Position numbers and translations under genes: made by a program. A stretch of 64,000 nucleotides of DNA, from NCBI GenBank assembly GCA_963794405.1, contig CAWCDP010000007.1:156067-220066 (forward strand). Direction: 5' to 3'. Shown piece by piece: positions 1-64,000 of the stretch. Numbering within the stretch: the first letter of the stretch is position 1; every line of letters starts with the position of its first letter. The notes under the pieces are model-generated. The model worked only from the letters and a program-made list of their open reading frames with translations, did no database searches and was not told the origin of the DNA. This DNA comes from an uncultured Actinomycetota bacterium. Lineage in GTDB: Bacteria > Actinomycetota > Actinomycetes > Propionibacteriales > Propionibacteriaceae.

Positions 1-951
<951 letters not shown>

Positions 952-976
952 GGGTCGAGTTCCTATCGTTGCCGTA

Positions 977-998
977 CGCCTGCCGTGCGTTGCAGGCG
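977..998 (-). other. hairpin in the trpC-trpB spacer (7-bp stem CGCCTGC/GCAGGCG, 8-nt loop)
   Basis: Inverted repeat read directly. Function unknown; it could be a processing or stability element. Confidence 0.3.
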
Positions 999-1044
999 CA
1001 CAGGCAAACGTACGCGATCGCGACGGGCGTCAGGCCCGCCGTCT

Positions 1045-1085
1045 GATCAGGACCGGTGCAGCGGCCTGGATCAGGACCGGTGCAG
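1045..1085. repeat. 24-bp tandem duplication spanning the trpC stop codon
   Basis: GATCAGGACCGGTGCAG occurs at 1045-1061 and again at 1069-1085. The second copy contains the trpC C-terminus (LHRS) and its stop. Confidence 0.9.
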
Positions 1086-1874
1086 GGCCGGGTGCGCGCC
1101 CGCCGCCACCAGGTCGGCGACCCCCGCTCGGGGGTCGCGGCCGGTGACCAGCGCCTCCCCGACCAGCACCACGTCGGCACCGTTGCGGGCCAGCTCGATC
1201 ACGTCGTGGGGTCCGCGGACGCCGGACTCGGCGATCCGGACGATCCCGTCCGGGATCAGCGGAGCCAGCCGGGCGAAGGTGAGCGGGTCGACCTCGAGGG
1301 TCTGCAGGCTGCGGGCGTTGATGCCGATCACCTTGGCGCCGGCGTCGATCGCCCGCTTGACCTCGTCGGCGGTGTGCGCCTCCACCAGGGGGGTGAGGCC
1401 GATGGAGCGAGCCCGCTCGATCAACGAGGTCAGCTCCTGGTCGGTGAGCGCGGCCACGATCAGCAGCGCCAGATCGGCGCCGGCCGCTCGAGCCTCGAAC
1501 AGCTGGTAGGAGGTGACGATGAAGTCCTTGCGCAGCACCGGCACCGAGACGGCGAGCCGGACCCGGACGAGGTCGTCCAGGGTGCCGCCGAACCGTCGCT
1601 GCTCGGTGAGCACGGAGATCGCGGCGGCGCCGCCGGCCTCGTACTGAGCGGCCAGGGCCGCGGGATCATCGATGGTGGCCAGTGCGCCCTTGCTCGGGCT
1701 GGAGCGCTTGACCTCGGCGATCACCGCCACGCCCCGACTGCGGAACATCGGCATCGGGTCGAGCGCGGGGTCGACGATCTTGACCCGTTCCTTCAGCCGT
1801 TCGAGGCTCGTCGTGGCCTGTCGGAGGGCGAGGTCCTCCCGGACCCCAGCGATGATGTCGTCGAGTGCACCCAC
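1071..1874 (-). CDS. trpC: indole-3-glycerol-phosphate synthase
   Basis: 267-aa ORF with [26 protein letters not shown] and LRKDFIV motifs typical of TrpC, in trp operon context. Confidence 0.92.
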
Positions 1875-1886
1875 AGTCCGAGCCGC

Positions 1887-2135
1887 CTAGACGGCGCCCA
1901 TTCCCATCTTCTGCAGCACCGCCGTGGCGATGAGGGCGACGATCAGCAGCGCACCACCGATCCAGAACACGGTCCAGTTCCCGAACACCAGACCGATCCC
2001 CCCGACGATGAACCCGACCAGCGCGATGAGGCTGCCGACCCAGGCGGCCACGGTGCGACCGTGGTGCACGTGCTTGTCGCCGGGTGCAGGCCTGTAGTCA
2101 CTGACCTCATAGAACTTCGGGGCCGTGCCAGCCAT
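1887..2135 (-). CDS. small membrane protein, HGxxPAAW-like
   Basis: Start placed at the internal ATG (MAGTAPKFYEV) 8-12 nt after an AGGAG. Motif HHGRTVAAW is followed by two hydrophobic helices. The position between trpE and trpC is typical of actinomycetes. Confidence 0.6.
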   Translation of the reverse strand: MAGTAPKFYEVSDYRPAPGDKHVHHGRTVAAWVGSLIALVGFIVGGIGLVFGNWTVFWIGGALLIVALIATAVLQKMGMGAV

Positions 2136-2142
2136 CTCGTCC

Positions 2143-2796
2143 TCACTCCTGCCGGGGATCGTGGGTCGGCTCCATTGTGACGCGTTCCGCTCCGTCACGC
2201 ACATCGGGGTCGCCGGTCGGGTCGCGACCGGCGTCCAGATCCTTCCAGACCCGGTTCGGGTCGTCGTTCAGGTCGACCGGCGCCGCACTCGGGACGGGCG
2301 ACGTCGCGAACCGGTCGCTGCGCTCGGCCCAGCGCGCCGCCCCGAACCACAGCAGCACCGCCCCGGCGACGACGAGGAGACCGGCGACGGCGTACACCCA
2401 CGGCCAGGCGCTGGTGCTCAGGGCGAACTGGTCCGTCAGGCTGACCTGTCGCACCCGCGTGCGGACGGTGTCGGCGTCGGGGGCGGTCAGCAGCGCTCCG
2501 GTGGCGATCATCCCGAGCCCGGTGGCGGCGAGACCGACCGCCAGGATCCGTCGACCGCGGCGGCGGAGCACGAGCACCAGCAGCACACCGGCCAGGGTCA
2601 CCGCGGCCAGCGCCTGACTCAGGCCGCCGGTGGCGTCGGAGCCGTTGAAGCTGACGGTCGCGCCGGCGCCGTCGGCCCGCCACCAGGGCTGGGCGGCGGC
2701 CACGAACCCGAGCCCGGCCCCGAGCAGCAGGACGGCGAGGGTGGCTCCGCGACCCGCCAACCGGTCGAGGGGAGTCACCTGGTCCGACCGGCTCAC
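2143..2796 (-). CDS. Trp-operon-associated membrane protein (TIGR02234-like, from memory)
   Basis: 217-aa Trp-rich polytopic protein ([15 protein letters not shown]). Its GTG start overlaps the trpE stop (GTGA). Confidence 0.7.
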
Positions 2797-4307
2797 GCGA
2801 CGGGCCGGAAGGCCTGCGCGAGGGTGACGGCCCGGACCACGGCGGCGGCCTTGTTCTGCGACTCCTGGTCCTCGGTGGGCGGGTCGGAGTCGGCGACGAT
2901 CCCACCGCCCGCCTGCACGTACGCGACCCCGTCGCGCAGCAGCGCCGTCCGGATGGCGATGGCCGCGTCGGCGTCGCCGGCGAGATCGAGGTAGCCGACG
3001 ACCCCGCCGTACAGCCCACGACGGGACACCTCGAGACCGTCGATGATCTCCATCGCCCGGACCTTCGGGGCGCCGGACAAGGTGCCCGCCGGGAAGGCGG
3101 CGAGCACCGCGTCCAGCGCCGTCCGGTCCGGGCCGAGCCGACCGGTGACCGTGGACTCCAGATGCATGATGTGGCTGTAGCGGCGGACCTCCATGAACTC
3201 GACCACCTCGACCGTGCCCGGCCGGCAGACCCGGCCCAGGTCGTTGCGGCCGAGATCGACCAGCATCACGTGCTCGGCCCGCTCCTTGGGGTCGGCCAGC
3301 AGCTCGGCCTCCAGCGCCGCGTCCTCGGCCGGAGTGGCGCCGCGGGGCTTCGAGCCGGCGATCGGGTGGGTCAGCACCGCCTCGCCCTTGACCGTGACCA
3401 GGGCCTCGGGTGAGGAACCGACGATGTCGAACCCCTCGAGCCGCAGCAGGTACATGTAGGGACTGGGGTTGGTCAGTCGCAGCATCCGGTAGACGTCGAG
3501 GGCGTCGGCGCTGGTGTCGACCTCGAACCGCTGGCTCACCACGATCTGGAACGCCTCGCCGGCCTTGATCTCCTCGACCGCGGCCGACACCGCGGCCTGG
3601 AACTCCTCGGGGGTGCGCTGCCGGCGTACGGCCGGGGGCTCGGCCGCGCTGACCACGACGGGAGCCGACGGGGTGGGCCTGGTGATGGCCTCGGTCAGCG
3701 CCTCGACCCGGGCCACCGCATCCGCGTACGCCTCGTCGACCCGGTCGTCGCTGCCGTCGAAGTTGACCGCGTTGGCGATCAGCCAGACCTGCTGGTCGTG
3801 GTGGTCCAGGACGACGAGATCGCCGACCACCATCTGCACCAGCTCGGGGATGCGCAGGTCATCGGGGTTGCTGTCGGGCAGCCGCTCGATCCGCCGGACG
3901 ATGTCGTAGCCCAGGTAGCCGACCAGGCCGGAGGTGAACGGCGGCAGGTCGGGGTCCCGCGGTGTGTGCAGGCGCTGCAGGGTCTCCGCGACCGCGGCCA
4001 GCGGGTCGCCCCCGCTCGGCATCCCGGTCGGGACCCGGCCGGTCCAGGTGGCTGCCCCGTCGACCTCGGTCAGGGTCGCGACGGCGTTGACGCCGATGAA
4101 GGAGTAGCGCGACCACACGCCCTGCTCGGCCGACTCCAGCAGGAAGGTGCCCGGCCGGTTGCCGGCCAGCTTGCGGTAGAGCCCGGTCGCGGTCTCGGTG
4201 TCCAGCAGCAGCCGGCGGCGGACGGAGATGACCCGGCGGTCCGGCGCCAGGTCGCGGAACTCCTGCAGCGTGGGCTCGATCACGCCGGTGGGGATCGCGC
4301 TGGTCAT
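2793..4307 (-). CDS. trpE: anthranilate synthase component I
   Basis: 504 aa with the chorismate-binding C-terminal core ([28 protein letters not shown]...[13 protein letters not shown]). Confidence 0.92.
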
Positions 4308-4690
4308 CGACCGACCTCCGCCGGGAGCAGGACGCGGGCGTCGAAGCAGGTGCGGTCGCCGGTGTGGCAGGCCGCGCCCTCCTGGTCGACGGCGACCAGC
4401 AGGGTGTCGCCGTCACAGTCCAGCCGCACCTCACGGACCCACTGCCGGTGGCCGCTGGTCTCCCCCTTGACCCAGTACTCCCCGCGGGAACGGGACCAGT
4501 AGGTGGCCCGGCCGGTCGTGAGCGTGCGGTGCAGCGCCTCGTCGTCCATCCAGCCGACCATCAGCACCTCGAGGGTGTCCCACTGCTGCACCACGGCGGC
4601 CACCAGACCGGCGGCGTCGCGCTTGAGCAGAGCGGCCACCCCGGGGTCGAGGGCGGTCACGTGCGCGTCAGGAGGAGTCACGGCGTTCAT
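4304..4690 (-). CDS. hisI: phosphoribosyl-AMP cyclohydrolase
   Basis: Start trimmed to MNAV at 4690 (128 aa). Motifs: [37 protein letters not shown]. Its stop overlaps the trpE start (ATGA). Confidence 0.9.
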
Positions 4691-4853
4691 TGTTCCCGAT
4701 CCCGGAGCGGGTCCGTGCCGGGAATTCCGATCGTGGCGGCCGCAGACGGCGGCTGCCACGATCCGTGACCCTGGCCAAGACGTCGGAGCGGCGCTTACGA
4801 TCCTCCCGCCCACCCGTGGTCGCGGTCGGGTCGAGACGACAGCGAGGTGCACG

Positions 4854-5690
4854 GTGACAGGTGGTCCCCCAGGCGAGGTCGGTGCCCTGTCCCGACGGGG
4901 TTTTCTCACCACCACCGCCGGTCTCGTTCTCGCTGGAGTGGCAGCGGTCCCCGCCACGGCGGCGGGACCGGCCGTGTCGGCCGGCGCACGGCTGCCGACC
5001 CGGGCCGAGATCATCGACGAGTTCGCAGGCCGCCGGCCGGGTCGATTCGGCATGTTCCTCCCTGGCATGGTCCGCCGCGGCAGAGAGCGCGTCGCCCTGA
5101 CCTTCGACGCCTGCGGCGGCTCCCGGGGCAGCGGCTACGACAAGGCGGTCATCGCCACCCTGCGGAAACGGAACGTCCCCGCGACCCTGTTCCTGAACTC
5201 GCGGTGGATCGAGGCCCACCCGCACGTCGCCGCCGACCTCGCCGAGGACCCCCTCTTCGAGCTCGGCAACCACGGGTGGCGGCACCGCCCCCTCACGGTC
5301 GCCGGCCAGTCGGCGTACGGCATCAAGGGCACAACGGGTCCTGGCGAGGCGTACGACGAGATCATGCGTGGTCTGCACGCGGTGGCCGAGCTGACGGGAC
5401 GAGCACCGAGGTGGTACCGACCCGGCACCGCCTGGGCTGACGACGTCGGCGTCGCCATCGCGCATCGACTCGGCCTGCGGGTCGTCTCCTTCAGCATCAA
5501 CGCCGACGCCGGGGCCACGGCCAGCACCAAGGAGGTCGTGGCCAACCTGAAGAAGGCGCGTCGGACCGACATCACCCTCGGACACGTCAACCAGCCTCAT
5601 GGCCGGACCGCCGAGGGTCTGGCCAAGGAGCTGCCGAAGATGATCCACGCCGGCCGTCACTTCGGCACGCTGAGCCGCGTCCTCGCCTGA
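4854..5690 (+). CDS. secreted polysaccharide deacetylase (NodB homology domain)
   Basis: GTG at 4854 gives a Tat-like [16 protein letters not shown] signal. This is followed by [14 protein letters not shown] and GNHGWRH motifs. Confidence 0.75.
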
Positions 5691-5749
5691 GGTCCGGTGG
5701 TCTCCGCGCGGCCGGACCCCGCCGCGATCGGGTCCGAATGGGCGGACCC
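5691..5749 (+). terminator. two tandem GC hairpins after the deacetylase gene
   Basis: GGTCCGG(5691-5697)/CCGGACC(5712-5718) and GGGTCCG(5730-5736)/CGGACCC(5743-5749). There is no U-tract, which is common in high-GC actinomycetes. Confidence 0.4.
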
Positions 5750-5766
5750 GTCTAGCATGGCTCCTC

Positions 5767-6420
5767 GTGACCTTTGCCAAGTCGGAGCGTGCCGCTCTGT
5801 GCGACCTCTTCGATGACCGCGGCCCCGACGCCCCGACCCTGTGCGAGGGCTGGGTGACCCACGACCTCGCCGCACACCTGTGGATCCGGGAGACCGACCC
5901 CATCGGCGTCTCCGGCATGGTGGCCAAGCCGCTGTCCGGACTGCTGGACCGGCGGATGGCCGAGGTGAAGCAGCGGTGGGAGTTCGCCGAGCTGGTGGAC
6001 CGGATCCGCAACGGCCCGGCCCGGTTCTCGGTGTTCGCGCTGCCCGGGGTGGACGAGCCGGCCAACACCACCGAGTACTTCGTGCACCACGAGGACGTCC
6101 GGCGCGCCGGCGAGCAACCCGAGGCCGCCCGCGAGCTGGACGCCGAGATCGAGGACTGGATGTGGCGGCGGCTCAAGCTCCTGGGCCGTGCCTTCTTCCG
6201 CCGGGCTCAGGTCGGGGTGGTCCTGGAGCGCGCCGGGACAGCGGACCAGTACGAGCCGGACGCCATCCGGGCCGTCTCCGGCGCGACGATCGTCACGGTG
6301 GTCGGTCGACCCAGTGAGCTGATGCTCTTCGCCAGCGGCCGCACCGGTGCCGCCGTCGTCGACCTGGTCGGCGAGCCCGAGGCCCTGGACCTCCTGCACA
6401 GCGCCGATCTGAGCATCTGA
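5767..6420 (+). CDS. TIGR03085-like / mycothiol-dependent maleylpyruvate-isomerase-fold (DinB-like) protein
   Basis: N-terminus ERAALCDLFDDRGPDAPTLCEGWVTHDLAAHLWIRE matches my memory of this actinobacterial family. Confidence 0.6.
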   Translation: MTFAKSERAALCDLFDDRGPDAPTLCEGWVTHDLAAHLWIRETDPIGVSGMVAKPLSGLLDRRMAEVKQRWEFAELVDRIRNGPARFSVFALPGVDEPANTTEYFVHHEDVRRAGEQPEAARELDAEIEDWMWRRLKLLGRAFFRRAQVGVVLERAGTADQYEPDAIRAVSGATIVTVVGRPSELMLFASGRTGAAVVDLVGEPEALDLLHSADLSI

Positions 6421-6510
6421 CAGCCGATCTGAGCATCCGGGGCGGGTCCGACCTGGACCCAGGGCGACACGTGGGGTAGGAAGGGCATCCCCCACCCGAG
6501 GAGCTCCCCC

Positions 6511-8346
6511 ATGGCTCGACGGTCCTTGCGGGCAGGCGCCGCCCTGCTCGGTCTGGCCCTCGCCGGCACGCTGCTGGTCGGTGTGTCCCCGACCTCCGCC
6601 GGGGCGAGCCCCAGCACCGAGCAGCGGGTGACGAAGAAGAACCCGACGGCGTACGGGTGGGGCGGCGCGGTGGCCAGCGTGGACCCGGAGGCGACCGCGG
6701 CCGGGCTGCGGGTGCTGCGGGACGGCGGCAACGCGGTGGACGCGGCGGTGGCCACCGCCGCCGCGCTCGGTGTCACCGAGCCCTACTCCGCCGGTATCGG
6801 CGGTGGCGGCTACTTCGTCTACTACGACGCCAGGACCCGTCGGGTGCAGACCATCGACGGTCGCGAGACCGCTGCGCAGAGCATGCCCGAGACGGCCTTC
6901 ACCGATCCGGCGACCGGGCAGCCCTACCCGTTCGACCAGCTGGTCACCAGCGGCAAGTCCGTCGGGGTGCCGGGGACGCCGGCCACCTGGGAGCGGGCCC
7001 TGCAGCGGTGGGGGCGCAGGTCCCTGGCCGCCGACCTGCAGCCGGCGATCCAGATCGCCACCCGCGGCTTCGAGGTGGACCAGACCTTCCGCGACCAGAC
7101 CGTGCAGAACCAGACGCGGTTCGCGCAGATCACCCCCACGGCGCAGCTCTTCCTGCCGGGCGGGGCCGCACCCGAGGTCGGATCGATCTTCCGCAACCCC
7201 GAGCTCGCCGACACCTACACCGCGATCGCCCGGGGCGGCGCGCGGGTGATGTACCGCGGGCCGATCGCCGACGAGATCGTCCGCACCGTGCAGCAGCCGC
7301 CCAAGGACCCCGGCGCGACCCTGCCGGTCTGGCCCGGCTACCTGACGGCGTCGGATCTGGCGACGTACCGAGCCCTCGACCAGGCGCCGACCGCCGTGCG
7401 CTACCGCAACCTGAACGTCTACGGGATGGCGCCCTCGTCCTCGGGCGGCACCACTGTCGGTGAGGCCCTGAACATCCTGGACACCCAGAACCTGAGCCGG
7501 ATGTCCACCCCCCGGGCCCTGCACTACTACCTGGACGCCTCGGCCCTGGCCTTCGCCGACCGGGCCGCCTACGTCGGCGACCCCGCCTTCGCCGACGTGC
7601 CGACGCAGACCCTGCTGTCGCAGCGTTTCGCCGACGGCCGGGCCTGTCAGATCCCTCGTCAGCAGGCGCTGGTCACCCCGACCGCGAAGGGCGACCTGTT
7701 CGCCCGCGGCTGCCGGACCGCCGGGGTGTCACCGGCGTCGGACCAGGGGAAGTCGACGACCCACCTGGTCACCTCCGACCGCTGGGGCAACGTCGTCTCC
7801 TACACGCTGACCATCGAGCAGACCGGCGGCTCCGGCATCGTGGTGCCCGGTCGTGGCTTCCTGCTCAACAACGAGCTCACCGACTTCACCGCTGCGTACG
7901 TGGCCACCGACCCCAACCGGATCCAGGGCGGCAAGCGGCCCCGCTCGTCGATGTCGCCGACCATCGTGCTGGACGGCCGCGGCGAGCCCGTGTACGCCGT
8001 CGGGTCGCCGGGCGGCTCGACCATCATCACCACCGTGCTGCAGACCCTGGTCAACCGGATCGACCTCGGCATGACCCTGCCCGAGGCCGTCGCCGCACCG
8101 CGGGCCTCGCACCGCAACGCGGCCACGGTGACGGCGGAGCCGGCGTTCATCGACCGGTACGGTGACGCGCTGACCGCGCGCGGCTACACGCTGGTGAAGA
8201 GCGGCGACGCGTTCACCTCCGCGGCCGAGATCGGCGCGGTGGCGGCGCTGGAGTTCCGCCCGGGCGGGTACGTGCTCGCGGCCGCCGAGCCGGTCCGGCG
8301 GGGCGGCGGTTCGGCCGGTGTGGTGGTCCCGACCTCTCGTCGGTGA
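6511..8346 (+). CDS. ggt: secreted gamma-glutamyltransferase
   Basis: 611 aa with a signal peptide (RRSLRAGAALLGLALAG). Autoprocessing/nucleophile region GKSTTHLVTSDRWGN, plus GGSTIIT. Confidence 0.9.
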   Translation: MARRSLRAGAALLGLALAGTLLVGVSPTSAGASPSTEQRVTKKNPTAYGWGGAVASVDPEATAAGLRVLRDGGNAVDAAVATAAALGVTEPYSAGIGGGGYFVYYDARTRRVQTIDGRETAAQSMPETAFTDPATGQPYPFDQLVTSGKSVGVPGTPATWERALQRWGRRSLAADLQPAIQIATRGFEVDQTFRDQTVQNQTRFAQITPTAQLFLPGGAAPEVGSIFRNPELADTYTAIARGGARVMYRGPIADEIVRTVQQPPKDPGATLPVWPGYLTASDLATYRALDQAPTAVRYRNLNVYGMAPSSSGGTTVGEALNILDTQNLSRMSTPRALHYYLDASALAFADRAAYVGDPAFADVPTQTLLSQRFADGRACQIPRQQALVTPTAKGDLFARGCRTAGVSPASDQGKSTTHLVTSDRWGNVVSYTLTIEQTGGSGIVVPGRGFLLNNELTDFTAAYVATDPNRIQGGKRPRSSMSPTIVLDGRGEPVYAVGSPGGSTIITTVLQTLVNRIDLGMTLPEAVAAPRASHRNAATVTAEPAFIDRYGDALTARGYTLVKSGDAFTSAAEIGAVAALEFRPGGYVLAAAEPVRRGGGSAGVVVPTSRR

Positions 8347-8391
8347 CGCCGACCTCCCGCAGCCGGGGTGCGGCCGGCCGTTCGACGCCGC

Positions 8392-8994
8392 TCAGTCATC
8401 CAGACCGCGAGCGATCAACGCGTCGCCCAGCTGCTGGGCGTGCCGCAGGGCACGGACCAGCAGCGGCACGGCGAACGCCCGCGGACTCGACGGCAGGCCG
8501 CGGGCTCGCTGGGCGTCCCGGAGCTGCTCGGCCAGGCCCAGCACCACGGGGATCGCTCGGATGCTCAGGGCCAGCAGCAGACCGACCCGCTCGGGCGCGA
8601 CCCCGAACCGGCGGAAGGGACCGAGTGCGGCGACCACCACGCCGCTCAGGGCGGTGGTCGTGGTGGTCAGGGTGACGAGTCCCGCGGCGAGCACCAGCAG
8701 CAGGATCGTCACCGTGACCGACACCGCGAGCCGCCAGTCCGCGAGCAGCAGCTGGGCGACCGCGATAGCGGCCAGCACCCACCACAGCGACCGCAGCTGG
8801 CGCAGGGCGAAGCCGAGACCGATCCGGGCCAGCGGATAGAGCAGCAGCACGGCGCACAGGAGCAGGCACCGCTGCCACCACTCCGCCAGCAGCTGACTCA
8901 GCAGCGCCAGTCCGACCAGGCCCAGCACCTTTGCGCCGGCGGGGGCCCGGTGCAGGATCGAACCACCCGGCACGTACAGCCCGAGCAGGCTCAC
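8392..8994 (-). CDS. ecfT: ECF transporter transmembrane (T) component, BioN-like
   Basis: Trimmed to the GTG at 8994 (200 aa). Polytopic CbiQ/EcfT-like protein with an ARG...D C-terminal motif. GTGA overlap with the upstream ATPase. Confidence 0.8.
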   Translation of the reverse strand: MSLLGLYVPGGSILHRAPAGAKVLGLVGLALLSQLLAEWWQRCLLLCAVLLLYPLARIGLGFALRQLRSLWWVLAAIAVAQLLLADWRLAVSVTVTILLLVLAAGLVTLTTTTTALSGVVVAALGPFRRFGVAPERVGLLLALSIRAIPVVLGLAEQLRDAQRARGLPSSPRAFAVPLLVRALRHAQQLGDALIARGLDD

Positions 8995-9686
8995 CGGCCC
9001 GCCCGCATCAGCCAGCGGTAGTGCTCGACGGCTGCCGCCGGTGCCGTGTCGGCCACCAGCCGGCCCTCGTCGAAGACCAGCACCCGGTCGAACCCGGCCA
9101 GCAGCTCGAGGTGGTGGGTGAGCAGCACCACCTGCTCGTCGAGCCCGGCCACCAGATCGGCGATCAGGGCCGCGTTGCGCAGATCGAGCAGGGTGGTCGG
9201 CTCGTCCAGCACGAGCAGCGCCGGCTCGGTGACCAGCACCGAGGCCAGGGCCAGCAGCTGCTTCTGGCCCCCGGACAACAGGTGGGCCGGGTGGTCGGCG
9301 TGCCCGGCCAGACCGAACCGGGTGAGCGCATCGCTCACTCGACCGTCCAGCGCCTGCCCCCGCAGGTCGCGCCGGCGCAGGCTGAAGGCGACGTCCTCGG
9401 CCACCGTGGGCATCACGATCTGCGCGTCGGGGTCGGTGAAGCAGAACCCGACCAGCCGGCGCACCTGCTTGCCGTGGCGCTTGGTGTCGTGCCCGTCCAC
9501 GGTGACGGTCCCGCGGTCGGGGACGACCAGACCGTTCAGCAGTCGCGCGAACGTGGACTTGCCGGAGCCGTTGGCACCGATGACCCCGATCCGGTGCTCG
9601 CTGAGCTCGACCGTGACGTCGTGCAGGACGGGGCGGCGCTGGGCGGCGTAGGTGTGGCTGACACCGTCGACGGTGATCAGCGGCAC
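8991..9686 (-). CDS. ecfA: ECF transporter ATPase (A) component, BioM-like
   Basis: Trimmed to the GTG at 9686 (231 aa). Walker A GANGSGKST, signature LSGGQKQ, Walker B LLVLDEPT. Confidence 0.85.
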   Translation of the reverse strand: MPLITVDGVSHTYAAQRRPVLHDVTVELSEHRIGVIGANGSGKSTFARLLNGLVVPDRGTVTVDGHDTKRHGKQVRRLVGFCFTDPDAQIVMPTVAEDVAFSLRRRDLRGQALDGRVSDALTRFGLAGHADHPAHLLSGGQKQLLALASVLVTEPALLVLDEPTTLLDLRNAALIADLVAGLDEQVVLLTHHLELLAGFDRVLVFDEGRLVADTAPAAAVEHYRWLMRAGR

Positions 9687-10795
9687 GATTCCACCACCAT
9701 CGCGACCCCCTGGCCGCCGCCCACGGCGATCGCCGCCAAGCCCAGCTCGCCGACCCGTCCGGCCCGCACCAGCTGACCGAACAGCCGCACGGCCAGCACC
9801 GCCCCGGACGCACCCCACGGGTGTCCGAGCGCGATCGCCCCGCCCTCGACACAGACCCGGCACGGGTCCAGCTGGAGCTCGTCGCAGCACGCCAGCACCT
9901 GTCCGGCGAACGCCTCGTTGAGCTCGATCACCGCGAGGTGGGCCAGCGTCACCCCAGCGCGGTCGAGGGCCATCCGGACGGCCGGCACGATGCCGAGGCC
10001 GGGCGTCTGCGGTGACACCCCGACGGTGGCCGTCGACAGGATCCGGAGTCCGGGCAGACCCCGCCGCACCCGGTCCGCCTCGCTCACCAGCGCCACCACC
10101 GCCGCCCCGTCGTTGATCCCGCACGAGGTGCCGGCGGTGGCCGTGCCCGCGGCGGAGAAGATCGGTCGCATCCGCGCGAGTCGCTCGCGGGTCAGCCCGG
10201 CCCGCGGTCGCTCGTCGGCGGTCAGACCGCCCACCGGCACGAGCTCGGCGTCGAAGACCCCCCGCCCGGCGGCCGCCACCGCCCGCTGGTGGGAGCGCAG
10301 CGCGTACGCCTCTTGGCGGTCCCGGCCGATCCCCGCCCGGGCCGCCACCTGGTCCGCCGCGGCCCCCATCTCCGGATCCCCCAGCTCCCGCGGCGCGAAG
10401 GCGGCACGCTCGGGCCGGACCGAGGTGGACGCCGACTCCACCCCGCCGGCGAGCACGGCGCGGCCGTCCTCGACCAGAGCGGCGCCGACGACCACCGCCG
10501 CCAGCCCGCTGCCGCACTGCCGGTCGACCGTCAGCCCGGGGACGCCGATGCCCAGCCCGGCCTGCAGAGCGGCGAAGCGGGCCAGGTCACCGCCCGGTCC
10601 GGTGCAGTTGCCCAGCACCACCTCGGTCACCTCGTCGGCCGTCAGTCCGGCGTCGGCGAGCACCGGCGGCAGCACCGCGGCCGCCAGGTCCGCCGCCGTC
10701 AGCGCGGCCAGCCCGTGTCCGGCGGTGCCGATCGGGGTCCGCCGCGCCGCGACGATCGCCACGGAGTTCATCGGGGGCGTCATCTGGGGCGTCAT
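9677..10795 (-). CDS. acetyl-CoA C-acyltransferase (thiolase)
   Basis: 372 aa with VDRQCGSG (active-site Cys), NEAFA, GGAIALGHPWGASG and GGGQG. Confidence 0.85.
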   Translation of the reverse strand: MTPQMTPPMNSVAIVAARRTPIGTAGHGLAALTAADLAAAVLPPVLADAGLTADEVTEVVLGNCTGPGGDLARFAALQAGLGIGVPGLTVDRQCGSGLAAVVVGAALVEDGRAVLAGGVESASTSVRPERAAFAPRELGDPEMGAAADQVAARAGIGRDRQEAYALRSHQRAVAAAGRGVFDAELVPVGGLTADERPRAGLTRERLARMRPIFSAAGTATAGTSCGINDGAAVVALVSEADRVRRGLPGLRILSTATVGVSPQTPGLGIVPAVRMALDRAGVTLAHLAVIELNEAFAGQVLACCDELQLDPCRVCVEGGAIALGHPWGASGAVLAVRLFGQLVRAGRVGELGLAAIAVGGGQGVAMVVESCR

Positions 10796-11763
10796 CGCGG
10801 GCGCAGCCGCGGCCGGACCCTCATGGAGCGAGCCTTGCCCGGTCCACCTTCCCCGTCACCGTGACCGGGAAGCGCCTCGCGCACCGACCAGCGGCGCGGG
10901 CGATGACTGACCGGCAGCAGGCGCCGGGCGACGGCCGGCAGAGCGGTGGCGTCGCCCGGGTCCGTGCAGACCGCCACCAGCACCTGCCCCAGTCGCGGAT
11001 GCGGCCGGCCCACCACCACGACCTCGCCGCCCGCGTACGGTCGCAACGCCGCCTCCACGTCGGACAGGACCACTGTGGCCCCACCGGTGGTGACCGCATC
11101 CGGACGGCCGTCGACCCGGAGCCGACCGCCGGCGGACACCGAGCCGCGATCGCCCACGCTCATCCAGACCCGTCCGTCCCGGGTCGCGGTGCGCAGCACC
11201 GGGGGCACACCCTCCTCACCCGAGCAGAGCCAGGGCGAGCTCACCCACAGCTCCCCGTCGCGCGCCTCGGCGCGCACCTCGGGGAACAACCGCAGGTCGT
11301 CGGCGTCACGTCCCCAGCCGACGAACGACAGCTGGGCCGCGCCGTAGTAGTGGTGCACGGTGTGACCCGCCGCCTCGGCCCGGGCGGCCAGCCCGGACGA
11401 GAGCCGGTCCCCCGCCACCACGACCACGAGCGGACCCTGGTCACCGGTGTCGTCCAGCAGGACGGACAACGCGGACGGGGTGCAGAACGCGTGGCTCGCC
11501 AGCTGGGGATCGTCAACCAGGTCGGCCCCGACGTGGTCGGCCAGGCAGATCGCGTACGTGTTCATGCTCGCCGTCGCCGGCCCCGGGACCCAGGCCCGGC
11601 TGGCGCCGTCCAACGCGCACAACCCGGCCACCACCGGGAAGGAGTCGACCCAGGAGGCCGCGGTCCGCAGCACCCGGCGCGGCCGACCGGAGGTGCCGGA
11701 GGTGGCCAGCCGGATGCTCTCCCCGGCCGCGTACGCCGCCCGGAGCACCGCGGGAGTGATCAC
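10792..11763 (-). CDS. short ANL-superfamily acyl-adenylate/CoA ligase (3'-terminal frameshift)
   Basis: The GTG at 11763 overlaps the bioY stop (GTGA). Motifs: TSGTSGRPRRV P-loop about 20 aa from the start, YYGAAQLS, GDRG...GRLRVDGR. The conserved terminal LPVTVTGKVDR lies in another frame (ORF ending at 10821), with the switch at a CCC run near 10867-10869. Confidence 0.7.
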   Translation of the reverse strand: MITPAVLRAAYAAGESIRLATSGTSGRPRRVLRTAASWVDSFPVVAGLCALDGASRAWVPGPATASMNTYAICLADHVGADLVDDPQLASHAFCTPSALSVLLDDTGDQGPLVVVVAGDRLSSGLAARAEAAGHTVHHYYGAAQLSFVGWGRDADDLRLFPEVRAEARDGELWVSSPWLCSGEEGVPPVLRTATRDGRVWMSVGDRGSVSAGGRLRVDGRPDAVTTGGATVVLSDVEAALRPYAGGEVVVVGRPHPRLGQVLVAVCTDPGDATALPAVARRLLPVSHRPRRWSVREALPGHGDGEGGPGKARSMRVRPRLRPR

Positions 11764-12350
11764 ACCCCGACCGGCTCCCGATCGGCTCGCGAGACCGGCG
11801 GCAGCAGACCGGGCAGCGCCCGGTGCACACCGCGGGCGATCACCGCGGCCAGGACGGCCTTGACGAGGTCTCCGGGCAGGAACACCAGGGCCGCGGTGGC
11901 GGCCTGCGGCAGGCTCAGGTGCAGCACGAGCGCCATCCCCGCGATGCCGAACGCGTACAGCACGACGATGCCGCCGAGGATGTTGACCACGATCATCTTG
12001 GGCAGCGACGCCGCCGCGTCGAAGCGCTCGGTCAGCCAGCCGATGATGAACGCCGCCACCGGGAAGCCGACCAGGAAGCCGACGCTCGGGCCGAAGAAGA
12101 CCCCCAGCCCGCCCCGCCCGCCGGCCAGCAGCGGCAGCCCCATGGCCACCAGCAGGAGGAAGACGAGCACAGCCGCGGTGCCGCGCCAGCGACCGAGCAC
12201 GGAACCCGCGAGCATCACCCCGAGGGTCTGCAGGGTGATCGGGACGGCCGTGCCGGGGACGGCGATCGCGGGGACCAGCCCGAGCGCGGCGATGATCCCG
12301 ACGAAGACGGCGACCAGAGCGAGTCCGGTCGCGGAGAAGGCTCTCGTCAC
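11760..12350 (-). CDS. bioY: biotin transporter S component
   Basis: Trimmed to the GTG at 12350 (196 aa). Sequence ITLQTLGVMLAGSVLG ... GGLGVFFGPSVGFLVGFP ... FLPGDLVKA is typical of BioY. Confidence 0.85.
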   Translation of the reverse strand: MTRAFSATGLALVAVFVGIIAALGLVPAIAVPGTAVPITLQTLGVMLAGSVLGRWRGTAAVLVFLLLVAMGLPLLAGGRGGLGVFFGPSVGFLVGFPVAAFIIGWLTERFDAAASLPKMIVVNILGGIVVLYAFGIAGMALVLHLSLPQAATAALVFLPGDLVKAVLAAVIARGVHRALPGLLPPVSRADREPVGV

Positions 12351-12389
12351 GCTCGGGATCGTACGGCACCAGCGCCGTGTCGGGCGGTG

Positions 12390-12431
12390 ACGACCGCGGG
12401 ATTGCGTCGAGCGTGTAACGACCGCGGGATT
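12390..12431. promoter_or_regulatory. 14-bp direct repeat in the divergent bioY/amidoligase intergenic region
   Basis: ACGACCGCGGGATT occurs at 12390-12403 and 12418-12431, 28 bp apart start to start. This is the only non-coding DNA between the two operons. Confidence 0.35.
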
Positions 12432-12443
12432 AGATTGTCGACG

Positions 12444-14963
12444 GTGAGCGCAGAGCTGACGCTGGGTGCCGAGGAAGAGCTGCACCTGATCGACCTCGAG
12501 AGCTGGAGCCTGTCGGCCCGGGCACCGCAGGTGCTGTCCCGGTTGCCGGGCGACAACTACTCCGCCGAGATCCAACGCACCACCGTCGAGACCAACACCG
12601 ACGTCGTGTCCGGTCTGGGCGAGCTGCGGAGCGAGCTGGTCCGGCTGCGCCGGGGGCTGGCCGAGGTCGCCGCCGCCGAGGGACTCGGCATCGCCTCCGC
12701 CGGCACCGCACCCAGGTCGGTGTTCGCCGACTTCGAGCTCACTGCGACCGGTCGCTACGGCCGGATGCAGGAGCAGTACCGGCTGCTGGTCGACGAGCAG
12801 CTCATCTGCGGCCTGCAGATCCACGTCGGGGTGTCCAACCGCGACCTGGCGGTCCAGATCATGCAGCGGGTGGCCCGGCACCTGCCGATCCTGCTGGCCC
12901 TGTCGGCGAGCTCCCCGTTCTGGAACGGGCAGGACACCGGCTACTCGAGCATCCGCACGATCATCTGGCAACGCTGGCCCAGCGCGGGCACGACCGGTCG
13001 GATCGAGTCGGCCGAGGAGTACGACGAGCTGCTCGACGACCTGATCACCAGCGGGGTGATCGCCGACCGGAAGATGGCCTACTTCGACGTCCGGCCCTCG
13101 GCCCACGCCCCGACCCTGGAGCTCCGGGTCTGCGACGCCTGCCCGATCGTGGACGACGCGATCCTGATCGCCGGGCTGTTCCGGGCTCTGGTGCGCTCGG
13201 CCGAGCACGAGATCGCCGAAGCCAAGCCGTTCGTCCCGTTCCCCGCCCCGATCCACCGGGCGGCGATCTGGCGGGCCGCCCGCGGCGGGATGACCAGCGA
13301 GCTGCTCGACGACAGCCGCCACCCCCGACCGATCCCGGCCGCCCAGGCCGTCCGGGGGCTGCTGGAGCGGCTCCGACCGTTCCTGATCGAGCTGGACGAC
13401 TACGACGAGGTCGAGCAGCTGGTCGCCACCGCCCTGGCCCGGGGCAACTCGGCCGACCGGCAGCGGGCCGCCATGGCCGAGCGTGGCGAGCTGGATGACG
13501 TGGTCGAGCTGGTCGTCAACGAGACCCAGGGACCACCGGAGGGGCTGCCGGCCGAGGTGCCGGAGCTGCGGACCTACCGTCCGCGCGCCGGTGACGAGGC
13601 GGTCGGGCTCGGTCATCGGCCGCGGCCGGTCTACCACGACATCATCGAGCACTTCCGCACGATCGGTTCCGAAGGCTGGCGGCAGGCGGAGGAGCGCCGC
13701 GACGCCTGGACCGACGAGCACGACCTCACCTTCGGCGTCGAGCAGGAGAAGCGACGGTTCGCGGTCGACCTGATGCCGCGGGCGCTGAGTCCGCACGAGT
13801 GGGAGAGTCTGCGGGTCGGCCTGATCCAGCGGGCCCGGGCGATCGAGTCGTTCCTGGCCGACGTGTACGGCGACCAGCGGGTGGTGGCCGACGGGGTGCT
13901 CCCCACCGACCGGGTGGTCGGGTCGCTCGGCTGGAGACCGGAGGCCACCAGGCTGCCGGCCGGCACCGTACGGGCGCCGATCATGGGCTTCGACCTGGTC
14001 CGCAACGAGTTCGGCGGCTGGCGGGTGCTGGAGGACAACGTCCGCAACCCGAGCGGTGCTGCGTACGCGATCGCGATCCGGGACCTGCTGGACGCGGTCC
14101 TGCCGGACCTCCCCCGGCCCGCGGGCCTGCTGAAGCCGGCGGACGCCCTGCCGCGGATCCGCGCCACCCTGCTGCGACACGCCAGACCCGGCACCGCCGC
14201 GGCCGTGTTCTCGACCGGACCGCACGCCTCCGCCTGGTTCGAGCACCGGCTGCTGGCCGAGCGGGGCGGTCTGCTGCTGGTCACCGCCGACGATCTGGAC
14301 GTCCGGGACGGGCGGGTGCGGCACCGGGTCAGTGACGAGGTGATCGGCGCGCTCTACCTGCGACTCGATGACGAGCTGGTGGACGTGACCGACGGCGAGG
14401 GCCGCGCCATCGGCGCCGAGGTGTTCGAGGTCGCCGTCGCCGGGGACGTGGTGCTGGCCAACGCCCCGGGCAACGGCGTGGCCGACGACAAGGCCATGTA
14501 CTGCTACGTGCCCGAGCTGATCGCCTACTACCTGCAGGAGCGACCGCTGCTGGAGTCGGTGCCGACCTACCGGACCTCCGACGAGACCGAGCGACGGATC
14601 GTGCTGGAGCGGGTCGGCGAGCTGGTCACCAAGCCGGTCGACGGCCACGGGGGTCAGGGCGTGCTGATCGGACCGGACGCCTCGGCGTCGGCGGTCGCGC
14701 ACCGGCGGGCCGAGATCGCCGCCGACCCGGCCGGCTGGGTGGCCCAGGAGGTCGTGGCGCTGTCCTCACACCCCACCTTCGACGACGGTGTGCTGCAGCC
14801 CCGGCACGTGGATCTGCGCGCTTTCGTGTACCTTCGCGGAACGGCGCCGGGCGATTGCGAGCTCGCGCCGCTGGGACTCACCCGGGTCGCCCCCGAAGGC
14901 AGTCTGGTCGTCAACTCGTCCCGGGGCGGCGGCGCGAAAGACACCTGGATCATCAACGAGTGA
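12444..14963 (+). CDS. fusion protein: GCS2/YbdK-type carboxylate-amine ligase + circularly permuted type-2 ATP-grasp
   Basis: GTG at 12444 (a TTG at 12435 is also possible), 839 aa. The N-terminal half has GAEEELHLID, QIHVGV and YFDVRPS (GCS2). The C-terminal half has VLANAPGNGVADDKAMY, VTKPVDGHGGQGVLIGP and VNSSRGGGAKDTW (CP ATP-grasp). Confidence 0.85.
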   Translation: MSAELTLGAEEELHLIDLESWSLSARAPQVLSRLPGDNYSAEIQRTTVETNTDVVSGLGELRSELVRLRRGLAEVAAAEGLGIASAGTAPRSVFADFELTATGRYGRMQEQYRLLVDEQLICGLQIHVGVSNRDLAVQIMQRVARHLPILLALSASSPFWNGQDTGYSSIRTIIWQRWPSAGTTGRIESAEEYDELLDDLITSGVIADRKMAYFDVRPSAHAPTLELRVCDACPIVDDAILIAGLFRALVRSAEHEIAEAKPFVPFPAPIHRAAIWRAARGGMTSELLDDSRHPRPIPAAQAVRGLLERLRPFLIELDDYDEVEQLVATALARGNSADRQRAAMAERGELDDVVELVVNETQGPPEGLPAEVPELRTYRPRAGDEAVGLGHRPRPVYHDIIEHFRTIGSEGWRQAEERRDAWTDEHDLTFGVEQEKRRFAVDLMPRALSPHEWESLRVGLIQRARAIESFLADVYGDQRVVADGVLPTDRVVGSLGWRPEATRLPAGTVRAPIMGFDLVRNEFGGWRVLEDNVRNPSGAAYAIAIRDLLDAVLPDLPRPAGLLKPADALPRIRATLLRHARPGTAAAVFSTGPHASAWFEHRLLAERGGLLLVTADDLDVRDGRVRHRVSDEVIGALYLRLDDELVDVTDGEGRAIGAEVFEVAVAGDVVLANAPGNGVADDKAMYCYVPELIAYYLQERPLLESVPTYRTSDETERRIVLERVGELVTKPVDGHGGQGVLIGPDASASAVAHRRAEIAADPAGWVAQEVVALSSHPTFDDGVLQPRHVDLRAFVYLRGTAPGDCELAPLGLTRVAPEGSLVVNSSRGGGAKDTWIINE

Positions 14964-14975
14964 AGGGAAAGCACC

Positions 14976-16760
14976 GTGTGCGGACTCGCCGGAGAGATCA
15001 GGTTCGACGGTCGTACGGCTGACGTCGCCGCCTGTGAGCGGATGAACGACTGCCAGGAGGCACGGGGCCCGGACGGTTCGGGCATCTGGGCCCGTGGCCC
15101 GGTGGCCCTGGGCCATCGCCGGCTGTCGATCATCGACCTGAGCGTGGCCGGGTCCCAGCCGATGGTCGACTCGCCGCTCGGTCTGAGCGTCGTCTTCAAC
15201 GGCTGCATCTACAACTACCAGCAGCTGCGGTCCGAGCTGGAGGGAGCGGGCTTCCGGTTCTTCTCCACCTCCGACACCGAGGTGATCGGCAAGGCGTACG
15301 CGCACTGGGGACTGTCCTGCGTCGAGCACTTCCTCGGGATGTTCGCCTTCGCGATCTACGAGCACGTGAGCGGGCGGCTGGTCCTGGGTCGGGATCGGCT
15401 GGGGATCAAGCCGCTCTACCTCGACCACACCCGGGACCGGCTGCGCTTCGCCTCCAGCCTGCCGGCGCTGCTCGCCGCCGGCGGCGTGGACACCTCGGTG
15501 GACATGACGGCCCTGTCGTACTACATGACGTTCCACTCGGTGGTGCCGGCGCCGCGGACGATCCTGACCGGGGTCACCAAGCTGCCGCCCGCGACCGTAC
15601 GGGTGATCGAGGCGGACGGGACCGTCGGCAGCGACTGGCTCTACTGGGAGCCCGACTTCTCCCGCGACCCCGACAGGGCCGACTGGAGTGACCGGGACTG
15701 GGAGGAGGCGCTGCTGTCCTCGCTGCGGACCGCCGTCGACCGCCGGATGGTGGCCGACGTCCCGGTCGGGGTGCTGCTCTCGGGTGGCATCGACTCCAGC
15801 CTGGTGGTGGCCCTGCTCGCCGAGGCCGGTCAGCACGACCTGAAGACCTTCAGCATCGGGTTCGAGTCCGCCGGCGGGGAGTCCGGGGACGAGTTCGAGT
15901 ACTCGACGCTGGTGGCGGAGCGCTTCGGCACCGACCACCACAAGATCCCGATCCCCTCGGACCGGCTGCTGCCCGGCATCGACGCCGCGATCGGGGCGAT
16001 GAGCGAGCCGATGGTCAGCCACGACTGCGTGGCGTTCTACCTGCTCAGTCAGGAGGTCTCCCGACACGTCAAGGTGGTGCAGTCCGGGCAGGGAGCCGAC
16101 GAGGTGCTCGGCGGCTACGACTGGTATCCGCCACTGGCCTCGGTGCCGCGCGCGGACGCCGTGGAGGCGTACTCGTCGGTCTTCTTCGACCGCCGCTGGG
16201 CCGCCCTGGGCGAGGTCCTGAACCCGGAGTGGATGGCCTCGGTCGACGAGCCGTCCGCCTTCATCACCGACCGGTTCGGACGGGTCGGGGCGGAGACGTC
16301 GGTGGACGCCGCGCTGCGCAACGACACCACGATCATGCTGGTCGACGACCCGGTGAAGCGGGTCGACAACATGACCATGGCCGCCGGCCTGGAGGCCCGG
16401 GTGCCGTTCCTGGACCACGAGCTGGTCGAGCTGGCCGGCACGATCCCGCCGGGACTGAAGCTGTCCGACGGGGGCAAGGGCGTGCTGAAGCGGGCCGCCC
16501 GCGGTGTCGTGCCGGACGAGGTGATCGACCGGACCAAGGGCTACTTCCCGGTGCCGGCCATCCGCCAGCTCGAGGGTCCCTATCTCGACCGGGTGCGGAC
16601 CGCGCTGACCGACTCCGCCGCCCGGGACCGCGGGCTGTTCAACCCCGCCCTGGTCGACCGGTTGCTGGCCGACCCGAACACGACGCGGACGACGCTGGGC
16701 TCCAACGCCCTGTGGCAGCTCGCCCTGCTGGAGATGTGGCTGCAGCACCATGGCATCTAG
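14976..16760 (+). CDS. asparagine-synthase-family glutamine amidotransferase (AsnO / N-acetylglutaminylglutamine amidotransferase-like)
   Basis: MCGLAGE with a Cys2 nucleophile, HRRLSIIDLS, and the PP-loop SGGIDSS. 594 aa. Confidence 0.88.
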   Translation: MCGLAGEIRFDGRTADVAACERMNDCQEARGPDGSGIWARGPVALGHRRLSIIDLSVAGSQPMVDSPLGLSVVFNGCIYNYQQLRSELEGAGFRFFSTSDTEVIGKAYAHWGLSCVEHFLGMFAFAIYEHVSGRLVLGRDRLGIKPLYLDHTRDRLRFASSLPALLAAGGVDTSVDMTALSYYMTFHSVVPAPRTILTGVTKLPPATVRVIEADGTVGSDWLYWEPDFSRDPDRADWSDRDWEEALLSSLRTAVDRRMVADVPVGVLLSGGIDSSLVVALLAEAGQHDLKTFSIGFESAGGESGDEFEYSTLVAERFGTDHHKIPIPSDRLLPGIDAAIGAMSEPMVSHDCVAFYLLSQEVSRHVKVVQSGQGADEVLGGYDWYPPLASVPRADAVEAYSSVFFDRRWAALGEVLNPEWMASVDEPSAFITDRFGRVGAETSVDAALRNDTTIMLVDDPVKRVDNMTMAAGLEARVPFLDHELVELAGTIPPGLKLSDGGKGVLKRAARGVVPDEVIDRTKGYFPVPAIRQLEGPYLDRVRTALTDSAARDRGLFNPALVDRLLADPNTTRTTLGSNALWQLALLEMWLQHHGI

Positions 16761-18696
16761 GCCGACCCGCGGGGGCACGGACCCGCGGTCGGCCGCCGCG
16801 GACCTCGGTGCGGAGCTCGTGCGGGCGTGGGGCAGCTGGGGACCCACCCTGAGTCCGCACGCCGAGCAGCTGGCCTTCCTCAGCGACCGTCACGGCAGTC
16901 CGCAGGTGTTCGTCTCCGACCTGCGGATGGACGGCAGCGTCGACCGACCGACCTTGATCACGCTCACCGAGGACCCGGTCGTCTCGGTCAGCTGGTCCGC
17001 CGACGGTGCCTGGCTGGCCTGTGCGGTGGCCACCGACGGCGGCGTCCGGACCCAGGTCTGGGTGGTGCGGCCCGACGGCCGGGACGCCCGACGGATCGCC
17101 GGTTCGGTCGATCAGCACGCCGAGCTGGGTCCCTGGACCCGCAGCGGTCATCGGGTCACGGTGATCATCCCCGACTACGAGGGCGACGGTCGCTCGCACT
17201 GCTTCCTGGCCGACCCGACGACCGGCGAGCTGCATCCGCTGGCCGTCGGTGACCTGCTCGGCGTGCTCGACCTGTCGGTCGACGAGCACCTGGTCATCCT
17301 CAAGGACGGGCAGCGGGGCAAGCAGTTCTGCGTGGTGGTGGACCGGGTCGCCGACCTCGACCACCCGCTGCTGCCCTATCCGGCGGCCGGCTCGACCGAC
17401 GTGGCCATCATCCGTCCCGCCCCAGCCGGCGACGTGTCACCGCTGGTCGCCTACGTCTGCACCGACGCCGGGCTCCCCCGGCGTCAGCTCGTCGCGGTCC
17501 CCCTCGGCGTCGAGGGCTGGCGCGGGGTGTCGGGGGTGCTGGCGGCCCGGGAGGACGCCGAGCTGGAGAGCCTGGACGCCGACGACGCCGGGCGCCAGCT
17601 GCTGCTGGTCTGGAACGTGGCCGGGCGGAGCGAGCTGGAGCTGTTCGACACCGTCACCGGAGTCGGCCGGTACCTGCCCGGGATGCCCGGCACCGTCGCG
17701 TCCGGCGCCCTGCTGAGCCGCGACGGCCGCCGGGTGATCCTGAGCGTCGAGGGTCCGCACCGACCCCGCGAGCTGTGGTGCCTGAGCACCCGGACGCTGC
17801 GGTGGACCAGGGTCGGGGCGGTGCCGTTCCGGGCCCCGCACGACCTGGTCGAGCCGGAGCTGATCCGCTACCCCGCCCACGACGGGCTCGAGCTCACGGC
17901 CTGGCTCTACCGGGTGCCGGGCCGCAGCGGGCCCGGACCGGCGATGCTGTCGCTGCACGGTGGACCCGAGGCGCAGGAGCGGCCGGTGTTCTCCCCGCAG
18001 CACCAGGCGATGGTGGCCGCGGGCATCGCCGTGCTGGCGCCGAACATCCGCGGCTCCTCCGGCTTCGGTCGCGCCTTCGTGCACGCCGACGACGTGCACG
18101 GTCGACGGGATGCGTTCGAGGACGTGATCACCAGTGCCGACGAGCTGGTCCGCCTCGGGGTCGCCGAGCAGAGCGCGATCGCGATCACCGGTCGCTCGTA
18201 CGGGGGCTACCTCACCCTGGCCGGCCTGGCCTTCTATCCCGGCTACTTCGCTGCCGGTGTGGACATCTGCGGGATGTCGGACCTGCACACCTTCTACGCC
18301 GACACCGAACCGTGGATCGCGGCCGCGGCGGTCAGCAAGTACGGGGACCCGGTCGCCGACGCCGGGCTGCTCGCGGCGATCTCCCCGCTGCACCGGGCCG
18401 AGAACATCGACGTGCCGCTGCTCGTCGTGCACGGTGAGCACGACACCAACGTCCCCATCGGCGAGGCGCACCAGATGGTGGCGGCGCTGCGTGATCTCGG
18501 GCGGCCGGTCGAGTACCTGCAGCTGGACGGCGAGGGCCACGAGTACCGGCGGGCCGACTCGCGCACCGTGTTGATCACCACCATGCTGGCGTTCCTGACC
18601 CGCGTGCTCACTGCAGACCGGGAGCTCGCCCCGGGCCAGGTGCTCGCTCCGGGTCAGGTGCTCGCTCCGGGTCAGGTGCTCGCCGGGGGCGGCTGA
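16750..18696 (+). CDS. S9 family serine peptidase (beta-propeller + alpha/beta hydrolase)
   Basis: 648 aa with a TolB-like propeller N-terminal half. Catalytic elements GRSYGGY, VVHGEHDTNVP and GEGHEY. The start overlaps the amidotransferase 3' end by 11 nt. Confidence 0.85.
   Translation: MASRPTRGGTDPRSAAADLGAELVRAWGSWGPTLSPHAEQLAFLSDRHGSPQVFVSDLRMDGSVDRPTLITLTEDPVVSVSWSADGAWLACAVATDGGVRTQVWVVRPDGRDARRIAGSVDQHAELGPWTRSGHRVTVIIPDYEGDGRSHCFLADPTTGELHPLAVGDLLGVLDLSVDEHLVILKDGQRGKQFCVVVDRVADLDHPLLPYPAAGSTDVAIIRPAPAGDVSPLVAYVCTDAGLPRRQLVAVPLGVEGWRGVSGVLAAREDAELESLDADDAGRQLLLVWNVAGRSELELFDTVTGVGRYLPGMPGTVASGALLSRDGRRVILSVEGPHRPRELWCLSTRTLRWTRVGAVPFRAPHDLVEPELIRYPAHDGLELTAWLYRVPGRSGPGPAMLSLHGGPEAQERPVFSPQHQAMVAAGIAVLAPNIRGSSGFGRAFVHADDVHGRRDAFEDVITSADELVRLGVAEQSAIAITGRSYGGYLTLAGLAFYPGYFAAGVDICGMSDLHTFYADTEPWIAAAAVSKYGDPVADAGLLAAISPLHRAENIDVPLLVVHGEHDTNVPIGEAHQMVAALRDLGRPVEYLQLDGEGHEYRRADSRTVLITTMLAFLTRVLTADRELAPGQVLAPGQVLAPGQVLAGGG
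18622..18684 (+). repeat. in-frame 18-bp tandem repeat (about 3.5 copies, PGQVLA) at the peptidase 3' end
   Basis: CCGGG(C/T)CAGGTGCTCGC(T/C) occurs at 18631, 18649 and 18667, preceded by a partial copy. Confidence 0.9.
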
Positions 18697-18716
18697 GATC
18701 AGCCGACCCGGCCCCA

Positions 18717-19097
18717 TCAGCCGACCAGACGGAGCCGGATCGGGCCCTTGGCCGTCGACGGGTCGACCACGTGACCGCCCTGGGTGATCTCGATCCGGCC
18801 GGCCGTCACCAGCCGCCGGGCGGCACGACGGACGGGTTCCATCAGCGTCCGCCAGTCGTCGTCGGTGCTCATCCCGCGAGCCACCTCGGAGGGGCAGATG
18901 GTGGCCCCGGAGCGACGCTCGGCGAGGAGGTCGATGATGGCCCGCTCCAGCCGCTCGTCCTCGGGGGTGAGGCCATGGCGGCGGCAGCCCGCCGAGCAGT
19001 AGCGCACCTGGTCCCAGTCGCGCTCCCACTTCTTGCGCCACTCGATCGTGCGGCCGCAGACCACGCAGGTCTTGGTCGGCTTGGGAGAGGACGCCAC
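18717..19097 (-). CDS. DUF2256 zinc-ribbon + DUF3253 domain protein
   Basis: [29 protein letters not shown] is the DUF2256 signature as I remember it. The C-terminal half resembles DUF3253. Confidence 0.7.
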
Positions 19098-19171
19098 CGA
19101 CTCAGTATGCGCGGTCGATAAACGGCGGCCGGCCGGTCCGCGAGGGCGTTGGGCTCACCGGTCGCCGGCGA

Positions 19172-19507
19172 TCACCAGGCGTCGGTGGTCCGGATCTCGA
19201 GCATCACGCAACCGTCGTCGGTGCGGTAGGGGCCGTGGGGCATGCCCGGACGGCGCGAGGCGTACCAACCGGGGCCGAAGGTCTGGGCCAGGCTCAGGTC
19301 GGTGAGGGACCCCTCCAGCAGGTAGACCTCCTCGTGGAACTGGTGCCGCACGACCCCACCGGCGGAGGTGTCGTGACCCGCCGGCCAGCGCGCGATCCGG
19401 GTCAGGGTCACCCCGTCCTCACCGCGGCTCAGCACCCGTTGCTCGACGGCGCCGTCGCGCTGCCACGGCAGGTCGTCGACTCGGAAGAACTCGAACTCCT
19501 CGCGCAT
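19172..19507 (-). CDS. cupin domain protein
   Basis: Trimmed to MREEFEFF at 19507 (111 aa). Beta-barrel motif HQFHEEVYLLEG ... PHGPY. Confidence 0.7.
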   Translation of the reverse strand: MREEFEFFRVDDLPWQRDGAVEQRVLSRGEDGVTLTRIARWPAGHDTSAGGVVRHQFHEEVYLLEGSLTDLSLAQTFGPGWYASRRPGMPHGPYRTDDGCVMLEIRTTDAW

Positions 19508-19581
19508 GGGCGCAGTCTGGCACCGATCGACCGGCCCCGGTGGCCGGCCGTTCGTCGCGGAACGGCCGGCCGCGGAGAACG

Positions 19582-21316
19582 TCAGCGACCGACCGCGTAG
19601 CCCTGCGCGCCCCGGGAGTTCGCACCGGCCTTGAGCCAGCCGCCCTCCCGCGCCACGGCACTGACCCGACCCAGCGACCAGTCCCCCGTGACGTCCAGCC
19701 GGTGCCCACGCTCGGCGAGCGCCGCCCGGACCTCGGCCGGGTGCCGCGACTCCAGCCGCAGGTGCGCCTGGAGGAAACCGTGGGGATGGAAGGAGTCGAT
19801 CATCGCGGCGGTGTCGAACGACGGCCGGTCGATGGCCTGCTGCAGGTTGTCGCCGCTGTGCAGCAGGTTCAGCAGCACGTGCAGCGACCACTGGTCCTGG
19901 CTGTCACCGCCCGGGGTGCCGAAGGCCAGCCAGGGCTCCCCGTCGCGCAGGGCGAGCGACGGTGACAGCGTCGTCCGCGGCCGCATCCCGGGTCGCAGCG
20001 TGTTCGGCAGGCCCTCGGTCAGGGCGAACATCTGTCCCCGGGTGCCCAGGCAGAAGCCGAGCTCAGGGATGGTCGGGGACGACTGCAACCAGCCGCCGCT
20101 GGGTGTCGCGGAGATCATCAGCCCGTTCGCGTCCACCACGTCGAGGTGGCAGGTGTCACCGCGGGGCGGACCGAGGGTCGGCTCGCCCCCGCCGGGGGTC
20201 CAGCCCTCGGCCGTCTCGACCAGGTACGGCGGCAGGACCGGCGCGCGCCCTTCAGGTGACCCCGGCCGGAGGTCCGGTGAGGCCGTGTCGGTGATCAGGC
20301 GAGCGCGCTGCGACGCGTACGCCGAGGACAGCAGCGTGGTCAGCGGCACGTCGGTCACCCGCGGATCGCCGTACCAGGCGTCGCGGTCGGCGAAGGCCAG
20401 CTTGCTGGCCTCGGTGATCAGGTGGATCCACTCCGCACTGCCGGGCTCGAGCTCGGCCAGACCCGCTGCCTCGAGCAGGGCGAGCTGCTGCAGCATCACC
20501 GGCCCCTGCCCCCAGGGACCGGTCTTGGCCACCGTCACACCGCCGTAGGTGCCGGTCACCGGGTCCTCGACGCTCGCCGCCCAGGAGGCCAGGTCCTGAC
20601 CGGTCAGCAGCCCGTCGTGGCTCTCGGGCGAACCGGTCGACGGCGTCGGCGACGAACCCCTCGTACCAGGCTCGACGGGCCGCCTCGAGCTGCTCCTCCC
20701 GGTCGGGGCCGGCCGCTTCGGCCTCGGCCACGAGCCGCCGGTAGGTGGCGGCCAGCGTGGGGTTCCGGAACCGCTCGTTCGCCCGTCGGGGTCGTCCCTC
20801 GGCCAGCCAGAGCGCCGCCGACGTCGGCCAGCGGCTCCGGAAGTGGTCGGCCGAGCTGTTCACCGTGGTCGCCGCCGTCGGCAGCAGCGGGTGCCCGCGG
20901 TCGGCCAGTCCGATGGCGGGTTCGAGCACGTCGGCCAGCGACCAGGTGCCCCAGCCCGCCAACAGGGTCAGCCACCCGCCGAAGGCACCCGGCACCACGG
21001 CGGCCAGCAGACCCGTACCGGGGATGACGTCGACCCCGCGCTGCCGCATGGCCGCGGGGGTCGCGGCCGCCGGAGACACGCCCTGCCCGCAGATCACCCG
21101 GACGGCCGCCACATCGGGATCCCAGAGCAGCACCGGCAGGTCGCCGCCCGGACCGTTGAGGTGCGGCTCCACCACCTGCAGGGCGAAACCGGCGGCGACG
21201 GCCGCGTCGGCGGCGTTGCCGCCCCGCTCCAGCACCCCCATCCCGACGGCGGAGGCGATCCAGTGGGTGCTGGCGACCATCCCGAGGTCGCCGACGAGCT
21301 CAGGCCGTGTGGTCAT
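19582..21316 (-). pseudogene. cytoplasmic gamma-glutamyltransferase-family gene split by a +1 frameshift
   Basis: ORFs 20252..21316 and 19582..20559 are the N- and C-terminal parts of one GGT-fold protein (no signal peptide; GDTCHLDVVD nucleophile region). Frames rejoin as VDRFA-ESHDGLLTGQDLASW if one base is removed from the GGG run at 20626-20628. Confidence 0.8.
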
Positions 21317-22178
21317 CCAGCCAGTCGATCACGAGGGTGGTGATCTCGTCACGGTTGGTCTCGTTGAAGATCTCGTGCCGGGCCTGGGAGAACAGTCGGA
21401 CGGTGACGTCGTCGAGGCCAGCCTCCCGGTAGCGCTGACCGACGGTCTCCACCAGCGCGCCGCCACCGGCCAGCGGATCGGCGTCGCCGGAGACGATCAG
21501 GATCGGCAGGTCCGTGCGGATCCCGGCCAGCACGGCACCCTCGGCGAGCCGACTCGCCGATCCGAACATCTGCTGCATCACGTCCGGCGAGGCCTCGAAA
21601 CCGCACCAGGGATCGGCGACGTAGGCGTCGACCTCGGCCTCGTCGCGGCTGAGCCACTCGTAGCCCGTCCGGTGCACGAACCCGGCGTTGAACGCGCTGA
21701 GATCGCCGCTGGACTCGCCCCCACCCGCCGCCAGGCCCTGCGCCATCAGGTCCATCGCCGTGGTGCCGGACAGCGCCACCCCGGCCCAGACGTCGGAGTG
21801 GTCGACGATCGCCTGCTGGGCGGCGAAGGACCCCATCGAGTGAGCGACCAGGAACAGCGGCAGCCCGGGATCGCGGCCGGCGACCGCCCGACCGACGGCG
21901 GCCAGATCGGCCACCAGGCCGTCCCAGCCGGCCGCGCCGAACGAGCCCAGGGCGTCGGCCGCCTCACCGGTCGCTCCGTGGCCGCGGTGGTCGTGGGCCC
22001 GCACCAGGTAGCCGGCGGCGTTGAGTGCGGTGGCCAGCCGGTCGTAGCGTCCCGCGTGCTCGGCCAGGCCATGCGCGATCTGCACCACACCGCGAGGATC
22101 CTCGACCTCGCTCCAGCTGTAGGTGGTCAGGGACAGGTCGCCGGCTGCGGACGGCATCGTCGCCGTGGAGAAGCTCAT
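21300..22178 (-). CDS. alpha/beta hydrolase (lysophospholipase/monoacylglycerol-lipase-like)
   Basis: 292 aa with HGLAEHAGRY and the nucleophile elbow AHSMGS. The start overlaps the GH43 stop by 4 nt. Confidence 0.8.
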   Translation of the reverse strand: MSFSTATMPSAAGDLSLTTYSWSEVEDPRGVVQIAHGLAEHAGRYDRLATALNAAGYLVRAHDHRGHGATGEAADALGSFGAAGWDGLVADLAAVGRAVAGRDPGLPLFLVAHSMGSFAAQQAIVDHSDVWAGVALSGTTAMDLMAQGLAAGGGESSGDLSAFNAGFVHRTGYEWLSRDEAEVDAYVADPWCGFEASPDVMQQMFGSASRLAEGAVLAGIRTDLPILIVSGDADPLAGGGALVETVGQRYREAGLDDVTVRLFSQARHEIFNETNRDEITTLVIDWLDDHTA

Positions 22179-24388
22179 GGCACCAGACGATAGAACCGCA
22201 GGTAGTCGAATGTCGCTTCCGCGGCCGGCTCCGCGCCGCCGTGGGCGACCAGACCGATGCGCGGCGTGTCACCCGGAGCGAACGTCCAGGTGGCGCCCCA
22301 GGTCCACGCCCGTCCGTCCCGGCTGGTGCCGGCCCGGAAGAGGTGCTCCCCCGCCCGGTTCGTGGTGTGCGCGAGCCGCAGCCACACCGTCGGGGCGGGG
22401 GTGCCGATCACCGCACCGCCGTACGAGGTCCGGCCGTCGCCGGTGGCCACCAGCTCCCGGCCGAACTCGGTCTGCCGGGTGTTCCAGATGGCGACCGCTC
22501 CGAGACGGGCGAAGTCGTCGTCGCCGCGGTAGGCGACCAGGCCGGCCTGCTGGTAGTTGCGGACGGTGTCCACCCCGAGGTCGAGATGCACCTTGGTCTC
22601 CACGATCCAGTCACCGGCCGGCGGGCGGCGCAACAGCACTGTCGCGTTGTTGCTCCCCCCGGTGAGGTCGGTGGAGGTGAGACGCCAGCGCAGCTGTCCG
22701 CCGGACACCGCGAGGTCGTCGGCCGGCCGCACCACGTCCCAGCCCGCCAGGGCCGGACCGTCGAACTCGTCGCCACTCAGCTGACGACCCGCCGTCGGCA
22801 CCGGAGCCGCCACCGTGACCGGTCGGGCCAGCGGTCTGATCGAGAGGTTGTCCAGCAGCGTGTCAGTGCCCACCACCTGCGCCGGTGCCCTGGACACCGA
22901 GAAACCGCGCACGGTGGTGGCCACCTCGGCCGCCGGATCGGCCAGATCCGACGAGCTCACCTGGGCGCTCAGCCGAGGTCCGTCGGCGGTGACCAGCAGG
23001 GTCCGCCAGCCGCGGGCGAACGGGACTCTGGTGCTCACCGCTGCTCCCCGGTCGGCGCGTAGCGTCAGCCGCTGCCCGACCGGATCGAAGGTCACCCGCA
23101 GCTGACCTGCGCCGCGACCGAGCACCACCGTGGTGGCGCGGTCACCGCGCAGGTCGCTCCGGAACCGGAGGCGGTCGGCGGGCGCCGGTCGCACGGTGGT
23201 GGCGACGCCGCGCACCCGCGCGGTCGCTCCCGCCTGGGCGTCGTCGGGGCCGCGGGTGAGTCCCCAGACGCCACCGGCCGCCGGGTCGGCAGCGGTGATG
23301 CCGAGCGCCGAGCCGCTCACCGGGACGGTCTGGCGTCCGGCACTGGGTCCGGCTCCGGCCCTGGTGCGGGGCCAGCCGTCGATCCAGTCCAGCCGGTCCA
23401 GCAGCATCGGACGGCGGTTGATCCCGAACGGCTCGTTCAGCCAGGGGTCGGAGCGGTCGATGGCGTGGTAGGCGATGAAGGTCTGACCGGCGGTGTCGGT
23501 CACGACCGCGTGGTGGCCGGCTCCCACCCAGGCGTTGCCGTTCTGGGTGAGCACCGTCGTGCCGCCCACGGCAGAGGCCAGCAGCGAGATGCCGTCGGCG
23601 TCCACGAACGGCCCCAGCGGCGACCGCGAGCGACCCGCGAAGACGGAGTAGCCGGTGGTCGGCCCGGCGCAGCAGTTGGCCGCCGAACCCATCAGGTAGT
23701 ACCAGCCGTCGTGGCGGACCACGTAGCTGCCCTCGTAGCGGTTGTCGATGGCCACCTGGGTCGGTGTCCCGGTCGCCCGGAGCCCGTCCTCGCTGACCCG
23801 GGTGACCCACAGCCCCCCGAAGTACGAGCCGTAGTACAGGTAGGAGTGCCCGTCGACGTCGGTGAAGCCGGCCGGGTCGAAGGTCCACAGGAACCCGCCG
23901 CCCCCCGCAGGCCGAGGCGCCACCACCGGAGCGTCTCCCGGGGTCCACGGTCCGGTCGGGGAGGGGGCGGTGGCCACCCCGATCGCAGAGTCGTCGCCGG
24001 CGTTCAGCGTGGTGTCGGTGACGGTGTAGTAGAGCACGTAGCGACCACCGACGTAGCGGATGTCGGGAGCCCACAGCCCGGAGGTCGCGGTCGCCCAGGA
24101 CGGCCGGTTCGTGTCGTCGAACACGGTGCCCAGGTAGTCCCAGGTCCGCCAGTCCTTCGTCCGGGCGATGTGCATGATGCCCGGCTCGTCACCGGCCCGG
24201 AGCGGGTCGGCGGTCGAGTACGCGTACCACCAGCCGTCCTTGCCCTGGATCAGCGCCGGGTCGGCGAAGGTGTCGGCGAAGGAGGCGCTGATCGGGTTCC
24301 GGTACGTCTCGCCGGGCCCGCGGGCGTCGGCCGGTGGTGAGGCGGACAGGATCAGCAACAGGCCCAGCAGCGGGATCAGCGCCTTCAT
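22175..24388 (-). CDS. secreted glycoside hydrolase family 43 with C-terminal concanavalin/LamG-like modules
   Basis: 737 aa with a signal peptide (KALIPLLGLLLILSASPPADA). GH43 five-bladed propeller motifs: FADPALI, WAPDIRY, YYGSYFGG. Confidence 0.85.
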   Translation of the reverse strand: MKALIPLLGLLLILSASPPADARGPGETYRNPISASFADTFADPALIQGKDGWWYAYSTADPLRAGDEPGIMHIARTKDWRTWDYLGTVFDDTNRPSWATATSGLWAPDIRYVGGRYVLYYTVTDTTLNAGDDSAIGVATAPSPTGPWTPGDAPVVAPRPAGGGGFLWTFDPAGFTDVDGHSYLYYGSYFGGLWVTRVSEDGLRATGTPTQVAIDNRYEGSYVVRHDGWYYLMGSAANCCAGPTTGYSVFAGRSRSPLGPFVDADGISLLASAVGGTTVLTQNGNAWVGAGHHAVVTDTAGQTFIAYHAIDRSDPWLNEPFGINRRPMLLDRLDWIDGWPRTRAGAGPSAGRQTVPVSGSALGITAADPAAGGVWGLTRGPDDAQAGATARVRGVATTVRPAPADRLRFRSDLRGDRATTVVLGRGAGQLRVTFDPVGQRLTLRADRGAAVSTRVPFARGWRTLLVTADGPRLSAQVSSSDLADPAAEVATTVRGFSVSRAPAQVVGTDTLLDNLSIRPLARPVTVAAPVPTAGRQLSGDEFDGPALAGWDVVRPADDLAVSGGQLRWRLTSTDLTGGSNNATVLLRRPPAGDWIVETKVHLDLGVDTVRNYQQAGLVAYRGDDDFARLGAVAIWNTRQTEFGRELVATGDGRTSYGGAVIGTPAPTVWLRLAHTTNRAGEHLFRAGTSRDGRAWTWGATWTFAPGDTPRIGLVAHGGAEPAAEATFDYLRFYRLVP

Positions 24389-24397
24389 CGTCCTACC

Positions 24398-26215
24398 TCA
24401 CAGCTCGTAGGCGGCCGGGCGCTGCTGGGCCTTGCGGACCCGCTCCACGTCCAGCTTGTCGGACCGGTCGAACCGGTAGATCCCGTTCTCCTCCTGGAAC
24501 ACGTCGGTCAGCTGGGTGTAGCAGTAACCGAACATCTGCGGGTCGTCGAGCAGCACGCCGGTGAGGCCCTCGAAGCGGGCGTGGAAGCCCTCCTCGTCGC
24601 GCACCCGGTCGCCGTACCCCCAGGACTCGGTCCGCACCCGACCGTCGGCGTCCAGGGCGTCCGGGTTCCACCAGATGCCGCCGAACTCGGAGACGAAGTA
24701 GGGCTGGCCCGCGTACGGCTGCGAGATCTCCGCGCCGTCGTGCCGGTTGGCGTACGGACGTCCGCTCGCCAGGCCGGCCTGGTTCGCCGCGAAGCGCTCC
24801 GGATCCTGCTCGTAGTCGTGGCTGTCCCAGACGTCGGTCTCGGTGACCCGGTGGGAGTAGCCGCTGGCGTCCAGCACCGGCCGGGACGGGTCGGCCAGCC
24901 GGGTCGCCCAGAACATCGCCTGGGTGACGTCGTCGAGCTGGGTGATCCGGTCGTGCAGCCGCTGGTGGGTCTCGTTCAGCGGGCACCAGCCGATGATGCT
25001 GGGGTGGTTGCGGTCGCGGCGCAGCACGTCCAGCCACTGCGCGACGAAGCTGGCGGTCGGCTGCTGGTGGTCGGTGTCGATGCCACCCAGGCTGGCGCCC
25101 CAGTCGCCGAACTCGGCCCACACCAGGTAGCCGAGGCGATCGGCGTGGAAGTAGAACCGCTCCTCGAACACCTTCTGGTGCAGCCGGGCCCCGTTGAAGC
25201 CGGCGGCCAGCGACAGCTCGATGTCGGCGCGCAGGGCCTCGTCGCTCGGCGAGGTCATCAGCGACTCCGGCCAGTAACCCTGGTCCAGCACCAGCCGCTG
25301 GAACACCTGTCGACCGTTGATCTTGACGGCGAGGCCGTCGATGCTGATCGAACGCAGTCCGGTGTAGCTCTGCACCCGGTCGACCTCGGCACCGGTGTCG
25401 TCGGTCAGGGTGAGGGTCAGGTCGTAGAGGTGCGGATCCTCGGTCGACCACGGCCGGACCCGGTCCGCGGGGACCGTGAGGGTCACCGACGGCGCGCGGT
25501 CCAGGTCGACCCGGGTCGAGGCCGAGACGACCTCCCCGGCGGCGTCGGCCAGGATCGCCGTCGCCGTCCACCCCGGCCGGTTCTGGGTCACGGGCAGACC
25601 CACGACGAAGGAGCCGTCACCCAGGTTGGGGGTGACCGCACCGCGTTGCAGGTGCACCTCGGGCACGGCCTCCAGCCAGACGGTCTGCCAGATGCCGGTG
25701 GTCCGGGTGTAGACGCAGTCGTGGTTGGCGAACTCCCGCGCCTGCTTGCCCCGGGCCTGCGGTCCGTGCCGGGTGTCCCGGGCCCGGACCACGATCGTCG
25801 CCTCGCCGACCCCGACGCCCCCGACACCGGCACCGACAGCCAGGGCGGCGGTGATGTCGGCGTCGAAGGAGGTGAACCCGCCCCGGTGCCGGACGACCTC
25901 CACGTCGTTCACCCAGACGGTGGCGTCGTGGTCGACGGCGCCGAAGTGCAGGATCACCCGCCGCCCGGCCCAGTCCGCCGGCACGGTGACCGTCCGGCGG
26001 TACCAGACCGCCTCGAGGAAGTCGGTGTTCCCGACGCCCGAGGCTTCGCTCTCCGGCGCGAACGGCACCAGGATCGAGTCCGCGAGCTCAGCGGTCCGCA
26101 GTCCTCGCTCGAGACCGCTGTCGGCGGTGTCGACCTCGAACTGCCAGGAGCCGTTGAGGGTGATCCAGTCCGGTCGGAAGAACTGCGGACGGGGGTGTTC
26201 CGGTTTCGGGATCAT
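24398..26215 (-). CDS. glycoside hydrolase family 2
   Basis: Trimmed to MIPKPEHPRPQ at 26215 (605 aa). Motifs: HFGAVDHDATVWVN, NHPSIIGWCPLNE, YFVSEFGG. Confidence 0.8.
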   Translation of the reverse strand: MIPKPEHPRPQFFRPDWITLNGSWQFEVDTADSGLERGLRTAELADSILVPFAPESEASGVGNTDFLEAVWYRRTVTVPADWAGRRVILHFGAVDHDATVWVNDVEVVRHRGGFTSFDADITAALAVGAGVGGVGVGEATIVVRARDTRHGPQARGKQAREFANHDCVYTRTTGIWQTVWLEAVPEVHLQRGAVTPNLGDGSFVVGLPVTQNRPGWTATAILADAAGEVVSASTRVDLDRAPSVTLTVPADRVRPWSTEDPHLYDLTLTLTDDTGAEVDRVQSYTGLRSISIDGLAVKINGRQVFQRLVLDQGYWPESLMTSPSDEALRADIELSLAAGFNGARLHQKVFEERFYFHADRLGYLVWAEFGDWGASLGGIDTDHQQPTASFVAQWLDVLRRDRNHPSIIGWCPLNETHQRLHDRITQLDDVTQAMFWATRLADPSRPVLDASGYSHRVTETDVWDSHDYEQDPERFAANQAGLASGRPYANRHDGAEISQPYAGQPYFVSEFGGIWWNPDALDADGRVRTESWGYGDRVRDEEGFHARFEGLTGVLLDDPQMFGYCYTQLTDVFQEENGIYRFDRSDKLDVERVRKAQQRPAAYEL

Positions 26216-26223
26216 GCGACAGG

Positions 26224-27129
26224 TCAGCCTTTCAGGCCGCTGGTGGCTACGCCTTCGATCACGTAGCGCTGGACGAAGACGAACAGGATGAGCACCGGCA
26301 GGGCCGCCACAGACGCGCCCGCCATCACCACGGGGTAGTCGATGTTGTAGGCGGCCTGGAGGGTGGCCAGGCCCGCCGGCAGCGTCAGCCGCTCGGGTGA
26401 GAACAGCACGAAGACGGGCCAGACGAAGTCGTTCCAGTTGCCCAGGAAGGCGAGCACTCCCAAGGTGACCATGGCCGGCTTGGCGTTGGGCAGCACGATG
26501 CGCGTGAAGATCTGCCAGGTGTTGGCCCCGTCGATGAGCGCGCTCTCCTCCAGCTCCCGCGGGATCGCCAGGAAGAACTGCCGGAGGAAGAACACCCCGA
26601 ACGCCCCGGCGGCGCCCGGCACGATGAGGGCGATCAGGGTGTCCAGCCACCCCAGCTGGTCCATGATCAGGTAGTTCGGCATCAAGAAGATGAAGCCGGG
26701 CACGAACAGGGTCGCGATGATGATCACGAACAACGCGTTCTTGCCCCGGAACTGCATCCGGGCCAAGGGATAGGCGGCCATCGAGGCCACCAGCACCACG
26801 AGCAGTGCGTGGGCTGCGGCCGCGATGAAGGAGTTGGCCGCCCACAGGAACACCGGGTTCTGCTCGTCGGCGAACAGCAGCCGGTAGGCCCGGAGCGTGA
26901 ACTCGTCCGGGATGAGGGTCATCGGGATCCGCCGGGAGTCCTCGACCGTGCGGAAGGACGTGAGGAACATCCACAGCAACGGCACCACGAAGACCAGTGC
27001 GAGCAGGACGATGCCGACCCAGAAGACCGGACCGTTGCGGTCCTGGCTGTAGGCCCGACGTCGCCGGGTCGGAGCCGACGGCTCCGCGGGGCGGGCGAGC
27101 TCGTCGTTCGTGGGCTCGGTCAGGGTCAT
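26224..27129 (-). CDS. carbohydrate ABC transporter permease
   Basis: Trimmed to MTLTEP at 27129. Contains the EAA-loop region ELEESALIDGA. Confidence 0.88.
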   Translation of the reverse strand: MTLTEPTNDELARPAEPSAPTRRRRAYSQDRNGPVFWVGIVLLALVFVVPLLWMFLTSFRTVEDSRRIPMTLIPDEFTLRAYRLLFADEQNPVFLWAANSFIAAAAHALLVVLVASMAAYPLARMQFRGKNALFVIIIATLFVPGFIFLMPNYLIMDQLGWLDTLIALIVPGAAGAFGVFFLRQFFLAIPRELEESALIDGANTWQIFTRIVLPNAKPAMVTLGVLAFLGNWNDFVWPVFVLFSPERLTLPAGLATLQAAYNIDYPVVMAGASVAALPVLILFVFVQRYVIEGVATSGLKG

Positions 27130-28085
27130 TTCTTGTCCCTCTCGCGCAGGGCCAGGAAGTTGATGGCCGAGATGATGATCAAGAAGATGGCGAGGATGTA
27201 GCTCATGGCGGTGGCCGAGCCCATCTTGAACGAGCGCAGTCCCTCCTGGGTCATCACCATGATCGCGGTGCGGGTGCTGTCCCCGGGGCCGCCGTTGGTG
27301 ACCAGATAGGACTGGCCGAACATGTTGGCACTGGCCAGCACCGTCGTGGTCAGGATGAACACGAGGATGTTGCGCAGTCCGGGGATGGTCACGTAGAGGA
27401 ACTTGCCCCACACCCCGGCCCCGTCGAGTGAGGCGGCCTCGTAGTGGTCCCGGGGAATGCCCTGCAGACCTGCCAGGTAGATCACCGTGTTGAACCCGAG
27501 GGTCCACCAGACCGTCATGCCCACCAGCGCGACCCAGGCGGCCGGCTGCGTCTGGGTCCAGCCGATGGGGTCGATCCCGACCAGCCCGATCACGTAGTTG
27601 ATCAGGCCGAACTGGCTGTCCAGCAGATAGCGGAACAGCACCCCGATCACGGCGATGCCCAGCACGAAGGGCGCGAAGATGATCGCTCGGAACATCGACC
27701 GGGCAGGGAACGTCCGGTTCAGCATCAAGGCGATACCGAGCGGCACCAGGACCAGGAACGGCACGCTGGCCACGGTGAAGATGGCGGTGGCGCGCATCCC
27801 GTTCCAGAACGGCTCGAACGTGATCGAGTCGGGATCGACCAGGTCGAGGTAGTTCTGCAACCCGATGAACGGCTTGTTGGGCAGCAGGAAGTCCCAGTCG
27901 TGCAAGCTGACCCAGACGCCGAACACGGCCGGACCGAGCACGAACGCGCAGAGCAGCACCACGTACGGCAGCAGCATCAGGTAGGGAGTGATCGCGTGGT
28001 TGTGCCGAAGTCCCCCCCGCCGGGGCGGCGACGCCTCGATCGCCGCCTCGGTGGCCTCCGCCGTGGTGAAGGTGCTGCTGGTCAT
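27126..28085 (-). CDS. carbohydrate ABC transporter permease
   Basis: Trimmed to MTSSTF at 28085. Contains the EAA-loop region YEAASLDGAG. 4-nt overlaps on both sides. Confidence 0.88.
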   Translation of the reverse strand: MTSSTFTTAEATEAAIEASPPRRGGLRHNHAITPYLMLLPYVVLLCAFVLGPAVFGVWVSLHDWDFLLPNKPFIGLQNYLDLVDPDSITFEPFWNGMRATAIFTVASVPFLVLVPLGIALMLNRTFPARSMFRAIIFAPFVLGIAVIGVLFRYLLDSQFGLINYVIGLVGIDPIGWTQTQPAAWVALVGMTVWWTLGFNTVIYLAGLQGIPRDHYEAASLDGAGVWGKFLYVTIPGLRNILVFILTTTVLASANMFGQSYLVTNGGPGDSTRTAIMVMTQEGLRSFKMGSATAMSYILAIFLIIISAINFLALRERDKK

Positions 28086-29416
28086 CCGTACTTCTTCTGG
28101 TTGGCCACCAGGATCTTGTTGGCCTTCTCCGCCGCCGCCGGCAGCGCCTCGTCGACCGGCTTCTTGCCGAGCATCACCTCGCTGGTCGCGGTGACCCATT
28201 CCGGCATCACGTCGTTGACGCCGGGGATCGGCGGCACGAAGCGGATGTATTCGATCTGCTTGGCGAACTCGGTGACCGGTCCCATCTTGGCGAACTCGGG
28301 ATCCTCGCGGACGGAGTTGCGGGCAGGCACCATGCCGGCGGTGGCCCAGGTCAGCGACTGCTGGGAGATCCAGTTGATGAACACCCGAGAGGCGATCGCC
28401 TTGTTCGCGTCGGGGTTCTGCTGGCGAGGCAGCACGAACTGGTGCGACCCGGCCCAGGTGACCTGCTCACCGCCGATGTTGGGCACCGGCGCGGCGCCCC
28501 ACTTGAGCTTCTTGATCGCAGTCAGCGGGGTGGTGTTCCACGGACCGTTGATCATGAAGGCGGCCTTGTCGTTGGTGAAGGACACGAAGTCGCCGTCGCC
28601 GGCGGCGTTCTTGGGGCTGTAGCCGTTGTCGATCAGACCCTTCCACCAGGAGATGGCGTTCTGGGCGGGCTCCCCGCCGAACTCGGCGGTCAGACCGTCG
28701 TCGCTCACCATCTTGCCGCCGTACTGGTAGACGGTGGTCTGCGAGGACAGTCCGTTGACGCTGAGGGCCGAGGTCCACATGCCCTGGATGCCCTTGGACT
28801 TGCACTGCTCCAGGATGGCCATCAGCTCGTCGCCGGTGGTCGGCGGCTTCTCTGGGTCGGCCCCGACCTTCTCCAGCACGGTCTTGTTGTAGAAGAGCCC
28901 GGCCGGGTGGACGTCGAGCGGGATGCCGTACCGCTTCTCCTGGTAGAGCCCGCCGTTCCAGGCGATCGGCACGAAGTCGGCCTCGGTGAGCTTCAGGGCC
29001 GTCGCCACGTCATCGAGCGGCGAGATCACCTGTCGAGCCGCATTCGTGGCCAGGTCGTCATTGTGCATCAGACCGATCTCGGGCGCCTTGCCGTTGCTGA
29101 CCGCGGCCGGCAGCTTCTGGAAGTACTCGGCCCAGGCGATCGCGGTCATGCTGACCTTGATGTTGGCGTGCTCGGCATTGAACTGGTTGATCATCTTCCG
29201 CATGATCGGACCGTCGCCACCGGTGAGGCCGTTCCAGAAGGCCAGCGACACGGCGGGGCCGTCGTAGCCCTCCGAGCCGCCGCCGCCGGCGACGGACTGC
29301 TCCTGCCCGGGCGCGCCGGCCGAGCCCGGTGAGCAGGCCGAGAGACCGGCGGCCGTGGCCGCGAGTCCGAGGGCGCCGCCGAGCAGGGATCGGCGGCTGA
29401 GGGACGACGTTGTCAT
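28082..29416 (-). CDS. extracellular sugar-binding lipoprotein of the ABC importer
   Basis: Trimmed to MTTSSLSRRSLLGGALGLAATAAGLSAC at 29416 (twin-Arg signal plus lipobox Cys). No ATPase gene is present in the locus, which is usual where a shared MsiK-type ATPase serves several importers. Confidence 0.88.
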   Translation of the reverse strand: MTTSSLSRRSLLGGALGLAATAAGLSACSPGSAGAPGQEQSVAGGGGSEGYDGPAVSLAFWNGLTGGDGPIMRKMINQFNAEHANIKVSMTAIAWAEYFQKLPAAVSNGKAPEIGLMHNDDLATNAARQVISPLDDVATALKLTEADFVPIAWNGGLYQEKRYGIPLDVHPAGLFYNKTVLEKVGADPEKPPTTGDELMAILEQCKSKGIQGMWTSALSVNGLSSQTTVYQYGGKMVSDDGLTAEFGGEPAQNAISWWKGLIDNGYSPKNAAGDGDFVSFTNDKAAFMINGPWNTTPLTAIKKLKWGAAPVPNIGGEQVTWAGSHQFVLPRQQNPDANKAIASRVFINWISQQSLTWATAGMVPARNSVREDPEFAKMGPVTEFAKQIEYIRFVPPIPGVNDVMPEWVTATSEVMLGKKPVDEALPAAAEKANKILVANQKKYG

Positions 29417-29445
29417 GGTTCTCCTTGGGGATGGGGCGAGGCGAG

Positions 29446-30969
29446 TCAGGACACGGGGCGGTCCAGCTCGAAGACGGTCCAGCTGAGGGGCGGGAGGTCG
29501 GCGCGCAGGAGCTGCTGGTCCAGCACGGCACCTCGGAAGGGAGCGGGCACGATCGCGTCGTGCCGCTCGGCATTGGTGGCGTGGGTGACGCCCGGGGGCG
29601 AGCACAGGATCGTGGCGTTGAGCAGCCGGTCGACCGGCAGACCCCGGCAGTCAACCTCGAGCCGTACGGACTCGGTGGTGCTCCGGTTGGCCACGAACAC
29701 CGCTGCGGTGTGCCGGTCGGGGTCGAAGGTCGCCGTGGCGTCGACCACCGGCACGCCTCCGTAGCGGGCGGTGTCCAGCTGGTCGCCGGTCGCGACGACC
29801 TGCAGGATCTGACCGCGAGCGAGCCGACGCATCTGCTCGAACGGGTACGCGATGGTCTGCTTCCAGGCGTCGCCGTGCTCCTCGCTGCGGATCAGACCGA
29901 GCACGTTCACCAGCTGGGCCTGACAGCCGACGGTGACGCGATCACCGTGCCGCAGCAGGGAGTTCAGCAGGGTGCCGACCACGATCGCGTCGGTGATGCC
30001 GTACTCGCACTCCCCCAGCCGCGGGTGGAAGGTCCAGGGGGTCTGCTCCGCCAGGTCGTCTCCACCGCGCTCCCGCGGGTGGACGACGTTCCACTCGTCG
30101 AAGGAGAGGTTGATCGTCGAACGGTGACGACCGCGGGCCTTGACCGCATCGGCCGTCGCGATCACCGACTCGATGAAGTGGTCCATGTCCACCGAGGACG
30201 CCAGGAAGCTGGCGGTGTCGCCGTCCTGCTCGCCGTAGTAGACGTGCAGCGAGACGTAGTCGACCTCGTCGTAGCACTGGGTGAGGACCTCGTCCTCCCA
30301 GCTGCCGAAGGTGGGCATCTGCGCGTTGGACGAGCCGCACGCCACCAGCTCGATGGTCGGGTCGATCAGCCGCATCGCCCGGCCCGTCTCGGCGGCCAGC
30401 CGACCGTACTCGTACGCGGTCTTGTGGCCGATCTGCCACGGTCCGTCCATCTCGTTGCCCAGGCACCAGAGCCGGTAGCCGAAGGGATCCTCGGCCCCGT
30501 TGGCGATCCTTCGATCCGACCAGTACGAGCCGCCCGGGTGGTTGGTGTACTCCAGCAGGTCGCAGGCTTCCTGCAGCCCCCGGGTGCCCAGGTTGACCGC
30601 CATCATCACCTCGGTGTCGACGGCCTTCGCCCAGGCGTCGAACTCGTGCAGTCCGACGGTGTTCGGCTCGGTCGATCGCCAGGCCAGGTCGAGCCGGGAC
30701 GGGCGCTGGTCGAGCGGGCCGATGCCGTCCTCCCAGCGGTAGCCGGAGACGAAGTTGCCGCCCGGGTAGCGCACCACGGTGGGTCCGATCTCCCGCGTCA
30801 GCTCGAGGACGTCGGTCCGCCACCCGTCCGGATCGGCGCTCGGGTGGGCCGGCTCGTGGATGCCGGTGTAGACGCAGCGGCCCATGTGCTCGACGAAGGA
30901 GCCGAACAACCGACGCGGCACCGGCGCCAGCGCAAAAGCGGCGTCCAGGACCAACCGGGCTCGGGGCAT
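29446..30969 (-). CDS. abfA: alpha-L-arabinofuranosidase, GH51
   Basis: 507 aa with FGSFVEHMGRCVY, VRYPGGNFVSGY, WCLGNEMDGPWQ and the typical C-terminal domain. Confidence 0.9.
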   Translation of the reverse strand: MPRARLVLDAAFALAPVPRRLFGSFVEHMGRCVYTGIHEPAHPSADPDGWRTDVLELTREIGPTVVRYPGGNFVSGYRWEDGIGPLDQRPSRLDLAWRSTEPNTVGLHEFDAWAKAVDTEVMMAVNLGTRGLQEACDLLEYTNHPGGSYWSDRRIANGAEDPFGYRLWCLGNEMDGPWQIGHKTAYEYGRLAAETGRAMRLIDPTIELVACGSSNAQMPTFGSWEDEVLTQCYDEVDYVSLHVYYGEQDGDTASFLASSVDMDHFIESVIATADAVKARGRHRSTINLSFDEWNVVHPRERGGDDLAEQTPWTFHPRLGECEYGITDAIVVGTLLNSLLRHGDRVTVGCQAQLVNVLGLIRSEEHGDAWKQTIAYPFEQMRRLARGQILQVVATGDQLDTARYGGVPVVDATATFDPDRHTAAVFVANRSTTESVRLEVDCRGLPVDRLLNATILCSPPGVTHATNAERHDAIVPAPFRGAVLDQQLLRADLPPLSWTVFELDRPVS

Positions 30970-30984
30970 CCGTGACGACTCCTC

Positions 30985-31043
30985 TACATCGTTGTACTTA
31001 CATCGTCAACACGGGACCTTAGCCCAGCCCCTACAACGATGCA
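30985..31043. promoter_or_regulatory. candidate LacI-type operator motifs upstream of abfA
   Basis: TACATCGTTGTA (30985-30996, 5 of 6 palindromic pairs), TACATCGTCAA (30999-31009) and the inverted copy TACAACGATGCA (31032-31043). They sit in the only AT-richer stretch between the lacI-family gene and abfA. Confidence 0.3.
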
Positions 31044-31133
31044 ATCGATCGGAGGTAACGAATGTGTCGTGTCGCGTCAGGTCGGGTCGAGCAACCGCCC
31101 GCGGCGAAAGGCGAGGAAGTCGGCCTTGTGGTG

Positions 31134-32141
31134 TCACCGATGGCGACGTGGCGCTGCCGTGCTCCCCCGGACGAGCAGGCGGTGAGCCATCGTGACCCGC
31201 TCGATCGGCCGGGTCGGATCGGCGATCCGGGCCTCCAGCAGATCCAGCACCGTCCTCGCGTACTCCGGCTTGTCGAAGTCGATGGTGGTCAGCGGGGGCA
31301 CGGCGAACGCCCCGTCCGCGATGTTGTCGTAGCCGACCACCGAGACGTCCTCGGGCACGCGATGGCCCAGCGTCCAGAGCGCGCTGAGCACACCGATCGC
31401 GATCGAGTCGGTCATGCAGACGATCGCCTCGGGCAGATCGTGCGCGGCGAGGTAGCGGGTGAGCGTCTCTGCCGCCCCCGCGGGGAACCAGTCCGGGTTG
31501 GCGATCTCCAGGTGGGGGTCACGGGCGATGCGGGCCGCCCGGAGAGCGGCGCGATAGCCCTTCAGGCGCAGCCTGGAGGTCTCCGAGGGCATCGTCCCCA
31601 GGATCGCGATCCGGCGGTGACCGAGGTCGATGAGGTGCTGCGTCAGCTGCCGGGTCGCCGTCACGTTGTCGACCCAGACGTGATCGCCGACGTGCTGGTC
31701 GACCTCGCCGATGAAGACCGTCGGCGGCAGGCGCAGACCGTCCTGCAGGGTGACGCTGGCCAGCAGCACCGGATTCAGGATGAGCCCGTCGATCAGCTGC
31801 GCCCGAGCCCTCGAGATCAGCTGCAGCTCACGCTCACCGCTGACCGCCATCTCCTCCACCTGCACACCGAACCCCCGCTGGGCCGCGGACACGACGAGAT
31901 GGTGGGCCATCTCCGCCGAGTACGGTGTGCTCAGATCCGGCAGCGCCAACGCGATCAGACCGCTGCGGCCGTTCCGCAGGGCGCGGGCCGACAGGTTCGG
32001 GACGTAGTCGAGCTCCAGCATCGCCGCTTCGACCCGGACGCGCATCGCCTCGCTCACGGGAGTGGTCTTGTTGACCACGTTCGATACGGTCTTGGGCGAG
32101 ACGCCGGCCAGGCGAGCAACGTCCTTGACCGTCGCACGCAT
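31134..32141 (-). CDS. LacI family transcriptional regulator
   Basis: N-terminal HTH VKDVARLAGVSPKTVSNVVN followed by a periplasmic-binding-fold effector domain. Confidence 0.9.
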   Translation of the reverse strand: MRATVKDVARLAGVSPKTVSNVVNKTTPVSEAMRVRVEAAMLELDYVPNLSARALRNGRSGLIALALPDLSTPYSAEMAHHLVVSAAQRGFGVQVEEMAVSGERELQLISRARAQLIDGLILNPVLLASVTLQDGLRLPPTVFIGEVDQHVGDHVWVDNVTATRQLTQHLIDLGHRRIAILGTMPSETSRLRLKGYRAALRAARIARDPHLEIANPDWFPAGAAETLTRYLAAHDLPEAIVCMTDSIAIGVLSALWTLGHRVPEDVSVVGYDNIADGAFAVPPLTTIDFDKPEYARTVLDLLEARIADPTRPIERVTMAHRLLVRGSTAAPRRHR

Positions 32142-32211
32142 GTCGCGGACGCTATCAGCGATGCGCGGGCCGGTGTGCCGGATATCCCGACGTCATCACC
32201 GAGGAGGCCGA

Positions 32212-33240
32212 GTGAGAACGACCCGCCGCGAGCTGATCACCGCGATGATCATGGCGACGGTCGCCTCGGCGGCCTGCGACGCCGGCACCGGTGGCGCTCA
32301 GGACCCCGATCCGTCAGGAGACACCGTGGGCTTCACCAACCCGGTCGTGGACAGCAACGTCCCCGATCCCATGATCATCGCCGGCGACGACGGAGACTGG
32401 TGGGCCTTCGCCACCAACGGCAACGGCTCCCAGATCCAGACCCTGCGCAGCACCGACCTGGTGACCTGGGAGCAGATGCCGGACTCGTTGCCGGTGCTGC
32501 CGGAGTGGACGGCGGGCGGTGACGTGTGGGCGCCGGAGGTGGCGCGTGGCGTCGACGGCCGGTGGTTGATGTACTACACCACGCCCGCGCCGGCGGACCG
32601 CGGCAACGTCCAGAGCATCGGTCTGGCGGTCGCCACCGCCCCCGGCGGTCCGTACGTGGACGAGTCCGACCAGCCACTGGTCTGCGACGACGACGGCGGC
32701 TCGATCGACGCCCACCCGTTCACCGCGCCGGACGGAAAGCGCTATCTGTACTGGAAGAACGACGGGAACCGGATCGGGGTCGACACCTGGATCTCGGTCC
32801 AGCCGCTGGACGCGTCGGGCACCCGGCTGGTCGGGAGGCCCACCCGGTTGATCAAGCAGGACCAGCTCTGGGAGGGGTCACTGATCGAGGCGCCGTTCGT
32901 GGTGGAGGCGAGCGGGACCTACTGGCTGTTCTACTCCGCGAACGCGTACGACTCCGCGGACTACGCGGTCGGGGTGGCAAAGGCGTCCAGTCCGACGGGA
33001 CCGTTCGTCAAGCTGCCCGACCCGGTGCTGGTCAGCAACGACGTCGCGGCCGGACCGGGCCACTGCGCGCTGTTCGTCGCCGACGACCGACAGTGGATGG
33101 TCTTCCACGCCTGGGCCCCGGACGCCGTGGGTTCGGAGATCCCTGGTCGCACCATGTGGTTGAGCGAGGTCCGGCTGAGCGCCGACGAGGTCGAGGTGAC
33201 CCCGCCGACGGTCACGTACCCGACCCGACCACTCGGCTGA
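32212..33240 (+). CDS. glycoside hydrolase family 43 lipoprotein (arabinanase/arabinofuranosidase-like)
   Basis: GTG at 32212 preceded by GAGGAGG, with lipobox ATVASAAC. Motifs: NVPDPMII, VWAPEV, GGSIDAHPF, LIEAPF. Confidence 0.85.
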   Translation: MRTTRRELITAMIMATVASAACDAGTGGAQDPDPSGDTVGFTNPVVDSNVPDPMIIAGDDGDWWAFATNGNGSQIQTLRSTDLVTWEQMPDSLPVLPEWTAGGDVWAPEVARGVDGRWLMYYTTPAPADRGNVQSIGLAVATAPGGPYVDESDQPLVCDDDGGSIDAHPFTAPDGKRYLYWKNDGNRIGVDTWISVQPLDASGTRLVGRPTRLIKQDQLWEGSLIEAPFVVEASGTYWLFYSANAYDSADYAVGVAKASSPTGPFVKLPDPVLVSNDVAAGPGHCALFVADDRQWMVFHAWAPDAVGSEIPGRTMWLSEVRLSADEVEVTPPTVTYPTRPLG

Positions 33241-33277
33241 GACTTTTCCGGTCTCTCCGGGCGCGGGCTCCCGGGTG

Positions 33278-34771
33278 TCAGCTGAGCTTGCTGATGATCA
33301 GCTCGCGCACCTTGGCCGCGTCGGCCTGACCCCGCATCTGCTTCATCACCGCACCGATCAGGGCGCCGGCGGCCTGCACCTTGCCGGCTCTGATCTTGTC
33401 GGCCACGTCGGGGTTCGCGGCGATGGCCGCGTCCACGGCTTCGCTCAACGCACCGTCGTCGGAGACCACCGCGAGGTTGCGCGAGGCGACGACCTCGGCC
33501 GGTGAGCCCTCACCGGCGAGCACGCCCTCGATCACCTGACGGGCCAGCTTGTCGTTGATCGTCTTGGCCTCGATCAGCGCCTGCACCTCGGCCACCTGGA
33601 CCGGGGTGATCGGGGCGTCGGCGAGCTCGGAACCGGCGTCGTTGGCGTGCCGGGAGATCTCGGTCAGCCACCACTTGCGGGCGCTCTGCGGCGAGGCACC
33701 GGCGGACACCGTGGCCTCGATCAGCTCGACCGCGCCGGCGCTGACCACGTCCCGCATCTCCATCTCGGTGAAGCCCCACTCGGCGCTGATCCGCTTGAGC
33801 CGCTCCGCCGGCGGTTCCGGCAGGGTGGCTCGCAGCTGCTCGACCCACTCCCGGCTCGGGGCCACCGGCACCAGGTCGGGCTCGGGGAAGTAGCGGTAGT
33901 CCTCGGCGGACTCCTTGGTCCGACCCGAGGTGGTGACGCCGGTGTCCTCGTGCCAGTGCCGGGTCTCCAGCGTGATGTCGCCCCCGTCGTCCAGGACGGC
34001 GGCCTGCCGGGTGATCTCGTAGCGGATGGCCCGCTCCACGCTGCGCAGGGAGTTGACGTTCTTGGTCTCGGTCCGGGTGCCGAACTCGGCGTCCGGGGAC
34101 GGCCGCAGGGACACGTTGGCGTCGCAGCGCAGCGAGCCCTGCTCCATCCGCACGTCGGAGACGCCGAGGGCGCGCAGCAGCTCCCGCAGCATGCCCACGT
34201 ACGCCCGCGCCACCTGCGGCGCCTTGTCCCCTGCGCCCTCGATCGGCTTGGTGACGATCTCGATCAGCGGCACCCCGGAGCGGTTGTAGTCCAGCAGCGA
34301 GTGGTCGGCTCCGTGGATGCGACCGGTGGCGCCGCCGACGTGCAGCGACTTGCCGGTGTCCTCCTCCATGTGGGCGCGCTCGATCTCGACCCGGTACGTG
34401 GTGCCCTCGACCTCGACCTCGCACCAGCCGTCGTACGCGATCGGCTCGTCGTACTGGGAGATCTGGTAGTTCTTCGGCATGTCGGGGTAGAAGTAGTTCT
34501 TCCGCGCGAACCGGCACCAGTCGGCGATCGAGCAGTTGAGCGCCAGACCGATCCGGATGGCGGACTCGATGGCCTTGGCGTTCACCACCGGCAGCGAGCC
34601 GGGCAGGCCCAGGCAGACGGGGCAGGTCTGCGTGTTGGGCTCGGCGCCGAACACCGTCGAGCAGCCGCAGAACATCTTGGAGGCGGTGTTGAGCTCGACG
34701 TGGACCTCGAGCCCGAGCACCGGGTCGTAGCGGTCCACGGCGTCGGCGTAGTCGACCACGGCCTCGCTCAT
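33278..34771 (-). CDS. gatB: Asp-tRNA(Asn)/Glu-tRNA(Gln) amidotransferase subunit B
   Basis: Trimmed to [27 protein letters not shown] at 34771. ATGA overlap with gatA. Confidence 0.93.
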
Positions 34772-36294
34772 CGGGCCACCTCCTGGTCCTTGATCTGCAG
34801 ATCCTGGATCTGCGCCAGCAGCGGTCCGCCCCAGCGCGCGGTGAGGGCCCGCTCGAGCGCGGCCCCCACCCGGTAGAGGCGGTCGTCGGCCAGCGGCGGC
34901 GCCATCACCTGCAGACCCACCGGCAGCCCGTCTTCGGGGGCGAGCCCGACGGGGAAGGACGCCGAGGCGTTGCCGGCCAGGTTGGACGGGATGGTGCACA
35001 GGTCGTTCATGTACATGGCGAGCGGGTCGTCCACCTTCTCCCCCAGCGGGAAGGCCGTCACCGGGGTGGACGGCGAGACCAGCACGTCGACGGAGGAGAA
35101 CGCGGCGGCGAAGTCACGGCTGATCAGCGTGCGCACCTTCTGGGCCGAGCCGTAGTAGGCGTCGTAGTAGCCGCTGGAGAGGGCGTACGTGCCGATGATG
35201 ATCCGGCGCTTCACCTCCGCCCCGAACCCCGCCTCGCGGGTCATCGCCATCACCTGCTCGGCGCTGTGGTTCCCGTCGTCGCCGACCCGCAAGCCGAACC
35301 GCATGGCGTCGAACTTGGCCAGGTTGGAGGACACCTCGCTGGGCATGATCAGGTAGTAGGCCCCCAGCGCGTAGACGAAGTGCGGGCAGGACACCTCGAC
35401 GATCTCGGCCCCGAGCGAGGCCAGCAGCTCGACGGCTTCGCCGAAGCGCTGCTCCACCCCTGGCGCATAGCCCTCGCCGCTCAGCTCCTTGACCACACCG
35501 ATTTTCAGGCCGGACACGTCCCCGGACCGGGCGGCCTCGACCACCGGCGGGACTGGAGCGTTGATGGAGGTGGAGTCCAGTGGGTCGTGGCCGGCGATCA
35601 CCTCGTGCAGCAGGGCGGCGTCGAGCACCGTACGGGCGCACGGGCCCGGCTGGTCCAACGAGGACGCCATGGCGACCACGCCGTAGCGGGAGGTGCCGCC
35701 GTAGGTCGGCTTCACCCCGACCGTGCCGGTGACCGACGCGGGCTGGCGGATGGATCCCCCCGTGTCGGTGCCGATGGCCAGCGGCGCCTCGAAGGCGGCC
35801 AGGGCCGCGGCGCTGCCCCCACCGGAGCCGCCCGGGATCCGGGTGGTGTCCCAGGGGTTGCGGGTCGGTCCGTACGCGGAGTTCTCGGTGGAGGAACCCA
35901 TGGCGAACTCGTCCAGGTTGGTCTTGCCCAGGATGACCAGGTCGGCGTCCAGCAGCCGCTGGGTGACCGTCGCGTCGTACGGCGGGATCCAGCCCTCGAG
36001 GATCTTCGAGCCGCAGGTGGTCGGCGCGCCGCGGTAGGCGACGATGTCCTTGAGAGCGAGCGGTACGCCGGCCAGTGGGCCGAGCTTCTCCCCGCCCGCG
36101 ATCCGGTGGTCGATGACGGCGGCCTGCTCCAGCGCGCGCTCGGCGTCGACGTGCAGGAAGGCGTGGACCTCGGTGTCGACGGCAGCGATCCGGTCGAGGT
36201 GGGCCGCGGTGACGGCCACCGAGGTGGTCTCGCCCGCGGCGATGGCGGCGGCCAGCTCGGCAGCGGTGCTGTGGGTGACGTCGGTGGCCATCAC
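34768..36294 (-). CDS. gatA: Asp-tRNA(Asn)/Glu-tRNA(Gln) amidotransferase subunit A
   Basis: 508 aa with the amidase signature GGSSGGSAAA-like stretch ([13 protein letters not shown]) and the conserved Ser-Ser-Lys context. Confidence 0.93.
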
Positions 36295-36584
36295 GCCTCC
36301 CCGAGGATGCGCGGCACGCGGAACCGGTCCTGCTCGGCCGCCGGGGCGCCGGCCAGCACGTCGGTCACCGGGAGCGAGGGACGGACGACGTCCTCGCGGA
36401 ACACGTTGGTCAGCGGCAGCGCGTGCGAGGTCGGTGGGATGTCGTCGGTCGCGACGTCGGACACGCTGGCCACGGACTCCAAGATCACGTCGAGCTGGGG
36501 CGCCAGGTGGGCCAGCTCGTCGGCGGTCATCTCGATCCGCGCCAGCCGGGCCAGTGCGGCCACGTCGTCAGGGCTCAGTGCCAC
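36291..36584 (-). CDS. gatC: Asp-tRNA(Asn)/Glu-tRNA(Gln) amidotransferase subunit C
   Basis: 97 aa with [16 protein letters not shown]. 4-nt overlap with gatA. Confidence 0.9.
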
Positions 36585-36630
36585 AGGTCGGTTCTCTCTG
36601 TCTCTGCTCGTACGTCGGCGTGAGGTCGGT

Positions 36631-36843
36631 CGCCCATCCTAGGCCCGCGAGCGGGAAGTCGGCGCGCCCGGCGAACGGAGGAGCGATGAGGGCGGCACGC
36701 CTTTCGCCGTCCGAAGAGCGACGACGGAGCCGGTGAACGCGCGTCGACGTCGCGAGCGGGCCCATGGAGCTCGCCCGCGAGCGGGAAGTCGGCGCGCCCG
36801 GCGAACGGAGGAGCGATGAAGGGCGGCACGCCTTTCGCCGTCC
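36631..36843. repeat. duplicated 70-71 nt element (two copies, about 130 bp apart) upstream of gatC
   Basis: GCCCGCGAGCGGGAAGTCGGCGCGCCCGGCGAACGGAGGAGCGATGA(A)GGGCGGCACGCCTTTCGCCGTCC occurs at 36643-36712 and 36773-36843, differing by a 1-nt indel. Related leader sequences precede each copy. Confidence 0.85.
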
Positions 36844-36859
36844 GGGGTTCGAACCCAAG

Positions 36860-37190
36860 CGGAGTCAGCATCCGCACCTCCGAGTCATCTTCGGACGTCT
36901 CGTACGCGGACGGACCGTTTGGCGCCCCCGAGCCGCGGCCGGTCGGCTCCCCCGCGGACCGACCTACCGTTCAACGCCCGGAAGTCACATCCGGGCACCC
37001 GGCACGCCGCTTGAACCGCCATTCGGCGCCTCCGAGTCACATCCGGTCAACCACGCGCGGATCGGGCGACCGTCTCACGCCGCCGAGTCACATCCGGTCA
37101 ACCAACCCGCGGACCGACCGACCGTTCAACGCCCGGAAGTCACATCCGGGCACCCGACGACGTGGCAGCGGCGCCCGTACGGCCCAGCTC
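36860..37190. repeat. degenerate tandem array, 51-52 bp period (about 6-7 units) with a 155-bp higher-order repeat
   Basis: The AGTCA anchor recurs at 36863, 36883, 36983, 37035, 37086 and 37138, with a degenerate AGCCG copy at 36931. An identical 22-mer occurs at 37032 and 37083. A 51-nt block at 36951-37001 repeats at 37106-37156 with 1 mismatch. Confidence 0.75.
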
Positions 37191-38353
37191 ACAGGTCGCG
37201 GATCACGAAGCCGGTCTTGAGCTTGGGGGTGAAGAAGGTCGACTTGGGTGGCATCAGCAGACCCTCGCGCGCGGTCCGCTCGATCTCGGCCACGCTGACC
37301 GGCCGGATCAGCACCGCGGCCTCGGCGCGGCCGTCGTCGACGGCGGCCATCGTCTCGGCCAACCCGTGCTGGTAGGTGACCGGCACCTCGCCGAGCGTGT
37401 GCTCCAGCCACGCGCCGTCCAGGGAGCGCACGCCCTCGAACGCGCCCGGGATGGGCACCATCTTGTACGTGCGGTCCCGGGTGTAGAGGACGAGGAAGCC
37501 CTCGTCCACCATGGCGGCCAGCGTCTGGGGCGTGGGCCGCTCCATGTCGGACAGGCTGAACGCGTGGCTGAACTCGGCGTACATCCGGTCGTACAGACGG
37601 TGGATCGCTGCGACGCTGAGCTGGTCGGCGACCAGCTCGCTGACGAAGCTGAGCGTCTGCTCGGCCGGGGTGTCGGTCCGTCCGGTGGCCGCCCTGACCT
37701 CGTCGCGGTAGGTGCGGCTGATGCCGTAGCGGTGGTGACCGTCGGCGATCAGCACGTCGTCGGTCGCGATCGCCGCGCTGATGGCGTCGATCCGCTCGGG
37801 ATCGGTGACCCGTTCGACCCGGTGGGTCACCCCGTCCTCGACCACCTCGCCGACCGGCTCCCCCGGTTCGGCGAGCAGCCCGGCCAGTCCGGCGGCCAGC
37901 GACAGTCCCCAGCACCGGGGACAGGTTCGCGCGGGTGGCGCGGGTGAGGTCCAGTCGGTCGGTCGAGGCCTTGGGCGTGGTGCGCTCGTGCGGCAGCACC
38001 CCACCGGCGCCCTCGTCCACGACCTCCAGCCCACCCAGCACACCGACGATCTCGCGGGCCGTGCCGGTCTCGTCGGTGAAGTGCAGCCGGTAGAGGGTGA
38101 AGCTCGGTCGCTCGTCGCCGACCAGGACGCCGGTCCGGCGCCACTCCGTCAGGGTCTCGGCCGCGATCAGGTAGCGGTCCTCGCTTCCGCGCGGGACGTC
38201 GACGTGGGTGATGTTGTCCTCGTCGAGGGCGAGGTAGTGATCGAGATCGGTGTCGGAGAGAACGTCGTACGGCGGGGCGACGAGGGTGGCGAGGCGATCG
38301 ACGTCGGCGTACCGGAGAGCGGCGAAGGGCAGGAAGCGGGGCACGGGAGCCAC
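37189..38353 (-). pseudogene. DUF1015 family gene split by a +1 frameshift
   Basis: The N-terminal ORF (VPRFLPFAALRY, PPYDVLSD, LPHERT) and the C-terminal ORF (IADGHHRY, PPKSTFFTPKLKTG) rejoin as ANLSPVLG-LSLAAGL if one base is removed from the CCCC run at 37907-37910. The start is uncertain (GTG at 38353 or 38344, or ATG at 38398). Confidence 0.75.
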
Positions 38354-38409
38354 CCTGTCACGGGCCGGGAGCCTGGCCGAAACACCGGGGTAACGCAAGA
38401 TAGGAGAGG

Positions 38410-39048
38410 ATGGGGGCCGTGTACCTGATGCGTGTCGCGCTGCCCGATCGCCCCGGCTCGCTCGGCGCGGTCGCGAGCGCCATGGGCAGCGTCGGGGGTG
38501 ACATCAACGCGGTCGAGATCGTCGAGAAGGGCAGCAACGGTGTCGTCGTCGACGACTTCATCGTCGACCTGCCGCCGGGTCGATTGCCCGAGACCATCAT
38601 CACCGCCTGCCACCGGTTGGAGGGGGTGCGGGTCGAGTGGATCTCGCGCTACCCCGAGGGCGGGGGCCTGCAGTCCGATCTCGAGGCCCTGGAGCGGATG
38701 ACCGCCGATCCGGCCAGTGCCGCCGAGACGCTCGTGTCGCTGAGCCCGGTGGTGTTCCGGTCGCACTGGTCGGTGCTGCTCGAGGTCACCGGCGACCAGG
38801 TCACCAGCCTGGCCGCGACCACCCTGGCCCCCGATTTCGACTCCAGCAACGCGGGACCGCTCGCGCCCTTCGACAAGACCCACCGGATCGAGCTGGACTC
38901 CGGCTGGCTCCCCGGCTGGGCGGACTCGACAGTCGTCGTGGTGCCGCTGACGCGCGACCGGGTGATCGCCATCGGTCGCCTGGGTGGGCCTGCCTTCCTC
39001 GATTCCGAGATAGCCCGCCTGCACCACCTGGCCGCGCTGATCAAGTAG
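38410..39048 (+). CDS. ACT domain protein (amino-acid-binding regulatory fold)
   Basis: YLMRVALPDRPGSLGAVASAMGSVGGDI resembles the ACT protein found beside gatC/ligA in mycobacteria. The start may instead be GTG 38419 or ATG 38428. Confidence 0.75.
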   Translation: MGAVYLMRVALPDRPGSLGAVASAMGSVGGDINAVEIVEKGSNGVVVDDFIVDLPPGRLPETIITACHRLEGVRVEWISRYPEGGGLQSDLEALERMTADPASAAETLVSLSPVVFRSHWSVLLEVTGDQVTSLAATTLAPDFDSSNAGPLAPFDKTHRIELDSGWLPGWADSTVVVVPLTRDRVIAIGRLGGPAFLDSEIARLHHLAALIK

Positions 39049-39107
39049 CGCCCCGACGACTGGCCTGCAGCGCTGGGTGGCCTGCCCCGATGACGTAGCC
39101 TGCCCCG

Positions 39108-39611
39108 ATGACCTGGGGGGTGCTGTTCGCCTGGCTCACCTCCGTCGCGCTCGGAGTCGTCTCAGCGATCATCCCGGTGATCAACGCCGAGGTCTACGTG
39201 CTCGTCTCCCAGGTCTCCGCCGTCGCCGGGTTGGTGCCGGTGGCCGTCGGTGTCGCCGTCGGGCAGACCATCGGCAAGTGCCTGCTGTTCGTCGGCGTGC
39301 GGCGCGGCCGTCAGTTCCGTTTCGTCCGACAGCACCGGGCGAAGGTGCGCTCCGAGCCCAGGGGTCGGGTGCGTCAGGCCTGGCACAACACCCTCCAGCT
39401 CCTCTTGCGGCTGGTCGGGACCAAGCGCTGGGGTCTGCCGATCACCCTGCTGGCCGCAGTGGTCGGCTTCCCTCCGCTGTACGCGGTCGCGCTGCTCGCC
39501 GGGGCGACGACGATGAAGCTGCGCTACTTCGCCCCGGTCGTGCTGGTCGGGCGGATCACCCGGTTCCTGCTGGTCGCGTACGGCGTGGGGATCCTGCCGT
39601 GGTGGTCCTGA
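39108..39611 (+). CDS. hypothetical integral membrane protein
   Basis: 167 aa with about four hydrophobic helices. I do not recognise a family. Confidence 0.5.
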   Translation: MTWGVLFAWLTSVALGVVSAIIPVINAEVYVLVSQVSAVAGLVPVAVGVAVGQTIGKCLLFVGVRRGRQFRFVRQHRAKVRSEPRGRVRQAWHNTLQLLLRLVGTKRWGLPITLLAAVVGFPPLYAVALLAGATTMKLRYFAPVVLVGRITRFLLVAYGVGILPWWS

Positions 39612-39630
39612 TCCCCCTGCCGGCGGGGCG

Positions 39631-39864
39631 TCAGCCCTGGGTGCCGATGCCGAAGCCGACGTTGCCGGTCATCAGGTAGTAGACGTACCAACCGAGCAGG
39701 AAGCAGGCGAGCAGAGCGCCGAACAGGGCGAGCCCGACCCAGATCCGCATCCGTCGCTTGGACTTCGTGGTCGGCACCATCCCCGGACCCCACTCGCCGA
39801 GGTTGGGCTGGACCCGCGGCGGCGTACCCGCGTTCAGGTTGAGGTTCGAGAAGACCTTCGGCAC
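39631..39864 (-). CDS. small single-pass membrane protein
   Basis: The C-terminal 49 aa (KSKRRMRIWVGLALFGALLACFLLGWYVYYL) look like a genuine TM anchor. The start is uncertain (GTG 39864 or ATG 39780). Confidence 0.4.
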   Translation of the reverse strand: MPKVFSNLNLNAGTPPRVQPNLGEWGPGMVPTTKSKRRMRIWVGLALFGALLACFLLGWYVYYLMTGNVGFGIGTQG

Positions 39865-39890
39865 GCCGCCAGCGTAGTCGGGCGACGGAC

Positions 39891-42587
<2,697 letters not shown>

Positions 42588-43055
42588 TCAGCGCCGCCAG
42601 AAGCCCTCGTGCACGGCACGGGCCTCGGGCAGCTCGTACGGACCGAGCACCTCGGTCGGCCGCTGGCCGGCGGCGAACACCTCGCGGCACGGCAGCGCGA
42701 GCGTCGGGTTCTCCGGGTCGTCACCGGTCATGGCGGCCAGCTCGGACTCGGCCAGGGCGAAGACCACCTTGCCGATCCCGGCCCAGTAGATCGCTCCCGC
42801 GCACATCGCGCAGGGCTCGGTGCTGGTGTAGAGGACGTAACCCCGTAGGTCGCGGCCGATCGTGGTGCTGGCCAGCCGGACCAGGTTGGACTCCGCGTGG
42901 CCGGTCACGTCGGACTCGGTGACCACGGTGTTCTGGGCGCTCAGCACGACGGTCCCGGCGGCGTCGGCCAGCACCGCGCCGAACGGGTGGTTGCCGGCCT
43001 CACGGGCCAGACGGGCCTGCTCGACGGCCAGATCCAGCCGCGGGTGGTCGCTCAC
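42588..43055 (-). CDS. nucleoside/nucleotide (CDA-fold) deaminase
   Basis: Trimmed to the GTG at 43055 (155 aa). Zinc motifs GHAE and [12 protein letters not shown] overlap with the upstream gene. Confidence 0.85.
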
Positions 43056-43354
43056 GACTGGTCCCCGGACAGGGCGTTCTCGACCCGGCGGACCTTGCTG
43101 TGCAGCATGTCGGTGTGACCCGGGCGGATGTCGGCCTTGAGCACCAGTGACGTCCGCGGTGCGACGGCGGAGACGGCCTCGGTGGCCCGCTTGACCACGT
43201 CCATCACCTCGTCCCACTCGCCCTCGATGGTGGTGAACATCGACGTGGTCTCGTTCGGCAGACCGGACTCACGGACCACGCGGACGGCGGCGGCGACGGC
43301 GTCCCCGACGGACGGATCGCCGCCGGAGGGGGCGACGGAGAAGGCGACCAGCAT
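43052..43354 (-). CDS. MTH1187/YkoF-family thiamine-binding-fold protein
   Basis: 100 aa with [11 protein letters not shown] ... [13 protein letters not shown]. Confidence 0.75.
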
Positions 43355-43363
43355 GGCGCCAAC

Positions 43364-43999
43364 TTAGCGGGACGCGTCCTGCAGGGCTGCGGCCGCGGTC
43401 CGCAGATCGCTCACCAGGGCCGCATACGCCTCGTCCCGCTCGGCACCGGCCGGGGTGCGCAGGACAGCGGACGGGTGCGCGGTCGCGATCAGGCGCCGGG
43501 GCACCCCGTCGACCTCGGCGTCGATCACCCGCCCACGGTCCTGGGTGAGCCGGAAGTCGTTGCCCAGCAGCGTCTTGGCGGCGATCGCTCCCAGACACAC
43601 GATCAGCTGCGGGCGGACGGCCGCGATCTCGGCGCTCAACCACGGTCGGCAGGCCTTGATGTGCCGCACCTGCGGGGTCTGGTGGATTCGCCGCTTCCCC
43701 CGCAGCTCGAAGCGGAAGTGCTTGACCGCGTTGGTCACGTAGAGCTGCGTTCGGTCGAGGCCCGCCTCGTCGACCGCGTCCTGCAGCAGGCGCCCCGCCG
43801 GCCCGACGAAGGGGATGCCCTCGCGGTCCTCCACGTCGCCCGGCTGCTCACCGACCAGCATCGTGGGCGCGTGCGGGTTGCCGGCCGAGAAGACCGTCTG
43901 GGTCGCCGGCTCGTGCAGCTCACAGCCCGCGCAGTCGACCGCGGCCGCACGCAGCGCGGGCACATCGGCGTCGGTCGGGATCCATTCGACGGCACTCAT
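43364..43999 (-). CDS. udgX: UdgX-type family-4 uracil-DNA glycosylase (covalent uracil-DNA binding subclass)
   Basis: GEQPGDVEDREGIPFVGPAGRLL (family-4 motif A) plus the UdgX-specific loop FELRGKRRIHQTP containing KRRIH, and HPSAVLR. Confidence 0.8.
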   Translation of the reverse strand: MSAVEWIPTDADVPALRAAAVDCAGCELHEPATQTVFSAGNPHAPTMLVGEQPGDVEDREGIPFVGPAGRLLQDAVDEAGLDRTQLYVTNAVKHFRFELRGKRRIHQTPQVRHIKACRPWLSAEIAAVRPQLIVCLGAIAAKTLLGNDFRLTQDRGRVIDAEVDGVPRRLIATAHPSAVLRTPAGAERDEAYAALVSDLRTAAAALQDASR

Positions 44000-44046
44000 C
44001 GCCGGTTGTTCCCCGGTCCTGTCACGCCTGGATGCAGACTGGGCCG

Positions 44047-44895
44047 ATGACGGACGACAGACGACGTGTGCTGGTGACCGGTGCCGCGGGCTACATCGCG
44101 GGGCAGCTGCTGCCGGCGTTCCGTGACCGCTACGACCTCACGCTGGTGGACGTGACCCAGACCCACGCGCGGTCCGGGGTCGAGGTGGAGGGGGTCGAGC
44201 TGCTGGACCTGCTGGACGACCCGACCGACCGGTTCACCGAGCTGTGCCGGGACGTGGACACCGTGGTGCACTGCGGGATGCGGCCACCGTCCGGCACACC
44301 CTCGTACACCGCCGAGCGGGTCAATCTGGACATGACCGCACGCGTCTACGAGGTGGCGGCCGAGTCCGGTGTCCGGCGCGTCGTCTGCACCAGCACGAAC
44401 CAGGCCTCGAAGTGGTACGAGCGTCCGTGGAAGGCCGGTCGACGTGATCGGGTCACGCCGGAGGACTATCCCCGCCCGGACACCTTCTACGGCTGGGCCA
44501 AGACCGCGTACGAGACCCTCGGTTTCCTCTTCGCCACGGGCGAGGTCAGCCGACCGCTGGAGGTGGTGCAGATCCGCATCGTCGCCCCGCGCCCGATCCG
44601 GGCCGAGGCCTTCACCGACCGGCCCCTGGTCGACTACCTGCGCGACATCACCGGCTGGATCAGTGAACGCGATCTGCAGCAGCTCTACCTCCGCTCGATC
44701 GAGGCCGATTCGATCGCCGACGCCGAGGGGGTGCCGTTCCAGATCTTCTACGGGGTCAGCGGTAACGCGCGGACGTTCTGGTCGATCACGAACGCGCGCG
44801 AGGTGATCGGCTACGCGCCCGAGGACGACTCCGAGATCGAGTTCGCCGACGATATCGCGCAGATGGTCCGGCGGGAGTCGGCCCCTCAGTCGTAG
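44047..44895 (+). CDS. NAD-dependent epimerase/dehydratase family protein
   Basis: Rossmann motif VLVTGAAGYIAG a few residues after the ATG at 44047 (an alternative start is at 44032). Confidence 0.8.
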   Translation: MTDDRRRVLVTGAAGYIAGQLLPAFRDRYDLTLVDVTQTHARSGVEVEGVELLDLLDDPTDRFTELCRDVDTVVHCGMRPPSGTPSYTAERVNLDMTARVYEVAAESGVRRVVCTSTNQASKWYERPWKAGRRDRVTPEDYPRPDTFYGWAKTAYETLGFLFATGEVSRPLEVVQIRIVAPRPIRAEAFTDRPLVDYLRDITGWISERDLQQLYLRSIEADSIADAEGVPFQIFYGVSGNARTFWSITNAREVIGYAPEDDSEIEFADDIAQMVRRESAPQS

Positions 44896-45890
44896 AGGCC
44901 CTCGCCGACGATGCCGGCGGCGGTCCGGATCGTCCGCAGGGCGGAGATGGCAGCCGTACGGGAGAAGCCGGCCAACCCACAGGCCGGGGTGACCACCGTG
45001 TGGGTGGACACCTCGGGCGGCAGCTCGAGCCGACGGATCGGCCCGAGCACGGCGCCCGCCACCTGATCGGCCGTGAGAGTCGCGGCCGACGGATCGACGG
45101 TCGGCAGGGCACCGGCGAACAGCCAGTGCCCCTCCTCCAGGGCCGCGCCCAGGGCGTCCCAGTCCGGCGTGGTGAGCAGGCTGACATCCAGAGCCAGACC
45201 GGTGACCCCCGCCGTGGCCAACAGCTGGATCGGTGCGCCGGGCGCACAGCAGTGCACGATCACCGGGGTCTCGCCCAGCCGCTCGATCAGGCTGCTGTAC
45301 GCCGTGCTGACCTCGGGGATGTCCACGGCGCGATGCCGACCGAGCCCACTGGCGGTGGCGATGTCGCCGCCCAGCACGGCCGGCAGCGACGGCTCGTCGA
45401 GCTGCAGGATCAGCCTTGTCGCGGGCAGCCGGCGGGTGAGCTCCGCGACCAGCTCGACGATCCCCTGCTCCAACGACTGGACGACCTCGCGGCGGGCGCC
45501 GGTGTCGGGAAGCACCCGGTCCCCGCGCGGGTGCTCCAAGCCGGCGGCCAGCGTCCAGGGACCGGCGACCGCGATCTTGAGCGGCCCCTCGTAGCCCTGG
45601 GCGATCTCCTCCAGCTGGTCGAGATCGGACCGCAGGGTGGCGACGGCGCGGCGATGGTCGCGGGAGGAGACGTCGGTCAGCCGCCAGCCCGCGGGCTGCA
45701 GATCGATGCCGAGTCCGGTCAACACCGCGGTGCCGCGACCGATCAGCCCGGCGTGCGGACCTCGGGCCGGAAGTTCCGGCAGGTAAGGGAGATCCGGGCA
45801 TTCTGCGAAGGTGATCTTGAGCGCGTCCGCCAGGTCGGTGCCGGGCCAGGAACCGATGCCGGTGGAGACGACGCCGTCGGTCGTGATCAT
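44886..45890 (-). CDS. MetE-C-terminal-like (cobalamin-independent methionine-synthase fold) protein
   Basis: Trimmed to MITTDG at 45890 (334 aa). GSWPGTD ... LDEPSL ... VHCC pattern. Confidence 0.7.
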   Translation of the reverse strand: MITTDGVVSTGIGSWPGTDLADALKITFAECPDLPYLPELPARGPHAGLIGRGTAVLTGLGIDLQPAGWRLTDVSSRDHRRAVATLRSDLDQLEEIAQGYEGPLKIAVAGPWTLAAGLEHPRGDRVLPDTGARREVVQSLEQGIVELVAELTRRLPATRLILQLDEPSLPAVLGGDIATASGLGRHRAVDIPEVSTAYSSLIERLGETPVIVHCCAPGAPIQLLATAGVTGLALDVSLLTTPDWDALGAALEEGHWLFAGALPTVDPSAATLTADQVAGAVLGPIRRLELPPEVSTHTVVTPACGLAGFSRTAAISALRTIRTAAGIVGEGLYD

Positions 45891-45906
45891 GAAAGTCCCC
45901 TGCTGA

Positions 45907-46983
45907 TCATGATGCGGTGGTCTCGGCGATGGTGGCGCTGCCCACGACCTGGGACCCGCGGTAGCTGACCAGGGCCTGACCGGCGGCCACCCCGGCGATC
46001 GGCTCGTCCAGCCGAGCCACGACCCGATCGCCCTCGTACGCGATCTCGGCGGTGACCGGTTCCCCGTGCGCGCGGACCTGGACCTGGCCGCGCCAGCGTC
46101 CGGTGACCGGACGATCGGTCCAGGTCGGCCGGATGCCGGCGATCTCACGGACGAGCAGGGCCTCGCGCGGACCGACGGTGATCGTGTTCGTCACCGGTGA
46201 GATGTCCAGCACGTAGCGGGGCTGCCCGTCCGCCGCCGGGGTGCCGATCCGCAGGCCCTTGCGCTGGCCGACCGTGTAGTGATGGGTCCCCTCGTGCTGT
46301 CCGACGGTGGCCCCCGTCTGGTCGGTGATGGTGCCGGGACGGGACCCGAGGTGGCGGTCCAGGAAGCCTGCCGTGTCCCCGTCGGCGATGAAGCAGATGT
46401 CGTGGCTGTCCGGCTTGTCCGCCACCGCGAGCCCGCGCCGCTCGGCCTCGGCCCGCACCTCGCTCTTCAGCGAGCCGCCCAGCGGGAACAGCGAGTGGGC
46501 CAGCTGGTCCTGGGTGAGCACGCCGAGCACGTACGACTGGTCCTTGTCGTGGTCAACTGCGCGGTGCATCTGGACACCGTCCGGGCCGTCGGTGAGCTGG
46601 GCGTAGTGGCCGGTGCAGACCGCATCGAACCCCAGCGCCAGACCCCGCTGCAGCACGGCGGCGAACTTGATCTTCTCGTTGCAGCGCAGGCACGGGTTGG
46701 GCGTGCGCCCCGCCGCGTACTCGGCCACGAAGTCGTCGACCACGTCGGCGGCGAACTCGTCACTCAGATCCCAGACGTAGAACGGGATCCCCAGCACGTC
46801 CGCGGCCCGCCGCGCGTCGTGCGCGTCCTCCTTGGAGCAGCAGCCCCGGGCGCCGGTGCGGTAGGACTGCGGGTTCTTCGACAGGGCCAGGTGCACGCCG
46901 GTGACATCATGGCCGGCCTCGACCGCGCGCGCCGCAGCAACGGCGGAGTCGACTCCCCCGGACATGGCGGCCAGCACCCGCAT
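45907..46983 (-). CDS. mnmA: tRNA 2-thiouridine(34) synthase
   Basis: [19 protein letters not shown]-loop, NPCLRCN, and the conserved catalytic Cys context. Confidence 0.92.
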
Positions 46984-47049
46984 GGACTCCCCCTCACTCG
47001 ACAGCCGCCCAGTCTGTCACGGTTCGTGCGCCCGTTGCCCTGCGCCGCG

Positions 47050-47300
47050 GGGCACGTTCTCGCCACGGACGCGTTTCTGCTTCCGGCACCTCGCCGGGAC
47101 GTGCAATTTCCATCCACGGACGACCCATCCTGCAGTCAGGGCCGCCGGGGCCGTGCAATTTCCATCCACGGACGACTTTTCCCCCTGCCAGGGCCGCGAG
47201 GACGTGCACATTCCATCCACGGACGACTCTTCCTGCTGCCAGGGCCGCCGGGCCGTGCAATTTCCATCCACGGACGACCCATCCGGGGCTGCACTCAGGC
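47050..47300. repeat. tandem array, 5 units of 51-52 bp (left flank of the DUF559 gene)
   Basis: Core GTGCAATTTCCATCCACGGACGAC occurs at 47101, 47153, 47204 (2 mismatches) and 47255. A degenerate unit has CCACGGACG at 47063. Confidence 0.9.
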
Positions 47301-48227
47301 GGCAGTGCGACTTCCGCCGAACGCCTGGCGCCACTCGACCGACGGCTTCCGTCTCGTCGTCGCCAGGCCGCGATCGCGAAGGGCGTTCCTGATGTCCTCC
47401 AACGTCTCCTCCGGCCGATCGAAAACACCTTCGGCCGTGACCAGGATGAAGCGCCAGCCCAGCGCCTCCAGCCTCGTCCGCCGGCGGATGTCCTTGTTCC
47501 ACTGCACCGGGTTCTCGGCATGCTGACGTCCCTCGTACTCGATGGCCAGCAAGATCCCCCGATAGGCCAGCTCGATCCGGGCGTCCCAGCTCCCGTCTTC
47601 GGCCCGCAGGATGACGTTCACCTGAGGTTCCGGGAGCCGAGCCAGGACCATGAGCATGCGAAGTCGCGTCTCCATCACCGAGTCAACGCCGGCCCGGACC
47701 CACCTGGCAGCACGTCGAGCCACTCGGCATCCCGGGCCGCTCCACATGGCGGCAGCGTCGATCAGCTCCTGCTGGCTCGTGCACCCCGCCGCGACGAGTG
47801 AGTCACCGACCGCGACGAGGTCGACGAGTCCGAGCCCGGCGCCAGCCAGATCCAGGAAGACCCGGGTGGGCGGCGCAATAGGAACCCCCGACCGGACCAC
47901 GGTACGCAGCACGGGATCGGCTCGATGGGCCGCGATGCCCCGTCGCTGAGTACGGGACAGAGATCCGGGAGAGCTCACGTGCGTCTCCGCGGTTGTCGGC
48001 GCCCACCCGCCCCACAGCACGGCTGCGGTGTGATGGCTCACGTACGACCCCGAGGGAACGATGAGCATGGCAGCTGCCGCCCGCACCCGGCAGGTCAGCT
48101 GGACGCCGGCCCGTACGTAGATCCCATGGAAGATCCGCTGGTACTGGATTCCCTGCAGCTCTTGATCGCTGAGCGATGACGCCAGAGCGCTACGACGGGT
48201 GAACGGTCGGCTGGTGTCGAGAGACAT
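47295..48227 (-). CDS. AbiEi-like wHTH + DUF559 (Vsr/restriction-endonuclease-fold) protein
   Basis: Trimmed to MSLDTSRPF at 48227 (310 aa). The N-terminus has QRIFHGIYVR. The C-terminus has LAIEYEGRQHAENPVQWNKDIRRRTRLEALGWRFILVT, typical of DUF559. Confidence 0.7.
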   Translation of the reverse strand: MSLDTSRPFTRRSALASSLSDQELQGIQYQRIFHGIYVRAGVQLTCRVRAAAAMLIVPSGSYVSHHTAAVLWGGWAPTTAETHVSSPGSLSRTQRRGIAAHRADPVLRTVVRSGVPIAPPTRVFLDLAGAGLGLVDLVAVGDSLVAAGCTSQQELIDAAAMWSGPGCRVARRAARWVRAGVDSVMETRLRMLMVLARLPEPQVNVILRAEDGSWDARIELAYRGILLAIEYEGRQHAENPVQWNKDIRRRTRLEALGWRFILVTAEGVFDRPEETLEDIRNALRDRGLATTRRKPSVEWRQAFGGSRTAA

Positions 48228-48445
48228 GCTGTCCAGCCTCGAGCCACCTGCGGGGTGATGGAGCACTGTCCCCAGGCGGACGTGTTGTCCGTTCTCCCGC
48301 CGTGTGCACCCGCTGGCTCGACCGTTGTCCGAGCAGGCCAGGTGTTGTCTCACTGCATGCCCGGCGACGTCTCCAGCCTGTCCCTCGAGACCGCAGGGAG
48401 CTTCGCGTGGAACGAGACGGTCTCGCGGACCCCGTCGAAGTCAAA

Positions 48446-48700
48446 GTCGTCCATGGATGGATATTGCCGCCCGCCGTACCCGTCGCCGACCAGAAATCAC
48501 ATCTGCGGATGGAAATTGCAGCCGGCCGGACCCGTACGCGCCCGAACCCACGCCCACGGATGGAAATTACGGCCGGCCGGACCCGTACGCGCCCGAACTC
48601 ACGCCCACGGATGGAAATTACGTCCGGCTGGACCCGTACGCGCCCGAACTCACGCCCATGGATGGAAATTACGGCGAGCCGCACACCTCGACCACCCAGA
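48446..48700. repeat. tandem array, 5 units of 51-52 bp, inverted relative to the 47050-47300 array (right flank)
   Basis: Core GGATGGA(A/T)ATT occurs at 48455, 48507, 48558, 48609 and 48660. Units 3 and 4 are near-identical over 51 bp. Confidence 0.9.
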
Positions 48701-48736
48701 CCCGGGCCAGCCAGGCCCGCGAGCCACCCGAGGAGT

Positions 48737-49903
48737 TCAGCCGGCGACGCCGCCGAACGCCCGGGCGCGGCCCAAGACCTCGGGCAGGGCCGCCGCCAGG
48801 GCGTCGACATCGGCGCGGGTCGAGGTGTGGCCCAAGGAGAAGCGGAGCGCGGACCCCGCCTGCCGCACCGTCCGTCCCAACGCCAAGAGCACGTGGCTCG
48901 GCTCGGCCACGCCGGCCGCGCACGCCGAGCCGGTGGAGCAGTCGATGCCGGCCGCATCCAACAGCAGCAGCAGGGCGTCGGCCGAGCAGCCCGGCAGCTC
49001 CACGTTGAGCACGCCGGGCAGTCGATCGCCCGGGTCGGTGGGACCGTGCACCACGGCCTCCGGCACCGCGGCCAGGACGGCGGCGACCAGAGCGCCGCGG
49101 AGTGACTCCAACCGCACGCGCTCGGATGCCTGCGTCGCCACAGCCAGCGCCAGTGCCGCCGCGAAGCCCGCCACCCCGGCCACGTCCAGCGTGCCGGAGC
49201 GGACGTCGCGCTCCTGACCGCCGCCGTGCTGCACCGACTGCAGCACGATCTCCCGCCGTGCGAGCAGAGCCCCCACCCCGACCGGACCACCGAGCTTGTG
49301 GGCGGTCACCGTCATCAGGTCCAGACCGCTCGCGCCGAAGTCCACCGGCAGGTGCCCGACGGCCTGGACGGCGTCACTGTGGGACCAGGCTCCGGCCCGG
49401 CGGGCGACCTCGGCCATCTCCATGATCGGCTGCACGGTGCCGATCTCGTTGTTGGCCCACATCACCGACACGACTGCCGTACGGTCGTCGACCGCCGCCG
49501 TCAGCTCCTTCAGTCCCACCCGCCCGACCGGGTCGACCGGCAGCTCCACCAGCTCCGCGCCGGCCGAAGAAGCCAACCAGCGAGCCGGATCCAGCACGGC
49601 GTGGTGTTCGACCGAGCTGATCACCACCCGCGAGCGACCGTCGCCCTGACGCGCCCAGAACGAGCCCTTGATCGCCAGGTTGTCGGCCTCCGTGCCACCG
49701 GAGGTGAAGATCACCTCGGCCGGCCGGGCACCGACCAGCTCGGCGACCTGCTCCCGGGACTCCTCGAGGGCCCGGCGGGCCGCACGTCCGGAGGCGTGCA
49801 GCGACGACGGGTTCCCGGTCGCTCCCCAGTGGCGGGACATGGCCTCGACAGCGGCGGCCACCACGGGGGTGGTCGACGCGTGATCGAGATAGGTCCGCTG
49901 CAC
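48737..49903 (-). CDS. iscS: cysteine desulfurase (IscS/NifS class)
   Basis: 388 aa with [30 protein letters not shown]-like ([12 protein letters not shown]) PLP-lysine motif and GSACAAG. Confidence 0.9.
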
Positions 49904-49933
49904 GGCGCCATTCTGCCCGGACCTGCCTGGGTC

Positions 49934-50878
49934 TCAGCCCTTCCGCGCCTTGACCTGCTCGGTCGCCGCCGGCAGCACCGTCTGCAGGTCCCCGACCACA
50001 CCGAGGTCGGCCAGCGCGAAGATCGGCGCCTCCGGGTCCTTGTTGACCGCCACGATGGCCTTGGAGGTCTGCATGCCGGCCCGGTGCTGGATGGCTCCGG
50101 AGATGCCGGCGGCCAGGTAGAGCTGCGGCGAGACGGTCTTGCCGGTCTGCCCCACCTGGTAGGCGTGCGGGTACCACCCGGAGTCCACCGCCGCCCGGGA
50201 CGCCCCGACGGCGGCACCCAGCGCATCGGCGAGCGCCTCGACCGCACCGAAGTCGCCGCCGGTGCCGCGTCCACCCGAGACCACGATCGCGGCCTCGGTC
50301 AGCTCGGGTCGGCCGCTGGCCGCCCTCGGCTCGGTCTTCACGACCCGGGCACCCTTCGACGCCTCGGAGATCGTCACCAGCGCCTGCGACACCGCCGCCT
50401 CGGTCGGCGCGGCCTCGGGCGCGACGGCATTCGGCTTCACCGTGACCACCGGAACGCCGTGACCGACCGAGGCCCGGACGGTCCAGTTGCCGGCGAAGAC
50501 CGACTGCGTGGTCGAGCCGTCGGCGGCGACGTCGGTGGCGTCGGTGATCAGGCCCGCCCCGAGCTTCACCGCCAGCCGCCCGGCGATCTCCTTGCCCTCG
50601 GCCGAGGAGGTGATCAACACCGCAGCCGGCGAGCGCTCGGCGACGATCTGGGCGAGGGCCTCGGCCTTGGGCGCGACCAGGTACTCCTCGATGGCCGGAT
50701 CGACCACGGACAGCACCGTGCCGGCCCCGTACTCGCCGAGGGTGGCTGCCACGGCGGCGCCGTCGCCGAAGACGACCGCGACCGGGGAACCGATCCGGCG
50801 GCCCAGGGTCAACAGCTCGAGGGTGGGCTTGGTGACGTGCCCGTCGGCCAGCTCGGCGACGACGACGACATCAGACAT
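49934..50878 (-). CDS. etfA: electron transfer flavoprotein alpha subunit
   Basis: 314 aa with the C-terminal FAD-binding motif [16 protein letters not shown]. Confidence 0.9.
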
Positions 50879-50905
50879 GTTCGACTACCTCTCGCGTGCG
50901 ATGGA

Positions 50906-51688
50906 TCAGATGAACTTGCCGGCGGCCAGGAACTCGACCAGGGCCGCCGATCCGGCACCGTCGGCGTCGGGCACCACCTTGCCGGCCTCCTTCGGCGGGC
51001 GCGGCGTGGTGTCGGCGACGGTGCTCCAGGCGGCATCGAGTCCGACCGAGTCGGCCTCGATGCCGAGGTCGGACAGCTCCCAGGTCTCCACCGGCTTCTT
51101 CTTCGCGGACAGGATGCCCTTCATCGACGGGTAGCGCGCCTCACCGGACTGGTCGGTGACACTGACCACGGCGGGCAGGGTCGCCTCGATGGTCAGACTC
51201 GCGGTGTCGGTGTCACGCCGGATCGTGGCGACGCCGTCGGCCACCTGGAGGGTCGCTCCGAGGGTGGCGGCCGGCCAGCCGAGCCGCTCGGCCACCATGA
51301 CGGGCACGACGCCCATCGCGCCGTCGGTGGAGGCCATCCCGCACAGGACAAGATCCGGCTCGGCCTTGCGGACCGCGGCCGCCAGGATCTCGCTGGTGGC
51401 CAGCGCGTCGGAGCCGGCGATCGCCTCGTCGAGGACGTGGATGCCACCGGAGGCACCCATCTGGAGGGCCCGCTTGATCGCATCCGAGGCATCGTCCGGC
51501 CCGACCGTGAGGACCACGACCTCCACACCGTCACCGTCCTCGGCCACCCGCAACGCCTGCTCGACGGCGTACTCGTCCAGCTCCGACAGCAGACCGTCGG
51601 TCGCTTCGCGGTCCACCGTGTGGTCCGCCTCGAAGCCACGCTCACCGGTCGCGTCGGGGACGTGCTTCACCAGTACCAGGATCTTCAT
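50906..51688 (-). CDS. etfB: electron transfer flavoprotein beta subunit
   Basis: 260 aa starting MKILVLVKHVPD, with the CGMASTDG motif. Confidence 0.9.
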   Translation of the reverse strand: MKILVLVKHVPDATGERGFEADHTVDREATDGLLSELDEYAVEQALRVAEDGDGVEVVVLTVGPDDASDAIKRALQMGASGGIHVLDEAIAGSDALATSEILAAAVRKAEPDLVLCGMASTDGAMGVVPVMVAERLGWPAATLGATLQVADGVATIRRDTDTASLTIEATLPAVVSVTDQSGEARYPSMKGILSAKKKPVETWELSDLGIEADSVGLDAAWSTVADTTPRPPKEAGKVVPDADGAGSAALVEFLAAGKFI

Positions 51689-51919
51689 GCCCTCACCTCT
51701 CTGTGTCCCACCATCGAGCTGTCTCTCGCCCCGCGGGCGCAGCCACCGGGCCGCTCATCCCGGGCACGCTCATATTACCCGCCAGTAACTTATGCGTGGT
51801 CCACGGGATCGTGTGGCGCAGGGCACAATGTAGGCCCCCGGTCCGCCGGGTGGGCAGCGTCGCCCAGCCCGAACACACCCTGCTGCGCCGGCAACCAGCA
51901 CGAGCAACGAGCGAGCGAT

Positions 51920-54031
51920 ATGAGCCCCACTCCGGCGATCCTGCCACCCCCGGCGGACTCGTCCTGTCTCGGTGCCCGCCTACGCGGCGACGGCGCCCGG
52001 TTCGGTCTGTGGTCGCCCCGCGCGACCCGGGTCGAGCTGGTGCTGATCGGCGAGGACAAGGCCCAGCGCAACATCGATCTGAGCCGCGGACACGACGGGG
52101 TCTGGACCGGACACGTCCGGGGCGTGGTCGCCGGACAGCGGTACGGCTACCGGGTGCACGGCGGTTGGGCGCCGCACTCGGGCGCCCGCTTCAACCCGGC
52201 CAAGCTGCTGCTCGACCCGTACGCGCGGGCGATCACCGGCGGAGTGGACTACCGCGGTCCCATCCTGGACCACACCGAGACGTCGGACTACGAGCCGGAC
52301 CCGCGCGACTCCTTCAACGCCGTGCCCCTGGCCGTGGTGGTGGCCGACACACCAGCCCCGACGCCGCTGGCCGCACCGATCCCGCTGGCCGACACGGTCC
52401 TGTACGAGCTGCACGTCAAGGGGTTCACCCGGCTGCACCCGGCCGTGCCGGAGCACCTGCGGGGCAGCTACGCCGGTCTCGCCTACCCCGCGGTGATCGA
52501 GCATCTCAAGGAGCTCGGTGTCACCTCGGTCCAGCTGCTGCCGGTGCACCACTTCGTCTCCGAGCCGTTCCTGATCCGGCGTGGGCTGTCCAACTACTGG
52601 GGCTACAACACCCTCGGCTTCTTCGCCCCGCACGCCGCGTACGGCTCAGTCGGTACCCTCGGTCAGCAGGTCACCGAGTTCAAGGACATGGTCTCGGCCT
52701 ACCACGACGCCGGGATCGAGGTGATTCTGGACGTCGTCTACAACCACACCGGGGAGGGCGGCCACGAGGGACCGACGCTCTCGTTCCGCGGACTGGACCA
52801 CTCCGGCTACTACCGCCTCACCGATGACCTGCGCACCGACTACGACGTGACCGGCTGCGGCAACTCGGTGGACACCGCCCAACCGGGCGTGCTGCAGCTG
52901 GTCGCCGACTCGCTGCGCTACTGGGTGAGCGAGATGGGGGTCGACGGCTTCCGCTTCGACCTGGTCACGACCTTGATCAGGGACGAGCACCACCAGGTGG
53001 ATCTGCACCACCCGTTCCAGCAGCTGATGCGCAACGACCCGGTGCTGAGTCGGGCCAAGATCATCGCCGAACCCTGGGACCTCGGACCCTACGGCTATCA
53101 GGTCGGCAGCTTCGGGCGGCGCTGGAGCGAGTGGAACGACAAGTTCCGCAACTACGTCCGGGACTTCTGGCGGGGCAACACCTCCGGGGTGGCGGAGATG
53201 GGTCAGCGGCTCACCGGATCCCCCGACGTGTTCGATCACCACGGCCGCCACGCGACCGCCAGCGTCAACTTCATCACCGCCCACGACGGTTTCACGCTGC
53301 GTGACGTGGTCACCTACAACGTCAAGCACAACGGGGCGAACGGCGAGTCGAACCGCGACGGCACCGAGGACAACCGGTCCTGGAACTGCGGGGTCGAGGG
53401 CGAGACCGACGACCCGGTGATCATGGGCCTGCGCCATCGCCAGGCCGGGAACATGCTGGCCACCATGCTCCTGGCGGCCGGGGTGCCGATGATCACCGCC
53501 GGCGACGAGCGCGGGCGGACCCAGCACGGCAACAACAACGCCTACTGCCAGGACTCCCCCTTGTCGTGGATGCACTGGGATCCCGCGGCGGACTGGACCG
53601 ACCTGCACGACCTGACCCGGCGACTGCTCCGGCTGCGGGCGGAGCACCCCGTGCTGCGCCGGACGCGGTTCCGCCACGGCGAGCCCGTGCTGGACAGCAC
53701 CGGGCAACCGACCGGGCGGAAGAACCTCGCCTGGTTCGGCGGCGCGGAGTCCGAGATGACCCACCACGACTGGCACGACCCGCATCGCCGCACGCTCGGT
53801 GTCTACCTGGCCGACGACCACGCGGACCGGGAGCGCGACGACGCCTTCCTGATCTGGCTGCACGGCGGCCCCGACCCCGTCCAGGTCACCCTGCCCGATG
53901 GCGACTGGGCGACCACCTACACCGTGGTGGCCCACACCGGGCGGCACGGCGAGCTGTCGGAGGAGAAGGTGCCGGCCGGCAGCCGCCTCTGGATCCCCGG
54001 ACGCTCGGTGGTGGTGCTGCAGGTCGACTGA
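51920..54031 (+). CDS. glgX: glycogen debranching enzyme
   Basis: Trimmed to the ATG at 51920 (703 aa). Motifs: YGYRVHG, YWGYN, GFRFDL, AEPWD, FITAHDGF. Confidence 0.9.
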   Translation: MSPTPAILPPPADSSCLGARLRGDGARFGLWSPRATRVELVLIGEDKAQRNIDLSRGHDGVWTGHVRGVVAGQRYGYRVHGGWAPHSGARFNPAKLLLDPYARAITGGVDYRGPILDHTETSDYEPDPRDSFNAVPLAVVVADTPAPTPLAAPIPLADTVLYELHVKGFTRLHPAVPEHLRGSYAGLAYPAVIEHLKELGVTSVQLLPVHHFVSEPFLIRRGLSNYWGYNTLGFFAPHAAYGSVGTLGQQVTEFKDMVSAYHDAGIEVILDVVYNHTGEGGHEGPTLSFRGLDHSGYYRLTDDLRTDYDVTGCGNSVDTAQPGVLQLVADSLRYWVSEMGVDGFRFDLVTTLIRDEHHQVDLHHPFQQLMRNDPVLSRAKIIAEPWDLGPYGYQVGSFGRRWSEWNDKFRNYVRDFWRGNTSGVAEMGQRLTGSPDVFDHHGRHATASVNFITAHDGFTLRDVVTYNVKHNGANGESNRDGTEDNRSWNCGVEGETDDPVIMGLRHRQAGNMLATMLLAAGVPMITAGDERGRTQHGNNNAYCQDSPLSWMHWDPAADWTDLHDLTRRLLRLRAEHPVLRRTRFRHGEPVLDSTGQPTGRKNLAWFGGAESEMTHHDWHDPHRRTLGVYLADDHADRERDDAFLIWLHGGPDPVQVTLPDGDWATTYTVVAHTGRHGELSEEKVPAGSRLWIPGRSVVVLQVD

Positions 54032-54078
54032 CCTCAGGCCACCTGACTGAGGTCGAGTGACTCAGGTCGACTGAGTCA
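54030..54078. terminator. two adjacent perfect 8-bp hairpins between convergent genes
   Basis: GACCTCAG(54030-54037)/CTGAGGTC(54047-54054) with a 9-nt loop, and TGACTCAG(54058-54065)/CTGAGTCA(54071-54078) with a 5-nt loop. CAGGTCGACTGA is also repeated directly, at 54020 and 54064. Confidence 0.5.
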
Positions 54079-54462
54079 GGGACGCACGAGGGAACGCAGG
54101 GCCAGCTGGGCGGGCACCAGATAGGCCAGCACCATTGGTGGCGCCCCGGAGATCTCCAGCACGGCCACACAGCCACCCGAAGGCCGCCCCGTGACCTCGT
54201 GGCCCAGCACGAGGGCGACCGGACCGAGCCGCGCCCGCCACCGCCAGGTCCCGGCGGCCTCATCCACGGCGAGCACCTCGAACGCGACGCGGAGCCCGCC
54301 GACGGCGATGACGGTGCCGGTCAGCCCGGCCACCAGCCGGCGACCGGTGCTCTCCACCGCCGTGATGAAGGGCGCCCAGCGCGGCCACTCGTCCAGGTCG
54401 GCGTAGCGGCGCCAGACCACTTGGGACGAGGCGTCACCGGCCTCGGTCAGCGTGCGTTGCAC
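54076..54462 (-). CDS. SRPBCC-fold (polyketide cyclase/dehydrase-like) protein
   Basis: Trimmed to the GTG at 54462 (128 aa). VWRRYADLDEWPRWAP is typical of the family. The start is uncertain. Confidence 0.55.
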   Translation of the reverse strand: MQRTLTEAGDASSQVVWRRYADLDEWPRWAPFITAVESTGRRLVAGLTGTVIAVGGLRVAFEVLAVDEAAGTWRWRARLGPVALVLGHEVTGRPSGGCVAVLEISGAPPMVLAYLVPAQLALRSLVRP

Positions 54463-54558
54463 GGCGCCTCCTCGGCGGACTCGGGTCGAGCACGGCTCGA
54501 CGCGGCCCAGTCTCCCCCACCTCTGCCGCCACAGACTGCGTGCCGATAGGTTTGCCAC

Positions 54559-56675
<2,117 letters not shown>

Positions 56676-56676
<1 letters not shown>

Positions 56677-58160
56677 TGGAGGAGGAGATCACCGACCAGC
56701 TGCTGAGGCACCTCTCCGCAGCGCGTTGGTTCGCTGGCAAGGGCCGCCGAGCCGAGATCGGCTCGGTCACCCCGCTGCCGTGGCTGACCGACGTCTCGCG
56801 CTGGCCCGCCGTCCGGATGGAGGTCGTCCGGGTGGACTACCCCCCGGCCGAGGACCCCGAGGACACACAGGCCCCTGGAGACCTCGACGACACCGGAGAC
56901 CTCGATGACACCGGCGACCCCGCGGACATCGGCGACCTCGACATCGGCGACCTCGGGGACACTGGGGACGCCCCGTGGCCGTACGAGCTCTACCAGCTGA
57001 TCGTCGCCTACCGCCACGCTCCGGTGCCGGACCTGCAGCACGCCGAGATCGGCCGTCGCACCGTCGATGACCTGGGTCCGGTGATCGCCTACGACGCCGC
57101 CCAGGACCCGCAGGCCCTGTCCCTCATCTGGGACCTGCTGCTCGCCGGTGCGGAGGTGCGCGACCGCGAGTCCGAGGTGTCCTTCCGCCGCACCGGCGAC
57201 GACGAGCTGGACCCGAGCGCGACACCGGTCCCCTTCACCGGTCAGCAGTCGAACACCTCGGTGATGTTCGGCGACGTGGCCATGGTCAAGTTCTTCCGGC
57301 GGATCGAGCTGGGCGCCAACCTGGACATCGAGGTGCACGACGCCCTGGCCCGGGTCGGGGTGGACGACGTCGCCCGACTGCACGGCTGGACCAGAGCCCG
57401 CTGGCAGCAGGACGGGACGCCGGTGGAGGCCGATCTGGCGATGGCGGTGGAGAAGCTCGCCGAGGCCGAGGACGGGTGGGGACTGGCGCTGGACTCGCTG
57501 CGAGCCGGTGAGGACTTCGCCGGCGACGCCGCCCAGCTCGGTCATGCCCTGGCCCAGATCCACACCGCCCTCCGCGGCGCCTTCCCCACGGCCGAGGTCG
57601 ACGGGTCCGCCACCGAGATGATCATGAACGGCCGCCTGGCCGCCGCCGCCCTGGTGGCCCCCGCGCTGAACGACCTGACGCCCGGGTTGCAGTCCGCGTT
57701 CGCCGAGGTCGGCGACGGCGTGCTGGACACCCAGCGCGTGCACGGCGACTTCCATCTCGGTCAGACCCTGCGGACCCCCCTGGGCTGGAAGATCATCGAC
57801 TTCGAGGGTGAGCCGGCCAAGACGATGGCCGAGCGGGTCGCCCTCGACTCGCCCTGGCGGGACGTGGCCGGGATGCTCCGCTCGTTCGACTACGCCGCGG
57901 CCACCGTGCCCGGTCCGGGAGCGGCGCGCTGGCTCGCCTCGGCCCGGCAGGCCTTCCTGAGCGCGTACGCTGACGGACCGCTGACCGCGTCGCAGCTCGC
58001 GATCCTGTCGGCGTACGAAGCGGACAAGGCCGTCTACGAGCTCGTCTACGAAGTACGCAACCGTCCCGACTGGACCCCGATCCCGCTGGGCGCGATCCGC
58101 ACCCTTGCTGAGTACCAGAGCAACAAAGGAGAACCCGATGGCATTCGACCCCGGCGGTGA
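56676..58160 (+). CDS. mak: maltokinase
   Basis: The ATG at 56676 overlaps the glgE stop. WFAGKG N-terminal cap, kinase core HGDFHLGQ ... IDFEGEP, and YEADKAVYE. Confidence 0.85.
56877..56969 (+). repeat. in-frame 15-18 bp tandem repeat encoding an acidic GD(L/P)xD(T/I) tract inside maltokinase
   Basis: GGAGACCTCGA(C/T)GACACC occurs twice, followed by three GGCGACC-type units. The peptide reads GDLDDTGDLDDTGDPADIGDLDIGDLGDTGD. Confidence 0.85.
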
Positions 58161-60456
58161 GCTGACCGGATGGGACCTGACCGGTTTCCACGAAGGTCAC
58201 GACACCGAGGCCTGGCGGCGACTCGGCGCCCACGAGATCACCGTCACCGACAGTGAGCGGGGTCAGATCGCCGGTACGCGCTTCGCGGTCTGGGCGCCGA
58301 ACGCCCAGGCCGTCCGTCTCGTCGGCGACTTCAACTACTGGAACGGCGATTCCTCCTCGATGCACCTGGTGCCGGGCTCCGGCGTCTGGTCGCTGTTCGT
58401 CGAGGGCGTGGGCACCGGCACCCTCTACAAGTTCGAGGTGCTCGGCGCCGACGGGGTGTGGCGCCTCAAAGCCGACCCGTTCGCCCAGTTCTGTGAGGCT
58501 CCCCCGCACAACGCCTCGATCGTCTACGAGTCCCAGTACGCCTGGAACGACGACGAGTGGCTGTGGTACCGCGGGCAGAAGAAGCAGTTCCAGGAGCCCG
58601 TCAGCGTCTACGAGCTGCACCTCGGGTCGTGGCGCAAGGGGCTGACCTACGTCGAGCTGGCCCGCCAGCTCGTGGAGTACGTGACCTGGCAGGGCTTCAC
58701 CCACGTCGAGCTGATGCCGGTCGCCGAGCACCCGTACGACGGCAGCTGGGGCTATCACGTCACCGGCTACTTCGCGCCCATCTCGCGGTTCGGTTCCCCC
58801 GACGAGTTCCGCTACCTGGTGGACGAGCTGCACAAGGCCGGCGTCGGGGTGATCGTGGACTGGGTGCCCGGCCACTTCGCCACCGATCCCTGGGCCCTGC
58901 AGCGCTTCGACGGCACCGCGCTCTACGAGCACGAGGACCCGCGGCTGGGCTGGCACCCCGACTGGGGCTCCTACATCTTCAACTTCGGCCGCAACGAGGT
59001 GAAGGCCTTCTTGATCTCCAACGCCTTCTACTGGTTGGAGGAGTTCCACATCGACGGGCTGCGGATCGACGCGGTGGCCTCGATGCTCTACCTGGACTAC
59101 TCCCGCGAGGCGGGTCAGTGGGTGCCGAACATCTACGGCGGCAATGAGAACCTCGAGGCAGTCGACCTGCTGCAGAAGGTCAACGAGCACAACTACCGGC
59201 GCAAGCCCGGGATCATGATGATCGCCGAGGAGTCGACCTCCTGGCCCGGGGTGACCCGCTCCATCGACAACGGCGGTCTGGGCTTCGGCTTCAAGTGGAA
59301 CATGGGCTGGATGAACGACTCGCTCCGCTACCTGGGGCGCGAGCCGATCTACCGGCAGTATCACCACCACGAGATGACCTTCGCGATGGCGTACGCGTAC
59401 TCGGAGAACTTCGTGCTGCCGATCAGTCACGACGAGGTCGTGCACGGCAAGGGTTCGATGTTCGAGCGGGTGCCGCAGGACGAGTGGCGCAAGTTCGGCA
59501 CTCTGCGGGCGTTCTACGCGTTCATGTGGGCCCATCCCGGCAAGAAGCTGCTCTTCATGGGCACCGAGTTCGGTCAGCGTCGGGAGTTCTCCGAGTCCCG
59601 CAGCATCGACTGGGACGAGAGTGCGCACTGGGGTCACCGCGGGGTCCAGCGCCTGGTCAAGGACCTCAACGAGACCTACATCTCGCACCCAGCCCTGTAC
59701 AAGCTGGACAACGACCCAGCGGGCTTCCGCTGGATCAACGCCGACGACGGTGGCGGCAACGTCTTCTCCTGGGTCCGTTTCGACGGGGACGGGCAGATGA
59801 TCGCCTGCATCACCAACTTCTCCTCCGAGTCGCGCCCCGACTACCGGGTCGGGCTTCCCGCGGAGGGTGCCTGGCAGGAGATCCTGAACACCGACGCCGA
59901 CGTGTACGACGGCACCGGCAGCATCGGCAACCTCGGCGAGGTGGTCGCCCATCCCGTTCCCTCCAACGGGTTCCCGGCCTCCGCCACCGTGACCATCCCG
60001 CCCCTGGGTGCGGTGTGGCTGCTGCACCAGGCCGCGCCGACCGAGGAGTCGGGCGACCCGGAGAAGGAGACGGCCGGGACGCTGGCGGCGGCCAAGCAGG
60101 CCTCGCCCCGCCCGACCAGGCGAGTGGCGCAGGTCGTGGGGGTGCCGGAGGACGGACCGTCCGAGGACGTGTCCGCGAAGGCGCCGGCGAAGAAGGCCGC
60201 CGCCAAGAAAGCACCCGCTCCAGAGGCCGCCGCCAAGAAAGCACCCGCCAAGAAGGCCGCCGCCAAGAAGACGCCGGCGAAGAAGGCGGCGGCAGCAGTC
60301 GAGGAGACGGTGGAGAAGGCGGCCGCAGCGGTCGAGGAGACAGTCGAGAAAGCGGCCGCAGCGGTCAAGAAGGCGGCCGGCAAGAAAGCCCCGGCCAAGA
60401 AGACCGCGGCCAAGAAGACGGCCGCGAAGAAGGCGACTCCCCCACCGGAGTCGTGA
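58138..60456 (+). CDS. glgB: 1,4-alpha-glucan branching enzyme with a Lys/Ala-rich C-terminal extension
   Basis: ATG at 58138 preceded by AAAGGAG. Motifs: FAVWAPNA, HVELMPV, GLRIDAVASM, IAEEST, ISHDEV. About 140 aa of AKKAAAKKAP-type tail follow the catalytic core. Confidence 0.92.
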   Translation: MAFDPGGELTGWDLTGFHEGHDTEAWRRLGAHEITVTDSERGQIAGTRFAVWAPNAQAVRLVGDFNYWNGDSSSMHLVPGSGVWSLFVEGVGTGTLYKFEVLGADGVWRLKADPFAQFCEAPPHNASIVYESQYAWNDDEWLWYRGQKKQFQEPVSVYELHLGSWRKGLTYVELARQLVEYVTWQGFTHVELMPVAEHPYDGSWGYHVTGYFAPISRFGSPDEFRYLVDELHKAGVGVIVDWVPGHFATDPWALQRFDGTALYEHEDPRLGWHPDWGSYIFNFGRNEVKAFLISNAFYWLEEFHIDGLRIDAVASMLYLDYSREAGQWVPNIYGGNENLEAVDLLQKVNEHNYRRKPGIMMIAEESTSWPGVTRSIDNGGLGFGFKWNMGWMNDSLRYLGREPIYRQYHHHEMTFAMAYAYSENFVLPISHDEVVHGKGSMFERVPQDEWRKFGTLRAFYAFMWAHPGKKLLFMGTEFGQRREFSESRSIDWDESAHWGHRGVQRLVKDLNETYISHPALYKLDNDPAGFRWINADDGGGNVFSWVRFDGDGQMIACITNFSSESRPDYRVGLPAEGAWQEILNTDADVYDGTGSIGNLGEVVAHPVPSNGFPASATVTIPPLGAVWLLHQAAPTEESGDPEKETAGTLAAAKQASPRPTRRVAQVVGVPEDGPSEDVSAKAPAKKAAAKKAPAPEAAAKKAPAKKAAAKKTPAKKAAAAVEETVEKAAAAVEETVEKAAAAVKKAAGKKAPAKKTAAKKTAAKKATPPPES
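60286..60372 (+). repeat. 33-bp in-frame tandem repeat (about 2.6 copies) inside the GlgB tail
   Basis: The peptide AAAAVEETVEK occurs twice, then AAAAVKK. Nucleotide units start at 60286, 60319 and 60352. Confidence 0.85.
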
Positions 60457-61229
60457 AGGACTCGGTCTGGCTGACGATCGGCGATCACGAGATCGCCGAT
60501 CTCAGCTGGCGACCCGGACTCGAGCCCGAGCAGCTCCAGCGCGCCGTCTCGGCTCTGGCGGAGGAGGCGCTGGCGTCCGGCCTGCGGCGGATCGAGGTGG
60601 CGCTGCCCGCCGGGGATCGCTGGGCGCGTCGCGCCGTCATGCGGTCGGGTTTCCGGCTCGAAGGCACTCGACGTTCGGTGGTTCCGCTGAGTGACGGGAC
60701 GTACGGGGACCTGGTGCTCTTCGCTCGGCTGGCCTCCGACCTGGTCGGAGGTCCGGACGGCTTCTCCGGGGTGATGAACACGGTGCTGCCGCGCAAGCGC
60801 CTGATCGCCCATGTGCTGATGCGTGACGACCGTGGCCGGATCCTGCTGTGCGACACCGCCTTCAAGAGCGACTGGGAACTGCCGGGCGGCATCGTCGAGC
60901 CGGGGGAGGCGCCCCGTGACGGGGCGGTCCGGGAGGTGCGCGAAGAGCTCGGTCTCGACCTGGCCGTCGGCCGACTGCTGGTGGCGGACTGGCTGCCGCC
61001 CTATCTGGGGTGGGACGACGCGCTGGAGCTGATCTTCGACGGCGGCCGGGTCTCCCCCGACGACCTGCCGTCGTTCTCCCTGCAGCAGAACGAGATCACC
61101 TCGGTGTCCCTGCTCACCCTCGAGCAGGCGGCCGAGGTGGTGACGCCGCTGTCCCACCGCCGGCTGAGCGTGGCGGTGGGACAGGCGGACGGCGAGACCG
61201 CCTACCTGCAGGACGGGCGGCGGGTCTGA
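60453..61229 (+). CDS. GNAT-remnant + NUDIX hydrolase fusion
   Basis: The GTG at 60453 overlaps the glgB stop (GTGA). The N-terminal 95 aa look like the C-terminal half of a RimJ-like acetyltransferase. NUDIX box: GGIVEPGEAPRDGAVREVREELGL. Confidence 0.8.
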   Translation: MKDSVWLTIGDHEIADLSWRPGLEPEQLQRAVSALAEEALASGLRRIEVALPAGDRWARRAVMRSGFRLEGTRRSVVPLSDGTYGDLVLFARLASDLVGGPDGFSGVMNTVLPRKRLIAHVLMRDDRGRILLCDTAFKSDWELPGGIVEPGEAPRDGAVREVREELGLDLAVGRLLVADWLPPYLGWDDALELIFDGGRVSPDDLPSFSLQQNEITSVSLLTLEQAAEVVTPLSHRRLSVAVGQADGETAYLQDGRRV

Positions 61230-62248
61230 TGGACGAACGCCCGCTGGTGATCCTGCAGCCGGCGCCGCAGCGCCCCGAGCGGATCTTCACGCCGGCCGCC
61301 CGGCAGGAGCTCGAGGCCTCCTTCCGGGTTGTGGATCTGTCCGATGATCACGATCCGGGCTCCTTCGACGCGGTGCTGCCGGGGGCATTCGCCGTCATCG
61401 GTCAGCCTGATCTTCCCGCCGAGCGGCTGACACGCGCCACCGCCCTGCGAGCGCTCTGCAACGTGGAGGGCAACTTCTTCCCCAACGTCGACTACGACGC
61501 CGCCTTCGCCCGTGGCATCCACGTGCTGGGGTGCGGACCTGCGTACGCCCAGGCCGTCGCCGAGTACGGCCTGGGTCTGGCCCTGGACGTCGCCCGCGGC
61601 ATCAGCCGGGAGGACCGTGCGTTCCGGTCCGGCACCGAGCGCTACGTGGCGGACGGCAACACCGACGCCGTCCTGCTGCGCGGGGCCCGGGTCGGCCTGA
61701 TCGGGTACGGCAATCTCGGTCGCGCCCTGCGGCCGCTGCTGGACGCGTTCGCCGTCGATCTCCGGGTGCACGACCCGTGGCTGCCCGACCGCGCGCTCCG
61801 CGCCTGGGGTCTGGAGCCGGCGACCCTGGAGGAGGTGCTGCACCGCAGCCAGTTCGTCTTCGTGCTGGCCACCGTGACCGCCGACAGCGAGCACCTGCTC
61901 GGTGCCGCGGAGCTGGCGCGGCTTCCGGACGGCGCCCGCCTGATCCTGGTCAGCCGGGCGGCGGTCGTGGACTACGACGCCCTGGGGGCCGAGCTGGCGT
62001 CGGGCCGGATCCTCGCCGGCGTGGACGTCTGGCCGGTCGAGCCGGTGCCGGCCGACGATCCGTACCGGCAGCTGGAGGGTCTGGTCTTCTCCGGTCACCG
62101 GGCCGGCGGCATCCCGCAGGCGTTCCACCAGATCGGGGAGATGGTGGTCGACGACCTGCAACAGATCGCGGCCGGGCTGCCCCCGGTGCGGATGCAGATC
62201 GCTGCCCGCGAGCTGGTCGGCCGCTACCGCAACCGCCCGGTCACCTGA
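61229..62248 (+). CDS. D-isomer-specific 2-hydroxyacid dehydrogenase family protein
   Basis: The ATG at 61229 overlaps the NUDIX stop. NAD motif [11 protein letters not shown], with the conserved R...E...H pattern ([19 protein letters not shown]). Confidence 0.8.
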
Positions 62249-62277
62249 CGTCGCAGCCCGCACTACGATCCGGGCCC

Positions 62278-62613
62278 ATGGACGTCGTGCGCTCGATCAG
62301 CCTGTTCGTGCTCGCCGCGCTGGCCGAGATCGGCGGCGCCTGGCTGGTCTGGCAGGGCGTCCGGGAGCACCGCGGCTGGCTCTGGATCGGGGCCGGCGTG
62401 ATCGCCCTCGGCCTGTACGGCTTCGTCGCCACCCTGCAGCCGGACGCGAGCTTCGGCCGGATCCTGGCCGCGTACGGCGGGGTGTTCGTGGCCGGATCGC
62501 TGCTCTGGGGGATGGTCGTCGACGGTTTCCGTCCCGACCGCTACGACGTCGCCGGCGCCCTGGTCTGCCTGGTGGGAGTGGCTCTGATCATGTACGCACC
62601 GCGCACCGCCTGA
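62278..62613 (+). CDS. ynfA: YnfA (UPF0060) family membrane protein
   Basis: 111 aa with [15 protein letters not shown] ... AAYGGVFV. Confidence 0.8.
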
Positions 62614-62662
62614 GCCACTCCCTCCTTCAGCAGGTCTGGTCAGCCGACCCGTCGGCTCAGGA

Positions 62663-63595
62663 TCACGGCACCCGGTGACCGGCGGCGCGGAACAGCTCGT
62701 ACCACTCGGGCCGGGTCAGCGCGAGGTCCGAACCCTGCGCCGCGCCGGCGACCCGCTCGGGGGTCGTCGTGCCCAGCACCACCTGCATCTGGGCCGGATG
62801 GCGGGTGATCCACGCGGTCGCGATGGCGATCGGCGGGACGTCGTACTGCGCCGCCAACCGGTCGATCACCGCGTTGAGCTCGGGGTAGTCGTCGGAGCCG
62901 AGGAAGACGCCGTTGAAGAACCCCGCCTGGAACGGTGACCAGGCCTGGATGGTGATGTCGTGCAGGCGGCAGTAGTCGACGATGCCGCCGCCGTCCAGGG
63001 TCAGCGACTGGTCCTCGCCCAGCATGTTGGCCGCCACACCCTGGGCCACGATCGGCGCGTGGGTGATCGACAGCTGCAGCTGGTTGGCCACCAGCGGCTG
63101 GGTGACCGACTTCTTCAGCAGGTCGATCTGGCGCGGCGTCTGGTTCGACACCCCGAAGGCCCGGACCTTGCCGGCCGCCGACAGCTCGTCGAAGGCACGG
63201 GCGACCTCGTCCGGCTCGACCAGGGCGTCGGGCCGGTGCAGGAGCAGGATGTCGATGTAGTCGGTCTGCAGAGCCCGCAGCGACCCCTCCACCGAGCTGA
63301 TCAGGTGCTCGTAGGAGAAGTCGAAGTAGGGCCCGTCGCCGACGATGCCGGCCTTGGTCTGCAGGGTGATCTGCTCGCGCTCGGCCGAGGACAGCTGCAT
63401 CGCCTCGGCGAACCGGCGCTCGCACCCGTGGTCGCCGCCGTAGACGTCGGCGTGGTCGAAGAAGTCGATGCCGGCGTCGCGGGCGGTGCCCACCAGGGTC
63501 TTGACGGCGGCGTCGTCCATCTCGGCGATCCGCATCAGACCGAGGACGACGTTGGGCACCTGGGTGCCCGTGGTGCCGAGGGGGATGCTTCTCAT
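62663..63595 (-). CDS. aldo/keto reductase
   Basis: 310 aa with FFDHADVYG, the LHRPD-like motif LLHRPDAL, and QLQLS. Confidence 0.88.
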   Translation of the reverse strand: MRSIPLGTTGTQVPNVVLGLMRIAEMDDAAVKTLVGTARDAGIDFFDHADVYGGDHGCERRFAEAMQLSSAEREQITLQTKAGIVGDGPYFDFSYEHLISSVEGSLRALQTDYIDILLLHRPDALVEPDEVARAFDELSAAGKVRAFGVSNQTPRQIDLLKKSVTQPLVANQLQLSITHAPIVAQGVAANMLGEDQSLTLDGGGIVDYCRLHDITIQAWSPFQAGFFNGVFLGSDDYPELNAVIDRLAAQYDVPPIAIATAWITRHPAQMQVVLGTTTPERVAGAAQGSDLALTRPEWYELFRAAGHRVP

Positions 63596-64000
63596 GCCGA
63601 CACCGCCGATGCCTCGGTCGAGACGGCGTCGGTCAGCGACGCCACGTCGGCGGCGGACAGCTCGAGGTCGGCCGCTGCCGCGGAGTCGGTGATGCTGGCC
63701 GGCCGCGAGGACCCGGGGATCGGGATGACGACCGGCGCGAGCGCGAGCTCCCAGGCCAGGATGACCTGCTGCAGGCTGACACCGCGCTCGTCGGCGAGGC
63801 GGAGGAAAGCGGGGTGGCTCTCACCCACCGACGCGGTGCGCCCGATGCCGCCCAGCGGCGACCAGGGCAGGAAGGCGATCCCCAGCTCGGCGCAGTGGTC
63901 GAGCTCGCCGCGGCTGGAGGGGAAGGTCGGGGAGAACTGGTTCTGGACCGAGACCAGGCGTCCGCCCAGCACCTCGTTGGCCAGGTCGATCTGCGCGACC
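63592..64000 (-). CDS. aldo/keto reductase (5' end beyond the window)
   Basis: The visible part (VQNQFSP ... LPWSPLGG ... IPIPGSS) is the C-terminal half of an AKR. The listed M at 63972 is internal. Confidence 0.8.
   Translation of the reverse strand, partial: VAQIDLANEVLGGRLVSVQNQFSPTFPSSRGELDHCAELGIAFLPWSPLGGIGRTASVGESHPAFLRLADERGVSLQQVILAWELALAPVVIPIPGSSRPASITDSAAAADLELSAADVASLTDAVSTEASAVSA

Follow-up and report, generated by a model that had tools for sequence, protein, structure and literature searches.

A conserved actinobacterial operon linking a GCS2/permuted ATP-grasp fusion to an AsnO ortholog and an S9 peptidase

What does an operon make in which an amidotransferase of the AsnO family stands between a two-domain ligase and a serine peptidase? 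To our knowledge, the pathway to N-acetylglutaminylglutamine amide (NAGGN), an osmoprotectant whose synthesis high osmolarity induces, is the only one that gives this amidotransferase family a known role, and nearly all work on it has been done in Proteobacteria. In the stretch of actinobacterial DNA analyzed here (64 kb, referred to as the window), ORF coordinates and profile searches showed that three tightly packed genes on the + strand fill positions 12444-18696. A preliminary description of this DNA had read them as a fused ligase, an AsnB-type Cys2 amidotransferase and an S9 peptidase with a NAGGN-like logic. We examined the domains of these genes, their conservation in other genomes and their relation to known systems.

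Gene structure and domain identities

The features of the locus are as follows.

12431-12436, + strand: -10 promoter hexamer TAGATT, read from the sequence, 7 nt 5′ of the GTG start
12444-14963, + strand: ORF1, fused ligase of 839 aa, with a YbdK/GCS2 N-terminal and a circularly permuted type-2 ATP-grasp C-terminal half (Pfam, NCBIfam and PDB searches)
12444-13529, + strand: GCS2/YbdK-like domain, residues 1-362 of ORF1 (PF04107, NF010041, 1r8g)
13722-14963, + strand: circularly permuted (CP) ATP-grasp type 2 domain, residues 427-839 of ORF1 (PF14403, 3n6x)
14976-16760, + strand: ORF2, 594 aa, AsnO ortholog, a glutamine-hydrolyzing AsnB-fold amidotransferase (TIGR03104, identity to S. meliloti AsnO)
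16750-18696, + strand: ORF3, 648 aa, S9 serine peptidase, beta-propeller plus alpha/beta hydrolase (Pfam, PDB, ortholog alignment)

ORF2 (N-terminus M-C-G-L-A-G) begins 13 nt past the last base of ORF1 and overlaps ORF3 by 11 nt; re-reading the ORFs returned the same coordinates and junctions as first noted. Of 82 orthologous loci, 72 have a TAnnnT hexamer 6-8 nt (in a few cases up to 10 nt) ahead of the start codon, with a chance rate roughly estimated at 5% per locus in DNA of this composition. Because this -10 hexamer is conserved in position, the start at 12444 is independently supported. The spacing between hexamer and start codon is typical of a leaderless transcript, and the operon is probably leaderless. 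No RNA family was detected by an Rfam scan of positions 5000-23000, and a scan for consensus promoters and terminators gave nothing above chance within the operon.

The GCS2 model PF04107 covers residues 7-280 of ORF1 (E = 5e-50; 171 bits, cut-off 21), and NF010041, a glutamate--cysteine ligase by name, covers residues 5-362 (356.5 bits, cut-off 332). In a PDB sequence search, YbdK (1r8g) matched residues 3-354 (E = 2e-28). Eighteen homologs all share the G8-A-E-E-E-L-H14 motif as well as residues such as H127, E226 and R228. The C-terminal half matches CP_ATPgrasp_2 (PF14403) end to end (residues 445-816, profile positions 1-374 of 374; 355 bits, E = 6e-106). Its closest solved relative is the circularly permuted ATP-grasp 3n6x, annotated as glutathionylspermidine-synthase-like (residues 427-838, E = 6e-83). 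These Pfam and PDB matches bear out the joining of two ligase domains in one 839-aa polypeptide. The same three-Pfam architecture was found in all 120 best homologs, and a relative of the fusion is encoded in at least 356 species genomes. An AlphaFold2 model of the fusion was of only moderate quality (pLDDT 70, pTM 0.57), its GCS2 domain containing loops of low confidence. We also asked whether the fusion is a known EgtA- or glutathione-type ligase. It scored 20.3 bits against the EgtA equivalog cut-off of 370.8 (TIGR03444) and missed every NCBIfam GshA equivalog cut-off; neither egtB nor egtD is adjacent to it among the flanking genes of the window.

ORF2 matches TIGR03104 over its full length with 952.4 bits (cut-off 570.1) and is 60.6% identical to S. 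meliloti AsnO, also over the full length, compared with at most 35% for asnB paralogs. It contains GATase_7 and Asn_synthase (E = 2e-92) and carries Cys2 and an SGGxDS motif (residues 269-274). On these scores, ORF2 is a true AsnO ortholog at the equivalog level, and because of this the analogy to NAGGN is stronger than the preliminary description had it. The S. meliloti enzyme has reportedly been characterized both genetically and biochemically (by Sagot et al. in 2010). In an identity matrix, fusion-linked and Ngg-linked AsnOs shared 57-65% of residues and the S. meliloti and Azospirillum AsnOs 62-64%; the change of partners has therefore brought no extra divergence.

In ORF3, Peptidase_S9 (PF00326) spans residues 414-621 (E = 1e-42, 146 bits), together with a weak PD40 propeller repeat. 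The intact Ser/Asp/His context noted earlier holds up, as Ser483 (in G-R-S-Y-G-G), Asp565 and His597 are invariant in 10 orthologs of 36-63% identity. The best PDB matches, in which the catalytic half alone aligns, are acylaminoacyl peptidases (5l8s with E = 1e-42, then 4hxe, 5yzm and 1ve6). ORF3 thus looks like an S9C acylaminoacyl peptidase, a subfamily assignment taken from these best matches only.

Conservation and surroundings of the trio

Of 73 species loci, 68 have AsnO after the fusion (median gap 37.5 nt), and in 61 of these 68 the S9 gene follows in turn. Order, strand and gaps (a few to a few hundred nt, or overlaps) are kept in about 90% or more of the evaluable loci, which come from many genera, so that the trio is indeed co-conserved. 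It spans at least seven orders, namely Propionibacteriales, Geodermatophilales, Kineosporiales, Micrococcales, Streptosporangiales, Frankiales and Kitasatosporales. The trio was also found in Streptosporangium, Parafrankia, Streptomyces sp. 846.5 and one metagenome contig, where the fusion is 46-48% identical, and relatives occur in Dietzia and Corynebacterium.

Several exceptions were detected. The fusion lacks an AsnO gene within 10 kb at five loci (L038, L056, L076, L079 and L080) and an S9 gene at two (L032 and L039), and in Thermomonospora an EgtC-like amidohydrolase takes the place of the S9 peptidase. In Nonomuraea and Embleya, a stand-alone GCS2 gene accompanies AsnO and S9, with no ATP-grasp at the locus; the ATP-grasp step would therefore be either dispensable there or encoded elsewhere. 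A search for stand-alone CP ATP-grasps gave 157 matching records, and neither genus is represented in the 60 of them that were listed. The idea of two ligation steps is thus not universal. In Dietzia there are two fusions and an S9 gene, and after the latter comes an M20D N-acyl-amino-acid amidohydrolase; the N-alpha-acyl-glutamine aminoacylase 6slf is among the PDB relatives of this enzyme. AsnO is missing there, and the pair of fusion and S9 peptidase can therefore work without amidation.

The preliminary description had also pointed to a neighborhood enriched in gamma-glutamyl chemistry. The gamma-glutamyltransferase (GGT) gene at 6511-8346 was confirmed, and the N-terminus of its product resembles a signal peptide. 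The supposed GGT-like gene at 19582-21316 consists of two overlapping ORFs in different frames and is a single frame in four relatives; this second GGT is frameshifted in the window. GGT genes in the vicinity of the trio are confined to the closest Microlunatus relatives and one other locus (L001-L007, L048 and L011), in L011 directly upstream. Their presence is local synteny, together with the insertion of a BioY/ECF-transporter block. Among 137 nearest-neighbor ORFs from 36 diverse loci, no Pfam family occurred in more than four ORFs (GNAT reached four). In the same 36-locus survey, gamma-glutamyl-hydrolase neighbors were single cases without statistical enrichment, and thiol-related genes (reductases, transferases) did not recur. 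With GGT confined to a few loci and no recurring neighbor family, the enrichment is not a conserved property of the system. A conserved acetyltransferase partner was ruled out by tblastn against the window and the loci and by the 137-ORF survey. Clustering of flanking ORFs found recurrent neighbors within Propionibacteriales only (trp genes, hisI, gatAB and a DinB-like 217-aa protein), and these reflect housekeeping synteny, not functional partnership.

Relation to known systems

The known NAGGN cassette, asnO-ngg(-M42 peptidase), corresponds to TIGR03104, TIGR03103 and TIGR03106 and occurs on S. meliloti pSymB and in P. aeruginosa (PA3459-3461); we also saw the classical AsnO, Ngg and 'NAGGN system M42 peptidase' arrangement in Azospirillum. 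Both cassette and trio combine orthologous AsnOs (61% identity) with a two-domain ligase and a peptidase in tight same-strand linkage. Ngg and the fusion are alike in placing a capping domain N-terminally and a peptide-bond-forming ATP-grasp C-terminally. Beyond this, the two systems differ. Ngg joins a GNAT to a classical cyanophycin-synthetase-like ATP-grasp, whereas ORF1 joins GCS2 to a permuted ATP-grasp, without detectable similarity between them. The peptidase is a metallo-enzyme (M42) in the cassette and a serine enzyme (S9) here, gene order is AsnO-ligase-peptidase there and ligase-AsnO-peptidase here, and the acetyl-CoA-dependent step of the cassette has no equivalent in the trio. In tblastn searches (E ≤ 1e-3), S. 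meliloti and Azospirillum Ngg had no match in the 64-kb window or in 89 loci; likewise, the Azospirillum M42 peptidase had no match in the window or loci. The difference in ligase that had been pointed out at first is therefore borne out, and it extends to the peptidase. From these sequence comparisons, the trio is best read as the actinobacterial counterpart of the NAGGN cassette, with two of three components replaced by non-homologous enzymes. No characterized product of the fused architecture was known to the preliminary description, and the searchable literature yielded none for fusion-type loci, nor any metabolomic or expression data on them.

Other systems share single traits with the trio. 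GshF (GshAB) of Streptococcus and Listeria likewise combines an N-terminal gamma-glutamyl-type ligase with a C-terminal ATP-grasp in one polypeptide and carries out two ATP-dependent ligation steps in a row on a short peptide, as the fusion may. However, its domains are of the GshA and D-Ala-D-Ala-ligase-like ATP-grasp types, and it has no amidotransferase or peptidase partner. Membership of the fusion in the GshF family was rejected, as the domain families differ and the NCBIfam GshA/GshF equivalogs were missed; the likeness is architectural only. YbdK, EgtA and haloarchaeal GshA are GCS2 ligases that stand alone, whereas the N-terminal half of ORF1, although it matches PF04107 and 1r8g along its entire extent, shares its polypeptide with a second ligase.

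Stand-alone COG2308 ATP-grasps show 36-43% identity to the C-terminal half. These belong to an uncharacterized triad of CP ATP-grasp, alpha-E and transglutaminase, which shares the Pfam model of the fusion and for which a role in ligating peptides or proteins has been predicted; amidoligases are reportedly the subject of a 2009 paper by Iyer et al. The closest stand-alone relative, from Tsukamurella, adjoins alpha-E and transglutaminase genes. In ORF1, by contrast, the ATP-grasp domain shares its chain with GCS2 and has AsnO and S9 as linked genes, and neither alpha-E nor transglutaminase was present among the flanking genes of the window or in the 36-locus neighbor survey. Finally, the S9 peptidase, through its best solved relatives, resembles the S9C member of the catabolic pair of acylpeptide hydrolase (APEH) and M20 aminoacylase. 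An M20D partner was seen in the Dietzia lineage only, and not in this window. The S9 and M20D genes of Dietzia mirror this pairing, which is known for N-acylated peptides.

Proposed pathway, alternatives and meaning

Since AsnO was kept while ligase and peptidase were exchanged, a related small peptide amide is probably made, one that contains Gln and is blocked at its N-terminus, perhaps by a gamma-glutamyl cap. By analogy with NAGGN synthesis, we infer the following route. The fused ligase would stand in for Ngg, with its domains in matching N-to-C order. Its GCS2 domain would use ATP to link the alpha-amine of an amino acid to a carboxylate. The likeliest carboxylate would be the gamma-carboxyl of glutamate, the group that all characterized GCS2 members known to us activate. 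The gamma-glutamyl cap would then serve as the N-terminal block, in place of the acetyl group from the GNAT domain of Ngg. The permuted ATP-grasp may subsequently add a C-terminal residue, probably glutamine, through a peptide bond; the alpha-carboxylate of this residue would be adenylated by the AsnO ortholog and amidated with ammonia freed from glutamine at Cys2. The predicted product is a di- or tripeptide amide, small, without net charge and rich in nitrogen, e.g. gamma-Glu-Gln-Gln-NH2 or gamma-Glu-Gln-NH2. It could function as a compatible solute or a metabolite of the stress response, and removal of its N-blocked residue by the S9C-like peptidase might recycle it. A gamma-glutamyl bond is weakly hinted at by the EgtC-like gene in Thermomonospora, a GGACT gene near the trio at L092 and the upstream GGT at L011. 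We put the probability that the trio is a self-contained, probably leaderless NAGGN counterpart that makes a small peptide amide in this way at roughly 0.5.

The trio might instead make authentic NAGGN (N-acetyl-Gln-Gln-NH2), with the fusion replacing Ngg, GCS2 using ATP to ligate acetate to glutamine (or an unlinked acetyltransferase supplying N-acetylglutamine) and the ATP-grasp forming the Gln-Gln bond. AsnO at the equivalog level, no more diverged from Ngg-linked AsnOs than those are among themselves, argues for an unchanged AsnO substrate and could equally well point to NAGGN itself. N-acetylated peptides are the substrates of acylaminoacyl peptidases, the enzymes that ORF3 resembles, an aminoacylase is added at the Dietzia locus, and PGAP names the AsnOs of fusion-type loci NAGGN amidotransferases. 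Nevertheless, we consider this product unlikely: a GNAT is absent from the operon and not enriched nearby, and no GCS-superfamily enzyme is known to us to activate acetate. NAGGN production by an actinobacterium, Micromonospora provocatoris (PMC8146288), speaks for it; however, Micromonosporaceae such as Salinispora have been grouped with Pseudomonas and Sinorhizobium as bearers of a NAGGN cluster (PMC11537254), which would fit a classical Ngg.

An analogue of GshF would yield a gamma-Glu-Cys-X thiol tripeptide, amidated by AsnO to a glutathione-amide-like compound. The shared domain order (gamma-glutamyl ligase family, then ATP-grasp), the name of the matched NCBIfam subfamily, the annotation of 3n6x and the sporadic GGT, GGACT and EgtC-like genes, all concerned with gamma-glutamyl bonds, are compatible with this, and glutathione amide does occur in nature with, as far as we know, no assigned amidating enzyme. 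Yet the known AsnO substrate ends in glutamine, not glycine, the GshA and EgtA equivalog cut-offs were missed, thiol-related genes do not recur nearby, and Actinobacteria generally use mycothiol and ergothioneine, which makes such a product improbable. We regard as highly improbable a peptide-tagging or protein-modifying ligase (cf. PafA, RimK and the CP ATP-grasp/alpha-E/transglutaminase system) whose tag the peptidase trims or removes. The constant partner of the fusion is the ortholog of a free-dipeptide enzyme, beta-propeller S9 peptidases are known to admit short peptides only, and no alpha-E, transglutaminase, tag or target gene lies beside the fusion. The canonical triad that surrounds the nearest stand-alone relatives of the permuted ATP-grasp (Tsukamurella) would agree with tagging, as would the placing of the protein ligase PafA in the GCS2 superfamily (PMC2588565). 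Chance adjacency of three unrelated genes, with AsnO an ordinary asparagine synthetase and the other two in separate roles, could draw on the five loci without a nearby AsnO and the two without S9, but it is hardly credible given an arrangement kept in about 90% or more of loci, across orders where all other neighbors differ, and an AsnO set apart from asnB paralogs (60% or more against 35% or less).

In a large part of Actinomycetota, the orthologous amidotransferase is accompanied by an entirely different fused ligase and another kind of peptidase. Automatic annotation by PGAP labels the product NAGGN from the AsnO gene alone, and genome-mining papers repeat this label without evidence; we suspect that the 'NAGGN' class of antiSMASH likewise relies on one gene. 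In this operon, non-orthologous displacement has exchanged two of three components while the core enzyme stayed, a clear natural case that is useful for studying how small-peptide pathways get rebuilt and as a source of new ATP-dependent peptide ligases for biocatalysis. The operon also offers a testable handle on YbdK-type GCS2 ligases and COG2308 permuted ATP-grasps, two families with no known physiological role. Only tentatively do we suggest that the trio makes a new class of metabolites, gamma-glutamyl-capped amidated glutamine peptides, which may serve actinobacteria widely as a compatible solute or a store of nitrogen. In that case, many of the loci annotated as NAGGN in Actinomycetota would carry the wrong product name, and both ligase families would gain their first physiological function.

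Gene layout and domain composition of the trio

Three plus-strand genes span 12444-18696, arranged exactly as the preliminary description had reported. They encode a fusion ligase, in which a YbdK/GCS2 carboxylate-amine ligase is joined to a circularly permuted type-2 ATP-grasp, an amidotransferase, and an S9 peptidase. The closest relatives of the window (G+C content ~72%) are Microlunatus genomes, the fusion being 92-94% identical to its counterparts in Microlunatus MAGs and M. aurantiacus.

Genes of the trio and their immediate neighbours in the window
12444-14963, plus strand: gene 1, fusion ligase (839 aa, GTG start)
14976-16760, plus strand: gene 2, AsnO-type amidotransferase (594 aa; first base 13 nt past the end of gene 1)
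16750-18696, plus strand: gene 3, S9 peptidase (648 aa; 11-nt overlap with gene 2)
Start near 12350, end at 11760, minus strand: BioY-like gene, upstream of and divergent from the trio
18717-19097, minus strand: DUF2256/DUF3253 gene, downstream of and converging on the trio

Since the BioY-like gene upstream is divergent and the DUF2256/DUF3253 gene downstream is convergent, the trio constitutes a separate unit. The BioY-like gene heads a minus-strand block that includes an AMP-ligase-like gene, a thiolase, and ECF-transporter genes. A consensus scan detected no promoter-like or terminator-like sites above chance inside the trio, and no Rfam family matched within positions 5000-23000 of the window.

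Pfam searches located PF04107 (GCS2) at residues 7-280 of the fusion and PF14403 (CP_ATPgrasp_2) at residues 445-816, with the whole of the latter profile covered. The N-terminal 362 residues were assigned to the YbdK-like subfamily NF010041 of NCBIfam (356.5 bits vs. a cut-off of 332). When sequences from the PDB were searched, residues 3-354 matched YbdK (1r8g) and residues 427-838 matched 3n6x, the sole ATP-grasp protein of this type with a solved structure. Two further identities were considered with NCBIfam models: EgtA was ruled out (20 bits vs. a cut-off of 371), and all GshA equivalogs were excluded.

The second gene had initially been taken for an AsnB-type amidotransferase. Its Cys2 Ntn glutamine-amidotransferase and Asn_synthase domains (Pfam) bear out the proposed fold; the generic AsnB label had to be given up, as the protein scored 952 bits against TIGR03104, the N-acetylglutaminylglutamine amidotransferase equivalog (cut-off 570). 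In tblastn searches of plasmid records it was 60-66% identical over its full length to AsnO from S. meliloti pSymB, Azospirillum, and others, and a clean gap separated these from ordinary asnB genes (at most 35% identity). Judged by its sequence, the middle gene is an AsnO and not a generic AsnB.

The third protein carries a Peptidase_S9 domain at residues 414-621 (Pfam), and Ser483, Asp565, and His597 were invariant across ten orthologues with 36-63% identity. Its best solved relative was 5l8s (1e-42, PDB sequence search), followed by Pyrococcus PH0594, the Deinococcus acyl-peptide hydrolase, and the Aeropyrum acylamino-acid-releasing enzyme. These top relatives are acylaminoacyl peptidases, which take the N-acylated residue off short blocked peptides. 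Orthologues could be aligned only to about residue 620, so the C-terminal tail is lineage-specific. In the window, an 18-nt tandem repeat (3.4 copies, 18624-18684) encodes APGQVL three times in this tail.

Conservation across genomes and variant loci

A pattern scan with one genome per species yielded 356 genomes with a relative of the fusion, of which the best 80 loci were analyzed with 10-kb flanks. AsnO was located directly downstream of the fusion on the same strand in 68 of the 73 loci with enough sequence (median gap 37.5 nt). The S9 peptidase followed downstream in 61 of 68 loci, in 58 of them immediately after AsnO. The proposal that the three genes form a linked set thus withstood the comparison on which it had been staked beforehand. 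Genera among the best 80 loci included Microlunatus, Friedmanniella, Quadrisphaera, Kineococcus, Blastococcus, and Geodermatophilus, as well as many Microbacteriaceae. The full trio was also found with more distant fusions (46-48% identity) in Streptosporangium roseum, Parafrankia discariae, Streptomyces sp. 846.5, and a metagenome contig. At E ≤ 1e-30, a representative library contained 1525 cluster representatives; of the clusters listed, about nine were full-length fusions, with identities down to 37% and with Streptacidiphilus, Corynebacterium qintianiae, and Dietzia as named members.

ORF clustering revealed recurrent flanking ORFs (trp genes, hisI, gatAB, and a DinB-like protein) only in Propionibacteriales, which is plain synteny. 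Among the 137 ORFs that flank the trio most closely in 36 diverse loci, no Pfam family occurred more than four times. GNAT acetyltransferases accounted for four of the 137, which was taken to be background for actinobacterial genomes. As no other neighbour was conserved, the trio is self-contained.

In many Friedmanniella and Microlunatus relatives, the fusion is immediately preceded by a DinB/mycothiol-maleylpyruvate-isomerase-like gene (217 aa, 5767-6420 in the window); in the window and its closest relatives, ~6 kb separate the two. This stretch (within 5767-12350) contains a secreted GGT and, on the minus strand, BioY, AMP-ligase-like, thiolase, and ECF ATPase/T component genes, and looks like an insertion. 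Such an insertion explains the enrichment in gamma-glutamyl chemistry that had been ascribed to the neighbourhood and that, for GGT, is confined to the closest Microlunatus relatives and one other locus. The cytoplasmic GGT-like gene described at 19582-21316 (minus strand) was recovered as a region, but not as a single intact gene: it is split into overlapping ORFs (20252-21316 and 19582-20559) in different frames. The two halves share one frame in four orthologous loci (L002, L004, L005, and L007), which indicates a 1-nt frameshift in the window copy, either a pseudogene or an assembly error.

Several loci departed from the trio layout. In Nonomuraea gerenzanensis (L082, 6833-11749) and Embleya (L083), a stand-alone 385-aa GCS2 lies directly upstream of AsnO and S9, and the locus lacks an ATP-grasp domain. 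AsnO of Nonomuraea shares 79% identity with that of S. roseum, a bearer of the full fusion, which suggests secondary loss of the ATP-grasp half. The variant itself suggests a dipeptide version, with one ligation followed by amidation. The PLSDB 'plasmid' records NZ_LT559118.1 (11.85 Mb) and NZ_CP108785.1 (5.7 Mb), from Nonomuraea and Embleya, are chromosome-sized replicons and almost unannotated. In Dietzia sp. SL131 (L090, 4351-12654), two tandem fusion paralogues are followed by S9 and an M20D N-acyl-amino-acid amidohydrolase. As AsnO is absent from this locus, the ligase-peptidase pair does not depend on amidation. The M20D protein is a TIGR01891 member whose PDB relatives include YxeP, ILL2, and the Corynebacterium N-alpha-acyl-glutamine aminoacylase. 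N-acylated peptides are broken down in two steps, by an acylpeptide hydrolase and then an aminoacylase, a pair that the S9 and M20D genes of Dietzia reproduce.

Further variants comprise (i) Thermomonospora amylolytica (L087, 9857-10621), with an EgtC-like Ntn amidohydrolase in place of S9 (223 bits against TIGR03442, cut-off 218.65) and no other ergothioneine genes found near the locus; (ii) L092, with an M28/M20 peptidase and a GGACT (gamma-glutamyl cyclotransferase-like) gene just downstream; (iii) L011, with a GGT gene abutting the fusion; (iv) five loci with the fusion and neither AsnO nor S9 within 10 kb; and (v) two Blastococcus loci without S9. In S. roseum (L086, 12411-13523), a second, stand-alone GCS2 gene is located 0.7 kb downstream of the trio.

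Promoter region of the fusion gene

A TAGATT hexamer (12431-12436) is located 7 nt ahead of the GTG start of the fusion. Of 82 orthologous loci, 72 have a TAnnnT hexamer that precedes the fusion start codon by 6-8 nt (up to 10 nt in a few); by a rough estimate for DNA of this composition, chance would place one there in ~5% of loci. This conserved placement supports the annotated fusion start, and also the view that the trio is transcribed from a promoter of its own. Actinobacterial leaderless transcripts usually show a -10 hexamer just before the start codon, and the arrangement here implies a leaderless trio mRNA.

Thirteen Propionibacteriales loci (L008-L015, L017, L019, L020, L028, and L037; 0.12 expected by chance) share a direct repeat, GTnA(C/T)-n6-GTAAC, at a position overlapping the -35 region. 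It lies ~39-40 nt upstream of the fusion start, or at -70 in L008 and L014, where the start is probably mis-set. The motif resembles sites of OmpR-family regulators (GlnR, AfsQ1, and MtrA). Only its GTAAC half is retained in the window (12415-12419). The BioY-like gene and the fusion are separated by a 93-nt divergent promoter region, which also contains a 14-nt direct repeat, ACGACCGCGGGATT (12390-12403 and 12418-12431), its second copy extending into the -10 hexamer. In close relatives, L001 among them, only one copy is present.

Relation to the NAGGN cassette and predicted product

Azospirillum lipoferum yielded the classical order of AsnO, Ngg, and 'osmoprotectant NAGGN system M42 family peptidase', and S. 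meliloti the AsnO-Ngg pair. In the trio AsnO is kept, whereas the fusion and the S9 peptidase would fill the roles of Ngg and the M42 peptidase, neither of which gave a match at E ≤ 1e-3 in the 64-kb window or any fetched locus. With these two of three sequence-defined membership features missing, the trio was not filed as an NAGGN locus, despite the PGAP label of its AsnO (NAGGN amidotransferase). By analogy, it would nonetheless work like the NAGGN cassette. In a 12-sequence matrix, fusion-adjacent and Ngg-adjacent AsnOs were 57-65% identical, the same level as between S. meliloti and Azospirillum (62-64%). AsnO has thus diverged no more than expected where its partner changed, which argues for the same or a very similar substrate beside the fusion and beside Ngg.

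Ngg acetylates glutamine with its N-terminal GNAT domain and forms the dipeptide with its C-terminal ATP-grasp. We infer that the fusion replaces it domain for domain, in unchanged order. Using ATP, the N-terminal GCS2 domain would make an amide bond and thereby block the N-terminus. A gamma-glutamyl cap appears the most likely block because, to our knowledge, all characterised GCS2 enzymes activate the gamma-carboxyl of glutamate. The ATP-grasp would form the second bond, AsnO would amidate the C-terminal alpha-carboxylate, and the S9C-like peptidase would recycle the compound. The acylaminoacyl-peptidase kinship, the Dietzia S9/M20D pair, and family M42, which includes archaeal 'deblocking aminopeptidases', point to an N-blocked peptide as the turnover substrate; NAGGN is such a peptide. 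GGT, EgtC-like, and GGACT proteins represent three different families that cleave gamma-glutamyl bonds. Their sporadic presence beside the trio, in single cases and without statistical enrichment, is compatible with such a bond.

The main rival reading, that the product is authentic NAGGN, is favoured by the undiminished conservation of AsnO; against it stand the lack of any acetyltransferase and the GCS-superfamily chemistry. Less likely are a glutathione-amide-like thiol as the product, a protein-tagging system and, given the linkage of the three genes across genomes, their mere adjacency.

A Frankia genomics paper ran into the same difficulty, reporting asnO at >60% identity to known genes and 'Ngg' at <15%, with a dipeptidase gene between (PMC5563000). 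In Parafrankia, the true neighbour upstream of asnO is the fusion. Micromonospora provocatoris MT25, an actinobacterium, makes NAGGN (PMC8146288), and 'NAGGN' clusters have been called core in Micromonospora, Salinispora, and Jiangella (PMC11537254, PMC13608877). Our search found no paper describing or characterising the fusion-type trio; the amidoligase survey of Iyer et al. 2009, beyond the reach of that search, may mention it. The trio, which is widespread, has so far been neither characterised nor correctly labelled; through it, the function of YbdK-type GCS2 and COG2308 ATP-grasp enzymes could be approached directly by experiment.

Follow-up and report, generated by a model that had tools for sequence, protein, structure and literature searches.

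Between mnmA and a cysteine desulfurase gene of an uncultured Actinomycetota bacterium (Propionibacteriaceae), a single gene encoding a 310-amino-acid protein stands between two tandem arrays of opposite orientation. What kind of element has this composition, and how do the gene and the arrays belong together? A sequence-only reading of this DNA had offered two answers: a mobile or recombination-prone cassette carrying its own nuclease, or a MIRU-like expansion of repeats on both sides of an inserted gene. Here, we address the question in the window (the whole stretch of 64,000 nucleotides that was analysed), in related genomes and among distant homologues of the protein.

Organization of the locus and its arrays

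The three genes of the locus are co-directional on the minus strand. Pfam and synteny identify mnmA (tRNA 2-thiouridine synthase) at 45907–46983 and a class-V aminotransferase, the cysteine desulfurase, at 48737–49903, with Pfam bearing out the names given to both from the letters alone; the gene of interest (the DUF559 gene) occupies 47295–48227. Upstream of it, on the window's right side, TRF, a repeat search and a core scan place an array of five 51–52-bp units on the plus strand (48448–48696), with units starting at 48448, 48500, 48551, 48602 and 48653 in the repeat search. The downstream array on the left side covers 47092–47297 on the minus strand by the same three approaches and holds four units of 51–52 bp (starts by repeat search at 47092, 47144, 47195 and 47246), the last of which adjoins the stop codon of the DUF559 gene. 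The five units formerly counted in each array are thus found on the right; on the left, there are four good units and a degenerate fifth copy at 47047–47076 (minus strand), which the repeat search matched to the other units at 67–70% over 30 nt. TRF reports a period of 51 for both arrays, with 3.8 copies and 82% matches at 47092–47284 and 4.4 copies and 86% matches at 48451–48675. In a formal inverted alignment the arrays match at 91% over 22-nt arms and at 75% over a 51-nt arm spanning a whole unit, and the innermost unit of the right array is similar to the left-array unit type. Together, TRF and this alignment confirm two inverted ~51-bp tandem arrays around the gene.

The core GGATGGAAATT, allowing at most one mismatch, occurs eight times in the 64-kb window against 0.12 copies expected by chance, and all copies are located at the two arrays. 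Three lie on the minus strand in the left array (47105, 47157 and 47259, with a further copy at 47208 carrying two mismatches) and five on the plus strand in the right array (starts 48455, 48507, 48558, 48609 and 48660). When 148 units from 34 sequences are compared, a 26-nt block is conserved and the remaining ~26 nt are not. This unit core, AA..C.TCC-GT-GGATGGAAATTGC, is dyad-like. Same-orientation cores are spaced by 51 bp in 42 of 95 cases and by 52 bp in another 33, and their polarity is always minus, then plus, the reverse order never being seen. Judged from these sequences, the core is a 26–28-bp dyad-symmetric site and probably the binding site of the gene product.

Other readings of the repeats were discarded. 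Single-strand folding of the window's units was no better than that of shuffled sequence (z +0.2 to +2.1). The short complementary arms (CCGTG...CACGG) noticed earlier in the left units thus bring no gain in folding, and a REP-like hairpin was rejected; strong palindromes are restricted to array centres and to the units of some other subfamilies. A CRISPR array was rejected as well, since the spacers inside one array are near-identical copies of each other (84–87% in the right array) and the neighbourhood contains no cas genes. An Rfam scan of 46800–48900 at E ≤ 1 returned no match, so the arrays are not explained by a known RNA family.

An AbiEi-like module fused to a nuclease

The gene product is composed of an AbiEi-like part (residues ~1–195, a winged helix followed by an AbiEi C-terminal domain) and a PD-(D/E)XK nuclease of the Vsr/DUF559/MTES_1575 (I-Bth0305I) type (residues ~196–300). 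The AF2 model of the 310-residue protein has a pLDDT of 90.8. In a Foldseek search with this model, the N-terminal part matches 6y8q over 188 aligned columns (E 1.8e-4, probability 1.0), and the PADLOC AbiEi HMM matches residues 27–160 (E 7.4e-10), in support of the AbiEi-like N-terminus first noticed in the translation; the Pfam AbiEi models give no match at E ≤ 0.01. The DUF559 endonuclease proposed for the C-terminus is recovered by two marginal Pfam matches just above their cut-offs, both to residues 216–283: MTES_1575 with 38.5 bits (cut-off 38.2) and DUF559 with 22.2 bits (cut-off 20.6). The nearest structure to the nuclease domain is the catalytic domain of I-Bth0305I (3r3p), to which there is also a profile match; Foldseek TM-scores normalised to the target are 0.79 for 3r3p, 0.71 for the DUF559 protein 3hrl and 0.53 for Vsr (1cw0). 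With these three proteins the gene product shares the catalytic fold and the motif (I/V)E.(D/E)G...H...D..R. No NCBIfam model matches the protein or three of its relatives.

E230, H236, D246, R249 and R250 are invariant in 17 aligned sequences. At active-site positions 219 and 232, most relatives have Asp, but the window's protein and its closest orthologue have Glu (E219, E232); with Glu replacing Asp at two acidic active-site positions, the nuclease of this clade may be attenuated. The gene itself is under purifying selection, as judged from a dN/dS of 0.11–0.23.

The N-terminal ~190-residue fold and the HMM matches relate the protein to AbiEi, the antitoxin of the type IV AbiE abortive infection systems (S. 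agalactiae 6y8q; M. tuberculosis Rv2827c), whose binding to inverted repeats within its own promoter is cooperative (PMC7319586, PMC3985639). Unlike in AbiE, the gene is accompanied by mnmA and the cysteine desulfurase gene instead of an AbiEii (DUF1814) partner, the module is fused to a nuclease, and the sites form multi-copy arrays that flank the gene and recur at other genomic positions. Gene tables of 12 loci contain neither AbiEii (the DUF1814 nucleotidyltransferase) nor another partner gene.

The non-repeat 5′ region of the DUF559 gene (48228–48447, minus strand) was analysed by sequence and family comparison. A −10-like GAGGCT at 48235–48240, 7 nt before the ATG, suggests a leaderless promoter, and comparison within the family places such a putative promoter between the arrays. 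Most family genes have upstream a conserved element containing a DnaA-box consensus (TTATCCACA/TTGTCCACA); CTGTGGA is present in 44 of 68 upstream regions and in none of 68 downstream or 86 coding regions. The window's CCTGGGGACAG at 48266–48276 is a degenerate copy of the family-wide DnaA-box-consensus element CCTGTGGA(T/C)AAC. The same promoter region, which carries the DnaA-box-consensus element in relatives, contains three GACAAC motifs, read as GTTGTC on the plus strand at 48284, 48324 and 48344; the first and third had been placed correctly before, and the second starts one position to the left of the 48325 given then.

Distribution and inheritance of genes and arrays

The combination of gene and arrays extends far beyond the window. 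Homologues at 40–52% identity in unrelated contexts, including those of Intrasporangiaceae isolates, have inverted 51–52-bp arrays with different cores. The gene-between-inverted-arrays layout was found around ~40 distant homologues, with cores that differ between subfamilies and nevertheless all align to one template, and members are spread over two orders of Actinomycetota in many different chromosomal slots. The best repeat offset is 49–54 bp in 73 of 127 gene flanks; none of 160 coding pieces and one of 72 far flanks gave such a value. Of 42 mapped loci, 39 have upstream units facing the gene and 38 have inverted downstream units. Arrays comprise two to seven units per side; some members deviate by periods of 62 and 66–67 bp or by having an array on just one flank. 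Between Pedococcus and Phycicoccus, the gene is inverted in the same slot. Family members are present, for example, in the genomes of Pedococcus dokdonensis (LT629711), Microlunatus speluncae (VKCZ01) and M. aurantiacus JCM 16548. At E ≤ 1e-30 the family comprises 1,458 clusters at 50% identity, so far annotated as 'DUF559 / hypothetical' only. Core and protein similarity are correlated (Spearman 0.315, a value reached in 0 of 2000 permutations), and the correlation is higher with the N-terminal part (0.414) than with the nuclease part (0.067); common ancestry is a confounder of these figures, since the flanks are passed on along with their gene. In the literature searched, with most subscription journals outside its scope, we found no published account of such a gene-plus-repeat architecture, and an earlier description is possible.

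In at least eight Microlunatus-like genomes, gene and arrays occupy the same slot between mnmA and the desulfurase gene (L007, L010, L020, L021, L043, L048, L053 and L139); at L053, the arrays had been mis-called as coding sequence. This conserved layout, together with that around the ~40 distant homologues, substantiates the proposal that gene and arrays form one unit. In a more distant relative (L140) the site is empty, with desulfurase and mnmA 56 bp apart. By this comparison the gene-plus-arrays unit is an insertion relative to L140, as had been supposed and as a check for an empty site was meant to reveal. A target-site duplication is not recognisable against the empty site, because the intergenic sequence has diverged too far from that of L140.

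The mobile cassette suggested earlier finds no support in these data. The recovered loci amount to one gene-bearing locus per genome in what is a lower-bound survey. No relatives turned up on phages and 72,556 plasmids searched by tblastn or among scanned IMG/VR viral contigs, and a plasmid- or phage-borne element was rejected on these grounds. With one syntenic copy per genome, purifying selection and no carriage by plasmids or phages, nothing in the sequences indicates that the gene-bearing cassette is mobile at present in this clade. Pfam detects no transposase or integrase domain at the insert, as already noted from the open reading frames; a DNA transposon with terminal inverted repeats was rejected on this basis, together with the single syntenic locus and the lack of a recognisable target-site duplication.

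The core also occurs away from the gene, as anticipated. At least 27 gene-less arrays with the window's core were found in other intergenic regions of Microlunatus-like genomes, 1 to 8 of them per MAG when recovered by the exact two-core pattern; they are demonstrated for the window's subfamily. Matches to this pattern outside Actinomycetota were treated as unrelated (17 low-GC loci, e.g., Methanothermococcus L009 with a 67-bp period). Gene-less arrays share the outward polarity seen at the gene and often consist of two arms that meet at a perfect 28-bp palindrome. The genes on either side of them occur in every relative orientation, with about five arrays between convergent genes. Some arrays of different MAGs are at orthologous positions and differ in their number of units (seven in L042 and two in L044; three in L011 and five in L047). 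There, the flanks are 81–88% identical (12–19% diverged) and the cores are exact. Array-free orthologues were not encountered, every recovered orthologous pair carrying arrays. As far as these comparisons reach, the orthologous gene-less arrays are old and have kept their places, and no active dispersal was observed. Genomes with the gene still contain several of them whose perfect palindromes are intact.

Origin and role of the arrays

In this study we propose, with moderate confidence, that the insert is a member of a large actinobacterial family in which a nuclease gene is accompanied by its cognate repeat, similar to RAYT-REPIN but with different parts. The AbiEi-like module would recognise the dyad-like core of 26–28 bp once per 51–52-bp unit. 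As this spacing corresponds to approximately five helical turns, all sites would lie on the same face of the helix, an arrangement in favour of cooperative binding, and since the arrays are mirror images pointing outward from the gene, the protein would coat both flanks of its own gene. Such coating would probably repress the leaderless promoter between the upstream array and the start codon. The nuclease may then nick or cut at or near the bound sites, followed by recombinational repair or slippage. These events would add and remove units, hold the core sequence uniform across all arrays as the spacers drift (concerted evolution) and occasionally seed a new array. In this reading, the system as a whole is vertically inherited and maintained by purifying selection. 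Only tentatively do we take the further step of a new class of element in Actinomycetota, whose nuclease creates, homogenises and spreads phased 51–52-bp arrays of its own 26–28-bp site with co-evolving specificity.

The parallel to the REPIN-RAYT systems of Pseudomonas and Enterobacteria lies in a single-copy nuclease-type gene flanked by its own inverted repeat, in gene-less repeat copies dispersed between genes, in different cognate repeats for different members, and in vertical inheritance, long persistence and purifying selection; RAYT genes are likewise single-copy, REP-flanked and vertically inherited (PMC3116915; bioRxiv 10.1101/2021.07.10.451892). The parts, however, are different. 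An AbiEi-like protein with a Vsr/PD-(D/E)XK nuclease takes the place of an HUH Y1 (IS200/IS605 TnpA-like) transposase, the repeat is a double-strand dyad-type site instead of a hairpin recognised as single-stranded DNA, phased 51–52-bp tandem arrays with strict outward polarity replace hairpin doublets, and the hosts are Actinomycetota.

Two other histories share much of this evidence. The gene could be a selfish one of the homing-endonuclease type that cleaves the perfect 28-bp palindrome of gene-less arrays and is copied into its centre by double-strand-break repair, with the arrays as homology arms. The kinship of the nuclease domain with the catalytic domain of the homing endonuclease I-Bth0305I fits such a history, as do the location of the gene at the point that corresponds to the palindromic junction of gene-less arrays, between arms of equal outward polarity, the many chromosomal slots of the family and the empty slot in L140. 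EDxHD/Vsr-like homing endonucleases also have a separate N-terminal DNA-binding region, which would here confer long-site specificity; unlike them, the present gene lies outside an intron or intein, bears no mark of recent homing, stands between arrays of its presumed site and has Glu at two active-site Asp positions in the window's clade. We consider homing unlikely: recovered genomes have one gene-bearing locus, yet retain several intact-palindrome gene-less arrays conserved across species, which an active homing enzyme should convert or destroy. The innermost units are moreover ordinary ones, with a strong and the usual weak half-site and no split palindrome, and purifying selection, synteny in at least eight genomes and the lack of plasmid or phage relatives equally argue against it. 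Somewhat less probable still is a self-repressed toxic or defence nuclease, for which the arrays would be extended operators acting by cooperative binding or looping, and the gene-less arrays relics or decoys. Autoregulation of AbiEi via multiple inverted repeats (PMC7319586) makes this conceivable for a protein with an AbiEi-like N-terminus, all the more with a leaderless promoter bracketed by arrays, sites phased at ~5 helical turns, and protein and cores that diverge fast as in conflict systems. Arrays past the stop codon and two to seven units per side nevertheless exceed what repression needs, the gene tables examined hold no AbiEii or other partner, and PADLOC matches are limited to AbiEi models and weak nuclease-domain matches. 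Gene-less arrays fit poorly as well: they keep exact cores despite the 12–19% divergence of their flanks, unlike neutral relics, and the approximately five between convergent genes have nothing to regulate.

The remaining explanations detach the arrays from the protein or assign it another role. MIRU-like slippage-prone repeats, or the sites of an unrelated host protein, might have come to lie beside an inserted DUF559 gene by coincidence. Mycobacterial MIRU/VNTR loci have a similar unit length and intergenic location and vary in copy number between lineages, a resemblance to the ~50-bp intergenic units of the present actinobacteria with their lineage-variable numbers at orthologous loci. The window itself contains a different 52-bp array at 36951–37149 without a DUF559-type gene nearby; its core, sought in all recovered loci, yielded only scattered single chance matches. 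MIRUs are, however, described as elements without dyad symmetry whose orientation follows that of the operon, whereas the units studied here have a conserved dyad-like 26-nt site, form two-armed inverted arrays and belong to a cognate gene. Coincidence, and with it the earlier idea of a plain MIRU-like expansion beside an unrelated gene, is contradicted by the association with subfamily-specific cores at 40–52% identity, in unrelated contexts and two orders, by controls without a comparable pattern, by core similarity that tracks the DNA-binding half of the protein, and by the L139 core, which has changed alike on both sides (CCATCC to CCACCC); we regard it as very improbable. Even less credible is the chromosomally integrated remnant of an iteron-type replicon, in which an initiator gene is flanked by iterons and DnaA boxes, as in P1 (incC/incA) and F (incB/incC around rep). 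Two arrays of protein-site-like repeats do bracket the gene, and a DnaA-box consensus lies upstream of most family members. But the protein is AbiEi-like with a nuclease and not a Rep initiator, relatives are missing from the 72,556 plasmids, the locus is chromosomal and syntenic, its period is 51–52 bp against ~22 bp for typical iterons, and gene-less arrays are dispersed around the chromosome.

In summary, the comparative evidence leads to a hypothesis for a whole family, namely that a nuclease able to bind DNA is linked to phased arrays of the site it recognises. For genome annotation, such arrays can be mis-called as coding sequence or taken for CRISPR arrays. Intergenic tandem arrays of ~50 bp serve VNTR typing in actinobacteria, and their origin becomes testable via this system. 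A recognition code for 26–28-bp sites could be mined from the natural protein/site pairs, more than ten of which share one template. If the nuclease indeed creates the arrays, it would explain mechanistically how MIRU-like VNTR arrays arise, and the family would offer a natural set of nucleases that bind long DNA sites, each with a protein/site pairing that can be read. The DnaA box in the promoter would point to a possible coupling to replication. DUF559 genes are enriched among predicted targets of programmed inversion (PMC9881135), an enrichment that nuclease-flanking arrays may explain. Besides RAYT-REPIN, the family would be a second persistent, vertically inherited gene-plus-repeat system, assembled from unrelated parts, and as such bears on how systems of this kind persist in bacterial genomes.

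The gene and its arrays in a conserved slot

The 310-aa DUF559-family gene (47295-48227, - strand) is the sole gene between mnmA (45907-46983) and the class-V aminotransferase (cysteine desulfurase) gene (48737-49903), and is co-directional with both neighbors. Tandem Repeats Finder places a left array downstream of it (47092-47284, period 51 bp, 3.8 copies, core on the - strand) and a right array upstream (48451-48675, period 51 bp, 4.4 copies, core on the + strand). The sequence-only reading had described two ~51-bp tandem arrays of five units each around one gene. Both this program and a repeat search bear out the arrays; the count of five holds for the right array, while the left one resolves into four units and a degenerate one. 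The proposed inverted orientation held up in a formal alignment of the two arrays, with inverted matches over 22 nt at 91% and over the whole 51-nt unit at 75%. The 64-kb window contains eight matches to the 11-mer GGATGGAAATT (≤1 mismatch), where 0.12 would be expected by chance; all lie in the two arrays, on the - strand in the left and the + strand in the right one.

Orthologues (68-85% identity) were found in seven loci, six from the two-core scan described below plus the public ENA contig L053, from which the window derives; the gene order is etfA – desulfurase – gene – mnmA in all of them. The arrangement recurs in an eighth genome, which is more distant (mnmA 86% identical) and has the core altered identically on both sides (CCATCC to CCACCC). 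Arrays flank the gene on both sides in all eight. The unit had been taken for an insert, and a matching empty site is present in an even more remote relative (mnmA 79%), where desulfurase and mnmA are only 56 bp apart with neither gene nor repeats between them. Together with the syntenic copies, this empty slot indicates that the insertion is old and has been passed on vertically ever since. The dN/dS between orthologues is 0.11-0.23; the protein is therefore maintained by selection. For the same genome pairs, dS between window and orthologues is 0.79-1.13 for the DUF559-family gene, 0.26-0.53 for mnmA and 0.58-0.65 for the desulfurase, hence about 1.7-3 times that of the neighbors and, for mnmA taken alone, two to three times, with similar dN/dS for all three. 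Possible causes are a mutation rate elevated at this locus, exchange of alleles or constraint on codon usage in the neighbors.

In L053, the mnmA and DUF559 proteins are identical to those of the window. Its desulfurase gene differs by frame changes (7194-8633, window about 48330-49790, 96-98% identity) and, as called, encodes 479 aa, extended straight through the repeat array; arrays of this type can thus be mis-annotated as coding sequence. A few kilobases downstream from mnmA, this contig has a PemK-family toxin gene (14434-14775), as far as seen unrelated to the arrays.

Architecture of the protein family

Three homologues of ~50% identity reside in unrelated contexts (glycosyltransferase/tautomerase; beside EF-Tu; pyruvate kinase/tRNA-Leu), each with inverted arrays of 51-52-bp period and its own core. 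In a metagenomic sample of 80 loci with homologues at 40-52% identity, the best direct-repeat offset was 49-54 bp in 73 of 127 gene flanks (51 bp in 19, 52 bp in 48). Among the controls, this was the case for none of 160 pieces of the gene's own coding sequence and for one of 72 flanks at >1.2 kb distance. A shared 20-mer allowed mapping of 42 loci (1-7 units per side); upstream units run in one direction in 39 and downstream units in the opposite direction in 38. The pattern extends to named isolates of another order: Pedococcus dokdonensis (upstream 3 x 52 bp, downstream 2 x 62 bp, 85-95% complementary), Phycicoccus sonneratiae (upstream 3 x 51 bp, downstream one inverted copy) and Knoellia flava (3 x 66-67 bp, downstream side only). 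A separate conserved slot, in different genomes (L054, L146), is occupied by a second Microlunatus subfamily. These comparisons indicate that the gene-between-arrays architecture is common to the whole family, which counts 1,458 clusters at 50% identity (E ≤ 1e-30); no relatives were found in plasmids, phages or viral contigs.

In the Pedococcus/Phycicoccus slot (ACC epsilon subunit gene/MOSC-domain gene), the family member lies in opposite orientations (L143 3001-3930 and L144 3001-3930), and the two proteins share only 48% identity; inversion between the flanking inverted arrays and independent insertions would both fit. The nearest literature trace is the enrichment of 'DUF559 domain-containing protein' among predicted programmed-inversion targets (PMC9881135), which fits the inverted arrays and these opposite orientations. 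In another locus (L058), a tRNA-Leu(CAA) gene (7016-7099) directly follows the downstream array, one case of insertion beside a tRNA gene.

The repeat site, the promoter region and the protein

In related loci, the core turned out to form one half of a near-palindrome of 28 bp, GCAATTTCCATCC-RY-GGATGGAAATTGC. Aligned on the core, 148 units from 34 sequences share a conserved block of 26 nt, AA..C.TCC-GT-GGATGGAAATTGC, consisting of one strong and one weaker half-site, and no conservation in the other ~26 nt. The AT-rich core noted earlier is thus an incomplete description of a dyad-like site. Same-orientation core-to-core distances within 130 bp (n = 95) include 42 of 51 bp and 33 of 52 bp; wherever orientation switches, it does so from '-' to '+', never in reverse order. 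As single strands, the window units fold no better than shuffled sequence and no Rfam family matches the arrays, so that a double-stranded protein-binding site is the simplest reading.

Most family members carry CCTGTGGA(T/C)AAC between upstream array and start codon. Read on the opposite strand, this element includes the DnaA-box consensus TTATCCACA/TTGTCCACA. Of 68 upstream regions, 44 have CTGTGGA, which is absent from all 68 downstream and all 86 coding regions; matches to the full 9-mer consensus number 35 in the upstream regions (either strand) and none in the downstream or coding controls. In forward-orientation cases the element lies ~50 nt before the ATG and is followed by a -10-like hexamer (CAGGCT or CACTCT) 7 nt before the ATG, suggesting a leaderless mRNA. 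The window has a degenerate element, CCTGGGGACAG (48266-48276), and the hexamer GAGGCT (48235-48240); the three GTTGTC motifs reported in the gene's 5' region are present as GACAAC elements of this same promoter region. DnaA and the DUF559-family protein itself are both candidate binders of the conserved element.

The predicted AbiEi-like N-terminus and DUF559 nuclease fold were recovered in an AlphaFold2 model from 17 homologues (pLDDT 90.8). Over its first ~190 residues the model resembles the AbiEi antitoxin 6y8q (E 1.8e-4), and PADLOC AbiEi HMMs match the protein (E 7e-10). The C-terminal ~100 residues correspond to the catalytic domain of the homing endonuclease I-Bth0305I as well as to the DUF559 protein NGO0050 and Vsr. 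The invariant motif residues are E230, H236, D246, R249 and R250; two acidic positions are Glu in the window's clade and Asp in most relatives. No AbiEii-type partner gene was found in any locus examined.

Subfamily cores align to one template (A/T-rich TTTCC, ~5 bases, then CA..GG), which indicates their homology. Across 27 loci, core identity is 0.42, 0.68, 0.82 and 0.98 at protein identities of <55%, 55-70%, 70-90% and >90%, respectively. The overall correlation (Spearman 0.315, reached by 0 of 2000 permutations) includes a contribution from shared descent of gene and flanks. Residues 1-195 alone give a coefficient of 0.414 and the nuclease domain one of 0.067, and this contrast between the protein halves is more telling.

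Gene-less arrays and proposed working

The core was also found elsewhere in related genomes, where the sequence-only reading had proposed to look for further copies. Searching one genome per species for pairs of exact cores with starts separated by 47-57 bp gave 52 loci, 35 of them in Microlunatus or uncultured Actinomycetota MAGs (~70% GC). The remaining ~27 of the actinobacterial loci are gene-less arrays, which are intergenic and occur with every gene orientation; array counts per genome are lower bounds because two exact cores were required, and such arrays are demonstrated for the window's subfamily only. Many are two-armed, with '-' units followed by '+' units joined at a perfect palindrome. 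Several are orthologous between MAGs (e.g., L003/L023/L046/L049, L011/L047, L042/L044), with varying unit numbers (7 versus 2, 3 versus 5) and exact cores between flanks of only 81-88% identity, which argues that the cores are either selected or homogenized. An archaeal match (L009 3808-7257, Methanothermococcus sp. Ax23, 31% GC) was rejected as unrelated, matching only through the short core; its CRISPR-like array has >50 units of ~67 bp, each with GGATGGAAATT.

The window holds a second tandem array (36951-37149, 52-bp period, 3.8 copies, 73% matches) with a different conserved segment, CCGAGTCACATCCGG..., which formed an array in no other locus compared. No DUF559-family gene lies near it in the window (tblastn); possibly it belongs, as a gene-less array, to another subfamily with its gene elsewhere in the genome. 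Overlapping 15-, 30-, 33- and 45-bp repeats at 60177-60435 are rich in AAG/GCC codons; read in that frame they would give Lys/Ala/Pro-rich repeats, reminiscent of the basic repeat tails of histone-like or DNA-binding proteins in actinobacteria.

The analysis establishes the anatomy, the family-wide conservation, the gene-less dispersal in the window's clade, the protein/core co-variation and the fold. Beyond these, we propose that the 26-28-bp site is the binding target of the AbiEi-like module, and that the five-turn spacing would set sites on one DNA face for cooperative binding. With both flanks bound, the gene would be repressed. The nuclease would work at or near bound sites, and subsequent repair could produce gain or loss of units, homogenization of cores across arrays and occasional new arrays. 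There are two main rivals. A homing-endonuclease cycle would be aimed at the palindromic array centers, yet intact palindromes persist alongside the gene and the innermost units next to it are ordinary ones. The other is a self-repressed toxic or defense nuclease, but repression alone leaves the conserved gene-less arrays unexplained. A merely coincidental association of arrays and gene is in effect ruled out, and so is an iteron replicon.

In a literature search with thin coverage of subscription journals, we found no description of a gene-plus-arrays system of this kind. The N-terminal module is shared with AbiEi and the nuclease with Vsr and EDxHD homing enzymes, and MIRU/VNTR loci resemble the arrays in appearance. 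RAYT-REPIN systems have the logic of a gene flanked by cognate repeats in common (PMC3116915; bioRxiv 10.1101/2021.07.10.451892). At least one defining feature of RAYT-REPIN, AbiEi and Vsr/EDxHD systems each is missing here. Most likely, the family would follow the logic of RAYT-REPIN systems, built from different parts.
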